Shown here one piece after another: positions 1 to 64,000 of a stretch of 64,000 nucleotides of DNA (positions are counted from its first letter, which is position 1; each line of letters begins with the position of its first letter). Where the stretch lies: positions 224,001 through 288,000 of the forward strand of contig CAVYBU010000008.1 of assembly GCA_963766735.1 (NCBI GenBank), read 5' to 3'. The translations under genes were made by a program, and so were the position numbers. The DNA comes from an uncultured Chloroflexia bacterium. Its GTDB lineage: Bacteria > Chloroflexota > Limnocylindria > Limnocylindrales > CSP1-4. The notes beneath the pieces are model-generated. The model did no database searches and was not told the origin of the DNA. It saw nothing but the letters and a program-made list of their open reading frames with translations.

Positions 1-4
1 TCGC

Positions 5-550
5 ATGACCGACATCACGATCGGGGACATCCCGGCGACCGACGCCACCGTCCGCCTCGCGGCGAGCGGCGACGAGGTGGCGTTCGCGCGCCTGGTGGAG
101 CGACACCACGGATCAATGGCGAAGGTCGCCTACGCGGTGTGCGGTGATGTCGAGTCCGCACGGGACGCCACGCAGAGCGCGTGGGCCATCGCCTGGCGCC
201 GGCTCTCCACGCTCCGCGACCAGTCCCAGGTCCGATCCTGGCTCGTGGCGATCGCCGCGAACGAGGCTCGCCAGGTCGTGCGCAAGCGCGGCCGCCGGGT
301 CGTCGTGGACATCAGCGAATCACTGGACGCCGCGCCGGGGGCAGACCCCGCGGACCGGATCGGCGCCGTGGATCTCGCCCGTGTCCTTGCCAAGCTCAAG
401 CCCGACGACCGCGCGCTCCTCGCGCTCCGGTTCGTCGCCGGTCTCGACTCCACCGAGATCGCCGTGCAACTCCACCTCTCCCCGTCGGGCGTGCGCAGCC
501 GCCTCGCCCGGCTCATCGAGCGTCTCCGGACGGAGCTCGACCATGCCTGA
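5..550 (+). CDS. ECF RNA polymerase sigma factor (sigma-70 group 4)
   Basis: Region 2 (GDEVAFARLV...ARDATQSAWAIAW...RSWLVAIAANEAR) and region 4 (EIAVQLHLSPSGVRSRLARL); 181 aa. Confidence 0.93.
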   Translation: MTDITIGDIPATDATVRLAASGDEVAFARLVERHHGSMAKVAYAVCGDVESARDATQSAWAIAWRRLSTLRDQSQVRSWLVAIAANEARQVVRKRGRRVVVDISESLDAAPGADPADRIGAVDLARVLAKLKPDDRALLALRFVAGLDSTEIAVQLHLSPSGVRSRLARLIERLRTELDHA

Positions 551-1955
551 GCCGACGACCTTCGAAACCCGCCTGGCCGACGCCTTCGACCGGTACACCG
601 ACGCCGCTCCGCGCCACGTGAACGCCCGGGTGCTCGCCGCCGGGCTCGCCGCGGGCGGGCGTGGCCGAGGCTTCGCGCTGCCCCGCCTCGCGCCGCGGCT
701 CGGCGGTTTGCGCCTCGCGCTCGTGCTCGGCCTGCTGGCCCTCGCGAGCGTGGCCGGCCTGCTGTTTGCCGGCGGGTTCCTGGCTCCCGAGCCGGCACCG
801 CTGGGCGGCGGCGGCCGGATCCTGGTCCAGCTGACGGATGACGATAGGACGCACCTGTTCGGTGCCGACGGCACCATCCGGGCGTCGGCCACGATGCAAG
901 CCCGGGGATGCCCGCAACTGCTGGGCAACGTCGACGCGGTGAGGCTGGGCGGTTTCGGTGCGGATACGTTCCGCTCGTTCGACGCACACTTGTTCCCCTC
1001 GTTCAGCGGTCAAGGCCAACACCGGCAGCTCACGAACTACGGGGGCTTCGAAGTCTGGTCGGGCGACCGTGGGTCGAGGGCGTTCGTCGATCAGGCGGCG
1101 GGCGCCTCGGTGGTCACCTTCCGCGATGGCGACGTCGCCAACCCCCACATCGACTGGTATCCGATCGTCGGCGCCTCCGGTGGCGCGCTGTCGCCTTCCG
1201 GCGATGTCCTCGCCCTGGCCGTGCCCGATGGACCGGACGCCCTCCAGATCCACCTGCTGGGCGGCGGCACCGACAGGGTCATCGCGGGGCTGCCAGTTGA
1301 TGACCCGGAGGCGTATCCGTCGATCTCCTGGTCGCCCGACGGGTCGCGCTTCGCCGTCTCCACCCTGCCGGGTGATCGGGGCCTGACCCTCGTCACCCCG
1401 TCGGATGGGAGCGTCCGCAACGCGGGCCATCCGGATCTCGCGTCACGGTCGAGCTTGTACGTCCCTGCCGGCGCGTGGTCACCCGACGGTGGATCCATCG
1501 TCGCAATGACGGACACCGGCGAGCTGGAGGTGATCGACCTCGACGAGGGCGCCCACCAGGTCCTACCGTTCCTCGTTGGCCCGGCCATACCGGCCGTCAG
1601 GTGGTCGCCCGACGGCACGAGCCTGGCAGTTGTCACCGAGTGGCGAGGGTGGCCGGCGCGGCAGGCCGTCACGATCTACCCGCTCGACGGGTCGGAACCC
1701 CGCGTCGTCGAGCTGCCCGGGACGACTGGCGAGAGGTCGGAGATGGCCTGGTCGCCCGACGGCACGATGCTGCTCACGGTGGATACCGCCGGCCCGGTCA
1801 AGAGCCGGACCGGCGACGCCGCAAGGCTCTGGGCAACCGACGTCTGGGGCGACGCCCAGTCGAGGTCGATCGCGTCCGTGCCGCAAGCCGCCGACTTCCC
1901 GCTCCGCGGGCTGGGCGCTCCCTGTCTCGAATGGCTCCCGGAGGTTCAACCGTGA
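543..1955 (+). CDS. Putative anti-sigma/sensor membrane protein with TolB/WD40-like beta-propeller
   Basis: ATG 543 overlaps the sigma stop; short N-terminal helical segment (FETRLADAFDRY), one TM helix, repeated WSPDG motifs. Confidence 0.78.
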   Translation: MPEPTTFETRLADAFDRYTDAAPRHVNARVLAAGLAAGGRGRGFALPRLAPRLGGLRLALVLGLLALASVAGLLFAGGFLAPEPAPLGGGGRILVQLTDDDRTHLFGADGTIRASATMQARGCPQLLGNVDAVRLGGFGADTFRSFDAHLFPSFSGQGQHRQLTNYGGFEVWSGDRGSRAFVDQAAGASVVTFRDGDVANPHIDWYPIVGASGGALSPSGDVLALAVPDGPDALQIHLLGGGTDRVIAGLPVDDPEAYPSISWSPDGSRFAVSTLPGDRGLTLVTPSDGSVRNAGHPDLASRSSLYVPAGAWSPDGGSIVAMTDTGELEVIDLDEGAHQVLPFLVGPAIPAVRWSPDGTSLAVVTEWRGWPARQAVTIYPLDGSEPRVVELPGTTGERSEMAWSPDGTMLLTVDTAGPVKSRTGDAARLWATDVWGDAQSRSIASVPQAADFPLRGLGAPCLEWLPEVQP

Positions 1956-3088
1956 AGCGTCCCGTCCTGGCCATCGTGGCCGTCCTGGTTCTCGTCGGCT
2001 GCGGAAGCGCTCCAGCCGCCACGCCTGTCCCATCGGAGGCACCTTCGACGCCGGCGATCGCGTCCGAAGCCCCGACGGCAGACGCGACGCCCGCCCCGAC
2101 GCCCACCGCCGCACCGGACCTCGAGGCGGAGCTGGACAGCCTGCTGGGGACCGATTTCAACGGCTCCGCCCTCGTCGTGAAGGACGGCACGGTCCTCTAC
2201 GCGAAAGGCATCGGCATGGCCGACGACGCGAACAAGATCGCGAACACGCCGAGCACCCGCTTCCGCATCGGCTCGATCACCAAGCAATTCACTGCGATGG
2301 CGATCCTGATCCTCGAGTCACGCGGGCTCGTCAAGCAGGGCGACCCGGTGTGCGACTACCTGGACACGTGTCCGAAGGCGTGGAGCGGGGTCACGATCGA
2401 GCACCTGCTCGACCACACGTCCGGGATCGCGGACTTCACCGAACAGCCGGACTTCGACAGCATGATGGCGGCGACGCCGGCCGAGACCGTGGCGAGCGTC
2501 GCCAAGATCCCGCTGGAGTGGACGCCCGGCACGTCGTTCGGGTACACGAACACCGGGTACGTGCTGCTCGGCATGGCCATCGAGAAGGCGTCCGGCAAGC
2601 CCTACGAGGCGTTCCTCCAGGACGAGATCTTCGGTCCACTGGGGATGAAGGACTCCGGCTACGAGCACGGCGACACGCCGGCGCTCGCCGTCGGCTACGC
2701 GGACGGCTTCGAGGTGGCCGAACCGCTGGACATGTCCGTGCCGTACGCCGCGGGCGGCCTCTACTCCACCGTGCTGGATCTCCAGCGCTGGGAGGAGGCG
2801 CTGTACACGGAGCAGCTGGCGCCGGCCGCGGACATGGCGCGGTACTTCACACCGCTGTGGGATAACACGGACCTGCTCGGCTTCGGCTACGCCTACGGCA
2901 TCTACGTCGGCGACGAGCGCGGCTCGCAGCGCGTCTGGCACGACGGCGGGATCAACGGCTTCTACGCCGGGCTCTCGCGCTACCCGGATGACCGCATCGC
3001 CGTGGCGCTGCTCACCAATCGTGAGTCGTCCCCCGATCTCTTCCTGCTCACCCGGGCGGCCGCCCAGATCGCCCGCGAGGGCTCCTGA
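1952..3088 (+). CDS. Serine hydrolase, beta-lactamase/AmpC-like family lipoprotein
   Basis: GTGA overlap start; lipobox LVGC; SxxK (SITK), YxN (YTN) and HxG (WHDGG) motifs. Confidence 0.9.
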   Translation: MKRPVLAIVAVLVLVGCGSAPAATPVPSEAPSTPAIASEAPTADATPAPTPTAAPDLEAELDSLLGTDFNGSALVVKDGTVLYAKGIGMADDANKIANTPSTRFRIGSITKQFTAMAILILESRGLVKQGDPVCDYLDTCPKAWSGVTIEHLLDHTSGIADFTEQPDFDSMMAATPAETVASVAKIPLEWTPGTSFGYTNTGYVLLGMAIEKASGKPYEAFLQDEIFGPLGMKDSGYEHGDTPALAVGYADGFEVAEPLDMSVPYAAGGLYSTVLDLQRWEEALYTEQLAPAADMARYFTPLWDNTDLLGFGYAYGIYVGDERGSQRVWHDGGINGFYAGLSRYPDDRIAVALLTNRESSPDLFLLTRAAAQIAREGS

Positions 3089-3250
3089 CGGGACGCGCTC
3101 TCGACGAACGTCTGGTGCAGAGCGTCTCCCCCAAGCCGAAAACCTGCATCAATTCCGCTTGCGCCGACGCCATACCCTGCAGAACCGGCCGAGTGCGCCG
3201 GGAAGGGGCGCCGGCAGCGATGCCGGGGCCAGGGTGAGGGACCAGGGACC

Positions 3251-3815
3251 GTGGAACGGAGGGAGCTCGTCGAGCGGGCGGGGCGGGGCGATCACGACGC
3301 CTTCGCCGTGCTCGCCACGGCGTCCGCCACGCGCCTCGACGCGGCCGCACGCCTCATCCTGCGGGACCGCGAGCTCGCGCGCGACGCGGTCCAGAACGCC
3401 CTCGTACGCGCCTGGCGTGACCTGCCCGGGACTTCGTGACCCGGAGAGGTTCGACGCCTGGCTGCACCGTCTCCTCGTCAACAGCTGCCTCGACGAGGCC
3501 CGCCGGCGCCGGCGCCGTCCCATCGAGGTCGAGATCCTTCCCATCGACGAGCCGGTTGCGGGTGGCGACGCCGCACGCAGCCTCGCGGACCGCGACCTGG
3601 TCGAGCGGGCCCTGGCCCGGCTCGACCCGGAGCACCGGGCGCTCGTCGTCCTCCACTACTACCTCGGCTACCCGTTGCCCGAGGCCGCGGCCTCGCTCGG
3701 GATCTCCCTCCCGGCCGCGAAGTCTCGGCTGCACCGGGCGATGCAGGGCCTGCGCCGGACATTGACCACGGACGTGCCCCCCGTCCCCAGCCCGCAGGGA
3801 GGGAGGACGGCATGA
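3251..3815 (+). pseudogene. ECF sigma factor split by a one-base frameshift
   Basis: MERRELVERAGRGDHDAF...AWRDLPG in one frame continues as LRDPERFDAWL...AAKSRLHRA in the next; extra base in CTGCCCGGGACTT near 3422-3434. Confidence 0.8.
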
Positions 3816-5171
3816 CGACCGATCGACCGGTTCGACCCGTTCGAGCAGCGCATCACGGCCGCGATCGGCGAGATCGCCGCGCCGCGCCGGCCCGACTACC
3901 TCGAGGGCATCCTCCGGCAGACCGCGCGCACCTCGCAGCGGCCGCGCTGGAGCTTCCCGGCGCGATGGCTCCCAGTGCAGACGGCAGGCGCGGGTGGACG
4001 GGCGTCGCGTCGAGTCGTTGTCCGGACGGTGATCCTGCTCGTCGTCCTGGCTGCCCTCGTCGCCGGGGCCGCAATCGTCGGGAGCCGCCTGGTGACGCGA
4101 AGCGACCCGGTCCTGGGCGTCTTCGAGCGGACGGGAGACATGCCGCAGAACTGGCGGTTCTCCGTGACCCAGGCAGACGGGCGCGTTCTCGTGATCTCGC
4201 CCCCAGGCGCAGCCAGGTACGACCCGTCGACGGGTCGATTCACCGAGATCAGCTCCAGGCTGCCCGAGTCAGCGGAGTTCGGCAGCGCCACGGTGCTCAT
4301 GGACGGGCGGATCCTCGTGATCGGGCAGGGTCTGGACGGACGCCAGACGAGCACGCTGTTCGATCCCGAGACTGGGCGAGCTGTCGATGCCGGGCCTACG
4401 GTCGTTTCGCGCCTGGAACACGTCGCCGTCCGGTTGCAGGACGGGCGCGTGCTCCTCGCCGGCGGTGATCCGGCTCAGGTCGGCCAACTGCGCCCGGTGC
4501 AGGGTGCTGGCGGGGCCACGGCCACCGCAGAGCTCTATGACCCCGCGACCGGCACCTTCACGCCCACCGGGGACATGGCCCGGCCGCGAGGCCTCGGAGC
4601 CACTGCGACCCTCCTGGCCGACGGGCGCGTCCTCGTCGCCGGTGGCGCGGGCGGTGGCCCCGATGATCTCGCCGAGCTGTTCGACCCTACGACCGGTCAG
4701 TTCACGCCGACGGGCGCGATGAGCGAGCCCCGCACCGACTTCACGGCGACCCTGCTGGACGACGGACGAGTCCTGTTCGCCGGTGGGTACTCGACCGCGG
4801 GCGCCCCCAGGGTTCGTAGGCTGGCGACGGACGGGGACATCTACGACCCGGCCACGGGCACGTTCTCACCCACGCAGCCGATGGTGGTTCCACGTTTCGG
4901 CCACGTCGCGGCCCTCCTTCGCGACGGACGCGTCCTGATCGCCGGCGGGTATAGCACGGGCGAACTGCAGACACAGACCAGCGCCGCGGAGATCTTCGAC
5001 CCGTCGACGGGTCTGTTCGAGCCGACGAGCCCACTGGGGATCCCGCGCGCATACGCCGGTGCGGCAGTCCTTCCCAGCGGGGACGTTCTGGTATTCGGCG
5101 ACGCCACCCACCCGGACCGGGTTGGCCAGCCAAGCGGTCTCGCTTCGGGCACTGCGGAGATCTTCCGATGA
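3812..5171 (+). CDS. Putative anti-sigma/sensor membrane protein with Kelch/galactose-oxidase-type propeller (apparent frameshift just after the ATG)
   Basis: Repeats such as ATLLxDGRVLxAGG and AELYDPATGTFTPTG; TM helix; the N-terminal segment PIDRFDPFEQRITAAIGEIAAPRRPDYLEGIL is in frame with the propeller but not with ATG 3812. Confidence 0.75.
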
Positions 5172-5292
5172 CCAGCGCGTCTCGCGCTGCCGGACCCGCG
5201 AACGAATGGCCTGCAGGCTCTCCCGCATCGAACGCTCAGGCTCGAGCGGTCGTCAGCAAGACGAATCCGCCGCCACCCTAGGAGTCCCCGCC

Positions 5293-6345
5293 GTGACCAC
5301 CATCTCCCTGAGGCTGTCTGCTTTGCTCGCCGCGACCGTGCTGTGTGCGGCGTGCGCATCTGCCGCCCCGTCAGCCCCGGCCGCAACCGCCGCGCCATCC
5401 ACGTCCGCAACCCCGTCACTCGGAGCGAGTCCGGCCCCATCGCTCACTCCGGCCGCAACCGCGTCGCCCATCGGCACACCGTCCGGGCCACCGACCATCG
5501 ATTCGGCCGGCGCCATGACGATCCACATCTCGCCCGGAGCAGACTGGCTCGCGATTGCGGATGGCGCGGTGTGGACCGCGGCCGGTCGGGACATCGTGCG
5601 GCTCGACCCAGTCACCGGTGAGGTGGTAGACCGGACCGAGATCCTGGGCATCTGCCTGGGCTTCGATGTCGGCTATGACAGCCTGTGGGCCGGCAGCTGC
5701 GACGACCCGGCGATCTGGCGGATCGACCCAAAGAACGGGGAGGTGCTCGCCACGGTCCCCCTCGCCGTCGACGGGATCCAGGACGAAGGTTCCGTAGCGG
5801 CCGGAGAGGGCGGCGTCTGGGTGGTGTCCACGGCCAACGAGCTCATCAAGGTCGACCCGGTGACGAACAAGGTTGTCGGGAGCTGGCCGCTCCCGGTCGG
5901 CGCCGCGGCGGTCCGTGCCGGGCTGGGGTCGCTGTGGGTCACCGTCTCCACGGCGGACCAGGTCCTGCGGGTTGATCCGTCGGATCCCACCGTACAGACC
6001 CCCGTCGACGTCGGCGCCTACCCTCGGTTCCTGGCGGTCGGCGAGGACGCCGTGTGGGTAATGAACCAGCGCGACGGTTCGGTCACACGAGTCGCCGCGG
6101 ATGGCACTGTCGTCGCCACGATCAAGGTGTCGCCCCCGATCGAGGGCGGCGACATCGCAGTTGGCGGCGGTTCCGTCTGGGTCCAGCCCGGCGGGGAGCT
6201 GCTGGTGAGGATTGACCCGGCCACGAACGACGTCGTCGCAACCTACGGACCCAGGTCCGGGAGCGGCGGCGTCGCAGCCAACGAGGACGCTGTCTGGGTC
6301 TCGGCGCACGACGTGTCGACGGTTTGGAAATTGCCCCTGCGGTAG
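5293..6345 (+). CDS. Secreted lipoprotein with YVTN/Vgb-like beta-propeller
   Basis: RBS AGGAG then GTG; signal peptide with LCAAC lipobox; Pro/Ser/Thr linker; repeated GxxWV...RIDP blades. Confidence 0.8.
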   Translation: MTTISLRLSALLAATVLCAACASAAPSAPAATAAPSTSATPSLGASPAPSLTPAATASPIGTPSGPPTIDSAGAMTIHISPGADWLAIADGAVWTAAGRDIVRLDPVTGEVVDRTEILGICLGFDVGYDSLWAGSCDDPAIWRIDPKNGEVLATVPLAVDGIQDEGSVAAGEGGVWVVSTANELIKVDPVTNKVVGSWPLPVGAAAVRAGLGSLWVTVSTADQVLRVDPSDPTVQTPVDVGAYPRFLAVGEDAVWVMNQRDGSVTRVAADGTVVATIKVSPPIEGGDIAVGGGSVWVQPGGELLVRIDPATNDVVATYGPRSGSGGVAANEDAVWVSAHDVSTVWKLPLR

Positions 6346-6538
6346 TCGACCGGAATCCGAAGGCACCGGACGGCACTTGGGTCCTGGCGAGTGGGCAGCG
6401 GCACCCGCAGTGTTGATAATCGGCCACCCGTGACGGCCGGGATCGCCTTACGCGCCGCAGGTCGACGCTCCCTGGGCTCGCCATCCGGTCCGGCGCGGTG
6501 ACCAGCCTACGGCCACGTCTGCGTACGAACACTTGCAC

Positions 6539-6733
6539 ATGACAGGCTCGCGTCCCGAAGCCACAGACGGCTCCCCGGGGGAGTCTGTCCGACGCAGGGC
6601 CGAGGGCGATGTCGCGGCGTTCGCCCGGACCGTACGGCTCTACCAGGCGGGCGGAACCCGCCTGCTGCCTATCGTCTTGCCGCTGCGGGTCCCAAATCGC
6701 AATGAACGTTTGACACCCGTTGTCCACTCATAG
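6539..6733 (+). pseudogene. Remnant of an ECF sigma N-terminus
   Basis: VRRRAEGDVAAFARTVRLY resembles VRLAASGDEVAFARLVERH of the sigma at 5..550; the rest is unrecognisable. Confidence 0.45.
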
Positions 6734-6778
6734 AGTGCAACCGCGCCGCCCCCTGGCGCGGCACCGAGGGAGGACCGG

Positions 6779-8596
6779 GTGCGAGACATCGTCGAACAGG
6801 CGATGCGCGGCGATCGCGAGGCATTCGCGTGGCTGGTCAACCAGACCAGCGACCGGATGTACGCCGTCGCGACGCGGATCCTGCGCGACACGTACCTTGC
6901 CGAGGACGCCCTGCAGAGCGCCCTCGTCACGGCCTGGCGCCAGCTGCCCACCCTCCGGGACCCGGACCGCTTCGAAGCCTGGGTCCGCAAGCTCGTCGTT
7001 CATGCCTGCTACGCCGAGGCCAGGCGTCGCAGCACGTGGGCGGCCAACGTTCGCGCCCTGCCGATCGACGGACCGACGGGCCCGGACGACATCCTCGGTG
7101 TCTCCGATCGCGACGCACTCGACCGACGCCCACCGAGGGGCACCAGCCGGACTGGGGGACGGCGCCGCTCGTTCCCTGACGACAGATCCTGGCGTTCCGC
7201 GGCGGCCCGTCCCCCTGGGCGGGCTGCCGGCAGGACCGGCGAGCTCGCGCGAGCTCGGACGCATCGGACTGCGTGCGTGCGGCGCCAGGGTGCCCTGAGG
7301 ACGGGGGGCCTGCGAGGCTGGCGCCACGACGAACGTCCGAAGTGGGAGCCCGATGGCGCCAGGATCCTGTTCACGCGCTGGATCGACGGCCAGTGGGACC
7401 TCTGGGTGGCGGGCGCCGACGGGTCTGGCCTCGTGCAGCTCACGAACGACGCGGCCGAGGAGCAGGACGCCTCGTGGAGCGCCGCCGGGGACCGGATCCT
7501 GTTCAGGTCGGGCGAGGGCAAGGCCGGCGAGGTGTGGTCGATCTCACCGGACGGCTCGGACGCCAGGAGGCTGGCCTCGGGCGCGGTGACAAGTGCGGAC
7601 TGGCACCCGCTTGCGGTCCCGATCGACAACGGCTCGCCCATGGCGACGGACAGCCGCGGAGGCACGCCCTCCACGCCGGCATCGATCACGCCGAGGGACA
7701 CACCGAAGCCTGCTGTCGCTGCCGGTGAACCATGGATCATGTTCGAAGCAGGCGTCAGCGGCGCGCGCGACGGCGTCTTCCTGGTGCGAGAGGACGGGTC
7801 CGGGAGGCACCAGGTCGCTACCGGGGTGCCGGGCTCGCACAAGCACCCCGATTGGTCGCCCGACGGGCTGCGGATCGCGCTCGTGTCGGAGACCGATGAC
7901 TCGATCTGGATCGCCGACGTCGACGGCTCGACCAGCGAGCGGGTCGTCACGTGTCCGGGCGGGTGTGACTACCCGGCGTGGTCGCCGGACGGTCGAACGC
8001 TCGCGTTCACCGAGTACGAGAACGACCCGACGGTCACCGCCCCGACGGCGTCCTCGATCAAGCTGATCGACCTCGACACCGGGACGATCACGTCCGTTGT
8101 GCGCGAGGAGCGGCCGCTCCTGGTGGACGTCGCGCGCTGGTCACCTGACGGGATGCAGCTGGTCGTCGGTGTGGACCGGCTGGGCTCGGCCGGTGATGAG
8201 ACCGGGGCCGCGATCGCCGTCGTCCCGGCTGCAGGCGGCGACCTCCGCTATCTCACCGGCTTCGACACGTTCGCATACCACCCGGACTGGAGCTGGGTGA
8301 CGGACACGATCGTGTACGGGACCGATGTCCGCATGTTCAGGGTTCCGCAGCGGCCCGGCGATGACACCTGGAACCTGTTCACGGTCCGGCCCGACGGGAG
8401 CGGACTGGTGCAGGTGACGAGCGTCGCCGCCGGAGAGAGACTGGCCCACGCGTCGTGGACGCCGGACGGGACGCGGATCATCGCCATCGGAGAAAGGGCC
8501 GGGGCGGGCGTGTTCGTGGACCCGGCGAGCGGGGCGTTGACGACCATCGGAGGCTCCCGGATGACGCATCCGCGCCTGCGGCCCACGGTGCCGTGA
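6779..8596 (+). CDS. Chimeric ORF: ECF sigma region 2 fused to TolB-like (PD40) propeller domains; possibly a deletion-derived pseudogene
   Basis: RBS GAGGGAGG; first ~116 aa are sigma region 2 (GDREAF..AEDALQSAL..FEAWVRKL); no region 4; Arg-rich linker; then W[S/E]PDG repeats. Confidence 0.65.
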   Translation: MRDIVEQAMRGDREAFAWLVNQTSDRMYAVATRILRDTYLAEDALQSALVTAWRQLPTLRDPDRFEAWVRKLVVHACYAEARRRSTWAANVRALPIDGPTGPDDILGVSDRDALDRRPPRGTSRTGGRRRSFPDDRSWRSAAARPPGRAAGRTGELARARTHRTACVRRQGALRTGGLRGWRHDERPKWEPDGARILFTRWIDGQWDLWVAGADGSGLVQLTNDAAEEQDASWSAAGDRILFRSGEGKAGEVWSISPDGSDARRLASGAVTSADWHPLAVPIDNGSPMATDSRGGTPSTPASITPRDTPKPAVAAGEPWIMFEAGVSGARDGVFLVREDGSGRHQVATGVPGSHKHPDWSPDGLRIALVSETDDSIWIADVDGSTSERVVTCPGGCDYPAWSPDGRTLAFTEYENDPTVTAPTASSIKLIDLDTGTITSVVREERPLLVDVARWSPDGMQLVVGVDRLGSAGDETGAAIAVVPAAGGDLRYLTGFDTFAYHPDWSWVTDTIVYGTDVRMFRVPQRPGDDTWNLFTVRPDGSGLVQVTSVAAGERLAHASWTPDGTRIIAIGERAGAGVFVDPASGALTTIGGSRMTHPRLRPTVP

Positions 8597-8665
8597 ACGT
8601 TGATCGACGCCGCGGGGTACGCCCCGCTGCACTGGAGCCGCACGCGAGGCGCGTCAGGCTGGGCG

Positions 8666-9385
8666 TCAAGACGATTGGCGCCGCCGGAGCCCTGCCACGA
8701 GAACGCCGCCGACGACGACACCCACCACGACCAGCACGACCGTGACGACCGTCCCGTCTGCCCCCGACGTCGGGGCGCGGTCGCCGGGTCCCGGCGGCCA
8801 CGGAGCATCGAAGAACGCGACCAGGTCCGCCATCCCGCCGATGGCCTCCGTGCCGAACTCCTCACGGACCCCGGGCGCCAGCACGTACTTGCCGGTGGCG
8901 CCGTCCTCGGCCGCGCGGACCGCGATCCAGTAGGTCCCATCCTCCGGGGCGGTCGTCTGGACGCCGCCCCAGGCGATGAACCCGAGGCCGCCGTGGACCT
9001 CGCGCTCGCCGCCTTCGGCCTCGTGCGCGAGAGCGCCGTCGGTGCCCGTTGTGGTGGCGAGTGCAGCCGTCTCGTCATCCGCGGGTGCGGGCAGGCCCGG
9101 TCCCAGCACGGCGAACGAGGTCGGAATGCCGCCGGCGGCGTCCGGCGCGGTGACCTCCACCACCAGCGCGTCGCCCGCCCGCAGGTCCATCCGGTACCAG
9201 TCCACCTCGCCGGGCGCGTCGAGGGTGGCGCCGATCGCGCGCGAGAGCGTCGGGTCCTCGAGCACGAATGCCGTCCCCGGCGACTCGTTGCCGGGCTCCA
9301 CGACCATCGGCGCGTGGGCCGCGACGGGCGCCACGGCGACGGCGAGCAGCAGCGAGGCTGCGGCGATCCCGGCTCGGACTCTCAT
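8666..9385 (-). CDS. Secreted, C-terminally membrane-anchored protein with PPC-like beta-sandwich
   Basis: Signal peptide ending AHA; GEVDWYRMDLRAGD and GTYWIAV motifs; C-terminal TM followed by RRRQ. Confidence 0.65.
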   Translation of the reverse strand: MRVRAGIAAASLLLAVAVAPVAAHAPMVVEPGNESPGTAFVLEDPTLSRAIGATLDAPGEVDWYRMDLRAGDALVVEVTAPDAAGGIPTSFAVLGPGLPAPADDETAALATTTGTDGALAHEAEGGEREVHGGLGFIAWGGVQTTAPEDGTYWIAVRAAEDGATGKYVLAPGVREEFGTEAIGGMADLVAFFDAPWPPGPGDRAPTSGADGTVVTVVLVVVGVVVGGVLVAGLRRRQSS

Positions 9386-9455
9386 GTCTGCAGTTCGCTG
9401 CCGCGCGCCCGATGGATGCCATGACGCAAGGTCGGATGCGGCGTCGGGCACGCCT

Positions 9456-11740
<2,285 letters not shown>

Positions 11741-11764
11741 CCCGGGCGAACCCGCGGCCGGCCT

Positions 11765-14266
11765 TCAGAGGGCCGCGACCGCAGCCTCCAGGCGCGTCGT
11801 CGCCGTCGCGTGGTCTGTGTCCGCGTCGAACCAGATCGGGTCGCCGATCACGAACTCCACGTCGCCGCGGAGCCGGCCGGGGAACCGCCGCCGATCGATG
11901 ATCGACATCTCGTTGATCCGCAGCTTGACCGGCACGACGGGCATGGCGCCCTCAACCGCGATGAGGCCCGCGCCTGCCTTGAACGGCTGGAGCGGTCCAC
12001 CCAGGGTCAGCCGCCCCTCGGGGTAGATGAGCACGTTGAACCCCTTGTCCAGCCGTGAGCCCAGCATCTCGAGGCTCTTGCGGACGCCGCCCTCGCGCTG
12101 CAGCGGGAACGCGTTCGCGAGGACCGAGGCCAGCACCCCCTGCACCGGGTGCTCGTAGATGGTGTCGGCCGCGGCCGCCACGGACAGCTTCCAGCGCACG
12201 GCAAATGGCAGGCGGCTGAGGATGATCGCGTTGTCCAGGTGCAGGCAGTGGTTCGGCGTGAACAGGACCGGTCCCTCCACGCCCGCGAGCCTGTCCAGGC
12301 CGGTCACGCGGACCCGGTAGAACAGGAGCACGAACGGGTACATCAGCAGGATCTGGAAGGCCAGCCCGACGGCTCTGACCGCGGGCGACAGCGGCCAGCC
12401 CCAGGACCGCTGTCCGCGCTTGGCGCCACGAGCCGCCTCCACGAGCGTGACCAGGTCCTTGACGGTGGCGTCCGGCTCAAGCGCGTCGTCATCCACGAAG
12501 ACGCCCAGCTCTTCCTCGATCACGCTGAGCAGCTCCACGCGGCGAAGCGAGTCCAGGTCCAGGTCGCTGGACAGGCGGGCCGTCTCGGCGACGGTGGAGG
12601 GATCGAGGCCCGCCACGCTCGCGATGATGGCCGTGACCGGATCGACGTCGGCATCGGCGCTGGCCCGTTGGGGATGGGAGGCCGCCGCCGGCAGGGGTGC
12701 CGTACCGGGCTGCTCCAGCTCCACGAGCCGGGCAAGGATGTCCGGCTTCCGGACCTTGAGCGTGTGAGTTCGGGGCAGGTCGGGATCAGGCCACACTGTC
12801 GTCCCGCGGATCCGCTGGTGGGGAGCCAGTCGGGCGTTGGCGGCGCGCACGACCTCCTCGGAAAGGGTGGGGTCATCCATCAGAAGCACGGCGTGGACCC
12901 GGAGTCCGGCGCCGAGCGGCCAACCCACGACCGTCGCGTCCCGGAGCCGGACGTCCTCGCGGAGGACCGCTTCCACGTCCTCCGGGTAGACCTTCTGGCC
13001 GTCGGGCAGGGCGAGCATGTCCTTCTTGCGACCCCTGAACGTGAGCATGCCCGCCGGGGTCATCGCCCCCAGGTCGCCGGTGTGGTACCAGCCGTCGGCG
13101 TCGATGGAGGCGGCCGTGGCCACCGGGTTCTGCCAGTAGCCGGCAAAGCGGCCCGGTCCCCTGGCCAGGATCTCGCCGTCGTCGGTGATCCGGACCTCGA
13201 CACCGGGGATCGGCTCGCCCACGGTGCCGAGGACGTTCCGCTCCGGTCGCGTGAAGCTCACGACCGGGCCCATCTCGGTCTGGCCGTAGCCCTGGAGGAC
13301 GTCGATCCCCATGTCCTGCCAGCGGGTCGCGACGTCAACCTCGAGCGCCGAGGCTCCGACCCCGATCGTGTGCAGCCGGCCGCCGAACTCCGACAGGACC
13401 GGCCGGAACAGCAGGCGCTTGATCCGCCGCGGGGAACGCTGCGCGACGCGGTGCAGGGTCTCGAAGCGCGAGCGCTGGCCTGCCTGGTCCACCTTGCGCT
13501 CGATGGCCGCATCAAGGAGGCGAAGCCCCTGGGGAACGATCAGCAGGACCGAGACCTTGAAGTCGCGGAACGTGCGGAAGAGGACGGCGGGCTGGCGGCT
13601 CACGGGGTAGACGATGCTCGCGCCCACGATGAGCGGTCCGATCAGTCCCAGGACCTGCTCGTAGAGGTGCGAGAGGGGCAGGATGGACAGCAGCCGGTCC
13701 TTCTCGTTGAACGGCAGGACCTGCGTCATCGAGGTGGCGCAGCCGACGAGGTTGCCGTGGCTGAGCATCGCGCCCTTCGGCTCGCCCGTGGTCCCACTGG
13801 TGAACACGATCTCCGCTAGCGTGTCCCGATCTACCGGGACGGCGGGCAGCGGCTCGGCGCGACGGGCGAGATCTGGGAGGGTCTCCAGCCACACGATCGG
13901 CAGCCCCAGCTGACGGGCCGACGCCTCGGTCTGGCGGGTCGCGACGACGATCGTGGCCCCCGTCTGGGCGACGATCTTGCGCCCGAACTCCACGGTGTGC
14001 CGGACGTCGAGCGGGACGGCGACGCCGCCGGCGTGGACGGTGGCCAGGAGCGCGATGCCCCACTCCGGGCGGTTGACGGCCCAGATGATCGCCCGGTCGC
14101 CGGGACGGAGACCGGCGTCGGTGAGCACCCTGGCGGCGCGGGGGACTATCGTCGCGAGATCGCGGTAGCGCCACGTCCGGGTCCGGAAGGACGGCCGGAT
14201 CATCAGGGCCGGGCGCGCGTCGAACCGTTGCGCGCTCTCCTGAACCAGCTCTTGCAGAGTCTCCAC
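11765..14266 (-). CDS. Acyl-CoA/ACP synthetase-ACP-PlsC acyltransferase fusion (Aas-like)
   Basis: AMP-binding FTSGTTGEPKG, GYGQTE, YHTGDLG; ACP motif LDLDSL; PlsC NHxxxxD (NHCLHLD) and YPEG. Confidence 0.9.
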   Translation of the reverse strand: METLQELVQESAQRFDARPALMIRPSFRTRTWRYRDLATIVPRAARVLTDAGLRPGDRAIIWAVNRPEWGIALLATVHAGGVAVPLDVRHTVEFGRKIVAQTGATIVVATRQTEASARQLGLPIVWLETLPDLARRAEPLPAVPVDRDTLAEIVFTSGTTGEPKGAMLSHGNLVGCATSMTQVLPFNEKDRLLSILPLSHLYEQVLGLIGPLIVGASIVYPVSRQPAVLFRTFRDFKVSVLLIVPQGLRLLDAAIERKVDQAGQRSRFETLHRVAQRSPRRIKRLLFRPVLSEFGGRLHTIGVGASALEVDVATRWQDMGIDVLQGYGQTEMGPVVSFTRPERNVLGTVGEPIPGVEVRITDDGEILARGPGRFAGYWQNPVATAASIDADGWYHTGDLGAMTPAGMLTFRGRKKDMLALPDGQKVYPEDVEAVLREDVRLRDATVVGWPLGAGLRVHAVLLMDDPTLSEEVVRAANARLAPHQRIRGTTVWPDPDLPRTHTLKVRKPDILARLVELEQPGTAPLPAAASHPQRASADADVDPVTAIIASVAGLDPSTVAETARLSSDLDLDSLRRVELLSVIEEELGVFVDDDALEPDATVKDLVTLVEAARGAKRGQRSWGWPLSPAVRAVGLAFQILLMYPFVLLFYRVRVTGLDRLAGVEGPVLFTPNHCLHLDNAIILSRLPFAVRWKLSVAAAADTIYEHPVQGVLASVLANAFPLQREGGVRKSLEMLGSRLDKGFNVLIYPEGRLTLGGPLQPFKAGAGLIAVEGAMPVVPVKLRINEMSIIDRRRFPGRLRGDVEFVIGDPIWFDADTDHATATTRLEAAVAAL

Positions 14267-14294
14267 GTCGGAATCCCTCCTCGTCGTCCGCCGT

Positions 14295-14978
14295 TCAGGT
14301 TCCTGGCCCGTTCGCAAGCTCCGAGAGCGTCCGCGCCGCATCCACGGTCAGCGGCGGGTAATGGGCGAAGACGATCACGTCGACGTCCAGCTCGGCCAGA
14401 CGTTTCAGGGACCGCTTCGCTGCCCGGTGGTCGTCGCTGTAGAGCGCGCTGGCGTGGGACACGCGTCCGAAGCGCCGCTGGAGCACGTCGCCCACGAAAA
14501 GCACCCGATCGCGGGCGCCGTACAGGCAGACGCTCCCTGGTGTGTGCCCCGGCGTGTGGACGACCTCGAGCCCACCGAGCACGGGCAGCACGTCTCCATC
14601 GCGGATCGGCGTGAAGTCGGGGAGCTCCGGGGTCATGGCTGCGAAGACGCGCCCGCGCGACGGGTGACGCAGCGCGGTCCGCCAGCCGGTCCGCATCGCC
14701 TCGCCATCGGCCGGATGGATGAGGACCTCGATGCCCATCGCCGCCAGTTCGCGCGCGCCGCCGGCGTGATCGGGATGCCCGTGGGTGCAGATGACGCGGG
14801 CGAGATCGCCGAGGGAACGATCGTGCCCAGCGAGCGCCCTCTCTATTCGGCTGCTCGAGCCGGCATACCCGGCGTCGATCAGCGTGGCTGGCTCCTCGTC
14901 CACCAGGTAGGCGCGGACGCGCACGAGCGACACCGCGTGGACGCGCGCGGGAACCGAAGCGTCGTCTCCCATCGCCAT
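14295..14978 (-). CDS. MBL-fold metallo-hydrolase
   Basis: THGHPDHAG, HTPGHTPGS, GD and AH motifs. Confidence 0.9.
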   Translation of the reverse strand: MAMGDDASVPARVHAVSLVRVRAYLVDEEPATLIDAGYAGSSSRIERALAGHDRSLGDLARVICTHGHPDHAGGARELAAMGIEVLIHPADGEAMRTGWRTALRHPSRGRVFAAMTPELPDFTPIRDGDVLPVLGGLEVVHTPGHTPGSVCLYGARDRVLFVGDVLQRRFGRVSHASALYSDDHRAAKRSLKRLAELDVDVIVFAHYPPLTVDAARTLSELANGPGT

Positions 14979-15249
14979 GCCCCTGTGACGCGAGTGGCCA
15001 CGATCCGTTGCGCCACGGCGTGCCCTCGCCCGTCTGGAGGGATTCCGCCGCATGGATCCCGGGCTGTCCAGATCCATGCGGCAGGGCGGCCCGGGGGTGA
15101 GCCCCGGGCCGTGACGGCTTGGCTCAGCGTGCGAAGTAGAGGGTCCGCGGGGCCGCGCGAGCTAGGTGTGCCGTCCGGGGCGGCGGACCGGTCGGGCGGC
15201 GCGGGCAGCCGTCATGCCGGAGCTCGAACGCCTCCACATGGGCGGGCCG

Positions 15250-15505
15250 CAGGCATCTTCGACGAAGCCCTCGAGCGCCGGATCGATGCCGTCCGAGCAG
15301 CCCGCGCCGCGCCGATCGATCACGATCAGCCGGGCGAAGCGTGCGAGGTCGTCCAGGAACGCGGCATACGGCGGGTACCGCCGGTTCCACTCGAGGCTCG
15401 AGTACCAGCTGGGCAGGTAGACCAGGTCGACGGGCCCGGTGCCCGTGATCTCGTGGCGATCGATGCCCCGCCCAGGGTCGCGTAGAGGATGTCGCGCGGC
15501 TCACC
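15250..15505 (-). pseudogene. Frameshifted, truncated alpha/beta-hydrolase N-terminus (paralogue of the adjacent hydrolase-cyclase)
   Basis: Manual translation: DILYATLGGASIA / EITGTGPVDLVYLPSWYSSLEW...FLDDLARFARLIVIDRRGAGCSD; one base missing at the junction; boundaries approximate. Confidence 0.75.
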
Positions 15506-16865
15506 CGCGAGTCTGGACCACCCGGTACAGGTGCCAGCGGTCCGGCACGCCCTTGAGCTCGTGCTCGTCGCGGTCCTCGTAGGCGATGCCGGAGCCCGCG
15601 GTGAGGTCCTTGACAGTGGAGGAGACCCAGACCTCGCCGGCATGCGCCAGCGCCCCCACCCGCGCCCCGATGTGGACGCCCACGCCTGCGACCCCGTGAT
15701 CGGCGCGCTCGACCTCGCCGGTGTGGAGCCCGGCCCGGATCTCGACCCCCAGGGGCCGACCGGCCTCGATGATCGCCTGGGCGCAGCGGATGGCCCTCGC
15801 GGGGCCATCGAACGTGGCCAGCAGGCCGTCTCCCGTGCTGTGGACGAACTCCCCCCGGTAGCGGGCCACGATCGCCTTGGCGGCCCGGTCGTGCTCGTCG
15901 ATGAGCCGGCGCCACTTGGCATCGCCCAGCACGGCGGCCGTGGCGGTGGAGTCGACGATGTCGGTGAACAGGACCGTGGCGAGGACGCGGTCGAAGGACT
16001 CCTGCTCCTCGCGGGTGGCGCGAACGAAGTCCCGCAGCGCGCCGACCGCCGACTCGATGTTCGAGGGCCACGGCGGGAAGTCGCCGGCCGGGACCATGAT
16101 GGTCTTGGCGCCCGGGATTCGGGCGGCGAGATCCTCGCGGGCGCGCAGCACGTCCGGGTCCTCGGGTTCCTCCGTGAAGATGGCGAGCGTTGGCACGTGG
16201 ATGCTCGGGCAGACCGCCCGGAAGTCGAGCTCCTCGAACATCTGGTTGAAGGCGATCACGTCGCCTGGAGAGCCCATGTTCCGGCAGGTCCTCGCCGCCC
16301 ACCGGACGGCGACCGGGTCGGCCGCGATTGATGGTGCGCCCATCTGGGTCATGAGGTCGCCCGCGCGTTCCTCGAGTCCCCACGCTTCCTCGAGGGTTGC
16401 CCTCCACGCCCTCGTCTCGCTGGGGTCCGCGCCGAACGGATAGTCCAGGGTGCGCGTCACCTTCGCCTGAGCATTCCAGAACGCGAGCGCGACCGCCCGG
16501 TCGGGGTAGGTCGCGGCGAACATCGCACACAGGGAACCCCCGTCGACCCCGGCTCCCCAGAGCACCGTACGTTTCGACCCCGCCGCGTCGAGAACGGCGC
16601 GGAGGTCATCCATCCGGGTCTCGAGGTCGGGCAGACCCTTCGAACGATCGGACAGGCCCACGCCCCGCTGGTCGAGCATGATCAGGCGCGCGAAGGACGC
16701 CATCTCGCGGTGGAAGCGCGCGACCGGCGGATGCTCCCAGAGCAACTCCAGGTGCGAGAACCAGGGCGAGATCCAGAGCAGGTCGACGTCGCCCTGCCCG
16801 AACACCTGGTAGGCGATGTAGGCGCCGTCGTTGCTGCGCGCATAGCGTGTCTCGGGGATGTTCAC
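15501..16865 (-). CDS. Alpha/beta-hydrolase plus class III adenylate/guanylate cyclase (LipJ-like)
   Basis: PETRYA..IAYQVFG, DQRGVGLSD; cyclase VLFTDIVDST, TGDG, RAGLHTGE, LKGVP..WHLY. Confidence 0.93.
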   Translation of the reverse strand: MNIPETRYARSNDGAYIAYQVFGQGDVDLLWISPWFSHLELLWEHPPVARFHREMASFARLIMLDQRGVGLSDRSKGLPDLETRMDDLRAVLDAAGSKRTVLWGAGVDGGSLCAMFAATYPDRAVALAFWNAQAKVTRTLDYPFGADPSETRAWRATLEEAWGLEERAGDLMTQMGAPSIAADPVAVRWAARTCRNMGSPGDVIAFNQMFEELDFRAVCPSIHVPTLAIFTEEPEDPDVLRAREDLAARIPGAKTIMVPAGDFPPWPSNIESAVGALRDFVRATREEQESFDRVLATVLFTDIVDSTATAAVLGDAKWRRLIDEHDRAAKAIVARYRGEFVHSTGDGLLATFDGPARAIRCAQAIIEAGRPLGVEIRAGLHTGEVERADHGVAGVGVHIGARVGALAHAGEVWVSSTVKDLTAGSGIAYEDRDEHELKGVPDRWHLYRVVQTRG

Positions 16866-16944
16866 GTGTTCACCACCCAGTACAGGTGCCAGCGGTCCGG
16901 CACACGCCGTTCCAGGCGTATCGCGTCTCGGGTCGTCTGGTCAT
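16862..16944 (-). pseudogene. 83-bp deletion scar of a third hydrolase-cyclase paralogue
   Basis: Encodes the family N-terminus MTRRPETRYAWNG joined out of frame to the family C-terminus VPDRWHLYWVVNT-stop. Confidence 0.75.
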
Positions 16945-17363
16945 TGGCGCCTACCACTTGATCGCTGTCGCCGCGCTCCGGGATCCCGCACCTAGCGACC
17001 GCCCCCGTGCGGCGCGTCCAGCAGGTCGGCGGAATCTAGCACCGAGGACCAGTCGCAACTCGCCTGCGGAGCGCTGGCACCGGTCTGCCGCCGCCTGAGC
17101 GCTACACCTGAGCGCGAGCGACCGAACGCGGGCAGAGCTCACCAGCGGGGCACGGCGACGCGCGCGGGGCGGTTCCGCTGCTCCAGGGAGCGCTCTCGGT
17201 CCGATGGTCGGGCGGTCGACGCCGCAGGGGTGAGCTTCGGGCCGTAGCCGCAGGATCAGCGCGCGGAAGCCGGCGGCGGCGACCGCACGCGGTGCGCAGG
17301 ACTTCACCGCCGCGGGCGACCTCGAGGTCGCACGCTCGGTGCGCCGCTGCCGGGGCTGGCGAA

Positions 17364-17393
17364 TTGACGCCGCGGCGCGCATTCCGATATGCT
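17364..17393 (+). promoter_or_regulatory. Probable sigma-70 promoter of rho
   Basis: TTGACG-N18-TATGCT about 130 nt upstream of the start. Confidence 0.55.
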
Positions 17394-17524
17394 CCAAGCA
17401 TCCCCACCGGCCGCGTGCGACGGCACCCCAATTCCGCACGAGTACGGCCCGTGGCGCGACCCATTCTCTCGCCGCCGGATTCCGCCGCCGACGGGACCCC
17501 GCCCTCCGAGGTGCGTGCAACCCC

Positions 17525-18907
17525 ATGCCGAACGGCCCCGACCAGCGCTCCAGCCGCAACCGCCGGCCGCGCCGTCGCCCCCAGTCCACCAATCGCCTGC
17601 CTGTCACCGAACAGGACGAGGTAGCAGAGCTCGAAGCCGCCCGCGAGCGAAACGACCTGGACATCCGCGACTTGCGCGAGATGTCCGTCAAGGAGCTCCG
17701 CGAGGTCGTCACGGGCCTCGAGGTGGACATCGAGTCGACAGACCGCCGCGACGAGCTGGTGGACCAGATCCTCCAGGCCCAGACCGAGCGTGCCGGGCTG
17801 GACTACGCCTTCGGCATCCTGGACATCGTGGACGAGGGCTACGGCTTCATGCGCCGCCACGGGCTGCTGCCGAGCCCGGATGACGTCTACGTCTCCTCCA
17901 GCCAGGTGCGCCGCTTCGGCCTGCGCATCGGCGACCGCGTCACCGGCGCCGTCCGCGCCCCGCACGAGGGCGAGAAGTTCTGGGGCCTGATCCGGGTCGA
18001 CAGCGTCAACGGCGTCGATACCGACACCGCCCGCCGCCGCCCGCATTTCGGGGACCTGACGCCGATCCACCCGATCGAGCTGATCAACCTCGAGTCTGAC
18101 CCGAAGAACCTGAGCCAGCGGCTGGTCAACCTGGTCAACCCGCTCGGCAAGGGCCAGCGCGCCCTGATCGTGAGCCCGCCCAAGGCCGGCAAGACGATGC
18201 TGCTCAAGAGCATCGCAAACGGCATCAGCGACAACTACCCGGACATCCTCCTCATGGTCGCCCTCATCGGCGAGCGTCCCGAGGAGGTCACGGACATGCG
18301 CCGGTCCGTCCACGGGGAGGTCATCAGCTCCACCTTCGACGAGCCGACGGAGAACCACACGCACGTTGCGGAGATGGCGCTGGAGATCGCCAAGCGCCAG
18401 GTCGAGACCGGCCGGGATGTCGTGATCCTGCTGGACTCGATCACCCGCCTGACGCGCGCGTACAACCTTGCGCTTCCGCCCAGCGGCCGGACGCTCTCGG
18501 GCGGCATCGACCCGATCGCCCTCTACCCGCCCAAGCGCTTCTTCGGCGCCGCGCGCAAGATCGAGGAGGGCGGCTCTCTCACGATCATCGCCACCTGCCT
18601 CGTTGACACCGGGTCCCGGATGGACGATGTCATCTACGAGGAGTTCAAGGGCACCGGCAACTCGGAGCTCATCCTGGACCGGAAGCTGGCGGAGAAGCGG
18701 ATCTTCCCGTCGATCGACGTGCAGCGCTCGGGCACCCGCCGCGAGGAGCTCCTTCTCGAGGAGGGCACCCTCAAGATGGTCTGGACGATGCGCCGGATGC
18801 TGTCGGCGGTCGGGACCAACGAGGGGATCGAGCTCCTGCTCAACCGGATCGCGAAGACCGAGAGCAATGCGCAATTCCTGGCGCAGCTGACCAAGAGCGC
18901 GGAGTAG
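17525..18907 (+). CDS. rho: Transcription termination factor Rho
   Basis: [48 protein letters not shown]. Confidence 0.99.
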
Positions 18908-19207
18908 GGCGACCGCCCGCGGTCTGCGCGGTGTCCGCCCGCCGTCTGCCCGCGACCCTTCTGATTTGCGCAGAGTCAGGACCTTTGGCCCCTGATTCGG
19001 CGCCCAACGGCCTCCACGGAACGAGGTCCCGAGGTTTGCGCCCCCTTCGACGGCTCTGGTAGGGTTCGCTGCAGTCGACGGTTGACCCGGAGTACTGGTG
19101 GGTCGGCCGCGGGGGTCGAACAGCCTTCCATCGCGACCTCCGAGGGATCGGGCCGGCACCCATCGGTGTTGGACCCCCGGACCCACTTCTCGTGCCAGGA
19201 GACCGTA

Positions 19208-20572
19208 TTGCAGAAGCAGCCGGACGGCACGCAGCGTCCTGAGGACGTCCTGCGTCAGGTCCGACGCCCCGCCTCTCTCGCGTCACGGATCAACCGCCAG
19301 AGCATCAGCGCAGCCAGCGCGCTCCGGGCCCGGTTCCGGGGCCGTGCTGCCCTCCCCGCAGGCTCCCTGATCGCCGCACTCGCAGCCGCCCTTCGCCCGT
19401 TCGCGACCGCTGAGCGCGCCCTTCCCGTGGCCGTCGCCGCGATCGTTGCCCTTGCCTCGCTGCTTGCCCTCCTCCCGAACACCCCGCAGGGCGCCGTCGG
19501 TGGCACCCAGGGACGCGGCTCGGACGTCCGCATCGCAGTCGGCGGTGGGCTCGGGTACGAGGAGGCCATCGACCTCGAGGGGGGTGTCGATCCTCAGCTC
19601 AACGGCGGCGGGTACATGACCGATGCCAGCTTCGAGCCCATCAGGATCCCCGACGTCATCATGGGTGCGGCCAACTCCGAGCAGGCCACCACCGAGCCCG
19701 GGCCCGTCCTCGATGACGGGACGATCCTCACGGGCTATGCCCCCGACACCACCGTCGAGGATGGTTCCGAGCTGCTCGAGACCTACAAGGTCAAGTCCGG
19801 TGACACGCTGGTAGGGATCGCCCACAAGTTCGACGTCTCGATGATGACCCTGTGGTGGGCGAACAAGCTCAAGTCCAAGGACGATCTCAGGATCGGCCAG
19901 GTGCTCAGGATCCCGCCGGTCAACGGTCTCGTGATCACGGTCAAGGAGACTGACACGCTCGAGTCGCTGGCTGCGAAGTACGACGTCAGCGAAGCGAGGA
20001 TCGTCGATCTCAACGAGCTGGCTGATCCGACGCTCGTCGTCGACCAGGTCCTCATCCTGCCGGGAGCAAAGGGCGCCCCGATCCCGACGCCCAAGCCCAC
20101 GCCCAAGCCGACAGTCAAACCCCGCAGCGCCTCCAGTGGCGGCAGCACCTCCCGCAGCAGCTCCTCCCGCGGCGGTCCGGCGAACTACAACGGCGGCTCG
20201 TTCCGGTGGCCGGTCGTCGGTGGCGGCAACTACATCAGCCAGTACTACCGCTACGGCCACTACGGCGTGGACATCGCCGCGGACTACGGATCCCGGGTCG
20301 TCGCGGCGGCCGGCGGGAAGGTGATCTTCGCGGGCTGGAAGTCCAACGGCGGCGGCTGGCAGGTCTGGATCTCGCACGGCAGCGGCCTGTACACGACGTA
20401 CAACCACATGTCGGGCGTCTCCGTGGGCAACGGCCAGTCCGTCGGCAAGGGCCAGCAGGTCGGCCGGATCGGCCAGAGCGGCCGTGCCACCGGTCCGCAC
20501 CTCCACTTCGAGGTCTGGCGCGGCAGGATCTGGGACGGCGGCCAGCGGGTCAACCCGCTGCGGTACTTCTAG
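19208..20572 (+). CDS. LysM-repeat M23 family peptidase
   Basis: RBS AGGAG then TTG (start uncertain); TM helix; two LysM domains (YKVKSGDTL, VKETDTL); M23 motifs HYGVD and HLHFE. Confidence 0.92.
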   Translation: MQKQPDGTQRPEDVLRQVRRPASLASRINRQSISAASALRARFRGRAALPAGSLIAALAAALRPFATAERALPVAVAAIVALASLLALLPNTPQGAVGGTQGRGSDVRIAVGGGLGYEEAIDLEGGVDPQLNGGGYMTDASFEPIRIPDVIMGAANSEQATTEPGPVLDDGTILTGYAPDTTVEDGSELLETYKVKSGDTLVGIAHKFDVSMMTLWWANKLKSKDDLRIGQVLRIPPVNGLVITVKETDTLESLAAKYDVSEARIVDLNELADPTLVVDQVLILPGAKGAPIPTPKPTPKPTVKPRSASSGGSTSRSSSSRGGPANYNGGSFRWPVVGGGNYISQYYRYGHYGVDIAADYGSRVVAAAGGKVIFAGWKSNGGGWQVWISHGSGLYTTYNHMSGVSVGNGQSVGKGQQVGRIGQSGRATGPHLHFEVWRGRIWDGGQRVNPLRYF

Positions 20573-20625
20573 CCGGCACTGCCCCGTTCCCGACCGCGCC
20601 GGGGACCCGTGCGACAATGCCCGCG

Positions 20626-21915
20626 ATGTTCCTAGATGACGTTCGCATCGTCGTGCGCGCCGGAGCCGGCGGCGACGGCGCCTCCACCTTCCGTCGGGAG
20701 GCCCACGTGCCGCGCGGTGGCCCCGACGGGGGCGACGGCGGTCGCGGAGGGTCCGTCTACCTGAGGGTGGACGCCGGTCAGACCACCCTCCATGACTTCC
20801 GCTTCAAGCACCATTTCTCGGCCACGCCGGGCGGCCGCGGAGAGCGGTCCAAGCGTCACGGCAAGGCCGGCCAGGATCTGCGGCTGGCGGTCCCGCCCGG
20901 CACGGCGGTCATCGACATCGCGAGCGGCGAGCTTGTCGCGGACCTCGTGGCCGTGGGCCAGGAGGCCATGATCGCGAAGGGCGGCCGCGGCGGGCTCGGC
21001 AACGTGCACTTCGCCACGGCCACGCACCAGGCACCCAAGCACGCGCAGAAGGGCATCCCCGGCGAGGGGCGCGAGTACCGCCTGGAGCTGCGGCTGATCG
21101 CGGACATCGGCCTTGTCGGCCTGCCGAATGCCGGCAAGTCCACGCTGCTCGCCGCCCTGACGGCGGCCACGCCGAAGATCGCCGCCTACCCGTTCACCAC
21201 CCTGGAGCCGAACCTGGGCGTGATGGACCTGGGCCTCGATGACGGCCGACGCCCGACCATCGCGGACGTCCCGGGCCTGATCGAAGGCGCGTCTGATGGA
21301 GCAGGCCTCGGCCACGCGTTCCTGCGCCACGTCGAGCGGACGCGGATCCTGCTGCACATCGTGGACGGCGCGGCGCGCGATCCTCGCTGGGATCATGACG
21401 TCATCCGCGACGAGCTGGAGGCCCACGACCCGGCGTTGCTGGCCAAGCCCATGCTGGTCGTGTTCAACAAGATGGACCTGGCGGAAGCCCGCGAGGCCTG
21501 GCCGGCGTTCGAGGCGGCCCTGCGGGGCCTGGACGTGCCGGTGCTTGCGATCTCGGCCGATACGGGCGAAGGGCTGGAGGAGCTGCGCACCGCCATGGGG
21601 GGGCTGCTGCCCGATGCGGACGAGCTCGCGGAGCCCCCCGAAACCGCCGGCGTGGTGATTCACCGGCTCGAGGCCTCGGACGACAGGTTCGAGATCGAGC
21701 GCGAGGACGATGCGTTCCGGGTGCGCGGCCGCCGCATCGAGCGGCTCACGACCCAGACGAACTTCGATGTCGAGGAGTCCGCCGAACGGTTCCAGCGGGA
21801 GCTGGCCAGGCACGGGGTTGACACGGCCCTGCGCAAGGCGGGCATCCGGCCCGGCGACATGGTCCGGATCGCCGAGGTGGAGCTGGAGTGGGAGTCGATC
21901 GAGTACGGCCGGTGA
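20626..21915 (+). CDS. obgE: GTPase ObgE/CgtA
   Basis: FRRE..VPRGGPDGGDGGRGG, GLPNAGKST, YPFTTLEP, DVPG, NKMD; C-terminal OCT domain. Confidence 0.98.
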   Translation: MFLDDVRIVVRAGAGGDGASTFRREAHVPRGGPDGGDGGRGGSVYLRVDAGQTTLHDFRFKHHFSATPGGRGERSKRHGKAGQDLRLAVPPGTAVIDIASGELVADLVAVGQEAMIAKGGRGGLGNVHFATATHQAPKHAQKGIPGEGREYRLELRLIADIGLVGLPNAGKSTLLAALTAATPKIAAYPFTTLEPNLGVMDLGLDDGRRPTIADVPGLIEGASDGAGLGHAFLRHVERTRILLHIVDGAARDPRWDHDVIRDELEAHDPALLAKPMLVVFNKMDLAEAREAWPAFEAALRGLDVPVLAISADTGEGLEELRTAMGGLLPDADELAEPPETAGVVIHRLEASDDRFEIEREDDAFRVRGRRIERLTTQTNFDVEESAERFQRELARHGVDTALRKAGIRPGDMVRIAEVELEWESIEYGR

Positions 21916-22610
21916 CCGACGACGACGCGGTCGTGCACGAGGCGTTAGTCGGCGAGGCCGACGTGCGGCCACCATTGCCGGTCGTGTCCGGGTCGGTGGG
22001 GATCCTCGGTGGTACGTTCGACCCGATCCATCACGGCCACCTGGCCATCGCCGAGGAGGCCCGGGAGGCGCTGGGGCTGGAACGGGTGCTGCTGGTCCCG
22101 GCCGCCGATCCGCCCCACAAGCCCGCGCGACGGGTGACATCGCCGTCGCACCGCCTGGCGATGGCCGAGCTCGCGATTGCCGGCAACCCGGCCCTGGCCG
22201 TGAGCGCGATCGAGGTCGAGCGCGGCGGGGCGTCGTACACGGTGGAGACGCTCGAGGCCCTTGCGGTGGGCGGCATCGTGGACCCGTGGCTCATCCTCTC
22301 CGCCGAGGCACTGGCCGGGTTCCCGGCCTGGCACCGGCCGGACCGGATCCTGGAGCTGTGTCGCCTGGCGGTCGTGCCGCGCGGCGGCTACGAGGTGCTC
22401 GATCCGGCATGGGTCCGGGAGCACTTCCCCGGGCGCGAGGCGCGCGTAACGTTCCTGCCCGGGCCGCTCTTGCCGATCTCGGGTAGCGTGGTGCGCCGAC
22501 GGGCCGCCGCGGGCCGCTCCGTCCGCTATCTCGTCCCCGACGCGGTCGCCCACTACATCGCCGACCATGACCTCTACCTTGACCCCCCCAGGAGGATCCC
22601 GACCACGTGA
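21912..22610 (+). CDS. nadD: Nicotinate-nucleotide adenylyltransferase
   Basis: GGTFDPIHHGH, PPHK, SYTVETL, ISGS..R; obg-nadD-rsfS synteny. Confidence 0.96.
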   Translation: MTDDDAVVHEALVGEADVRPPLPVVSGSVGILGGTFDPIHHGHLAIAEEAREALGLERVLLVPAADPPHKPARRVTSPSHRLAMAELAIAGNPALAVSAIEVERGGASYTVETLEALAVGGIVDPWLILSAEALAGFPAWHRPDRILELCRLAVVPRGGYEVLDPAWVREHFPGREARVTFLPGPLLPISGSVVRRRAAAGRSVRYLVPDAVAHYIADHDLYLDPPRRIPTT

Positions 22611-23032
22611 CCGAACCCAAAGCTTCCGCTGCCCCCCGCCCGGACGGCCTGCCGGCCCGCGAGGCTGCGGCGCCCCGGACCGACGACCGCGCGCCGATGG
22701 ACCTCGCCCGACGAATCGTCGAGCTCGCCGAGGACAAGAAGGCCGCCGACATCGTGCTGCTGGACCTGGGCGAGCTCACGACCCTCGCGGATGCGTTCGT
22801 GATCTGCTCGGGTGGCTCCGAGCGCCAGATCTCGGCCATCGCCGACGGGATCGTCGGGGGCCTCCGGGACGAGGGGACGAAGCCGATCGGCCGCGAGGGC
22901 ACGCCCGAGTCCCACTGGGTCCTGCTGGACTTCGGGTCCGTGATCGTCCACGTCTTCACGCCGCCGGAGCGCGACTACTACGGCCTCGAGCAGCACTGGT
23001 CCGGCGCGAGGATCATCGTCCGCGTTCAGTAG
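22607..23032 (+). CDS. rsfS: Ribosome silencing factor
   Basis: DKKAADI..D, FVICSG.SERQ, WVLLDFG.VIVHVF, R.YYGLE..W. Confidence 0.96.
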   Translation: MTEPKASAAPRPDGLPAREAAAPRTDDRAPMDLARRIVELAEDKKAADIVLLDLGELTTLADAFVICSGGSERQISAIADGIVGGLRDEGTKPIGREGTPESHWVLLDFGSVIVHVFTPPERDYYGLEQHWSGARIIVRVQ

Positions 23033-23197
23033 GCTCCCGGGGCCGGTGTTCCGGCCGGTTGGCGTACCCCGGGGTTGGCACGCCCGGCCGGTTGGGTGGC
23101 GGAGGGGGTACTGCTAGGTCATGTCCGGCCGTGTACGGGACTCCTAGCATCCGATCAGGTCGTCGGCCGCTTGGGTTGGCGCCACCGGAGAGACCCG

Positions 23198-23452
23198 ATG
23201 TCGGGCCTGCGCGACAAGTGCCCCGGATGTAGCCGGCGCCTCATCATCACCCGATTCGATACGACGTTCAGGCTTGCCGACCGGACCGAGCGGCTGTGCT
23301 TCGGCATTCCCGGCGGCCTGTGCGAGGCCTGCCACCAGCTGTACATCGATCCCGAGCTGATCGAGATGCTGGACCTGGGCGAGGGACGCTGCGTCTTCGC
23401 CATCGAGAGCGACGTCGTCCTGCAGGAAGAGGCCTGGTCCTCGGCCGACTGA
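23198..23452 (+). CDS. Small zinc-ribbon protein (YgiT/MqsA N-terminal-like)
   Basis: RBS GGAG; CPGC...IPGGLCEACHQLY; 84 aa. Confidence 0.65.
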   Translation: MSGLRDKCPGCSRRLIITRFDTTFRLADRTERLCFGIPGGLCEACHQLYIDPELIEMLDLGEGRCVFAIESDVVLQEEAWSSAD

Positions 23453-23481
23453 CCGGTTCTCATCGCACCTGCGGCCCGAGA

Positions 23482-24531
23482 TCAGCGACGGGTCGCCACC
23501 TTGACCGCGACGTGGTCGTGGAGCCACATCGCGAAGGCCAGCCGGCGCTGGCGATCCGTCCCGGACGCCCCCTCGACCCCCTTGACGGCTGCGTCCAGCT
23601 CCAGGACCCCCTCGAGCGCGTCCTCGAGCTCGGACACCGTCCAGTTGCGAGCGGCCCTGTCCGCCTTCTCCACGCGGTAGGGGTGCACGCCCATGAGCTT
23701 GACAAGATCCGCCGGCGCCCCGTGGCTCGCCTGGTGGTCCGCGGCCATCAGGAGCTCCCGGACACGCGGTCCCAGCTGGGCGAGGATGACGGGCTCCGGA
23801 ACGGTGTCGAGGAGGCGGTCCAGCAGCGGGGTGGCGATCCGGACGTTGCGGTTGCCGACGGCGTCGAGGAAGTCCCACGTGGAGCTGGAGACGACCTCGG
23901 GGACGAGCGCCGCAACGTCGTCCAGGGTCACGGCGCCGTCGAGGCGGTACAGGGCCAGCTTCTCCAGCTCCGAGACGGCCTGGGCGCTCATGGCACGGCG
24001 ATCGACGTCCCCGCCCACGGCGTCGCCACCGACTCGCCTCGCGAGCTCTCTTGCTGCCGGGTTGTCGAGCGTGACGCCCATCTCCCGGGCACGGCCCTGG
24101 ATCCAGCTCGGGAGCTCGTTGGCCTTGGGTGCCGCGAACGCCCGACCGGATCCGCCGGCCTTCCTGACGGCGGCCTCGAGGTTCGTGAGCATCGCGGCGC
24201 GCTTCCGTCCGTCACCCACCTCGACGAACACGAGCGCGTTGCCGGGCGCGACGGTCCTGAGGAGACTCTCGACGGCTCCCTTGCCCGCCTTCGAGCGGAT
24301 CAGCGGTCCAGGGTCCGTCACCACCGCCAGCGTCCCGCCTCCGAACATCGGCGCAGTGGCGACGCGCTCCGCGATGGCCTCGGGCGTGGTCTCCCTGCCG
24401 TTGATCCGCCATCTGTCGGGCGCGGCGCCCGAGTCGCGTTCCATGTCCTTGGCGATCGCCAGCACGGCCCGATCCACGGCCCAGCCGTCGTCTCCCCAGA
24501 AGTAGGCGAGGACCGGCACGTCGAGGCTCAT
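23482..24531 (-). CDS. holA: DNA polymerase III delta subunit
   Basis: FWGDD, PMFGG, SELEKLALY, GVHPYRVEK, LDAAVKG; follows comEA-comEC. Confidence 0.9.
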   Translation of the reverse strand: MSLDVPVLAYFWGDDGWAVDRAVLAIAKDMERDSGAAPDRWRINGRETTPEAIAERVATAPMFGGGTLAVVTDPGPLIRSKAGKGAVESLLRTVAPGNALVFVEVGDGRKRAAMLTNLEAAVRKAGGSGRAFAAPKANELPSWIQGRAREMGVTLDNPAARELARRVGGDAVGGDVDRRAMSAQAVSELEKLALYRLDGAVTLDDVAALVPEVVSSSTWDFLDAVGNRNVRIATPLLDRLLDTVPEPVILAQLGPRVRELLMAADHQASHGAPADLVKLMGVHPYRVEKADRAARNWTVSELEDALEGVLELDAAVKGVEGASGTDRQRRLAFAMWLHDHVAVKVATRR

Positions 24532-25121
24532 GCGGCGGCATCCCGGAAGGCGCGACGGGACCAGCGGAGGCGGCGAACGTCCGCTGGCCGCACCCCGGCC
24601 GCAGCGCACACGCCCAACTCCAGCTCGCGCGCCCGTGCCTCCAGGAGCTCAGCCTCGGATTTGCTCCAGCCTCCTGCGGGGGAGCGGCGAAGCCACGCCC
24701 CGAAACGCTCCGTCATGGGCTCGAGGCGCTGGCCGGCACGCTTGTCTGCATACGAGACCACCCTGGCCTCGAGCGGGGCCGTGCGAACCAGGGCGCGGTA
24801 ATCCGGACTCGCGAGGCGTGTCACCGGATGGTCGCGGACCACGTCCGCCAGCTCGGGCCAGCCATATGCCTCGAGCCAGGCCGCGGAGCCCTCGCCGTGA
24901 CGGAGCGCGGCCGGGGCTCCGGCAGCGGGCAGCTTGTCGATGTCGTGCAGGAGCGCCGCCACCTCCACCAGCGAGCGGTCCACGGCATGACCGTTCACCG
25001 CCATCCGCAGCGCGAGCCACGAGGCGACGTCCGCCACGGCGCACACGTGGCGGACGTACCACTCCGGCGGCTCCAGGGAGCGCAGCAGGCGGGCGGCCTC
25101 GGACCGGGACGGGATCGTCAT
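24528..25121 (-). CDS. HD-domain phosphohydrolase
   Basis: RH...ALLHDIDK, HGEGSA, VRDH, YADKR. Confidence 0.85.
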   Translation of the reverse strand: MTIPSRSEAARLLRSLEPPEWYVRHVCAVADVASWLALRMAVNGHAVDRSLVEVAALLHDIDKLPAAGAPAALRHGEGSAAWLEAYGWPELADVVRDHPVTRLASPDYRALVRTAPLEARVVSYADKRAGQRLEPMTERFGAWLRRSPAGGWSKSEAELLEARARELELGVCAAAGVRPADVRRLRWSRRAFRDAAA

Positions 25122-27654
25122 CGGAGGGATCGTAGCCGGTGACGGATGCGCGGGTGGGGGACAGGGGGGCGGCGGACAGCAAACCTGGCCCCTGTTCGGC
25201 TATTGACCCCGTCGAGGCTGCGGCCGCCAGACTGGTCGGGGTGCCGGCCGACCGTCCCGTCCCGGCCGCGTGCACGACCACTCCGTCCGGGCGCAGGGCC
25301 ACCTCAATCGTTCCGTCCCGGTCGGTTCGGTACACCCGGGCGCCCGCCTCCCGCAGCCGTGCGAGCGCCGAGGGTGCGGGGTGGCCGTAGTCGTTGTCGG
25401 CGCCGACGGAGATGAGCGCGATGGCTGGCCTGGTGACGCCCAGGAGCTCGGCCGACGTCGCGGTTGCGCTGCCGTGGTGGGCCACCTTGAGGACGTCCAG
25501 GCGCGGCAGCCCGCGGGCGACCAAGGCCGGATCGACATCATCCTCCGCGTCACCGGTGAGCAGGAATCGCCGGCCGCCCACCTCACCCAGGAGGATCACC
25601 GAGGCGCCATTGATCGCTCGGCCGGTGGCAGCGGGTTCCCCGGGCACGGTGCCCGGGCCGGGCCACAGGACCGTCAGGCGGATCTCGTCGAGCAGGATCC
25701 GGGCGCCGGCCGCAAGGGTTCCGTGCGGAGGGCCGTGCCGCAGGGCTGCGTCCCATGCCGCCCAACCGGGACCTGACCCATGCATGCCGGGCTCGTAGGC
25801 CCTCCCAACCCGGTACCTGTCCAGCACCCGCACGAGCCCGGCGACGTGATCCTCGTGAGGATGGGTCAGGACGAGCACGTCGATCCGGCGGTCCCACGGT
25901 GGAATGCGGGCATCCAGCTGCAGCAGGAGCCGGTCCGGGTCCGGTCCTCCGTCCACGAGCATCCGGGCCCCGCCCGCGCTCTCGACGAGGATGGCGTCCC
26001 CCTGGCCGATGTCCAGCATCACCAGTCGGGTCGAGCGGCCCGCGGCATCTCCCAGGGCGAGCGTCGCGACACCGACGACGAGTGCCGCCGCCACGGCGAT
26101 GCCGCGCTGGGCCGCGGTCGACCCTCGTCGGGACCTCGACCCGGCAACCGGTGCGGGTCTCGCTGGTGCGGGCGTCCTGCGGGTCCCGTCCCCGCGTGAA
26201 CGGATCCGCCGGAGGAGCATCGGAACAGCGAGGATCGCGATCGCTGCCATGGCCGCCGCCGGAGCCGCGAGACCAGGCGGCAACGCGAGCGCCGCGAACG
26301 GGAGCCCCGCGGCGACCCGCACGAGCGCGACGATCACGTGCAGCACGAGCCAGCCCGGGAGCCCGGCGACCACACCGACCAGCGGCGGTCCCCCGACGGC
26401 GACGAGTCCACCGGCCAGCATCGCCGCGACGCCGCCGGCCATGGCGACCGGCACCAGCGGGACGACGGCAAGGTTCACGGCCGGCGAGACCAGCGACAGC
26501 CGGCCGAAGGTGGCGATGACGTCCGGCAGGGTCGCGGCCTGGGCCGCCAGGGAGATCCCCAGGCTCTCGGCCAGCCACCGGGGCACACGCCCCCCGCGAA
26601 GCTGTCCGATCCACGCCCCGAGCGGTGAGGCCCAGGCGAGCAGGCCCGCCGTTGCCATCACCGACAGGCGGAAGCCGGCGTCGCCGATCATCCCCGGGTC
26701 CACCAGCAGGAGGATTGCCGCTGCCAGCCCGAGGGCGACCGCGGCCCGACCCGCCCGTCCTGACTCGCGTGCCGCCAGGACCACGGCGGCCATCACCGCG
26801 GCCCGGACGACCGACGGCGAGGCACCCGCCGCCACCACGTAGGCCACGATCGTCCCGCCCACGACCACGGCGACCAGGCGCCTCGGTCTCCCGCGCATCA
26901 CCGCGCCCACGAGGCCGGCGACGATGGCGATGTTCCAGCCCGAGATCGCCACGATATGGCTCGCGCCGGCCGTGGCGAAGTCCGCCGCGAGGTCCCGGTC
27001 CACCCGCTCCCGCAGACCGATGAGGATCCCGGCTGCCAGCCCCGCCTCGGGCTCCGGGAGGGCCAGCCTCAACGCGTCGCCGGCCCCGTCCCGGAGCGCC
27101 TGCAGGCTGCCGCCGTCCGGCGGCGTCAGGATGCGCACATCCGATGCCCGGAGACTGCCGGAAGCCCCCGTTCGCCGGAGGTACTCCCCGTAGGGATCGT
27201 CGTCCGGCGGCGGCCGGAGGCGTCCGTCCACCTCCACCTCGGCGCCGGCGGCGAGGACCGGGAAGGCGGGCAGGGTGCCCGCGACCAGCACGTCTCCCGC
27301 CGCCGTGTGCAGGCGTAGCCGCGCGACCTGGCTCCCGTCCAGCGACGAGCTCATGGATTCAACTGACGCCCGCCACGGCCCCGACGTCGTGTCGGGGAGA
27401 CCGGGTGGGGGCGGCGCCGATGGTCCAGCCAGGACGCGCAGCCCGAGCAGTACCATGCCGACGCTCACTGCCGTGACCGCGATCCCGCGCGGACCGGCGA
27501 GGGCGGACCAACCCGAGCGGCCGGCCGCGACCCCGAGCAGCCCGGCGACACACAGCGCCGCCGCCGGCAGGCCAGCGGCGGCCGCGACCGCTCCGACGGC
27601 GACACCCGCGGCGAGCCACACGCTGCGCGGAACACCGGAGCGCCGGGTGGTCAC
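24649..27654 (-). CDS. comEC: DNA uptake competence protein ComEC/Rec2 (C-terminal tail overlaps the HD gene)
   Basis: SHIVAISGWN, RAAVM, GFRLS; MBL domain LDIGQGD, THPHEDH, KVAHHGS, NDYGHP, RTDRDG. Confidence 0.93.
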   Translation of the reverse strand: MTTRRSGVPRSVWLAAGVAVGAVAAAAGLPAAALCVAGLLGVAAGRSGWSALAGPRGIAVTAVSVGMVLLGLRVLAGPSAPPPPGLPDTTSGPWRASVESMSSSLDGSQVARLRLHTAAGDVLVAGTLPAFPVLAAGAEVEVDGRLRPPPDDDPYGEYLRRTGASGSLRASDVRILTPPDGGSLQALRDGAGDALRLALPEPEAGLAAGILIGLRERVDRDLAADFATAGASHIVAISGWNIAIVAGLVGAVMRGRPRRLVAVVVGGTIVAYVVAAGASPSVVRAAVMAAVVLAARESGRAGRAAVALGLAAAILLLVDPGMIGDAGFRLSVMATAGLLAWASPLGAWIGQLRGGRVPRWLAESLGISLAAQAATLPDVIATFGRLSLVSPAVNLAVVPLVPVAMAGGVAAMLAGGLVAVGGPPLVGVVAGLPGWLVLHVIVALVRVAAGLPFAALALPPGLAAPAAAMAAIAILAVPMLLRRIRSRGDGTRRTPAPARPAPVAGSRSRRGSTAAQRGIAVAAALVVGVATLALGDAAGRSTRLVMLDIGQGDAILVESAGGARMLVDGGPDPDRLLLQLDARIPPWDRRIDVLVLTHPHEDHVAGLVRVLDRYRVGRAYEPGMHGSGPGWAAWDAALRHGPPHGTLAAGARILLDEIRLTVLWPGPGTVPGEPAATGRAINGASVILLGEVGGRRFLLTGDAEDDVDPALVARGLPRLDVLKVAHHGSATATSAELLGVTRPAIALISVGADNDYGHPAPSALARLREAGARVYRTDRDGTIEVALRPDGVVVHAAGTGRSAGTPTSLAAAASTGSIAEQGPGLLSAAPLSPTRASVTGYDPSDDDPVPVRGRPPAALPGAAGVVRPPRVRRGGRRLVARAADGGERSCRGPLAGGGGGAPARHRQAARCRSPGRAPSRRGLRGLARGIWLARAGGRGPRPSGDTPRESGLPRPGSHGPARGQGGLVCRQACRPAPRAHDGAFRGVASPLPRRRLEQIRG

Positions 27655-28382
27655 GGGCTGACGGTCACGAGCGCCTGGATCTTCGCCAGCGTGGCCGCAC
27701 CCACGGCCTTCCGGTCGCGGACGTCGTCCAGCGAGGCGAACGGCCGCTCCTCGCGGGCCGCGATGATCTTCGCCGCCGTCGCCGGACCCACCCCGGGCAG
27801 CGTGTCCAGCTGCTCCGCGGTCGCCCGGTTCAGGTCGATGAGGCCGGCGCTCGTGGGCCCTTCCGCGCTGCCACCCCCGGCACCCGCTCCGCCACCGGCA
27901 GCCGCCGGCGCCCCGGTCTCGCCCCGTGCAGGCACGTGGATCTCGTCGCCGTCCCGGACGAGCGCCGCGAGGTTCAGGGCCCGGTCCGCCCCCTCGACAT
28001 CCACGCGCGGTCCGAAGCCGCCCGCAGCGGCCACCGCGTCCGCCACGCGCGAGCCTGCCGGCAGCCGGTAGACCCCAGGCCGGGTGACGGCCCCGCCGAC
28101 CTCGACCACGACCTCGACCTCGGCTTCGCCTGCGGCGATCGCCGGGTCCGCCGACGAAGGACCCGCCTGCACGAGGGCTCCGGCGACGAGGTTCCCCGCG
28201 CCATCGACACCGACGAGTGGCTCGGGCCGCGCGGCCAGGACGAGGGCCGCGCCCGCGATGGCGACGGCAAGGGCCATTGCGCTGATCGCAAGCCAGGGCA
28301 TGCCACGTGTTCCGGCCTCCGCGGCCGGGGGCTCAGGTTCACTGGACTCGAGGACGCGCCAAGGCGCGCTGGAGGGCTCCAC
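27651..28382 (-). CDS. comEA: Competence DNA receptor ComEA
   Basis: TM helix, SLBB (GAVTRPGVYRLPAGSRVADA, NLA..VRDG), HhH (IDLNRATAEQLDTLPGVGPATA). Confidence 0.95.
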   Translation of the reverse strand: MEPSSAPWRVLESSEPEPPAAEAGTRGMPWLAISAMALAVAIAGAALVLAARPEPLVGVDGAGNLVAGALVQAGPSSADPAIAAGEAEVEVVVEVGGAVTRPGVYRLPAGSRVADAVAAAGGFGPRVDVEGADRALNLAALVRDGDEIHVPARGETGAPAAAGGGAGAGGGSAEGPTSAGLIDLNRATAEQLDTLPGVGPATAAKIIAAREERPFASLDDVRDRKAVGAATLAKIQALVTVSP

Positions 28383-28549
28383 GGACGGACAGCTCCCCGG
28401 CGGGCACGGAGGCGGGCGATGGGGTGACCGCCGCCTCGTCGGGGGCACATCCGGCGGGGCGGTGGTCTGGCCGAACTCTATGAGGCGCCACTTATTGGCG
28501 ACTTATCCCTGCGCGGGCGCAGTCCGGCAACCCCGTCTACGATCATTTC

Positions 28550-29224
28550 GTGACCAGCGATCCGTTTCCCAGCGAGCGCGTCGCCGCGATGGCGCGGCGC
28601 ATGCCTGCATACCTCCGCCTGGCGTGGCGCCTCGCCCGCGATCCTCTTCTCAGCCGCGCGCGGCGGGCGGCGGTGGTCGGGGCCGCGGGTTACCTCGCTT
28701 CGCCGATCGATCTCGTGCCGGGAGTGATCCCGGTACTCGGGCAGCTGGACGACCTTGCCGTGGCGTTGGCAGTGATCCGCCTGGCCCTGTCCGGCCTCAG
28801 CCCGGAGCGACGCCGGCTCCACCTGGAGGCAGTCGGCCTGACCGACACGGACCTGTCCGCGGATCTACGCACCATCGGCGCTGCCACGGTCTGGATCCTC
28901 CGCGTCGGCGCACGCACCACGGCCCGGGTGGCGACGGTGGGCGGACGCGCGGCGATCTCGGGCGCAGGTCTTGCTGTCCGGACCTCGAGGGTGATGGCGA
29001 AGAAGTCGACGGGTGCCGCGAAGTCCGCCTCGGGCGCGGCGCGGGCTGCGACAGGCGCTGCGCGGTCAGCATCCGACGCGGCGCGGTCTGCAACAGGGGC
29101 GGCGCGTTCCGCCTCGGGTGCTGCGATGGCACGGATCCCGCGCCGCCGGTTCCGAGACCTGTCCGTCGAGACACTGGCCGTCGAGCAGGAGGGCGACCCG
29201 CCGCAGGAGTCCACGAAGACGTAG
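28550..29224 (+). CDS. YkvA/DUF1232 family protein
   Basis: YLASPIDLVP.VIPVLGQLDD; C-terminal heptad repeats of the SASGAAR type. Confidence 0.85.
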   Translation: MTSDPFPSERVAAMARRMPAYLRLAWRLARDPLLSRARRAAVVGAAGYLASPIDLVPGVIPVLGQLDDLAVALAVIRLALSGLSPERRRLHLEAVGLTDTDLSADLRTIGAATVWILRVGARTTARVATVGGRAAISGAGLAVRTSRVMAKKSTGAAKSASGAARAATGAARSASDAARSATGAARSASGAAMARIPRRRFRDLSVETLAVEQEGDPPQESTKT

Positions 29225-29225
29225 A

Positions 29226-29462
29226 TCAGGCGGATCGACCCTCGAGGCGCGTGGCGGCAGTGCACGCCGCGTCAGAGATTGCGTGGGTGGCCCTGCTGAA
29301 CGCCCGGAGCGGCAGGGCAGCGAACCCCCGCATCCGAGCCGGCCAGGCGGACGTCATGTTCTTATCCAGGTTGGCCAGGAGACGGTGGCGGGATGCCGCC
29401 CGCTCGAGCTCCCGGGCGCGCTCGCGGGCGAGGTCATGGGCAAGCCAGGGGTGCAGCATCAC
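29226..29462 (-). CDS. Small hypothetical protein
   Basis: RBS AAAGGAG; overlaps the stop of the upstream small ORF; LARERARELERAASRHRL helix. Confidence 0.6.
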   Translation of the reverse strand: MMLHPWLAHDLARERARELERAASRHRLLANLDKNMTSAWPARMRGFAALPLRAFSRATHAISDAACTAATRLEGRSA

Positions 29463-29584
29463 GTTGCGTCTCCTTTCCAGTGGTTCTGCCGCTCGAAGCC
29501 TTCACGGCTCTCGAGGCCGGCAGCCGCGGCGATCGCCCCGAACACGAGGAGTCCGCCCACGAGAAGCGGAATGAGGACGTCCAT
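29459..29584 (-). CDS. 41-aa single-TM protein
   Basis: RBS GGAG; MDVLIPLLVGGLLVFGAIAAAAGLESREGF. Confidence 0.6.
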   Translation of the reverse strand: MDVLIPLLVGGLLVFGAIAAAAGLESREGFERQNHWKGDAT

Positions 29585-29610
29585 AGTTGCTGCTCCGAGT
29601 GTCATGAATG

Positions 29611-29688
29611 GTAACCAGTTTGCTGGCGCAAACCGGTTACGAGAATACCCACTTGCGCGTAACCTGTCAATACCAATAAAATGGTTAC
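29611..29688. promoter_or_regulatory. Tandem operator, 2 x GTAACC-N18-GGTTAC
   Basis: Half-sites start at 29611, 29635, 29659 and 29683 in an AT-rich divergent intergenic region. Confidence 0.8.
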
Positions 29689-29696
29689 CACAACAG

Positions 29697-30369
29697 ATGA
29701 GCACCGCAGACGCCACACCCGCCCCCGCCGTCCATGTTCTCGGGCATGCCCACGACGCGGACCTCGAGACGTGCCTCGACTTCGTCAACACCGAATCGCA
29801 CGACGACGGCGTCGCGACCGAGCACCTCGTGACGGCCGAGGATGCGATCGGCTGGTTCGTCCAGCAAGGCCTGGCGCACGAGCACGCCCTCCGCGACCAG
29901 GCGGGGCTGGGTGCTGGGCCATGGCTCGGACGCGTGCATGCTGCCCGGGCGGCGCTCCGAGCTGTCTGGGATGCGCAGGTGGAGCATCGGGTTCCGGATC
30001 AGCGCGTGCTCGACACCCTGAATGCCGTTCTCAGCGAGGCGCCGCGCATCGAGCTGGTCGCCGGCGATGCGTGTTGCGGCATCGGGCACCGCCACGCAAC
30101 GGACGACCCGCTCGGTGAGGCGCTGGCGGGCGTGGTCGGACCTCTGGTCCGCGCGATTGCGGCGGGCGAAACCGGCCGCTTCCGGATCTGCGCGAATGAC
30201 GGGTGCCGCTGGGTGTTCGAGGATACCTCGCGCGGTGGTCGCCGCCGGTGGTGCGAGATGTCCTCCTGCGGCAACCGGGCGAAGGTCCGCCGCTTCCGGT
30301 CGCGACGGAAGGCCGGTGACCCGGCCGACTGCCGCCGACGTCGGCGAGACGCCCGCGACGGAGACCTAG
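29697..30369 (+). CDS. ABATE/CGNR zinc-finger domain protein (3' end uncertain, possible indel)
   Basis: LDFVNT; RICANDGCRWVFEDTSRGGRRRWCEMSSCGNRAKVRRFR; the reading frame has no stop until 31337, while another frame stops at 30369. Confidence 0.88.
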
Positions 30370-31304
30370 ATCTTCTCGAGGAGCGGCCTGACCTCCGTCG
30401 CGTAGCGCGTCATCGACTCCTCGTCGTAGAGCGACGGGTAACCTGCGATCAGGTGCCGGTACCCGAGCTCCACGTACGGGGCCAGCTTCTCGACCACGTC
30501 CTCGGGCGTGCCGACGGGCTGGTCCGTCCAGTGGCGGGCGACCCGGTTGCGCTCGAACGCCTCGTGGAACACGCGCTCAGCCTCCGCGCGGTCATCCCGG
30601 ATGACGACGACGCCCACGTTCGTGGTCCGTTCGATCTCCGCGGGGTTGCGGCCAACGGTCTCGCAGTGCTGCTTGAGGATCTCCTCCTTGCGCTGCACCA
30701 CCGCGAACCCGCCGCCGATGTTGCACATGTCGCCGTACCGTGCCACCAGCTTGAGGGTGACCTGTTCCCCGCCGCCGCCGATGCAGATCGGCAGGTGCGC
30801 CTGGACGGGCGCGGGGAGGTTGCGCGTGTTCTGGGAGTGGTAGTGGTCGCCCTTCGCCGTCGGCTCGGTGCCGTCGAGCATGCCGCGCATGATCGGGAGG
30901 GCCTCGCCCAGCCAGCGGAGCCGCTCCGGGAACCCGGACCCGAAGTCGATGCCGAAGTCGATGTGCTCCTCCTCGAACCACGCCCCGCCGATGCCGAGGA
31001 TCGCCCGTCCGCCGGAGATGTGGTCCAGCGTGGTCGCCATCTTCGCGACGAGCGCGGGATTGCGGAACGGGTTGGCACCGACCATGAGGCCGATGCGGGC
31101 CCGTTTCGTCGCCTGTGCCCAGGCCGCGATCGTCAGCCAGCCCTCGTAGTTGGGCCCGTGCGAGTCGCCGACGATCGGATAGAGGTGGTCCCAGGTCCAG
31201 AGGCTGTCGTAGCCCAGGGCGTCGGCGCGCACGCCCGCCCCGAGCAGCGCCGGCCACTCGGCGTACTGGTTCCAGCAGAGTGCGCCAATCCTGATGTCGT
31301 TCAT
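30366..31304 (-). CDS. LLM-class (likely F420-dependent) oxidoreductase
   Basis: GYDSLWTWDH, RNPALVAKMATTLDHISGGR.ILGIG..W..EH, IGGGGE. Confidence 0.92.
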   Translation of the reverse strand: MNDIRIGALCWNQYAEWPALLGAGVRADALGYDSLWTWDHLYPIVGDSHGPNYEGWLTIAAWAQATKRARIGLMVGANPFRNPALVAKMATTLDHISGGRAILGIGGAWFEEEHIDFGIDFGSGFPERLRWLGEALPIMRGMLDGTEPTAKGDHYHSQNTRNLPAPVQAHLPICIGGGGEQVTLKLVARYGDMCNIGGGFAVVQRKEEILKQHCETVGRNPAEIERTTNVGVVVIRDDRAEAERVFHEAFERNRVARHWTDQPVGTPEDVVEKLAPYVELGYRHLIAGYPSLYDEESMTRYATEVRPLLEKI

Positions 31305-31409
31305 GGCCCCAGTCTATGCCGCGGACATTCCCGGTGAATGACCCGCGCTGTGCCACGGGCCGGTGCGAGAATGGCTCCCATTGGGATTCGCCCGAACGGA
31401 GTTGCTGCC

Positions 31410-32369
31410 ATGGCCTCGATCCACCCCTACCTCGACGACTCGGATCGGCCCGACCGGCTGAGCGGCGGGGTGGCGATGATCCCGATCACCACGCCCAAGG
31501 GCACCTTCCGCGTGTGGACCAAGCGCGTCGGCAACAACCCGAGCGTGAAGGTGCTGCTCCTCCACGGCGGCCCGGGCGCGAACCACGAGGGCTTCGAGGC
31601 CTGCGACAGCTACCTGCCGGCCGCGGGGATCGAGTACTACTACTACGACCAGCTGGGCTCGTCGTACAGCGACCAGCCCGACGACCCCGACCTGTGGGAG
31701 CTCGACCGGTTCGTCGACGAGGTGGAGCAGGTCCGGATCGCCCTGGGGCTCGACCGCTCGAACTTCTTCCTGTACGGCCAGAGCTGGGGCGGCATCCTGG
31801 CCATGGAGTACGCCCTGCACCACGGGGAGGCGCTCAAGGGGCTGGTCATCTCCAACATGATGTCGAGCTGCCGCGCCTACAACGCGTACGCCGAAGACGT
31901 GCTCATGCCGGCGATGGACCAGGACGCGCTGGCGGAGATCAAGGATCTCGAGGCGCGCGGCGACACCGCCGATCCCCGGTACATGGAGCTTCTCCTGGAG
32001 CACCACTACGTCCAGCACGTGCTGCGCATGCCGGTCGATGAGTGGCCGGAGCCCATCACCAGGATGTTCACCAGGATCAACCAGTCGATCTACGTCTCGA
32101 TGCAGGGGCCGAGCGAGCTCGGTCTGAGCGGCAAGCTCCTCGACTGGGACCGCACCGACGATCTCGCTCGCATCGAGGTGCCCACCCTCGTGATCGGCGC
32201 CCGCCACGACACGATGGACCCCGCCTTCATGGAAGACATGGCACGCCGTTTCCCGAAGGGCCGGTACCTGTACTGCCCGAACGGGAGCCACTGTGCGATG
32301 TACGACGACCAGGAGACCTACTTCACCGGGCTCGTCGACTTCCTCCTCGCCTCGAGCGTCGAGTCGTAG
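31410..32369 (+). CDS. Proline iminopeptidase-family alpha/beta hydrolase
   Basis: LLHGGPG, YDQLG, GQSWGG, HD and GSH catalytic motifs. Confidence 0.92.
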   Translation: MASIHPYLDDSDRPDRLSGGVAMIPITTPKGTFRVWTKRVGNNPSVKVLLLHGGPGANHEGFEACDSYLPAAGIEYYYYDQLGSSYSDQPDDPDLWELDRFVDEVEQVRIALGLDRSNFFLYGQSWGGILAMEYALHHGEALKGLVISNMMSSCRAYNAYAEDVLMPAMDQDALAEIKDLEARGDTADPRYMELLLEHHYVQHVLRMPVDEWPEPITRMFTRINQSIYVSMQGPSELGLSGKLLDWDRTDDLARIEVPTLVIGARHDTMDPAFMEDMARRFPKGRYLYCPNGSHCAMYDDQETYFTGLVDFLLASSVES

Positions 32370-32397
32370 CCCCGGGGCGCCCGGGATCGCGTTCGAT

Positions 32398-32892
32398 TCA
32401 GGAGGTCGTCGGGGTATCGCTCGCGGTTGCTGCGACGGCTTCGAGGGCCTCCTCGGTCGCCTCGTGGGTCTCGACGGCACCGCCGAGCTCGGTGAGCCAG
32501 GCCGAGATGGCATCCACCTCGTCCGGAATGACCAGGACCCCCACGGCCGCCTTGCCCCCCTGGAGCTCGCCGCCGATGCGCTCCCTGTCTTCGGCGCTGA
32601 GCCTCAGGCCCTTGTGGTGGAAGTGCCCGAGGATGCTGCCTCCGGCCATTCCGACCAGCAGGGTCGGTGGTGCGACGACGGCCAGGAGGAGCCCGATGCC
32701 AGCGCCTTTCCCGCCGCTGCGCGCCCCGAGCTTGTGCTCCTTGAGATGGCCTGCCTCATCGACAACGAGCACCCCGATCGCGCCGAGCCAGATCCCCTTC
32801 GTTACCTCTGCCCAACTCTTGAGCGACGTGACGGCCGCGTCTGCCTCCGCCTCGTCGGCGAAGATTGCCAGCACCAGCTGCTTGTCAGCCAT
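32398..32892 (-). CDS. DUF1269-like membrane protein
   Basis: RBS GGAGG; LVLAIFADEAEA, Gly-rich hydrophobic hairpin, GKAAVGVL..LGG. Confidence 0.7.
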   Translation of the reverse strand: MADKQLVLAIFADEAEADAAVTSLKSWAEVTKGIWLGAIGVLVVDEAGHLKEHKLGARSGGKGAGIGLLLAVVAPPTLLVGMAGGSILGHFHHKGLRLSAEDRERIGGELQGGKAAVGVLVIPDEVDAISAWLTELGGAVETHEATEEALEAVAATASDTPTTS

Positions 32893-33005
32893 TCCGGGGT
32901 CCTCCTATCGGGTTCCCGCAAGGGTACTGCCCGACGCGCGCCGCCATGGCCGGCATCCAGGCTCCGCTCGACCTCGGTGATCTCGTCCAGAGTGAGCCTC
33001 GTCGG

Positions 33006-34049
33006 CTACGGGCGCTGGTCCGTGCTCGGCCGCTCCCACAGGTTCACGCCGCCCTCGACGGCGAAGCGGTCGATGGCGGATAGCTCCTCGGGCGAGAAAT
33101 CCATGTTCGAAAGGGCGGCCACGTTCTCCCGGAGCTGCGCCACCGAGCTCGCTCCGACCAGCGTGCTCGTCACCCGCGGATCGCGCAGCACCCACGCGTA
33201 GGCCATCTGGGCCAGCGACTGGCCCCGGCCCGTCGCGATCTCGTTCAACGCTCTCACCCGATCGAGGTTCTCAGGGCTCAACACCTCGCGCGGGAACGAG
33301 TCGCCGCCGGGCCGGTTCAGCCTGGAGTCGGCCGGGATGCCGTCGAGGTACTTGTCGGTCAGCAGGCCCTGGGCGAGCGCCGTGAACGCGATCATCCCGC
33401 TGCCCACGTCCTCGAGGGCATCGAGCAGCTCCGCCTCGGGCCACCGGTTGAAGAGGTTGTACGAGGGCTGGTGGATCAGCAGCGGCACGCCCTCGGCCCG
33501 GAGGAGGCCGGCCATCTCGCGGGTCTTGCCCGCGGAGTAGGACGAGATCCCGACGTACAGCGCCTTGCCCTGCCGGACGGCCGTCGCGAGGGCGCCCGCC
33601 GTTTCCTCCAGGGGCGTGTCCGCATCGAACCGGTGCGAGTAGAAGATGTCGAAGTAGTCCACCCCGACGCGGCGGAGACTCTGGTCAAGGCTCGCCAGCA
33701 CGTACTTGCGCGAGCCCCCGCCCTGCCCGTACGGGCCCGGCCACATGTCCCAGCCGGCCTTGCTGGAGATCAGCAGCTCGTCCCGGTGCGCGGCGAGGTC
33801 CTCGCGCAGGATCCGCCCGAAGTTGATCTCCGAGGACCCATATGGCGGACCGTAGTTGTTGGCGAGGTCGAAGTGCGTGATCCCGAGATCGAACGCCGCG
33901 TGGACGATGGCTCGCTGCGTGGCCATCTGGGTCGTATCGCCGAAGTTGTGCCACAGCCCCAGGGACATGACCGGCAAGCGCAGGCCGCTCCGCCCGCAGG
34001 TGCGATAGACCATCGCGTCGTAGCGGGCCGCGTCGGGTTCGTAGGTCAT
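33006..34049 (-). CDS. Aldo/keto reductase, YghZ/L-glyceraldehyde-3-phosphate reductase type
   Basis: GRSGLRLP.MSLGLWHNFG, THFDLANNYGPPYGSSE, MWPGPYG, IHQPSY. Confidence 0.93.
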   Translation of the reverse strand: MTYEPDAARYDAMVYRTCGRSGLRLPVMSLGLWHNFGDTTQMATQRAIVHAAFDLGITHFDLANNYGPPYGSSEINFGRILREDLAAHRDELLISSKAGWDMWPGPYGQGGGSRKYVLASLDQSLRRVGVDYFDIFYSHRFDADTPLEETAGALATAVRQGKALYVGISSYSAGKTREMAGLLRAEGVPLLIHQPSYNLFNRWPEAELLDALEDVGSGMIAFTALAQGLLTDKYLDGIPADSRLNRPGGDSFPREVLSPENLDRVRALNEIATGRGQSLAQMAYAWVLRDPRVTSTLVGASSVAQLRENVAALSNMDFSPEELSAIDRFAVEGGVNLWERPSTDQRP

Positions 34050-34095
34050 GAGATGTTCCTCCGGTTGCGCGCCCCGCGCCGCGACCCCCCGCCCG

Positions 34096-36690
34096 CTAGC
34101 CGCGGACGACGATGTTGACGAGCTTGCCGCCGCCCGCGTGGATGATGCGAAGTGGCTCCCTGCCGTCCAGGGCAGCCTGGACCTTGTCCCGCGAGAGGAT
34201 CACCTGCTCCAGCTCGATGTCGCTGATGCCGGCCGGGACGGTGACCTTGTCGCGCATCTTGCCGTTGATCTGGATCGGGATCTCGCGGGTGGCCTCCACC
34301 ACGGCGGTCTCGTCCACCTCCGGCCACCGCTGCACGTGGATGGACTCCCACGCCTCGCCGCGTGCCGCGGCCAGCCGCGACCACGTCTCCTCGGTGATGT
34401 GCGGTGCGGCCGGAGCCAGCATGAGCAGGAGCAGGCGCACGGCCTCGTCCCACTCGGGCAGCCCCGCGACGGACGTGCCGCGATACCGGAACAGCAGGTT
34501 CGAGAGCTCCATGAGCTTCGCGATCATCGTGTTCCAGCGGAACCCGTCGTAGTCCTCGGTCACGTCGCGCAGCGTCCGGTGGGCCGCGGCCCGCATCCGG
34601 TCGCGGGCGTCGGACTCGGACTCGCCGGGCGGCAGGGCGCCGCCGGTCTGGTCGCCGGCGTCGCGGCCGTGCGGATCCAGCGCGATGGTCCAGACGCGAT
34701 TGAGGAACTTGTTGACGCCGCCGATCCCGGTCGGGCTCCACGGGCCGCCCTGGTCCCAGGGACCCATGAACATCAGGAACAGGCGGACGGTGTCCGCGCC
34801 GTAGCGGACCACCAGCTCGTCCGGGTCCTGCACGTTGCCGCGGCTCTTGCTCATCCGCTCGCCGTCCGCGCCCAGGATCTGGCCCTGGTTGAACAGCTTG
34901 CGGAACGGCTCGGCTTCGTGGACCAGGCCCAGGTCACGCATCGCCTTGGTGAAGAACCGGCTGTAGAGCAGGTGCATCACCGCGTGCTCGGCGCCGCCCG
35001 TGTACTGGTCGACGGGGGTCCACTCGCGCACCTTGTCCACGTCTACGGGGGCATCCGTGGCATCCGGCGAGAGGTAGCGGAACCAGTACCAGGACGAGTC
35101 CATGAACGTGTCCATCGTGTCCGTCTCGCGGCGGGCGGGTTTGCCACACTGCGGGCAGTCCGCGGCCAGGAACGCCTCGTCCCGGGTCAGCGGGTTGTCG
35201 CCGCTGCCCCGGTAGTCGACGCTGTCGGGCAGCAGCACCGGCAGCTGGTCCGCCGGTACGCCCACCGGGCCGCAGTCCTCGCAGTGGATGACCGGGATCG
35301 GCGTGCCCCAGTAGCGCTGGCGGCTGATCAGCCAGTCCCGCAGCCGGTACGTGACCGCCTGGCTGCCCCGACCGTCCTTCTCGAGCCGGTTGACGATGTC
35401 GTGCCACGCGTCGGCGGCCCGGTCCCCGGTGTATTCCCCGGAGTTGACCATCACCTCGTCGATGGTGTGCTCGGTGAAGGCGCTCGTCAGCTCCTCGTCC
35501 GGATCGGCGCCCTTCGGCATCACGACCTTGACGATCGGCAGGCCGAACTTCCGGGCGAAGGCGAAGTCCCGCTCGTCGTGGGCGGGGACAGCCATGATCG
35601 CCCCCGTGCCGTACGAAGCCAGCACGTAGTCCGCGATGAAGATCGGGATCCGCTCCCCGTTGACGGGGTTGATGGCGTCCGAACCGAGGGCGACGCCGGT
35701 CTTCTCGCGGTCGGCCGACAGGCGGTCGATCTCCGTCTTGGTCGCGGCGGCGGCCACGTAGCCGTCCACCTCGGCCTTGCGATCCGGCGCGGTCAGCGCG
35801 GCGACCAGCGGATGCTCCGGGGCCAGGACCATGAACGTGGCGCCGAACAGCGTGTCCGGGCGCGTGGTGAAGACGCGCAGCTCCTCGCCACCGCCGTGGT
35901 GGGCGGAGGGGGCCGTCTCGAACACGATCTCCGCGCCGGATGACCGCCCGATCCAGTTCGTCTGCATGATCCGGACCGGATCCGGCCAGTCGAGACCGGT
36001 GAAGTCCAGCAGGTCGTCGGCGTAGTCCGTGGTGCGCAGGTACCACTGCGGCAGCTCGCGCTTCTCCACCTTCTCACCGCAGCGCCAGCACCGGCGCTCT
36101 GTGCCCTCGACCTGCTCCCGGGCCAGCGTCCCGTCGTTGGGGCACCAGTCCACCGGCGAGACCGAGCGATAGGCCAGGCCCCGCTCCAGGAACTGCGTGA
36201 ACATCCACTGGTTCCAGCGGTAGTAGCCGGGATCGCAGGTCACGACCTCGTTGTCCCACGCGAACGTGGCGCCCATCGTGCGGAACTGGACCCGCATCTT
36301 CTCGATGTTCGCCATCGTCCACTCACGCGGGTGGAAGCCGCCCTTGATCGCGGCGTTCTCGGCCGGCAGCCCGAAGGCGTCGAAGCCGATTGGCAGGAAC
36401 ACGTTGTAGCCGTGCATGCGCCGGTAGCGAGCGATCGCGTCCGTGGGCGTGACGATGTACCAGTGGCCGATGTGCAGCGCCCCCGAGGGGTACGGGTACA
36501 TCGTCAGCAGGTAGTAGCGCGGCTTGCTGCGATCGTCCAGGTCGGTGTCGTACAGACGGAGCTCGGCCCACGTCGCCTGCCACCTGGGTTCGACGGTCGT
36601 GTGGTCGTAGCGCTCGATGCGTCCCCGCTCGTCGCGGGCGACGCTGTCGGCGCCTGTGGTCGCGCTGTCGCCTGTGGTCGTCACGGTCAC
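34096..36690 (-). CDS. leuS: Leucine--tRNA ligase
   Basis: [20 protein letters not shown] editing domain, [13 protein letters not shown]. Confidence 0.99.
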
Positions 36691-36704
36691 GGACCCTTCG
36701 GATG

Positions 36705-36738
36705 AAACAAGACCCCCCGCCGGTCCCGGCGAGGGGTC
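36705..36738 (-). terminator. Intrinsic terminator-like hairpin between tRNA-Ala and leuS
   Basis: GACCCCTCGCCGG-GA-CCGGCGGGGGGTC followed by TTGTTT on the minus strand. Confidence 0.65.
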
Positions 36739-36762
36739 AGATGATCGGCGTTACCGGGGTGT

Positions 36763-36838
36763 TGGTGGAGCTACGGGGGTTCGAACCCCGGACCTTCTGA
36801 ATGCCATTCAGACGCTCTCCCAGCTGAGCTATAGCCCC
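36763..36838 (-). tRNA. tRNA-Ala(GGC)
   Basis: GGGGCTATAGCTCAGCTGGGAGAGCG; anticodon arm TCTGA-ATGGCAT-TCAGA; GTTCGA; CCA end. Confidence 0.98.
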
Positions 36839-36910
36839 ACGGTTTCGTGCTCGATCAGAGCTGCTTGCTGAGCGATGGGGAGTTTAGCATCTTCAACCGG
36901 CCGAGCCGAC

Positions 36911-36941
36911 AGCAGACGCTCTCCCAACTGAGCCATTACCC
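36911..36941 (-). pseudogene. Degenerate tRNA 5' half resembling the adjacent tRNA-Ala
   Basis: GCTCAGTTGGGAGAGCGTCTG matches the tRNA-Ala(GGC) D-arm region at 20 of 21 positions; no intact T-arm or acceptor pairing. Confidence 0.7.
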
Positions 36942-36956
36942 GTTGCCGGCTCGAGC

Positions 36957-38462
36957 TCACGGCGCCAGTCGAGGTCCGGCGCCTTCGATCTCGGCCCGGT
37001 TGCGTCTCAGCCACTCGGCCGTCCGTGGCGCCCAGCGTCCGTCCGCGTCCAGCAGCACCGCCAGGCGGCGAAGGTCCGACACCGTGTCGACGTCCGGCCA
37101 CGACTCGACGCCGGCAACCTGCCAGCCGGCCGACGCGAGGCCCTTCTCGGCGGCATCGAACGCGGTCGTGCCGCCGGTCGCACTCTCGGTGAAGGCACGT
37201 CGCAGCCTGTCAGCCAGGTTTCGCCGAAACCGGCGTCGGATCGGCGCCGGGGTTGCCCGGGGTACCTGCCTCCAACGGGCACCGACGAGGTGGTAGCCGC
37301 CGTCGTCGGCCGCGCCCAGCACCGCGCCCCGCGGGCTGCGGGCGAGCACGGCCAGGGCCGCCTCGATGCGGGCGGGCGGCAGCCCCGGAGCGTCGCCTGC
37401 GACGGCGATTGCGCGATCGGCTCCGCGGTCGAACGCCGCCAGGAAGACGTCGGCGAGAGCCGTCCCGAGCCCCGGCCCGGTCTGCACGATCGGAGTCCAG
37501 GCTGGACCGATGATCCGGACGACCGCGTCGACATCGGCGACCGACGGGAGCATGGCAACTGGAGTCAGATGCGCGGCTCGCGACGCATCGAGCGCGCCGT
37601 CGGCGGCATCGGACATGCAGGCGGTCCAGAAGGCCGTCGTTGCCTCGTCGCCGATATCCGCGGCCAGGCGCGTCTTGGCCCGACCCGGCCCGGGAGCCTT
37701 GACCATGAGGGCGAGGAGCGGGCGCGCCGCCGTCTCCGACCAGGCACGGCCGACCATGGCCCGGCCGGCCGCCACGGACGCCCGCAATGAGCCCGACACC
37801 TTGCTCGTGCCGCCCTGCCGTCGTCGGAACCGGACCGGCACCTCCCGGAACCGGATCGTCGGCTCTGCGATGACCCGTGCGACCAGCTGGGTCGTCCAAC
37901 CGTAGCCTGCATCGCTGAGATCGAGTCGGGCGAGCGTGGGAGCGCTCAGCGCCTTGAACGGCGGCAGGTCGCGGACGGTCCGTCCTGCCCGGATCGACAT
38001 GATGACGGCCACCAGGTCGTTGCCGAGCCGGGCGTGCCACGGCATGGCGCCGGTCTCGATCAGGCGACCTGGTCGTCGGCCGAACGCCACGTCCGCCCTG
38101 GACAGCGCCGAGATCAGGACCGCCAGGTCCCGGGGATCGCACGATCCGTCGCCGTCCAGGAATGCGACCACGTCATGGGCGTGGCCGGACGCAGCGGGAT
38201 CCAGCGCGCGTCCGGCGCCCGTCAGGCAGGCGCGCCCGTAGCCGCGTCGCGGCTCCTCGATGAGGAGGCCACCGGCCTCCACCGCGACGCGCCGTGTCCC
38301 ATCGCGCGATCCGCCGTCGACCACGTAGACGCAGCACGCCCCCGAGTCCCGCAGGCCGCGGACGATGGCTCCGATCGCGGTCTGCTCGTCGATGACCGGG
38401 ATGACGGCGGCGACCGTCGGAGCGCCGCCGGTGCGAGTGCCGCCGCCTCGTTCCACGCTCAT
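36957..38462 (-). CDS. Glycosyltransferase family 2 fused to a DUF2064/CofC-like domain
   Basis: VIPVIDE, VVDGGSRDGT, GYGRAC, FLDGDGS; then KAPGPGRAKTRL, Q.G.GLG, AGDAP, LG.ADDGGYHLVG, WPDVDT. Confidence 0.88.
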   Translation of the reverse strand: MSVERGGGTRTGGAPTVAAVIPVIDEQTAIGAIVRGLRDSGACCVYVVDGGSRDGTRRVAVEAGGLLIEEPRRGYGRACLTGAGRALDPAASGHAHDVVAFLDGDGSCDPRDLAVLISALSRADVAFGRRPGRLIETGAMPWHARLGNDLVAVIMSIRAGRTVRDLPPFKALSAPTLARLDLSDAGYGWTTQLVARVIAEPTIRFREVPVRFRRRQGGTSKVSGSLRASVAAGRAMVGRAWSETAARPLLALMVKAPGPGRAKTRLAADIGDEATTAFWTACMSDAADGALDASRAAHLTPVAMLPSVADVDAVVRIIGPAWTPIVQTGPGLGTALADVFLAAFDRGADRAIAVAGDAPGLPPARIEAALAVLARSPRGAVLGAADDGGYHLVGARWRQVPRATPAPIRRRFRRNLADRLRRAFTESATGGTTAFDAAEKGLASAGWQVAGVESWPDVDTVSDLRRLAVLLDADGRWAPRTAEWLRRNRAEIEGAGPRLAP

Positions 38463-40042
38463 GGCGTTGCCCCGTCCGGCTCCGGGCCCCAGACGATGAA
38501 CTCGCCGTCGTCGACCAGCACCGCTCGTTCGCCGGCCATGAGCGTGGCGAGCATCTGGTCGTGGCGACTCCGGGTCCGCGGTGTCGGCGACCATGGCAGG
38601 CGATCCATGACCACGTACGAATCCGCCGGAGGGATCGAGCTGGCGATCAGCCGCCGGACGTCGGGTCGCGCGGCGAGTGGGGCGACCAGTCCCTCGTCGG
38701 CAGCGACGATCGCATCGGCGGGAACGACGACGGCCACCAGCTTCAGCCGATCCAGCCTTGCCGGCCGGGCGGCGAACGCAGGGTCGCTCGGGTCGAACGG
38801 CGGGATCGAGCCCTGGACCCATGCTCCGACCGCCGCCGGGACGATCAGCAGGACCGCCAGCACTGGAGCGAGCCGCCGGAGCATGGACTCGCCGGCGCCA
38901 CGGCCCGGTGCCCGCTGCCGTCGCCTTCGTCGCAGCCGTCGCTCGACGATCGCCAGCACCCTCCGCCCGCCAAACCCGGCGGCAACGACCAGCGGCACCA
39001 CGAGGATCAGCGCGTACTGGAGTCGGAGGTCCGCCTGGAAGCGGTTGTCAGACAGGAGCGCGGCGGCCATCGGTGGCAGGACGAGGAGCAACCAGCGCGG
39101 ACGGACCAGGGGCAGGCCGAGCAGGGCAACGATCATTCCGGCCGCGGCCAGCCATGGTGTCGCCCGGGCGACGTGGGCAACGACCGCCGAGGTCTGCTCG
39201 AACGGTGCCCACAGGACGGCGAGCCCGCCGCCGAGCCAGGCGTAGTAGCCGTCGGTGTCGAGCCGGGCGCCGTCGCGGATGGCCGGCATCACCACGCCGA
39301 AGGCCGCGATCGTCCACGCGGCCGCCACGAGGACGAGGAACCGGCCCTGGCGGCGTGCCGAGCCGCGACCCCGGACTGCTACGGCCAGTCCGACGACGGC
39401 GACCGCGTAGCCGACGTCCTCGCGGGTCGCGAGCGCCAGCAGCGCCAGTGCCCACATCGCGCGATGGCGCTTCGTCAGGCCGGCCCAGCCGGCCAGGAGT
39501 GCCAGGCCGATCCCGGCGGTCTCGGGATGGAAGTCGGAGCGGATGACGTCCTGCATCGTGCCCCACACCGGGATCCCGATCGACAGCACCGCGGCGAGGG
39601 CCGGGCCGAACCGGCTCGGCCTGAGCAGCGCGCGGAGGAACAGGAACGCGGTCGGGATGAGCGCCGCGACGGACACGGCGTGGAGCAGGTTGAGGACGCG
39701 CACGTCCGGCCCGACGAGGCCTTCGATCACGGCCGGGACCAGGAGGATCGGCGAGAAGTGGAGACCGAGGAACGATCCCTCGTGGAAGCTCGAGATCCAC
39801 AGGCCGCGGTCCGCCACGTTCCAGATGATCTGCTGGAAGAACGCGAGGTCATACGGAGGGGCCGACAAGCCGTCGACCCGGTTGAGGAGGAGGGTCGCCA
39901 CCCACACCGCCGCCAGGATCGTCGCCAGCCCCACGAGGTGGGTGGGCGCGACGAGCGTCGTCGCCGCACGCCGCCCTCGAGCGCCAGGATCGTCGCTCGC
40001 CATCGTCGCCGCGCTCGCCCTGCGGCCGAGCCCGAGGTTCAT
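38459..40042 (-). CDS. DUF2079-like polytopic membrane protein (putative GT-C glycosyltransferase)
   Basis: YDLAFFQQIIWN, FLGLHFSP, DFHPE, TRED, QY motifs; many TM helices. Confidence 0.8.
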   Translation of the reverse strand: MNLGLGRRASAATMASDDPGARGRRAATTLVAPTHLVGLATILAAVWVATLLLNRVDGLSAPPYDLAFFQQIIWNVADRGLWISSFHEGSFLGLHFSPILLVPAVIEGLVGPDVRVLNLLHAVSVAALIPTAFLFLRALLRPSRFGPALAAVLSIGIPVWGTMQDVIRSDFHPETAGIGLALLAGWAGLTKRHRAMWALALLALATREDVGYAVAVVGLAVAVRGRGSARRQGRFLVLVAAAWTIAAFGVVMPAIRDGARLDTDGYYAWLGGGLAVLWAPFEQTSAVVAHVARATPWLAAAGMIVALLGLPLVRPRWLLLVLPPMAAALLSDNRFQADLRLQYALILVVPLVVAAGFGGRRVLAIVERRLRRRRRQRAPGRGAGESMLRRLAPVLAVLLIVPAAVGAWVQGSIPPFDPSDPAFAARPARLDRLKLVAVVVPADAIVAADEGLVAPLAARPDVRRLIASSIPPADSYVVMDRLPWSPTPRTRSRHDQMLATLMAGERAVLVDDGEFIVWGPEPDGATP

Positions 40043-40050
40043 CCGGCTTC

Positions 40051-41100
40051 CTACCGGACCGTTGACGTATCGGCGTGTCGCTCGGACCTTGTCAGGAGCG
40101 GCTTCCCCGACGCGCGATAGCGGTCGGCGATCCCTCGCGCCGCGGTCCCGATGGCGTCGACAGCCGACAGCCGCGGCGCCCACCCGAGCGCCCGTAGCGC
40201 CGAGGTCTCGAACTCGACGTAGGCCGTGTCACCCGGCCAGCCGCCGCCGCCCGCCCCGGGGCCTGCGAAGGCCAGCTCGACCGAATCGGGCCCCAGTCCC
40301 AGGGCCGCGATGACGACCTCGGCCACGCGACGAACCGTCACCGTTCCCTCGGTCCCGACGTTCAGGATCGTCATCGGGGCAGCCGGCGCTGCCCCGACTC
40401 CGCGACGGATCCCGGCGACAAGGTCGTCGACCGCGATGTACGGCTTCGCCTGCGTGCCGTCGCCCAGGATCTCGAGTCGGGTCGGGTCGCGCAGCAGCTT
40501 GACCACGAAGTCGTGGACCACGCCGTGGTTCGAGCGCGGGCCAACCGTGTTGCCGAAGCGGAACGCATGGGCTCGCCAGGCGTACAGGCTCGCGAAACCG
40601 GAGATCAGCGCCTCGCCGGCCAGCTTCGCGGCCGCATAGTGCGATTCCGGCAGCAGCGGGCCATCACCTTCACCGGTCGGGATCCGGGCGGGGCGGCCGT
40701 AGACGACCCCGGACGAGGCGAACCAGATCTCGTCGATGCCGACCGCGCGCATCGATTCGCAGACGCGCTCCGTGCCGACGATTCCACTTTCGAAGTCGCG
40801 CTCCGGGTGCGCGAAGCCCCCGGCGATGTCCGTCCCGGACGCAAGATGCACGACGCGACGGTGGCCGGACATGGCGGCTCGGAGCGTGTCCCGGTCCGTG
40901 ATGTCGCCGCGGACGAAGCTGAGGCGCGGGTCACCGTCGAACCGGGTCGCCCAGTCCGGCTCGGCGGTCGAGAGGTTGTCGAAGACGGTGACCGGCGCTC
41001 CGTCACGCAGCAGCGATGCGACCACCTCGCCGCCGATGAACCCCGCCCCGCCGGTGACGAAGGTTCGCACCGGTTCCAGGCGATCCGTCATCCGGGCCAT
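40051..41100 (-). CDS. NAD-dependent epimerase/dehydratase (extended SDR, GalE-like)
   Basis: TGGAGFIG, FASSGVVYG, YAAAK, FRFGNTVGP, GDGTQAK. Confidence 0.92.
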   Translation of the reverse strand: MARMTDRLEPVRTFVTGGAGFIGGEVVASLLRDGAPVTVFDNLSTAEPDWATRFDGDPRLSFVRGDITDRDTLRAAMSGHRRVVHLASGTDIAGGFAHPERDFESGIVGTERVCESMRAVGIDEIWFASSGVVYGRPARIPTGEGDGPLLPESHYAAAKLAGEALISGFASLYAWRAHAFRFGNTVGPRSNHGVVHDFVVKLLRDPTRLEILGDGTQAKPYIAVDDLVAGIRRGVGAAPAAPMTILNVGTEGTVTVRRVAEVVIAALGLGPDSVELAFAGPGAGGGGWPGDTAYVEFETSALRALGWAPRLSAVDAIGTAARGIADRYRASGKPLLTRSERHADTSTVR

Positions 41101-41714
41101 CGGCGACGAGTGCGCGCCATCCGAGCGTCAAGACCGTGCCAGCGACCGGCGCGGAAGGCCGCCAGGCACAGGAGCGGAATCCACTCGACCGAGTACTCGT
41201 AGATCCACTTGTCGTTCCACAGCGTCGCGAACTGGAGATGGAGCGCCATGCCCGCCGCGACCACCGCTGCGATCGGCGTGAGCAGGCCCAGGATCAGCAG
41301 GACCCCGACGACCGTCTCGAGCAGCCCGATCGAGAAGCCGAAGAACCCGAAGTTGGGCAGGACGACACCCTCGACAAAGGAGCGGTACGGCTCGATCGGA
41401 TGCTGCTGGGTGATCACCTCGTACTTGATGATCGACTCGGCACTGCGACCGCCCTCGGCGTTGATCACGAACCCCAGCGGCGTGTCAGGCCACAGGTTCG
41501 GCACCGCCGGAAGGATCTTGGCGAGGCCGTTGTGGAGATAGACCAAGCCGAAGAAGATCCGCAGCGTGGCCATTGCGCGGCCGAACCACTGGCCGTTGGC
41601 GATCGCCGCGATCGCCTCGGATTGCGCTGTGCGTGCGGTGGGTTCCACGTCTGCCCTCCCAGGAGCCGGTGAGCGTGCTGGCGCCGCCGTTCGGGCCGCC
41701 AGACGGTGCGTCAC
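41088..41714 (-). CDS. DoxX/TQO-like membrane protein
   Basis: LRIFFGLVYLHNGLAKI, ETVVGVLLILGLLT, GRWHGLD; start uncertain. Confidence 0.78.
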   Translation of the reverse strand: MTHRLAARTAAPARSPAPGRADVEPTARTAQSEAIAAIANGQWFGRAMATLRIFFGLVYLHNGLAKILPAVPNLWPDTPLGFVINAEGGRSAESIIKYEVITQQHPIEPYRSFVEGVVLPNFGFFGFSIGLLETVVGVLLILGLLTPIAAVVAAGMALHLQFATLWNDKWIYEYSVEWIPLLCLAAFRAGRWHGLDARMARTRRRWPG

Positions 41715-41778
41715 GTGATCGTGTGAAGCCGACACTAGCGATGGGTCGTGACGCTCGCGTGACGAAGTCCCGGCCCGC

Positions 41779-42912
41779 TCAACCGCAGACGAACTGGTCG
41801 AGCCGGGCCGGCCCGGCGGCAAGTATCTCATCCAGGCGCTCGCGGACCGCGACCAGGGCTTCGGCCATCGAAGCGTCCGGCGGCAGGTCGAGCCGCATGT
41901 CGGCATCGTTGGACAGCGGGTGCCAGAACCAGCCCTGCGCGTCGCAGGTCAGCTCGGGTGCGACGTCCTGGGGCCGGATCGGCTCGCCCTCCGAGGCGGC
42001 TCCGCGCAGCGCGACGGGGCGAAAGATCCGGTCGTCGGGCCGGATGCCGAGCTCGTCCGCCAGGCGGTGGAGCTGCGGGATCTCGTCGAGCGCCTCCTCG
42101 GGCAGGGACGCGGCGAGTCGAACACGCGCTCCGGCATCGAGCAGGGTCCGGATCCCGCGCATGGCACCCGCATGGGCGCCGCGCCCGCGGTGTGCGTCAT
42201 GGCGCTCCGGCGTCGCCGAATCGAGGCTCACCTGGAAGGCGATCGGCCGGCCGGCCTCGATCAGCGGCCGGATCCGCTCCCAGCGCGGCCCGCGGAGCAG
42301 CATCGCGTTCGTGAGCAGGGTCAGCGGCAGGCGATCGGTCACATAGACGATGAGATCGGCGATGTCGGGCCGGAGCGTGGGCTCGCCGCCGGTCACGAAC
42401 ACCGCGTCCATGCCGGCAGCGACGGCCTCGTCCACGAGACCGCGGATCCGCACGTCCGACAGCCGTCTGGGATCTGTCTTCGGGCCGGCAACCACGCAGC
42501 AGTAGTCGCAGGCGAGGTTGCAGTCGTAGTTGGTGTAGAGCCACAGGCGGGTGGGCATGAACGAGTCGCCCGATCGCGAGCCCGGGGTCGGCCGGGACTC
42601 GCGTTGGCCGTCCGCCGGCCAGTCTGTCCGCGCTTGACCCTTGCGCAGGTAGTGAAACGTCCAGCCGGGCCGATCTGGGTCGGGGACCACCGTCAGCAGC
42701 GCGTGACGACTGACGGCCTCGAAGGTCCGGAGCTGCTCGGTGAGCCGATCGCTCGGACTGGCGATCCGCACGATCTGGCCGTCGCGGATGTCGAGCAGCG
42801 CCCGATGGAGAGGCAACAGGAGCCCGGACTCCAGGTCGGCCGTTGGGTCCTCGACCACGGCATGGACCGGGAGCTCTCGGCCGCCACCGTAGTTGGCCGG
42901 CTCGGCGGTCAC
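41779..42912 (-). CDS. Radical SAM protein with TusA/SirA-like N-terminal domain (resembles the Rv1681/MoeX type)
   Basis: CxxxCxxC (CNLACDYC), TGGEP, LTNA, QVSLDS...HD.HRG; N-domain GQIVRIASP...L...HYLRKG. Confidence 0.88.
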   Translation of the reverse strand: MTAEPANYGGGRELPVHAVVEDPTADLESGLLLPLHRALLDIRDGQIVRIASPSDRLTEQLRTFEAVSRHALLTVVPDPDRPGWTFHYLRKGQARTDWPADGQRESRPTPGSRSGDSFMPTRLWLYTNYDCNLACDYCCVVAGPKTDPRRLSDVRIRGLVDEAVAAGMDAVFVTGGEPTLRPDIADLIVYVTDRLPLTLLTNAMLLRGPRWERIRPLIEAGRPIAFQVSLDSATPERHDAHRGRGAHAGAMRGIRTLLDAGARVRLAASLPEEALDEIPQLHRLADELGIRPDDRIFRPVALRGAASEGEPIRPQDVAPELTCDAQGWFWHPLSNDADMRLDLPPDASMAEALVAVRERLDEILAAGPARLDQFVCG

Positions 42913-43550
42913 GGTTGCTGACTGCCGACGCGGCGGAATGTCGAGTACTGGAACTGCTGGGGGAAACCCGTCGGCGTGTGATGGAGATAGCGACGGCTGT
43001 CCACCAGCCGGAAACCATCGCCGAGCTCCAGTGCAAGGGTCTCGGGTTCATAGCGCTGGACCAGCATGCCGCTGCAACGCTCGGGACCGTCGTCGGCGAA
43101 CGTGGCGACGATGGCCGTGCCCGCGTCGGGGACGGTCCGCCGGGCCAGGTCGGCGTAGCGCCGCCTGGCGGCTGGCTCGAGCAGGAAGTGGAACGCCGCA
43201 CGATCGTGCCAGATGTCGAAGGTTCCGACGTCACCGAGGTCGGATGCGTCGCCGACAATCCATTCGATCCGCTCGGCGCGGTCGCCAAGCCGGTGGCGGG
43301 CCAGCGTCAGGGCCGCGTCGGAGATGTCGAGGACGGCGATCCGCTCGAGGTCGAGGTCGAGCAGGTGATCCACGAGCCACGACGCGCCGCCGCCGACATC
43401 GATGATGCTGCGCCCCCCGCGCTCGATGGCGGCCGCCACGAGCTCACGCGAGTTGAACGGATCCGGCTCGTACCAGCCGACACCGGTCATCTCGCGCGTG
43501 GCGTAGATCCAGTCCCATGGGTTGGCCGAGGCTGGGGCATCCGAGGACAC
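42909..43550 (-). CDS. Class I SAM-dependent methyltransferase
   Basis: RBS GAGGGAG; IIDVGGGAS, VLDIS, FDIWHDRAAFHFL, GPERCSG. Confidence 0.9.
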   Translation of the reverse strand: MSSDAPASANPWDWIYATREMTGVGWYEPDPFNSRELVAAAIERGGRSIIDVGGGASWLVDHLLDLDLERIAVLDISDAALTLARHRLGDRAERIEWIVGDASDLGDVGTFDIWHDRAAFHFLLEPAARRRYADLARRTVPDAGTAIVATFADDGPERCSGMLVQRYEPETLALELGDGFRLVDSRRYLHHTPTGFPQQFQYSTFRRVGSQQP

Positions 43551-43771
43551 TGGGCACTCCCTCTTCTGAGCCGGCTCGATGCTGAGGGTAAGGATATTGG
43601 ATGACGGCTCGATGACGACCGGGCGACCCTGCCTGACGGACCCTGGCCCCTGCCTGCGATGCTCGACCGGCGTACGGGGATGACCCGGTCCCAGCGCGGC
43701 TCGGCCCGCTACGATCGTGCCATGCCGTTTGACCCCTTCGTCCGACCGCGCCGGTTCCTGCGACGGGGCGC

Positions 43772-44584
43772 GTGATCCTGCGCCGGGGCATCGCGCCCTC
43801 CGCCGCGACAGCCGCGGTCGAGACCGACGCCGTCGCACGTCTGCCCGGTGGCACGCTCCCGTACACGCTGCGCCGCTCGCCGCGGGCCACGCGGCTGCGG
43901 GTGACGATCCACCCCGAGCGCGGCGTCGTGGTCACCGTGCCCGCGGCCGCCCGCCGTGGCTGGAGCCGCCCGGAGGTCGTGGTCGAGACGTTCCTCGCCG
44001 AGCGTGAGCCATGGGTCCGCCGCCACCTCGGCCGCCAGGCGGCATCCCGCGCCCGGCTGGAGGATCGCCCCGCGCTGGACGACGGCCGAGTGATCCCGTA
44101 CCTCGGCGCCCCGCACCGAATCCGGGTCACCGAGGCACCGCCCCGAACCCGTTCCTCGCGTGTCTCGAGGATCGGCGGCGACGAGGGCGACGAGCTGCTG
44201 GTGGAGCGGGTGGCCCGGGACAGGCGCCCCACGGAGGCGATCCTCGAGGCGTGGTTCCGGCAGCGCGCCCGGGCGGCGCTGCTGGCGGCCATCGATCGCC
44301 ACGCGCTCCCGCTCGGCGTGTCCCCCTCGTCCGTCACCATCCGCGACACGACCAGCCGATGGGGGAGCTGCTCCCGGCGTGGCTCCCTCTCCTTCGGCTG
44401 GCGGCTGGTCCTGGCGCCGCCCGGAGCGCTGGACGCCGTCGCCGCCCACGAGCTCTGCCACCTGCGGGTGTTCGGGCACGCACCACACTTCTGGGCGCTG
44501 CTGGAGACGCGCGTCCCGGACTACGCGATCTGGCGCCGGTGGCTCCGCCGGCACGGACCGGAGCTCCACGCCGCGCTGGACTGA
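43772..44584 (+). CDS. YgjP/DUF45 (SprT/M48-like) zinc metalloprotein
   Basis: RRSPRATRLRVTI, SRWGSCS, HELCH..H...FW. Confidence 0.88.
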   Translation: MILRRGIAPSAATAAVETDAVARLPGGTLPYTLRRSPRATRLRVTIHPERGVVVTVPAAARRGWSRPEVVVETFLAEREPWVRRHLGRQAASRARLEDRPALDDGRVIPYLGAPHRIRVTEAPPRTRSSRVSRIGGDEGDELLVERVARDRRPTEAILEAWFRQRARAALLAAIDRHALPLGVSPSSVTIRDTTSRWGSCSRRGSLSFGWRLVLAPPGALDAVAAHELCHLRVFGHAPHFWALLETRVPDYAIWRRWLRRHGPELHAALD

Positions 44585-44691
44585 CGCCGCGAGTCCCTCC
44601 CGCGTCCACGGGGCAACAATCGGGCCGGTTCGAGCGTCACAAGACTGCCCGGATGAACCCGGGCTTCCGCGCATCCGATCCTCGAGGTCCC

Positions 44692-45351
44692 ATGTTCCCG
44701 CGCCTCGCGCCCGTCGCCGTCTCGCTCGCCCTCCTCGTCGTCGCCGCGTGCGGCGCATCGGCCGCCCCGACACGGCCGTCCATCGCGGCCGTCCCGACGG
44801 CCGTGCCCACGGTTGGGCCCCTGCCCGCCATCGATCCCGACCCACAGCCCGTCATCACGGCCTCGCCGGACGCCGGCAACGTGGGGGGCGATCGCCTCGG
44901 CCCGGAGCTGACGATCGAGATGGTCGACGAGGACACGATCGGCGCGACCATCAGCGACCCTGCTGCGAAGGCCTGGCGCCTGGTGGTGGCGGGCATCGGC
45001 GAACGAGCAGGTGACCGGTGGGAGATCCTCGTCGAGACCGGCGACACCGGACCCGACATCCTCGCCACCGAGATCAGGGACGGTCGGATCGTGGACGAGA
45101 TGGACCTGTCCGGGTTCGCGGACGGGACCGCGGCCGCCGGCGGCTGCCACGGCACGCTGCCGGTCTGCCTCGCCTCGGACGGGTTCCGCCTGCCGCAGGA
45201 CGGCGACGGCACGTTCGCGGTGCGGCTGGCGCTGCCGGAGTCCGGGACTCCGCTGACGATCACCGGCGGGACCGCGACCTGGCCCGGCGAGCCGTTCATC
45301 CTGGGTCCGTGGACCGACACGGAGCCCTTCCCCTGGAACGCTGCCGGCTGA
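44692..45351 (+). CDS. Hypothetical lipoprotein
   Basis: RBS GAGG; signal peptide with VAAC lipobox; GC-biased third codon positions. Confidence 0.7.
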   Translation: MFPRLAPVAVSLALLVVAACGASAAPTRPSIAAVPTAVPTVGPLPAIDPDPQPVITASPDAGNVGGDRLGPELTIEMVDEDTIGATISDPAAKAWRLVVAGIGERAGDRWEILVETGDTGPDILATEIRDGRIVDEMDLSGFADGTAAAGGCHGTLPVCLASDGFRLPQDGDGTFAVRLALPESGTPLTITGGTATWPGEPFILGPWTDTEPFPWNAAG

Positions 45352-45393
45352 CAACGGGCGCGCGGCCACGCCGCAACGAGAACAGGGGGGTGC

Positions 45394-45478
45394 TGGTGGG
45401 CCGGGGCAGAATCGAACTGCCACAGCCGAAGGCGAGGGTTTTACAGACCCTTGGGCTCACCACCTGCCCAACCGACCC
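45394..45478 (-). tRNA. tRNA-Tyr(GTA)
   Basis: Anticodon arm AGGGT-CTGTAAA-ACCCT; long variable arm; GTTCGA; CCA end. Confidence 0.96.
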
Positions 45479-45482
45479 ACGA

Positions 45483-45558
<76 letters not shown>

Positions 45559-45651
45559 AGGGAGCCGCACCCGACACGTCGGGTCGACCGGCCCGGAAGT
45601 GTAGCACGCGACATCGTCCCGGCCGCCCCGCTCGACCGATAGACTCGGCCG

Positions 45652-46548
45652 ATGCCCGCAGGTCTGATGGCCGGTCTGTTCACGTCCCTGGCCTGGGGCG
45701 TGGTGGACATCACTGCGGCACTGTCCGGCCACCGGGTTGGGAGCCTCCGGACGCTGGCGGCGACGCAGGTGATCAGCGTCGTGGTGCTGCTGGGGTTTAT
45801 CGCGCTCGATCCGGCGCGCCTCGGGTCGGACCCGATCACAGGGATGACGGCCGGCATGCCGATCGGGGTCCTCGCGGGCGTCGCGTACCTCGGCTACTTC
45901 ACGGCACTGAAGCTGGGTCCGCTTGCCGTCGTGAGCCCGATCATCATCGCGTACGGCGGCCTGACGGTGATCCTGGCCGTGCTGTTCCGGGGTGAGACCC
46001 TGCTGCCGCTCCAGGCGGCGGGCGCCGTGCTGGCGACGGCCGGGGTGATCCTGACCGGCGTGGCGTTCAGCCGCCGCTCGCTCCGCAGCGCACGGCTCGT
46101 GGGCCCCGGGGTGCTGATCGCGTTCGTCACGATCGGCCTGTTCGCGCTGGTGACAGTCTTCATGAGCGACCCGATCCGGGAACACGGCTGGCTGCCCGTG
46201 GCGGTCGGCTCGCGGCTCGCGAATGCGTCCTTCGTCCTGGTCCTGCTGGCGATCGGCTTGCGGGGATCGACGGCCCTGCGGCCGCTGATGCTTCCGGGCA
46301 ACCCGTGGAACCGCGCGGTGGTGCTGCTGGTGCTGGCCACGGGACTGTTCGACGTGGCCGGGTACATCGCCTTCGCGATCGGCCTGGAGGTCGCCCCGGT
46401 CTGGCTGATCGGCCTGGCAAGCTCGTTCGGTCCGGTGCTGGCAATCGGGTACGCGGTCTGGCGCATGGGTGAGCGCCTCCGGCCGACGCAGTGGGCAGGG
46501 CTGGCGCTGCTGGGCGTCGGGGTGGTGGTGCTGGCGGTCTCGGGCTAG
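45652..46548 (+). CDS. DMT/EamA family transporter
   Basis: About 10 TM helices in two repeats; ALKLGPLAVVSP, GERL...QWAG. Confidence 0.88.
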   Translation: MPAGLMAGLFTSLAWGVVDITAALSGHRVGSLRTLAATQVISVVVLLGFIALDPARLGSDPITGMTAGMPIGVLAGVAYLGYFTALKLGPLAVVSPIIIAYGGLTVILAVLFRGETLLPLQAAGAVLATAGVILTGVAFSRRSLRSARLVGPGVLIAFVTIGLFALVTVFMSDPIREHGWLPVAVGSRLANASFVLVLLAIGLRGSTALRPLMLPGNPWNRAVVLLVLATGLFDVAGYIAFAIGLEVAPVWLIGLASSFGPVLAIGYAVWRMGERLRPTQWAGLALLGVGVVVLAVSG

Positions 46549-46586
46549 GGGTCGTTCGGGCGCCGGACAGGGTGGATCCTGACCCC

Positions 46587-46614
46587 TTGACGACTAGAAC
46601 ATTCGTTCTATTAT
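46587..46614 (+). promoter_or_regulatory. Sigma-70 promoter with overlapping LexA (SOS) box
   Basis: TTGACG-N16-TATTAT; TAGAAC-ATTC-GTTCTA palindrome at 46595-46610. Confidence 0.88.
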
Positions 46615-46624
46615 TGGACGTCCG

Positions 46625-47896
46625 ATGGCTCGCACATCCGACGTCTCCGAGGCTCTCGCCGCGCTCCAGGCACGCTGGGGTGCGGCCGCTCCACGCCGCG
46701 GCAGCGAGCTCGTGGGGATGATCGAAGGAGCGCTTGCCCGCGCGCCGCTGCCGCTCGAGGAGCCGGTGGGTGAAGAGGCCTCAGCCCGCGCCCCTGCCCC
46801 TGCGTCCGCGCCGTTCACCCCGGCCACGCGAACCCGGCCCGGTGTGCCCGCCGCGGACCTGGACGGGCGCATCGTCTCCACCGGGTTCGCCGCACTGGAC
46901 GCGGTCCTTGGCACGGGGGGGCTGCCGCGCTCCGCCACGGTCGTGCTTCGCGGGGGCGTGTCCTCGGGCAAGACCACGGTGGCGCTGCGGGCGGTCGCAG
47001 AGGCTCAGGCGGGCGGGGCGATCGTCGCGTGGCTGGACCTCGCACGGGCGTTCGACCCCGTGGAGGCCGTCGCCCGCGGGATCAACCCGGAGTGGCTCGT
47101 GGTGCTGACGCCGGCGGATATCGAGGAGGCCCTCGCGCTGGCCGGCTCGTTGCTCGCAGCCCGGACCGTGGACCTGCTGGTGCTGGACCTGCCGGATGGG
47201 CGAGACCCCGCGGTCGCCGGGAAGCGAGTGGGGGACCGGCTGGGCCGGCTCGCGGCGCTGGCCAGGCGCGCAGGGACGCTGGTCGTGGTGCTGGAGCCGG
47301 TGGCGCTGGGCCGCACGCTGGCGGCGGCCGTGGAGGAGGCGAGCGGCCTGCGGCTGGAGTTGCGGCGATCGGGCTGGATCCGCCTGGGGCGGGACGTGGT
47401 GGGGCAGCGCAGCGAGGCCACCGTCGCGCGCAACCGCTACGGGCCGCCCGGCCGTCGCGCCGACCTCGAGATCCTGTACGCGGAGGGCGGCCCAAGGGAC
47501 GCCTGCCTGCGCCGGCCCGGGCTCCTGGATGGGCTCATCGCGCCGGCCGCACCACCGGGGCTTGCCGTCGCCTCACCGCTCTTCAGAGACCTGAAAGGCC
47601 CCCCTCCATCGGCTGATACCCATGCGCCTGCTGTACCTGCTCTGGCCTCACCTGCCCCTCCGCCTGGCGAGGGTCCGCCTGGAGACGCCCCCGGGGGGTC
47701 GCACCTCCCCGGGGGACGGCACCACCTCCGGCTCCTGGCCTCACGGCCCGATCATCCTCGGCGGACAGCCCTGGATGGACGGAACGGTCGTGGACGCGGA
47801 TCCGCTCGCACGGGCACTCGGCGTCCGGCGGGGGATCCCGCTCGGGACCGCCCACCGGCTGGCGCCCGAGGCAACCTTCCTCGACCTCGCGCCTGA
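46625..47896 (+). CDS. imuA: ImuA-like RecA-family protein (tail overlaps imuB)
   Basis: STGFAALDAVLGTGGLP, Walker A GGVSSGKT, AWLD, LLVLD; SOS box upstream; precedes imuB. Confidence 0.78.
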   Translation: MARTSDVSEALAALQARWGAAAPRRGSELVGMIEGALARAPLPLEEPVGEEASARAPAPASAPFTPATRTRPGVPAADLDGRIVSTGFAALDAVLGTGGLPRSATVVLRGGVSSGKTTVALRAVAEAQAGGAIVAWLDLARAFDPVEAVARGINPEWLVVLTPADIEEALALAGSLLAARTVDLLVLDLPDGRDPAVAGKRVGDRLGRLAALARRAGTLVVVLEPVALGRTLAAAVEEASGLRLELRRSGWIRLGRDVVGQRSEATVARNRYGPPGRRADLEILYAEGGPRDACLRRPGLLDGLIAPAAPPGLAVASPLFRDLKGPPPSADTHAPAVPALASPAPPPGEGPPGDAPGGSHLPGGRHHLRLLASRPDHPRRTALDGRNGRGRGSARTGTRRPAGDPARDRPPAGARGNLPRPRA

Positions 47897-48971
47897 CGCA
47901 GACCGGGACACCCTCGAAGCGGCCTGCGAGCGCCTTGCCACGTTCAGCCCGGGGATCGCCGCCTCGAGCGACGTCCGGGACCCGTCGTTCGGGCGGATCG
48001 CCGTCCACGCCGACGGGCTGATGCGCCTGTGGGGCGTGGAGGAGCGGCTGGTCGTCCGTGTGACCGAGGCCCTGGCTCCAATCCTCCCGGGACCACCCCG
48101 GGCGGGGATCGCCGGAACGGGCTTCGCCGCGGGCATCGCGGCCGCGCACACCCCCGAGGGAGCGCCACCGATGCTCGTTCCGCCCGGCGACGATGAGCGG
48201 TTCCTCGCCCCGTACCCCGCCCGCCTCCTCACGCGGGACGCGGACATCCGGGCCCGCCTCGCCCGGTTCGGGCTGCGGACGATCGGGTCGGTGGCGGAGC
48301 TGCCACGCTCGGCCGTCATCGCGCGGTTCGGGGACGAGGGCGCGAGGCTTCACGCACGGGCAAGGGGCGAGGAGACCGAACGCTTCCGCCCTCGGAGAGC
48401 CCCGGAGCGGATGGCGTTGGCCCTGCCACTGGACCCGCCGGCGGAGGGCCTCGAGGCGCTCCGTTTCGTTCTCCACCGGCTGGCGGCAGCGCTGGGCGAC
48501 CAGCTGGCTGCGCGAGGCCAGGCCGCGGGGCTCGCCCGCCTTGCCGTCACCTTCGATCTCGCGTTCGCCCGCCGCGGGACCCCGGCCGGGCTCCATCTCG
48601 AGCAGCGCTTCCCGGAGCCCACCGCGGACCCCGCGGCGATCGAGCGGCTGCTCTTCGCACGCCTGGAACAGGCTCCGCCATCGGCTGCCGTCGCGCGCCT
48701 GGAGCTGGAGCTGGGCCTGGTGGACACGGCGCGGGGTCAGCAGCTGCCGCTGTTCACGCCCCAGGCGGTCCATGACGCGCGTCTCGCCTGGCAGCTGGCC
48801 CGTCTGGCGATCGCGTTCGGGGCGGACCGGGTGCGCCGGGTGGAGCTGGCCGACACGGAGGCGCCATTGGCCGAGGCGCGCTGGCGCTGGCAGCCGGTGG
48901 CGGGCGCGGCGGTGACGGACGGGGACGGCCGGACGGGTGCGGCGATGCCGGCCGGGAGGGGGCGCCGATGA
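47622..48971 (+). CDS. imuB: ImuB-like inactive Y-family polymerase
   Basis: ARALGVRRG, FSP, LARFGLRTIG, ARFG.EG; clamp-binding motif QLPLF; catalytic acidic motifs not recognisable. Confidence 0.85.
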   Translation: MRLLYLLWPHLPLRLARVRLETPPGGRTSPGDGTTSGSWPHGPIILGGQPWMDGTVVDADPLARALGVRRGIPLGTAHRLAPEATFLDLAPDADRDTLEAACERLATFSPGIAASSDVRDPSFGRIAVHADGLMRLWGVEERLVVRVTEALAPILPGPPRAGIAGTGFAAGIAAAHTPEGAPPMLVPPGDDERFLAPYPARLLTRDADIRARLARFGLRTIGSVAELPRSAVIARFGDEGARLHARARGEETERFRPRRAPERMALALPLDPPAEGLEALRFVLHRLAAALGDQLAARGQAAGLARLAVTFDLAFARRGTPAGLHLEQRFPEPTADPAAIERLLFARLEQAPPSAAVARLELELGLVDTARGQQLPLFTPQAVHDARLAWQLARLAIAFGADRVRRVELADTEAPLAEARWRWQPVAGAAVTDGDGRTGAAMPAGRGRR

Positions 48972-49216
48972 CGCGCCTGCTGCGGGAGCACCCCGCGATC
49001 GACGCGCAGCTGGACGCCGAGGGGCGCCTGGTTGCCATCGACTGGGGCGGCCGCCGGGAGCCCGTGGAGGTCTGCAACCGGTGGCGCGTGGAGGAATCGT
49101 GGTGGCGTGAGCCGATCGCCCGGGACTACTTCAAGGTGGTGGGGAGGAACTGGCTGGCCCTCGTGTACCGGGACCGCATTGCCGGCACGTGGCACCTGGA
49201 ACGGCTCTACGACTGA
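48968..49216 (+). CDS. DUF6504-like small protein coupled to imuB
   Basis: ATGA overlap; W.GRRE.V...NRWRVEESWW...RDYFKV...WHLERLYD. Confidence 0.8.
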   Translation: MTRLLREHPAIDAQLDAEGRLVAIDWGGRREPVEVCNRWRVEESWWREPIARDYFKVVGRNWLALVYRDRIAGTWHLERLYD

Positions 49217-49267
49217 GCGAGCTCGAAGGGATGGCGGCGACCGAGCGGCATGCCTGGCCCCTGACCG

Positions 49268-49375
49268 TCAGCGGACGGCGGGGGACCCGAGGATGATCGA
49301 GACGACGAACAGCACGAGGAACACGCCGAGGACGAGGACGAGTGCGCCCAGGTCACGCGGTCGAGTCGTCTGCAC
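49268..49375 (-). CDS. 35-aa single-TM peptide
   Basis: Manual translation MQTTRPRDLGALVLVLGVFLVLFVVSIILGSPAVR; GGGGA RBS. Confidence 0.5.
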   Translation of the reverse strand: MQTTRPRDLGALVLVLGVFLVLFVVSIILGSPAVR

Positions 49376-49488
49376 CGATGGTCCCCCAATCCGTGACCGA
49401 GTTGCTCCACTCGGTCGCCGATACCAATGACGCCGCAGGCCCTCCGAATGTTGCAGCCGCCCCGAACCGGCGGAGACCGCGAACGGGA

Positions 49489-49587
49489 TCAGGCCGGCAG
49501 CGCGGCGATCACGAGCAGCAGGACGAACCCGATCAGGACCAGTGCCAGCACCCCCGCTCCCAGGAAGTCCCGCGTCGTCGGCTCCAT
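49489..49587 (-). CDS. 32-aa single-TM peptide
   Basis: RBS AAGGAG; MEPTTRDFLGAGVLALVLIGFVLLLVIAALPA. Confidence 0.6.
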   Translation of the reverse strand: MEPTTRDFLGAGVLALVLIGFVLLLVIAALPA

Positions 49588-49613
49588 GCGCCTTGTTCTC
49601 CTTCGTTCCGAAA

Positions 49614-50192
49614 TCAGCCCCCGCCGCCGAAGCAGCCGGCCGCGAGGAGCACGGTGATCATCGTTGATTCGGACGCCGGACGGAAGGTCAGGCGGGCGCG
49701 GCACTCCGGCAGGTCGCCCTGCATGTCGAGCACCCGGGACCCGTCCTCCAGCGGCGAGGAGAGGTCGAGCGTGCTCATGCCGATTGCCTCGAGCGCGTTG
49801 CGATACCACGCCGCCACCTCATCCACGCCAGCGAGCGCGAGGTGGGCGCCCGAGACGGGTTCTGAAGGCGGCTCGCCGACCGCTGCGTCGGGGAAGACGG
49901 GGAAGTCGGCCGGGAGGACGTCCACGATCTCGCCCCAGTCGGTCTGGGTCGTGGGGATGGTGGTGATGGGCGGTTCCACGGGTCCGGAGCTGCCCGGGGT
50001 CCCGCCGCCGGGGACCGCCGTGGGTTCCGCCGCGGCCGTTGGCGCGGCGGTCGGCGCGTTCGTCGATCCGCTCGTGGGATCAGGACCAGTCGTGAACGAA
50101 GGCGACGATCCGCCGCAAGCGGAAGCTCCCAGGGCAATGACGAATACGAGGATCAGCGGACCGGGCCGGATGCCGTCAAGGGTGGGTCGCAT
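49614..50192 (-). CDS. Hypothetical lipoprotein
   Basis: ASAC lipobox, P/T/S linker, LPADFPVFPDA domain. Confidence 0.72.
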   Translation of the reverse strand: MRPTLDGIRPGPLILVFVIALGASACGGSSPSFTTGPDPTSGSTNAPTAAPTAAAEPTAVPGGGTPGSSGPVEPPITTIPTTQTDWGEIVDVLPADFPVFPDAAVGEPPSEPVSGAHLALAGVDEVAAWYRNALEAIGMSTLDLSSPLEDGSRVLDMQGDLPECRARLTFRPASESTMITVLLAAGCFGGGG

Positions 50193-50377
50193 GCCGCCAT
50201 CGTAACCGGCGTTCGCTTTCCGGCAGAAGAGGGCCCCCGCCGCCCGAGCGACGAGGGACCTCGGTCATCGGCCCCCGGGCTGCTCAGGTCCGGGTGGCAG
50301 GTCGGCGGTCGTCATCGCGACGGCCCGCCGCCGGTGTGGTTCCGCGGGCAGTCAGCCCACCGGAACGGAGAGCGGCC

Positions 50378-50524
50378 CTACGCCGCCGCCTGTGTGATCG
50401 CTGGGAGGAGCCCCAGGATCAGCCCCGCGGAGAGCGCCGCTGCCGCACCTCGCAGCAGCAGGTCGAGGGCGAGGCGCCGGTCCGGGTGGAGCATCCGCTT
50501 GGCGATCACGTGTCTGAGACGCAT
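50378..50524 (-). CDS. 48-aa membrane peptide
   Basis: Manual translation MRLRHVIAKRMLHPDRRLALDLLLRGAAAALSAGLILGLLPAITQAAA. Confidence 0.45.
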   Translation of the reverse strand: MRLRHVIAKRMLHPDRRLALDLLLRGAAAALSAGLILGLLPAITQAAA

Positions 50525-50602
50525 GACTCCATGGATTGGTTACGCGCCGCCGCAGATTCCTCCAGCCAGGCGCCGACGGCGCTCGCCCTACAATTGCCGG
50601 CC

Positions 50603-51277
50603 GTGACCGCCATCGCCAGCTCCCTCGTCCTGCCCGGCGCCTTCCGCGCCGTTGTCTTTGACATGGACGGGCTCCTGCTCGATACGGAGCCTCTCTGGGC
50701 GCAGGCAGAGGCCGATCTGCTCGAGCGCCACGGCGATCGCCTCACTGCTGCGGACCGCGAGGCGACGCACGGCCGGGGTATCGCAGAGTCGGTGCAGATC
50801 TACGCGCAACGGCTGGGTGGCCTGGATCCCGCGCTGCTGGCGGAGGAGCTGGTGGCCCTCATGCGCGCTCAGTACGAAACCGGGCCCGGGATGCTTCCCG
50901 GAGCAGAGGCGTTGGTCCGGGCCCTGGAGGGCCGGGTGCGGCTGGGCGTGGCGTCGAGCACGGCCGGACCTCTCGTCCGCCTGGCCCTGGAGCGGACGGG
51001 CCTGCTCGACGCGTTCGAGGTCGTCACGTCCGGGGCGGACCTGGGGCGGTCGAAGCCGTTTCCGGACGCCTACCTCGAGGCATGCCGCCTGCTGGACGTC
51101 CCGCCGTCGGATGCGATCGCCTTCGAGGATTCTGCGGTTGGGGTCCGGGCGGCCGTTGCGGCGGGCATGGTCGCCGTCGGGGTTCCGGACCGACCAGGCG
51201 TGGAGCCCGCGTTGTGGGCGGCCGGGGCGCACCACGTGGTTGCGTCGCTGGCGGACGTGGTGGTGTCGCCCGTCTGA
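50603..51277 (+). CDS. HAD-superfamily phosphatase
   Basis: FDMDGLLLDTE, ASS, KP.PD.Y, FEDS..G. Confidence 0.92.
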   Translation: MTAIASSLVLPGAFRAVVFDMDGLLLDTEPLWAQAEADLLERHGDRLTAADREATHGRGIAESVQIYAQRLGGLDPALLAEELVALMRAQYETGPGMLPGAEALVRALEGRVRLGVASSTAGPLVRLALERTGLLDAFEVVTSGADLGRSKPFPDAYLEACRLLDVPPSDAIAFEDSAVGVRAAVAAGMVAVGVPDRPGVEPALWAAGAHHVVASLADVVVSPV

Positions 51278-51384
51278 GGCAGGGAGGCTGGATGCCGCCC
51301 AGCCGGTCTCCACTCGCCGATCGGCTTGCCACTTCGCTCATCGACAATGAGCCCGCTGGCGCCTCTTTCCGTCTGGTCAATATC

Positions 51385-51396
51385 GAACGGATGTTC
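51385..51396. promoter_or_regulatory. LexA (SOS) box upstream of dnaE2
   Basis: GAAC-GGAT-GTTC immediately before a -10-like TAGGAT. Confidence 0.85.
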
Positions 51397-51427
51397 TAGG
51401 ATTCCGGACCCGCCCCCGGAGATCCCC

Positions 51428-54400
51428 GTGCCCCTCCCCCCGTACGCAGAGCTTCACTGTCACAGCCACTTCTCGTTCCTGGACGGGGCGTCCGCCCCCG
51501 ACGACCTGGTCGCACGGGCCGTGGAGCTGGGGCTGACGGGGCTCGCGGTCACCGATCACCAGGGGCTGTACGGTGCGGTCCGGTTCGCGAGCGCCGCGGA
51601 GGCGGCCGGGCTGCACGCGGTGATCGGGATCGAGATCGAGCTGCTCGATGCGGCGGTGGCGGACCCGGACGGGATCGCGGTTCCGGGCCGCCGGGCGTGG
51701 CGCCCGGGCCGCCGGTCGCCGGTCCGCCCCGAGGCCCCGCGTGCCGTGGAGGGTCGCCCGGCGCGGCCCCGTCCGGATCGGGCCAGGCTGCCCGGCCATC
51801 GGCAGGTGGTCAAGGAGGATCACCGGGGGATCGGGGAGGCGGAGCGAGGGCCGCACCTGGTGCTGCTGGCCCGGAATGCGATCGGCTGGCGGAGCCTGTG
51901 CCGCCTGGTGTCGCGGGCGAACCTGGCGGGGACGAAGGCGGTGCCGGCGTTCACGCACGCGCTGCTGGAGACGCACGCGGAGGGGTTGGTTGCGCTGTCG
52001 GGTTGCCGGCACGGGGAGCTGGCGCGGCGCCTGCGGGCGGGCGATCGCGAGGGGGCTCGTGCGGCGGCGGAGCGGTACGCGCGGATGTTGGGGAGCTCGG
52101 ATGCCGTCGCGACAAGCGGGTTCGCCCTGGAGCTCTCGCACCACCTGCTCCCGGACGACGACTGGCTGGCCTCGGAGACGGCGCGCCTGGCCTGTGAGCT
52201 GGGGTTGCCCGTGGTGGTGGCCAACGACGTCCACTACGCGCTCCCGGAGGATCGCGAGCTCCAGGACGTGCTGGTGGCGATCCGGCACGGGCGGACGCTG
52301 TCGGAGCTGCGGGACCTGCGCCGGCCGGACGGCGAGTCGTACCTCAAGGGAGCGGCGGAGCTGCTGGCGATGCCGCCGGGGGATGACGCCGTGGTCACGG
52401 CCGATCCGGTGCTGGCGCGGGCGTGGCGGGAGGGGATCGCGGCGTCGGTGGAGCTTGCTGCGGCGTGCCGGGTAGAGCTCGCGTTCGAGCGCTACCGCTT
52501 CCCGGGGTTCGCGGTGCCGAAGGGCGAGACACCGTTCAGCCACCTCTCCGGCCTGTGCTGGGAGGGTGCCCGACGCCGGTACCACCCGTTCACGCCGGCC
52601 GTGATGCGGCAGCTGGCCCACGAGCTGGACGTCATCGAGAAGACGGGCCTCGCCGAGTTCTTCCTCATCTGCTGGGACCTGATGCAGTTCGCCAAGTTGC
52701 GCGGGATACCGGCGCAGGGCCGCGGGAGCGCGGCGGGCTCGATCGTGGCGTACGTCCTGGGGATCGCCCGGGTGGACCCGATTCGCCACGAGCTGCTGTT
52801 CGAGCGGTTCATCAACGAGGGCAGGACGGCGTACCCGGACGTGGACATCGACTTCAGCTCCGAGCGGCGGGAGGAGGTCATCCAGTACGTGTACGGGAAG
52901 TACGGGCCCGAGCACACGGGGATGGTCTGCAACCTCGTCACGTACCGGGCGCGATCGGCGGTACGCGAGGTGGGGAACGCGCTCGGGTTCCCACGCCCGC
53001 TGGTGGACCGGGTGGCGAAGGCGCTCGAGACGCACGACAGCGTGATGGTCCGGCGGGACCTGGAGGCGGAGGGCGGGTTCGCGCAGTTCTTCGCGCGACC
53101 GGGGGAGGGGTCCGGCGCCGTGCGGGCCGCCGCCCCGGTTCCGTCAGCCCCAGTTCGGGCCGCCGCCCCGGTTCCGTCAGCCACCAGCCCGGCTGGTGGT
53201 AGCGCCGCCAGGGACGTGGCGCCCTGTCAGTCACCAACCACGCTGGTGGTAGGCGGGGAAACGGACGGCGAGCGACGCCTGGACGGCACGGAACGTATCG
53301 CTCCGAGCGTGAGCGGGGTCGCGCGAACGACTGGACGCGTCACCAGTGCCGGCACGACCAGGACGACCACCAGCCACGTTGGTAGGTGGCAGGACTCCGT
53401 GATGGAACCTGGACCGGGCGTTCGCCTGGGTGCGGTGGAGGGTGCGGCGGCGGTTGCGACGACGGCCGCGACGACGGTGGCGGGCGCGGTGGCGGGCGTG
53501 GTGGCGGGCGTGGTGGAGGGTGCGACGACGGCCGCGGCGAGGATCCGCCCCGGCGAGGACGAGGGCGGCCCCGGCGACTCCCCGGTGAGCGAGCGCTGGA
53601 TCAGGGAGGGGCCGCCGGGCCGCGCCCTGGAGATTGCCGCCCGCCTGGATCCCGAGAGCGGCGTCCTCCAGTCCGAGGCCCGCCGCCACGATCCGGCCCC
53701 GACCGATGCCCGCCACGAGCCGCAACCACCCAGGGACCCCGGCCGCCACACGGGCTCCGTGGTGGCACTCTCGGACTGGGAACGCTGGCTGGAGCTGTGC
53801 GCCCGCGTCGACGGCTTCCCCCGCCACCTGTCCATCCACAGCGGCGGCATGCTGATCACGGCAGCCCCCCTCATCGACATTGCTCCCATCGAACGAGCGA
53901 CGATGAAGGATCGCGTCGTCGTCCAGTACGACAAGCGTGACGTCGAGACGATGAAGCTGATCAAGCTCGACCTGCTCGGCCTCGGGATGCTCGCGGCCAT
54001 CGACGAGACCGTGCAACTGATCGAGCACGACTGCGCCGTCTGCCTGGACCTGGACCGGATCCCAGAGGAGATCCCGGAGGTCTTCGCCATGCTCCAGGCC
54101 GCGGACACCGTGGGCGTGTTCCAGGTGGAGAGCCGGGCGCAGATGCAGACGCTGCCGAAATCGCGTCCGGCCAGCCTGGACGACCTGGTCGTGGAGGTGG
54201 CGATCATCCGCCCAGGCCCCATCCAGGGCAACGCCGTTCACCCGTACCTGCGCCGCAAGCAGGGCCTGGAGCCGGTGACGTACCTCCACCCCAGCCTGGA
54301 GCCGATCCTTCATGACAGCCTCGGCGTGATCCTGTACCAGGAGCAGGTGATGAAGATCGCGATCGATGTCGCGGGGTTCACGCCGGCGGGTTCTGACGGG

Positions 54401-55753
54401 TTCCGGCGGGCGATGGGGACGTACCGATCCGCCCGCGAGATGGAGCAGCTCCACGCGGAGTTCGTGGACGGCTGCATCCGCGTGCAGTCGATGCCGCGTG
54501 ACGACGCCGAGGAGCTGTTCCGCAAGTGCGCCGCCTTCGCCAGCTTCGGCTTCGCCAAGAGCCACGCCGCCGCCTTCGCCCGCACCGCCTATGAATTGAG
54601 CTTCCTCAAGCTGTTCTACCCGGCGCAGTTCCTGGTCGGGCTGATCAACGCCCAGCCGATGGGGTTCTACCCGGTGGAGGTGCTGGTCAACGACGCCAAG
54701 CGCCACGGGGTCGCGGTGCTGCCGGTGGACGTCAACCGGAGCTCGCACCGCACGACGACCGAGTGGGTGGGTCGGCCCGGCTGGGTGCTGGCGGGGGCTG
54801 CCGGGGACGATGGCACGCACGATGCCGATGCCGGCGAGCCGCTGCCGGAGGGCGCGGGGATCGAGGCGAGGCCGGGGCCGGTCCGCTCCAGCGCCTGTGT
54901 GATCCCTCGTGCGGCGGCGCGCGAGCGCTGGGCGGCTGAGACGATGACCGGCTGGGGCGTGCGGCTGGGGCTGCACCTGGTGAAGGGAATCGGCGAGGAG
55001 CAGCAGGCTCGGCTGGACGCGGAGCTCGCCCGGGGTCCGTACACGAGCCTGGCGGACGTGGTGGAGCGGACCGGCCTGGCCGAGGAGGTCGTGGAGCGGC
55101 TGATCCGGGCGGGGGCGCTGGATTCGCTGGGCCGGCCCCGGCGGGAGCTGCTCTGGCAGCTGCGCGAGGTGGCGGGGGCGGCGAAGGGGCGCGTGGACGG
55201 GCGATCCATGCGGGGGGCCGCGGAGTCGAAGCGGGCCGCCGGGCGGCCGATGGACCTGCGCCTGCCGGCGACCGAGGCCCCCGCGCTGCCGCCGATCACG
55301 GAGCCGGAGCGCCTGGGCGACGCCTACGCAGTGGTGGGCCTGGATGCGCGACGACAGGCGGTGGGCCTGTTCCGGGAGGCGCTGGATCGGCTTGGCGCGG
55401 TGACGAACGCGGCCTTGGCGGACCGCGGCCCGGGGCCGGTGCTGATCGGCGGGCTGGTGGTGACGCGCCAGCACCCGATGACCGCGCGGGGAACGGTATT
55501 CCTGGCGCTGGAGGATGAGACGGGGATGGTGAACGTCACCCTCTGGCCGGACACGTGGCAGCGGCTGCGGTCCGTGGTCCGCCGCCACGCGCTGATCCTG
55601 GTGGACGGCGACCTCCAGCGGGAGGGGAACGTGGTCAACGTCATCGCACGCGGGGTGGTGCCGCTGGTGGAGGCGGCAGGAGGCGCAGGTGGCCCCGAGT
55701 CACCATCGGGCGTCAGGCAGCTGGGCCAGGCCGGGATGCGGCGCCTCGGGTAG
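51428..55753 (+). CDS. dnaE2: Error-prone DNA polymerase DnaE2/ImuC
   Basis: YAELHCHSHFSFLDG PHP domain; GRGSAAGS; YPDVDIDF; PRHLSIHSGG; FQVESRAQM; GFAKSHAAAF; NAQPMGFY; FLALEDETG. Confidence 0.96.
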   Translation: MPLPPYAELHCHSHFSFLDGASAPDDLVARAVELGLTGLAVTDHQGLYGAVRFASAAEAAGLHAVIGIEIELLDAAVADPDGIAVPGRRAWRPGRRSPVRPEAPRAVEGRPARPRPDRARLPGHRQVVKEDHRGIGEAERGPHLVLLARNAIGWRSLCRLVSRANLAGTKAVPAFTHALLETHAEGLVALSGCRHGELARRLRAGDREGARAAAERYARMLGSSDAVATSGFALELSHHLLPDDDWLASETARLACELGLPVVVANDVHYALPEDRELQDVLVAIRHGRTLSELRDLRRPDGESYLKGAAELLAMPPGDDAVVTADPVLARAWREGIAASVELAAACRVELAFERYRFPGFAVPKGETPFSHLSGLCWEGARRRYHPFTPAVMRQLAHELDVIEKTGLAEFFLICWDLMQFAKLRGIPAQGRGSAAGSIVAYVLGIARVDPIRHELLFERFINEGRTAYPDVDIDFSSERREEVIQYVYGKYGPEHTGMVCNLVTYRARSAVREVGNALGFPRPLVDRVAKALETHDSVMVRRDLEAEGGFAQFFARPGEGSGAVRAAAPVPSAPVRAAAPVPSATSPAGGSAARDVAPCQSPTTLVVGGETDGERRLDGTERIAPSVSGVARTTGRVTSAGTTRTTTSHVGRWQDSVMEPGPGVRLGAVEGAAAVATTAATTVAGAVAGVVAGVVEGATTAAARIRPGEDEGGPGDSPVSERWIREGPPGRALEIAARLDPESGVLQSEARRHDPAPTDARHEPQPPRDPGRHTGSVVALSDWERWLELCARVDGFPRHLSIHSGGMLITAAPLIDIAPIERATMKDRVVVQYDKRDVETMKLIKLDLLGLGMLAAIDETVQLIEHDCAVCLDLDRIPEEIPEVFAMLQAADTVGVFQVESRAQMQTLPKSRPASLDDLVVEVAIIRPGPIQGNAVHPYLRRKQGLEPVTYLHPSLEPILHDSLGVILYQEQVMKIAIDVAGFTPAGSDGFRRAMGTYRSAREMEQLHAEFVDGCIRVQSMPRDDAEELFRKCAAFASFGFAKSHAAAFARTAYELSFLKLFYPAQFLVGLINAQPMGFYPVEVLVNDAKRHGVAVLPVDVNRSSHRTTTEWVGRPGWVLAGAAGDDGTHDADAGEPLPEGAGIEARPGPVRSSACVIPRAAARERWAAETMTGWGVRLGLHLVKGIGEEQQARLDAELARGPYTSLADVVERTGLAEEVVERLIRAGALDSLGRPRRELLWQLREVAGAAKGRVDGRSMRGAAESKRAAGRPMDLRLPATEAPALPPITEPERLGDAYAVVGLDARRQAVGLFREALDRLGAVTNAALADRGPGPVLIGGLVVTRQHPMTARGTVFLALEDETGMVNVTLWPDTWQRLRSVVRRHALILVDGDLQREGNVVNVIARGVVPLVEAAGGAGGPESPSGVRQLGQAGMRRLG
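53119..53182 (+). repeat. 33-bp-period tandem duplication inside the DnaE2 insertion
   Basis: VRAAAPVPSA encoded twice (CGGGCCGCCGCCCCGGTTCCGTCAGCC x2). Confidence 0.85.
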
Positions 55754-55839
55754 GGATCCTGGGCGTGCTCAGGGCCGCGCTCGGGCGCGTTCTTCCGCGT
55801 TCGGACGCGGTCAATCGCGCCGGCCGACGGCGCGGAGGA

Positions 55840-56583
55840 TCAGCGGCGCGCGGACGAGCTGGCGGTCTTCTGGCGCGGCTTCGCCTTGCCCTGCTGCTGG
55901 CGCGCCTTGTTGCGGTTCGGGTTGGCCAGGTCCAGGAACCGGCGGTACCAGGCGGCCGCCGAGGCGAACAGGGCGGCGCCCACCGGGGAGAGCATCGCGG
56001 CGGAGGCGATCGCCGTGCCGGCCGGCTCGCCTGCCGTGAGCAGCTTGCCCGACGGGCTCGACAGCACCACGGCGTAGCAGGCGGCAGCGATGATCCCGAA
56101 CACGAGCCCACCCAGCCAGCTCGCGCGCTTGGCCGTGAAGCCGATCAGGAACGCGCCGGCCATGGGCGGCGGCACGATGAGCATCGAGATGACGGTGTAC
56201 GAGATGCTCGAGACGGTGTCGAGGCTCTTGCCGGCCAGCGGCTCCGGATCGCTGAAGTTGATCGATGACGCGAACTCGTTGGTCGAGATGATGAACACCG
56301 CGGAAGCGGCGACGGTGATCGCGATGGCGGCCAGCACGCCCCAGTGCGTCAGGACCTTGGGGGCTGCCAGGAGGTCGCCACGCAGGTCGAGCGGGCGATA
56401 GGCAGCCTTGAACGACGCCACGATCCCGGGCCGCGCCTGCGTGGACGTCTGCGATGCGGCCCCCTTGCCCTTGGCCGGAGCAGTCTCGGCATCCGCAACG
56501 GCTGCGGGTTCGGCCAGCGCGGCCTGCTCGGCCCGGTGTCGGCGACGGGCAGCGGTGCGATCGGTGCGCTTGGCGCGAGCCAC
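55840..56583 (-). CDS. Hypothetical membrane protein
   Basis: RBS GGAGGAG; basic N- and C-termini; 4 TM helices. Confidence 0.75.
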   Translation of the reverse strand: MARAKRTDRTAARRRHRAEQAALAEPAAVADAETAPAKGKGAASQTSTQARPGIVASFKAAYRPLDLRGDLLAAPKVLTHWGVLAAIAITVAASAVFIISTNEFASSINFSDPEPLAGKSLDTVSSISYTVISMLIVPPPMAGAFLIGFTAKRASWLGGLVFGIIAAACYAVVLSSPSGKLLTAGEPAGTAIASAAMLSPVGAALFASAAAWYRRFLDLANPNRNKARQQQGKAKPRQKTASSSARR

Positions 56584-56744
56584 AAACTCCTCCTGTCGAG
56601 CGGTGCCGCAGCGCGTTGTCGGCAGATGCGGGCCGGTGCATCGTACCGGGTCCCAGCATCCCGGGCTAAGCGACGCGTAAGTGAGGCCCCGTAGGCTGCT
56701 GTCCCTGCTCACCCTGCCGATCACGCCCGCCGCGGAGGTCCTCG

Positions 56745-59700
56745 ATGGCGCGTGTCCGGTTCGCGGCGTCTGCCGCACTCACCCTGTTCATGGTGCTCGG
56801 GCTGAGCGCCCGTGGGCCGTCGCTTGCTGCAGCCTTGCCGGAGGCTGCTCCTGTGGCTGCCGCCAGCTGGCCCGCATCCTCCACGCTGGTCATCGCGGAG
56901 GTCGTGACCGGCGGCGTGTCGGCCTCTGACGAGTTCGTGGAGCTGTACAACGCGTCGACATCGTCCGTCGACCTGGTCGGGCTGGAGGTGGCGTACGTCA
57001 CGAGCTCCGGGGCCACGGCCACGCGGAAGGTGGCGTGGACGGGTTCGGTCACGGTGGAGGCCGGCCGGCACGTGTTGCTGGCAAACGCGCTCGGGGTGCA
57101 CGCCGGTACGGCGGACGCGACCTGGTCCGGCGGGCTCGCCGCGACTGGTGGAACGCTCGTGTTGCGGCCGATCGGGGGCGAGCCGCTCGACGCAGTCGGT
57201 TGGGGTGACGCGGCGAACGTGTTCGTCGAGGGGACGGCGGCAGCGGCGCCCGCAGCGGGCATGTCGATCGAGCGATTGCCCGGCGGCACGCTCGGCAACG
57301 GCACGGACACGAACCACAATGCGGCGGATCTCGTGGTGAACGCGGCGCCGGTCCGCCAGGGTCTCACGGCGGATCCGACCCCCGCACCGACACCGGTCCC
57401 GACCCCCACGCCGACACCGGTCCCGACCCCCACGCCGGTCCCGACGCCGGCCCCCACGCCGACCCCCGCACCGACGCCGGCCCCGACCCCCACGCCGACG
57501 CCGACCCCCACGCCGACCCCCGCACCGACGCCGGCCCCGACCCCCACGCCCACGCCGACCCCCACGCCGACCCCCGCACCGACGCCGGCCCCGACCCCCA
57601 CGCCCACGCCGACCCCCACGCCGACGCCGGATCCACTGTTGCCCATCGAGGCGCTTCGGGCCCTGCCCAACGGGACCATCGTGTCTACCGAGGGGGTGCT
57701 CACCACGGATCTCGGCGCCCTCGAGGGCGGGCTGACCGGGTTTGTTCAGGACGCGACGGCGGGGGTAGCGGTCCACCTGGACGTGCCGCTCGTGCCGACG
57801 CTCCCCGCCGGGACGGTCGTCAGGCTCCATGGGACCCTCGACGAGCGGTACGCGCTGCGCGTCCTGCGCGTTGCCGCGGCCGACGTGGTCGCGACGGGGT
57901 CCGGCTCGCTCCCGGAAGCGGTGCCCGCCACGACCGGCCAGGCGGCCGAGCCGCTGGAGGGTCGACGGATCGTGCTTGCCGGCGCGGTGACCGAGACGCC
58001 GACCGCGATGGCCGATGGGCTGGGGCTGATGCTCGACGACGGAAGCGGGCCGATCCGGGTGATCGTCGGTCCGGTGGCTCTGGGCACCGCCGCCCCTCGC
58101 ACAGGGGACCGGGTCACTGCCACCGGCCCGCTCGGTCAGCGCGACAGCAGCGGGACGGGGCTCACCGGGTACCGGCTCCAGGCGTCGCTGGCTGACGAGC
58201 TGACGGTGCTCCCGCCTCCGACGCCTTCGCCCAGCCCTTCGCCCACCCCGTCGCCGGATCCCACGCCCACACCGTCAGCCACCCCGTCGCCGTCGGCCGA
58301 ACCCTCCGCAACCGCCACCCCATCCGCGTCGCCGTCACCGAGCGTCGGCCCCACGCACTCACCGACGCCATCCCCGAACCCCACGGTCGTGACGGTCGCC
58401 GCGGCCCGCCTCGTCGCACCGGGAAGTACTGTCGTCACCCGCGGCGTGGTGGTCGCGGAGGCCGGGCGCCTTGGGACACCCCCGCTGTTCGCCATCGATG
58501 ACACGACGGGCGGCATCGTGATCCACCTTGCCGATGGCCAGGCGGTTCCGCCGCGCGGAACCCTGGTCGAGGTCCGGGGCGCCATCGCCGTGCCGTTCGG
58601 CCAGACGGAGATCCGTCCCACCCCCACCGGGCTGTCGATCCTCGGCACAGGCGTGCTGCCCGTCCCCATGGCCCTCGAAGCCGGGGCCGCGGGCGAGACC
58701 GTCGAGGGCAGGCTCGTGATCGTGACAGGCACGATCACCACCTCGGCATCCAGGGCCACCAGCGGCGACCTGTCGCTCACGATCACCGGGGAGGACGGGG
58801 CCACCCTCCGCGTCATGGCCGATCGCGCAGCCGGACTCGACGCGGCTGTCCTGCGCAAGGGCGCCATCGGAACCTTCACCGGCATCGTCGGTCAGCGGGC
58901 GTCCCGCAAGGGAGCGCTCGACGGCTACCGCGTCTGGCTCCGGGACCGCGCGGATGTTGTGCTGGTCCCCGCCGGCAGCGCATCCCCGGCCACATCCCCG
59001 CCCGCCGGCTCCTCTGCCGGCGCCTCGGCTGCCGCGCCCCTGGTCACGATCGCCGCTGCCCGCGTCCGCGAGGGGCGGGAGGTGACCGTCGAGGGAATCC
59101 TGACCGTGGACACCACGCTGCTCGATGCGAGCGCACGACGCACGATCGTGGAGGACTCGACGGGCGCGATCGAGGTGTATCTCTCGGGACCGGATGCGGC
59201 CGTCAAGGCGGGTCGTCGTGTCCGGGTCACAGGGACCGTCGGCCGGGCGTGGGGTGCGCCGCGCCTGCGCGCGGACGATGTTCGGGTGCTCGGCGAGCGG
59301 GCGCCCACCGCGCATTCGCTGGCCATCGCGCCCGGCGCTGCAACGGAGTGGCGCCTGGTCCGCGTGCGCGGCACGATCGTGGACGTCCACCGGTCCGGGG
59401 ACCGCTGGCAGGCGGAGCTGCAGATTGGCCGCACCCGGATCCTGGTGGCCGGGCTTCCGGGCAGCGGCATCGCGGTGGCCGCGGTCACCAAGGGACGAAC
59501 GGCGACCGTCACGGGCATCGTGAAGCGACCGTACCCGACGGCGACCGACCGACGGTATGCCGTCCTCCCCAGGCGGCCCTCGGACCTCGTGCTCGGTGCG
59601 GAGGCCGCCGCGTCACCCGGCTCTGCGGCGGTCGGCGTCACGGGGCAAGGGCGCGGCGGGAAGGCCGAGATCCCGCTCGCGGACGGGGCGCCGGCGCACG

Positions 59701-60290
59701 CCCCGGACGTGGACCTCGCAGATCTTGCGGCACACGCGGGCCGGGAGGTTCACGTGGGCGGGCTCGTGACCGCGGTCGAGGAAGCGGGTATCCGCCTGGA
59801 CGATGGGACGGCGAATGCCCGCATCGTGCTGGCGGCCGCGGCAGCGGATCTGCTCCCGGTCCTGCGTCCCGGCGACGCGGTCAACGCCACGGGAGTGGTC
59901 GAGATCGGCGACGCGGCCCGGAACGAGACCGTGGTGGTCGTCTCGGATCCGTCATCCGTCGCGCTTCTGGGCGATCTGGGCTCAGCCGACGATCCGGGCG
60001 CCGCCGCCGGCGACGCCGTCCTCGAGGCGGGGACGAGCCTCGCGACCCAGCCCGACGGTGCCGCCGCAGCGGACTCGGTCGTCTCGGACACTGAACGCAG
60101 CACGGTTCTCGGCGCGGCCTCGGCGGTCATGGTCACGCTGGGCATCACCGGGCTCATCGCCGGGGTGGCAGCACTCGTCCGCCGCCGCCGTTCGAAGCGC
60201 CTGCTCCGGTCCCGGATCGTCGCCCGGCTGGACGCCATCGTCGGCCCCGGCACCCACCCTGCCAGTCCTGTTCGGGACGCCCTGGCGTGA
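56745..60290 (+). CDS. Large surface protein with lamin-tail domain, Pro/Thr linkers, multiple OB-fold-like domains and C-terminal TM
   Basis: Signal peptide; [19 protein letters not shown]; repeated FVQDATAG / LDDGSG / IDDTTGG / VEDSTGAI / LDDGTA units; TM followed by RRRRSKR. Confidence 0.82.
57375..57630 (+). repeat. Pro-Thr coding tandem repeat
   Basis: About 40 PT/PA/PV dipeptides (CCGACC/CCCACG) with higher-order repeats. Confidence 0.9.
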
Positions 60291-60331
60291 GCCCGGTGCG
60301 CCCCACACGGCTCCCTCGTGCGCAGGACGGC

Positions 60332-60361
60332 TTGACGCTCGTGGAATCAGGCGCCTATCCT
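60332..60361 (+). promoter_or_regulatory. Probable sigma-70 promoter of the nucleoside phosphorylase
   Basis: TTGACG-N18-TATCCT. Confidence 0.5.
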
Positions 60362-60410
60362 CGGGCGCAGCGCACGCCGGGTGAGCGTGAGGCATCGAGG
60401 GAGCGAGCTC

Positions 60411-61256
60411 TTGCAGAACGCGGATATCCGCGTCGCGACCCCCGCCGGCGAGCGGCAGTACCACATCGGACTCGGGCCGGGCGAGCTCGCCGACTACATC
60501 CTGCTTCCGGGCGACCAGGACCGGGTCGACAAGGTTGCCGCGCACTTCGACGAGGTCGAGATGCGCCACCGCAACCGGGAGTTCGCCTCGGCGACCGGCA
60601 CCTACAAGGGCCTCCGCGTCTCGTGCGTCTCAACGGGTATCGGCACCGACAACATTGAGATCGTGCTCGCCGAGATCCTCGCCCTGGTCCAGCGCCCGAC
60701 GTTCATCCGGATCGGCTCCTGCGGTGGCCTCCAGCCCAACATGGGCCTGGGTGACCTCGTGATCTCGACCGGGTCCGTCCGCATGGAGACCACGACCAAC
60801 TGGTTCGTCCACGACGGCTACCCGGCCGTTGCCGACTACGAGGCCGTGCTGTCGCTCGTCGAGGCGGCCGAGCGGGTGGGCCAGCCGTACCACCTCGGGA
60901 TCACGGCGACAGCGCCCGGCTTCTACGGTGCGCAGGGGCGCCCGATCCCCCACCTTCCCATCCGCTACCCTGACCTCGCGGAAGAGATGTCCCGCCAGGG
61001 CATCCTCAACTTCGAGATGGAGGCGTCGGCCGTCTTCGTGCTCGCGGGACTCGCTGGGTGTCGTTCCGGTGTCGTGTGCACCGTCTACTCCAGCCGCGTG
61101 ACCGGCGAGTTCGTGGAAGGGGACGTCAAGGATAGGGCGGAGGCCGCCGTGGTGGAGACGGGGCTCGAGAGCCTCCTGATCCTCGCGGCGCTCGACCGCC
61201 AGAAATCGATGGCCGGGGCGGCGCGCTGGCGCCCGTCGCTTTGGACCCCAGCATGA
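60411..61256 (+). CDS. Uridine phosphorylase-like nucleoside phosphorylase
   Basis: YHIGL, LPGD..RV, NREF, STGIG, IRIGSCG, FYGAQGR, NFEME. Confidence 0.9.
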   Translation: MQNADIRVATPAGERQYHIGLGPGELADYILLPGDQDRVDKVAAHFDEVEMRHRNREFASATGTYKGLRVSCVSTGIGTDNIEIVLAEILALVQRPTFIRIGSCGGLQPNMGLGDLVISTGSVRMETTTNWFVHDGYPAVADYEAVLSLVEAAERVGQPYHLGITATAPGFYGAQGRPIPHLPIRYPDLAEEMSRQGILNFEMEASAVFVLAGLAGCRSGVVCTVYSSRVTGEFVEGDVKDRAEAAVVETGLESLLILAALDRQKSMAGAARWRPSLWTPA

Positions 61257-61333
61257 GCGCCAGACCCTAGCGACCACGCGGACTCGAGAGGCGTGCTCTC
61301 GTGACGCGGATTGCGTGAGGAGGATCGAACCCC

Positions 61334-61474
61334 ATGGCAGAGGCCTACTGCGTCAAGGACAAGGTCAAGGTCGAGGTCCAGAACCCCGAGCAGATCACGA
61401 TGAAGAACGGCAAGCCCGCGCTCAAGGGCACCTGCCCGAAGTGCGGCGGCAAGGTCTTCCGGATCGGCGGCTGA
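61334..61474 (+). CDS. DUF5679-like small basic protein
   Basis: RBS GAGGAGG; MAEAYCVKDKVKVEVQNPEQITMKNGKPALKGTCPKCGGKVFRIGG. Confidence 0.85.
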   Translation: MAEAYCVKDKVKVEVQNPEQITMKNGKPALKGTCPKCGGKVFRIGG

Positions 61475-61496
61475 CCTCGTAGCTTCAGAACCACAG

Positions 61497-61533
61497 ATTG
61501 AGCCCCCGAAGGCACGGCCTGAGGGGGCTCAAT
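61497..61533. terminator. Strong hairpin downstream of the small gene
   Basis: Perfect 11-bp stem ATTGAGCCCCC / GGGGGCTCAAT; no U-tract. Confidence 0.5.
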
Positions 61534-61695
61534 GGTGCTCGGCATGGTCCCAATGGGCCCCCCGCATTCCGGGCCGGGGGGTCGCGGGAGCCGATAGATC
61601 CCTTTGCTACCATTCTCCCCGAGCACACGTTCCAGAACCACCCGAGGTCACGCCCTGCCCCTTCCCACGGCCATCGCCCACGACCCCGGCCCTGA

Positions 61696-62961
<1,266 letters not shown>

Positions 62962-62992
62962 CCCGGAGCCCTCGGGGCTCCCGGAGGAACCA

Positions 62993-64000
62993 ATGATGGA
63001 CAAGCTCACAGTCCGCGACCTCGATGCCGGGGGCAAGAGGGTCTTCGTCCGCGTGGACTTCAACGTACCGCTCGAGGATGGACGGGTCACAGACGACTCG
63101 CGCATCCGGGCGGCGCTGCCGACCATCCGGTACCTGCAGGCGCAGGGCGCCCGCGTCGTCCTTGCCAGCCACCTCGGCCGGCCGGTCGGCAAGGTCAGTG
63201 ACAGCTTCCGGCTCCGGCCGGTTGCCGAGCGCCTGGGCCAGCTGATGGGCAAGACCGTCCCGGTGACCGGCGACGCCCTTGGAGTGGGCACGGAGGACGC
63301 GGTGCGGCGACTGCGCAACGGCGAGGTCCTGCTCCTCGAGAACCTCCGCTTCCATGCGGAGGAGGAGAAGAACGATCCGGTGTTCGCGGAGGCCCTCGCG
63401 GCGTACTGCGACGTCTACGTGAACGACGCGTTCGGGACCGCGCACCGCGCCCACGCGTCAACCGTGGGGATCGCGAAGCTCCGTCCGGCGTATGCCGGGT
63501 TCCTGATGGAGAAGGAGCTCGCGAACCTCGGCAGGCTGCTCGACAACCCCGAGCGGCCGTTCGCGGCGATCATCGGTGGGGCCAAGGTCTCCGACAAGAT
63601 CAAGGTCCTCAAGAACCTGCTCGCCAAGGTCGACATCATGGTGATCGGCGGCGGGATGGCCAACACCTTCCTGCTCGCTCAGGGCAAGCCGATCGGCAAG
63701 AGCCTGGCCGAGCCGGACCGCGTGGAGGACGCCCGCGCGATCCTCGCCGCGGCCGAGGGGAGGGGCGTCAAGGTCGTCCTGCCGGTGGACGTGATCGTGG
63801 CCAAGGAAGTCACCCGCGGCACCGAGTACAAGACGCTCTCCGCGGACAAGGTCCCGGCCAGCTGGCACATCGTGGACCTTGGCAAACAGACCCTGTCCAA
63901 CATCGAGGAGGCCCTGGCGGATGTCCGCACGGTCCTCTGGAACGGCCCGCTGGGCGTGTTCGAGATCCCCTCGTTCGCGCACGGCACCAAGGCCATCGCC
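62993..64000 (+). CDS. pgk: Phosphoglycerate kinase (runs off the window end)
   Basis: Manual translation: [56 protein letters not shown]. Confidence 0.98.

Follow-up and report, generated by a model that had tools for sequence, protein, structure and literature searches.

On balance, the six-gene cluster analyzed here probably encodes a sugar-capping pathway that works through a lipid carrier, like mycobacterial methylthioxylose (MTX) capping, and to which a radical SAM module has been added. The first-pass annotation had proposed an undescribed operon in which a modified sugar is loaded onto a polyprenyl carrier and passed to a surface acceptor. The carrier-and-acceptor scheme as a whole is supported by domain families, by the GT-C fold of one product, and by gene co-occurrence. 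The claim of novelty holds for the module of radical SAM enzyme, methyltransferase (MT), and DoxX, but not for the GT2/DUF2064/SDR/GT-C part, which the MTX pathway already covers and which that annotation had missed. The host is an uncultured soil Chloroflexota bacterium. Features are listed below by position in the window, the whole 64,000-nt stretch of DNA that was analyzed.

36711-36738, minus strand: terminator-like hairpin (terminator scan)
36763-36838, minus strand: tRNA-Ala(GGC) (ARAGORN; Rfam tRNA, 64.8 bits)
36957-38462, minus strand: GT2::DUF2064 fusion, 501 aa
38459-40042, minus strand: DUF2079 protein, 527 aa
40051-41100 (or start at 41091), minus strand: SDR, 349 aa
41088-41648, minus strand: DoxX, GTG start with SD-like run, alternative ATG at 41573
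41649-41778, minus strand: intergenic gap of 130 nt between the MT-radical SAM block and the DoxX-SDR-DUF2079-GT2::DUF2064 block
41779-42912, minus strand: radical SAM enzyme, 377 aa
42909-43550, minus strand: MT, GTG start, SD-like purine run 6 nt upstream

All six genes lie on the minus strand, as first described, and the three reported overlaps are present: GTGA at 42912/42909 between the MT and radical SAM genes, ATG at 41100 or ATGA at 41091/41088 between SDR and DoxX, and ATGA at 38462/38459 between DUF2079 and the fusion gene. The MT and radical SAM genes are translationally coupled, and the MT start is backed by the SD-like run and by homologues that align from residue 1. SDR and DUF2079 are spaced by 8 nt. 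The earlier description was silent on the 130-nt gap, which runs from the radical SAM stop at 41779 to the DoxX start at 41648 and widens to 205 nt if DoxX starts at 41573; no sigma-70-like site was found in the 130 nt. The neighboring tRNA that had been noted is the tRNA-Ala(GGC), downstream of the cluster. The only terminator-like hairpin in 36500-44100 lies 3′ of it, and tRNA and hairpin likely form the 3′ end of the transcription unit.

The fusion is one ORF with two Pfam domains (Glycos_transf_2, 48.3 bits; DUF2064, 52.8 bits), both of which occur in 118 of the 120 best homologues listed. Its N-terminal half (window ~37728-38462) is a GT2 that resembles the polyprenyl-phosphate sugar synthases AglJ (87.9 bits, the best equivalog-type match) and PpgS (34.7 bits) as well as dolichyl-P hexose transferase, which agrees with its proposed role as loader of the lipid carrier. 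The C-terminal half (36957 to ~37727) is a CofC/MobA-like DUF2064 domain, matched by PDB 3cgx. The extended SDR is a GalE-like NAD-dependent sugar-nucleotide epimerase/dehydratase (Pfam Epimerase, 140.9 bits) with a glycine-rich NAD motif and a YxxxK motif in its translation; it scores 113.8 bits against galE TIGR01179, below the cut-off of 262. The DUF2079 product (Pfam DUF2079, 107.6 bits) is a polytopic membrane protein, and its AF2 model (pLDDT 81.8, pTM 0.85) has the GT-C glycosyltransferase fold that had been predicted for it: the top Foldseek matches in the PDB are all GT-C enzymes, namely ArnT (5f15, 1.4e-5), ALG12, AglB, STT3, AftA, PglB, and AftD. Acidic residues D65 and E208/D209 are invariant among 44 sequences. 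An SDR::DUF2079 fusion also exists (P0019).

The radical SAM enzyme (Pfam Radical_SAM, 78.6 bits) begins with a Cys-less TusA-like domain at about residues 15-95 (window ~42628-42870), which hhalign aligns to stand-alone TusA neighbors with a probability of 94.8% (E 5.4e-8) and which does not have the catalytic cysteine of TusA. A disordered linker (residues 102-112) leads to the core (~120-377), with the motif CX3CX2C at C131/C135/C138. In the AF2 model (pLDDT 88), the N-terminal topology is beta-alpha-beta-alpha-beta-beta. Only three cysteines are universally conserved among 37 sequences, with no auxiliary-cluster cysteines conserved in this set, and the window enzyme carries conserved arginines, as an anionic substrate would predict. 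The best NCBIfam match is NF049973, the Rv1681 (‘MoeX’) family, at 276.9 bits, compared with 44.7 bits for ArsS (cut-off 300), which bears out the earlier assignment to an Rv1681-like rather than an ArsS type. The match spans nearly the whole model, positions 2-325 of 326, and takes in the TusA-like domain. However, since 276.9 bits is below the NF049973 cut-off of 380, the window protein is a sister group and not a member by the NCBI rule. Bona fide members in two other genomes (G247, 537 bits; G001, 495.8 bits) are both beside DoxD-like genes, and that of G001 also sits with GT2, DUF2064, and SDR. The Rv1681 family is itself uncharacterised, and the radical SAM enzyme did not fall in a characterised family with this same operon. 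The closest solved structures by sequence are BlsE (cytosylglucuronate decarboxylase, 7voc/7vob; 1.7e-14) and DesII (8hzv; 2e-6). Both are also among the top Foldseek matches (SkfB, BlsE, SuiB, DesII, viperin-like, anSME, and MoaA), yet at an identity of just 17-22% the substrate class is not readable from them, and the peptide maturases SkfB and SuiB score as well as these sugar-nucleotide enzymes.

MT is a class I SAM-dependent methyltransferase of 213 aa (Pfam Methyltransf_25, 35.1 bits) without an ArsM match among NCBIfam profiles, in line with the first reading, in which it lacks the Cys pattern of ArsM. DoxX is a small integral membrane protein of the DoxX/DoxD family, 186 aa long (161 aa from ATG 41573), with nearly equal Pfam scores for DoxD (35.7 bits) and DoxX (35.4 bits).

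From these families we infer the following route. The DUF2064 half, with its nucleotidyltransferase fold, would turn a sugar-1-phosphate into an NDP-sugar; a 5-substituted 5-deoxypentose from an adenosine compound is the probable sugar, and the genome encodes an MTA phosphorylase (MTAP) elsewhere (287.9 bits, cut-off 274.85). The NDP-sugar would then be epimerised by the SDR and loaded onto polyprenyl phosphate by the GT2 half. After flipping across the membrane, the lipid-linked sugar would be transferred by the DUF2079 GT-C protein to an extracytoplasmic envelope acceptor. The coupled MT and TusA-like::radical SAM proteins, with DoxX, are predicted to make or tailor the unusual sugar substituent, and DoxX may tether the radical SAM enzyme at the membrane or handle electrons.

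The expectation that these genes co-occur in other genomes was borne out in related Chloroflexota MAGs and in Actinomycetota. Among the 21 near loci, defined by a radical SAM enzyme at least 60% identical, homologues were found for DUF2064 in 18, DoxX in 17, MT and GT2 in 16 each, SDR in 15, and DUF2079 in 14, and most misses fall at contig ends; with such counts, the association is more than chance. Where found, MT sits directly upstream of the radical SAM gene (exceptions: L010, L019-L021, and contig ends). Distant loci have GT2 or DUF2064 within ~10 kb in 41/59 cases and both in 35/59. A core of radical SAM, DoxX-like, GT2, and DUF2064 genes is also found in other classes of Chloroflexota and in Actinomycetota, where 15 loci include DoxX-like genes in 10, GT2 plus DUF2064 in 8, SDR in 6, and MTAP or PNP-like genes in 4. 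By ORF clustering, a DoxX/DoxD-like gene adjoins or is near the radical SAM gene in 36 loci. It is an accessory cluster, with a patchy distribution in the genus.

Linkage also bears on the main alternative, by which the DNA holds two unrelated units: a glycosyltransferase block (perhaps with DoxX, then SDR-DUF2079-GT2::DUF2064) for an ordinary lipid-linked sugar, and an MT-radical SAM pair that modifies, with DoxX, another membrane target such as a quinone, lipid, or cofactor. The 130-nt gap lies between such blocks, and they differ in relative order or orientation in L004, L006, L008, L011, L014, L016, and L017, but they stay adjacent through every rearrangement seen in the near loci. In L019 and L020, radical SAM and DoxX genes accompany an acyl-CoA-dehydrogenase-like (ACAD) gene, with glycosyltransferase genes absent in the available DNA; in the Actinomycetota genome G247 the radical SAM gene likewise has ACAD and DoxD as neighbors, with GT2/DUF2064 18 kb away. 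A quinone target would also fit the link of DoxD-family proteins to quinones in archaeal sulfur oxidation, as given in PMC6930017. Against separation, DUF2064 is present in 16/17 Actinomycetota genomes with the radical SAM enzyme vs 94/384 without it (110/401 overall; Fisher p = 5.8e-9 in this sample of 401, in which related genomes are not independent), and two proteins (P0312 and P0294) unite GT2, DUF2064, and MT in one chain. Two separate units are judged unlikely, though they are the strongest competitor to the extended MTX-type pathway. Also weighing against that pathway are the missing catalytic cysteine of the TusA-like domain and the below-cut-off NCBIfam scores of the window DUF2064 and radical SAM enzyme.

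An arsenosugar, organoarsenical, or other metalloid system of the ArsS/ArsM/TIGR04282/TIGR04283 kind (‘rSAM/selenodomain-associated’ transferases) is much less probable still. The parts list is the same overall (radical SAM, methyltransferase, DUF2064-type protein, and GT2), and the two may share the logic of converting a SAM-derived 5′-substituted adenosine into an activated pentose. At distant loci the DUF2064 protein passes TIGR04282 (181.3 bits, cut-off 134), and these loci carry an ArsM-like Methyltransf_31 gene (NF008823, 155 bits, cut-off 263). In the window, however, all four defining HMMs fall below cut-off or find no match: besides the ArsS and ArsM results, the fusion scores 88.8 bits for TIGR04282 (cut-off 134) and 28.1 for TIGR04283 (cut-off 182). 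The radical SAM enzyme belongs to a different family, nearer to SPASM-type enzymes, BlsE, and DesII than to ArsS, the methyltransferase is not ArsM-like, and no ars genes turned up in the ORF annotation of window positions 32293-47896. Finally, that the radical SAM enzyme serves molybdenum or another cofactor, after the old ‘MoeX’ annotation of Rv1681, and lies by accident beside an S-layer or protein glycosylation unit, draws on its weak MoaA similarity (TIGR02666, 56.2 bits) and on AglJ as best GT2 match, but is hardly credible given a true MoaA elsewhere in the genome (361.6 bits, cut-off 284), DUF2064/GT2 linkage conserved across two phyla, and a patchiness unlike that of a core cofactor gene.

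The extended MTX-type pathway has several partial counterparts. In the ArnC/ArnT and PpgS/Rv3779 pairs, a GT2 in the cytoplasm puts the sugar on polyprenyl phosphate, from which a GT-C enzyme passes it on at the outer side of the membrane. Among the fold matches of DUF2079, ArnT ranks first, and the PpgS and ArnC HMMs match the GT2 half or its relatives; however, these pairs belong to other families, and the window GT2 is fused to a nucleotidyltransferase domain. For DoxX, PMC6930017 describes DoxX (Rv3005c)-SseA-SodA of M. tuberculosis as a membrane-associated oxidoreductase complex. There a DoxX-family membrane protein acts together with a soluble sulfur/thiol enzyme; the window DoxX is similarly paired with a protein bearing a TusA-like domain of sulfur-carrier fold, but SseA and SodA are absent here, and binding between DoxX and the radical SAM enzyme is hypothetical.

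The closest counterpart is MTX capping of M. tuberculosis lipoarabinomannan (LAM), for which the primary paper is reportedly that of Angala et al. from 2017. MtxS is a GT2 and MtxT a GT-C enzyme, and the model presumably also includes Rv0540 (DUF2064), Rv0536 (GalE3), and Rv0535 (MTA phosphorylase). The MTX donor, bound to a lipid, is made by MtxS (Rv0539), and MtxT (Rv0541c) moves MTX to LAM (PMC12088412, PMC8780516, PMC8081860). The window cluster likewise has a GT2 polyprenyl-phosphate sugar synthase by DUF2064, a GalE-like SDR, and a GT-C transferase. G247 has the order menA-MTAP-SDR-...-GT2-DUF2064-(convergent membrane ORF)-menE, which we take to be that of Mtb Rv0534c-Rv0542c. In two Actinomycetota genomes, the window GT2 half finds its best match in the DUF2064-adjacent GT2 (38-40% identity); in G247 this GT2 is 38% identical and scores 86.7 bits, with 45.1 bits for the next best. 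The DUF2064 halves are 32% identical, and the HMM match profiles are the same. The systems differ in that GT2 and DUF2064 are fused in the window, and in that MTAP is absent from the cluster and the other 79 first-set loci (all of L001-L080 save the Actinomycetota locus L023). The window GT-C is a DUF2079 protein that shows no similarity in sequence to the ORF in the place of MtxT in G247 (0.3% probability in hhalign), and is therefore not orthologous to it. Because LAM is not expected in a Chloroflexota host, the envelope acceptor must differ as well. The window cluster further adds the methyltransferase, the TusA-like::radical SAM enzyme, and DoxX. Radical-SAM-linked capping would then be an MTX-like pathway with an added radical enzyme, in which the module of these three proteins is the new part.

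The minus-strand gene cluster at window positions 36957-43550 probably encodes, on comparative analysis, a lipid-linked sugar-capping pathway of the methylthioxylose (MTX) type, augmented by a radical SAM enzyme. In the pathway as proposed, the DUF2064 domain would activate a sugar, the SDR would epimerise it, the GT2 domain would load it onto polyprenyl phosphate, and the DUF2079 protein would transfer it to the envelope as a GT-C enzyme. These steps are modelled on what is established for CofC-like nucleotidyltransferases, for GalE-type SDRs, for GT2 enzymes of the Dpm1/ArnC type and for GT-C transferases, and on the MTX model. The genes lie as follows:

42909-43550, minus strand, methyltransferase (MT)
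41779-42912, minus strand, radical SAM protein
41088-41648 (or from 41573), minus strand, DoxX
40051-41100, minus strand, SDR
38459-40042, minus strand, DUF2079 protein
36957-38462, minus strand, GT2::DUF2064 fusion

The first-pass annotation had described six co-oriented, partly overlapping genes beside a tRNA, and this description holds. The genes run head to tail, the overlaps are present in the sequence (GTGA at 42912/42909; ATGA at 41091/41088, or ATG at 41100; ATGA at 38462/38459), the domain calls are all borne out by Pfam, and a tRNA-Ala(GGC) follows the last gene. The SDR and DUF2079 genes are 8 nt apart, and a 130-nt gap, absent from that earlier account, separates the radical SAM gene from DoxX. 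The MT and DoxX genes each start behind an SD-like purine run. The scanned region has a single terminator-like hairpin, which comes after the last gene, with the tRNA. A promoter scan of 36500-44100 found no sigma-70-like site, a consensus that may not apply to this phylum. RNA data were limited to one metatranscriptome run (X1), containing 6% of sampled words, from which 14 short contigs matched the window at 90-100% likeness; the eight listed pieces map to the fusion, SDR, radical SAM and MT genes and to a stretch immediately 5′ of the DoxX start. None of the contigs spans two genes, DUF2079 has no cover and DNA carry-over is possible, so no conclusion is drawn on transcription or operon structure.

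The genes around the cluster have housekeeping roles or no relation to it; among them are those for LeuRS, an aldo-keto reductase and a divergently transcribed HExxH protein. Farther out come two tRNAs (tRNA-Tyr and tRNA-Ala(CGC), 45394-45558, minus strand) and genes for EamA-like and ImuA/RecA-like proteins. The HExxH ORF (270 aa, 43772-44584, plus strand) shares an intergenic region of ~220 nt with the MT and has no Pfam or NCBIfam match at the thresholds used. The ImuA/RecA-like ORF (423 aa, 46625-47896, plus strand) has partial similarity to both proteins (RecA, 102.5 bits against a cut-off of 325) and is possibly part of a translesion-synthesis cassette. Between the fusion-gene stop and tRNA-Ala, a stretch of ~30 nt (~36900-36940, minus strand) resembles the 5′ half of tRNA-Ala (acceptor and D-arm); Rfam gave no RNA family there at E <= 1. 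With the patchy distribution of the cluster, this stretch could be what an insertion at the tRNA left behind. Window G+C is ~71%, with a peak of 0.762 and an AT skew of 0.19 at 26001-28000, against a background of ~0.71.

The glycosyltransferase-side proteins resemble enzymes of known type. DUF2079 had been put forward as a predicted GT-C. It has no PDB match by sequence at E <= 1, and a fold search was therefore needed; in that search its AF2 model (44-sequence alignment, pLDDT 81.8, pTM 0.85) matched GT-C enzymes at the top of the ranking. Foldseek ranks 1-36, rank 23 aside, are all GT-C (ArnT, ALG12, AglB, STT3, AftA, PglB and AftD, TM-scores 0.4-0.48), and the first non-GT-C hit is an ABC transporter, ranked 37. 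D65, E208 and D209 are invariant in the 44 sequences; in the model, the polytopic protein would carry these acidic residues in its first outer loops. The GT2 half of the fusion resembles polyprenyl-phosphate loaders (AglJ, dolichyl-P hexose transferase, PpgS). The DUF2064 half (Pfam, 52.8 bits against a cut-off of 25.8) resembles CofC/MobA-type nucleotidyltransferases and PDB 3cgx, and the SDR is GalE-like (Pfam Epimerase, 140.9 bits), with NAD and YxxxK motifs. Both fusion domains occur on 118 of the fusion's best 120 homologues. Fusions in metagenome gene calls link the parts to a common process: GT2::DUF2064::MT in P0294 and in P0312, which stands for 7 member sequences, and SDR::DUF2079 in P0019. 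For any single one of these calls, a lost stop codon is possible.

The MT matches the UbiE and Hen1 models weakly (20.6 and 18.6 bits), has one weak PDB match (Rv0560c, 1.1e-3) and finds only generic class I methyltransferase clusters in the ESM Atlas. For the radical SAM protein, the earlier assignment to the Rv1681 type rather than ArsS is upheld by its best match, the Rv1681-family model NF049973 (276.9 bits, model positions 2-325, below the cut-off of 380, with the same two-domain layout), against 44.7 bits for the ArsS model TIGR04167 (cut-off 300). Its N terminus is predicted to have a TusA fold: residues ~15-95 align by hhalign with the stand-alone TusA proteins of distant clusters (probability 94.8%, E 5.4e-8), and their modelled topology, beta-alpha-beta-alpha-beta-beta, matches TusA. 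Pfam TusA (PF01206) was matched by 1 of 15 members, at 1.3e-4. The persulfide-carrying cysteine of TusA proteins has no counterpart: residues 1-120 are free of cysteine in all 14 Chloroflexota-type sequences (alignment A1 minus L022), where a Ser-Gly-Leu motif is invariant. The CX3CX2C cysteines C131, C135 and C138 are conserved in 37/37 sequences and are the sole universal ones (C139 in 25/37, C323 in 20/37, C376 in 25/37), so no auxiliary Fe-S cluster is expected; the window protein has no Pfam SPASM match. Conserved arginines suggest an anionic substrate, and the nearest solved enzymes include the sugar-nucleotide enzymes BlsE and DesII, but peptide maturases as well. The family has few members, with 49 representatives out of 1.84 billion at E <= 1e-30; NF049973-like proteins number 1,415 representatives at E <= 1e-10. 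Complex prediction for the radical SAM protein and DoxX, run without controls, gave a score of 0.00 and a mark of 0.32 and is evidence neither way.

A radical SAM scan with one genome per species returned 80 loci, nearly all in Chloroflexota MAGs, and those most similar to the window's (60-87% identity) carry the labels Limnocylindrales, Limnocylindria or 'Chloroflexia'. In the 21 near loci (radical SAM at >=60% identity), tblastn recovered DUF2064 in 18, DoxX in 17, MT and GT2 in 16 each, SDR in 15 and DUF2079 in 14. Most missing partners coincide with contig ends (L004, L008, L012, L015, L018, L021); the MT is absent from L010 and L021, and L019 and L020 carry the radical SAM gene with DoxX alone. 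In L006, L011, L014, L016, L017, L004 and L008 the MT-radical SAM block and the DoxX-SDR-DUF2079-GT2::DUF2064 block have changed places or orientation, yet remain adjacent, and in each of the 16 near loci with both GT2 and DUF2064 the two adjoin. Some near loci, such as L002 (11131-12876) and L012 (818-2446), have a TMEM260/PMT_2-like GT-C gene inserted in opposite orientation between the radical SAM gene and DoxX. One MAG holds two cluster copies, L007 and L024; the latter has only partial matches for radical SAM (45% identity, residues 71-377), SDR and DUF2064, and may be decaying or poorly assembled. Flanking genes vary between loci, and since the common flanking ORF families have at most 3-6 members, the flanks lie outside the unit. 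Among 201 genomes drawn from the class, only the window's own carries the radical SAM gene at E <= 1e-60 (0 of 7 same-genus genomes in that draw); a strong DUF2064 match was found in 6 of 24 same-genus genomes of another draw. This patchiness within the genus, with the differing flanks, marks the cluster as an accessory trait; it is real and conserved, and a probable operon.

The association extends to Actinomycetota, where 17 of 401 sampled genomes, some flagged unpublished, carry the radical SAM gene at E <= 1e-60 and 2 exceed the NF049973 cut-off. DUF2064 is present in 16 of these 17, against 94 of the 384 without the radical SAM gene (110/401 overall; Fisher p = 5.8e-9, related genomes not being independent), and in the single exception the radical SAM gene lies on a 6-kb contig. 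Genomes flagged unpublished include G001, G124 and G152 among the 17, and G243, G022, G086, G322 and G178 among the 110. Across 15 neighbourhoods (14 fetched loci and L023), DoxX-like genes occur in 10, GT2 with DUF2064 in 8, SDR in 6, acyl-CoA-dehydrogenase (ACAD)-like genes in 5, NUDIX in 3, GT87 in 2 and the window-type MT in 1 (41% identity). A gene for MTA phosphorylase (MTAP) or a PNP-like protein is found in 4 of the 15, and in none of the 79 other loci (all L001-L080 except L023). At L023, in the flagged genome G001, an Rv1681-family gene that exceeds the cut-off (495.8 bits) clusters with GT2, DUF2064, DoxD, SDR and ACAD. Three loci have a calcineurin-like metallophosphoesterase domain fused to the N terminus of the radical SAM protein in place of the TusA-like domain (L100:9496-11166, L101:8394-10421, L102:9594-11438).

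More distant loci (n=59; radical SAM at 36-46% identity over residues ~122-377 only; Anaerolineae, Caldilineae and others) have GT2 or DUF2064 in 41 and both in 35, within the locus DNA examined. Clustering of 1,205 ORFs, with representatives scanned against Pfam and NCBIfam, revealed a bigger cluster of genes running in one direction and centred on a short, Rv1681-like radical SAM gene, with DUF2064 and GT2 completing the set and a GDSL-like protein in some loci:

Second SPASM radical SAM, present (no separate count)
TusA, 8 members
DsrE, 16 loci
ACAD-like gene, 13 loci, an alternative to TusA/DsrE, sometimes with an adjacent DinB gene
ArsM-like methyltransferase lacking the arsenite-binding cysteine pairs, 9
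NUDIX hydrolase, 18 loci
DoxD-like membrane protein, 36 loci
Two GT87-like GT-C proteins, 22 and 20 loci

L036, L029 and L080 have DUF2079 instead of GT87-like proteins. In Anaerolineae and Caldilineae, a 10- to 12-gene version (L047:7007-18808, L058:9033-18105, L073:9962-16181) carries either TusA with DsrE or ACAD with DinB, besides ArsM-like MT, NUDIX, DoxD, GDSL, two GT87-like GT-C, DUF2064 and GT2 genes; its second SPASM radical SAM is tungsten-cofactor-maturase-like (139 bits against a cut-off of 380). Speculatively, the ACAD-like gene (13 Chloroflexota and 5 Actinomycetota loci) could encode a flavin-dependent oxygenase of a sugar substituent. The L047 DUF2064 exceeds the TIGR04282 cut-off (181.3 bits against 134), so that NCBI rules would label the protein an arsenosugar enzyme; the L047 radical SAM is far from ArsS (45.3 bits against 300).

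Several roles may be considered for the MT/radical SAM/DoxX module: it may tailor the activated sugar; it may build a 5′-substituted adenosine or pentose de novo, as the TusA, DsrE, NUDIX, phosphoesterase and MTAP genes of related clusters suggest; or it may serve an unrelated membrane function. In a fuller form of the second option, which we consider unlikely, the Rv1681-like radical SAM enzyme, a sulfur relay and the MT would go beyond mere tailoring and jointly build the 5′-substituent of an adenosine-derived pentose. The relay would be stand-alone TusA and DsrE in Anaerolineae and the fused, degenerate TusA-like domain in the window; sulfur would capture the 5′-deoxyadenosyl radical, analogous to C-As bond formation by ArsS, with S-methylation next. 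The substituent would then feed DUF2064/GT2/GT-C capping in organisms without a polyamine-derived MTA supply; speE (spermidine synthase) was not found in the window's own genome (93.85% complete; best match 19.5 bits). If this held, DUF2064 and GT2 would form a general module activating and transferring SAM-derived 5-substituted pentoses, and the Rv1681 family, uncharacterised and labelled for years as a molybdopterin enzyme, would have its role in the capping of envelope glycans. A true MoaA is encoded in the window's genome: a radical SAM gene with a PNP-like gene on contig C30 proved to be MoaA and a purine nucleoside phosphorylase.

Under the MTX-type capping reading more broadly, DUF2064, DUF2079 and the Rv1681 radical SAM family, all widespread 'unknowns', would receive testable jobs from one pathway, as nucleotidyltransferase, GT-C transferase and sugar maker or tailor. 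It suggests that rare thio- or deoxy-pentose envelope caps occur in soil Chloroflexota and Actinomycetota, well beyond mycobacteria, and it indicates a function for a radical SAM family nearly always accompanied by DUF2064 in the sampled genomes. It also gives a rationale to re-annotate proteins that NCBI models call 'arsenosugar biosynthesis glycosyltransferase', since one such DUF2064 protein, above the TIGR04282 cut-off, is encoded in a cluster with a non-ArsS radical SAM. Our literature search found no paper naming DUF2064 or DUF2079, no work linking Rv1681 or radical SAM enzymes to MTX, and no functional work joining Rv1681, moeX and Rv0540, or joining xylofuranose with radical SAM. Among the matches listed, the Rv1681 papers, as far as their listed content goes, concern TB diagnostics, biomarkers and vaccines, and none of those on ArsS, arsenosugars and radical SAM enzymes contains the word 'glycosyltransferase'.

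Of the known systems, the arsenosugar pathway shares a parts list with the cluster and none of its defining models is matched. That the product would not be a classic arsenosugar, as first proposed, agrees with scores below every cut-off (ArsS 44.7 against 300, TIGR04282 88.8 against 134, TIGR04283 28.1 against 182 bits), and the MT, described from the outset as unlike ArsM, matched no ArsM model.

The MTX pathway of M. tuberculosis, whose product is 5-deoxy-5-methylthio-xylofuranose carried by a lipoglycan, is closer, its architecture having the same GT2, DUF2064, SDR and GT-C set. There, the MTA phosphorylase Rv0535 reportedly supplies methylthioribose-1-phosphate, Rv0540 (DUF2064) is said to make the nucleotide sugar, and Rv0536 (GalE3) reportedly epimerises it. 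In G247, an Actinomycetota genome of 5.09 Mb, the order is menA, MTAP (480 bits against a cut-off of 306), GalE-like SDR, DUF7937, GT2, DUF2064, a convergent 454-aa membrane ORF and menE, which we take to be the M. tuberculosis order; the label MTX-type refers to this synteny and that presumed order. The same genome, mycobacterium-like in men-gene synteny (L099, L118; G247:C1:3828300-3868190), has an Rv1681-family gene above the cut-off (537 bits) that adjoins ACAD-like and DoxD-like genes 18 kb from the MTX-type locus.

Part by part, the likeness to this system is graded. The best G247 match of the window's GT2 half is the DUF2064-adjacent, MtxS-like GT2 (38% identity, 86.7 bits; next 45.1), as is its best match in genome G162 (40% identity, 103.3 bits; next 64.8). 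The DUF2064 half is 32% identical to that of G247, both falling just below the TIGR04282 cut-off (88.8 and 113.8 bits), and the SDRs share 28% identity, a family-level likeness. The MTA phosphorylase gene of the MTX set is not in the window's cluster; the window's own genome has an MTAP on contig C18 (287.9 bits against a cut-off of 274.85), ~1-3 kb from cofD and cofC (G000:C18:26550-30612), a nearness that is probably coincidental. A second DUF2064-like match on that contig was set aside as CofC, beside CofD, of F420 biosynthesis. DUF2079 and the ORF at the MtxT position in G247 show no sequence homology (hhalign probability 0.3%), which fits a different acceptor. On this reading, the new element would be the radical SAM augmentation of an otherwise known pathway type.
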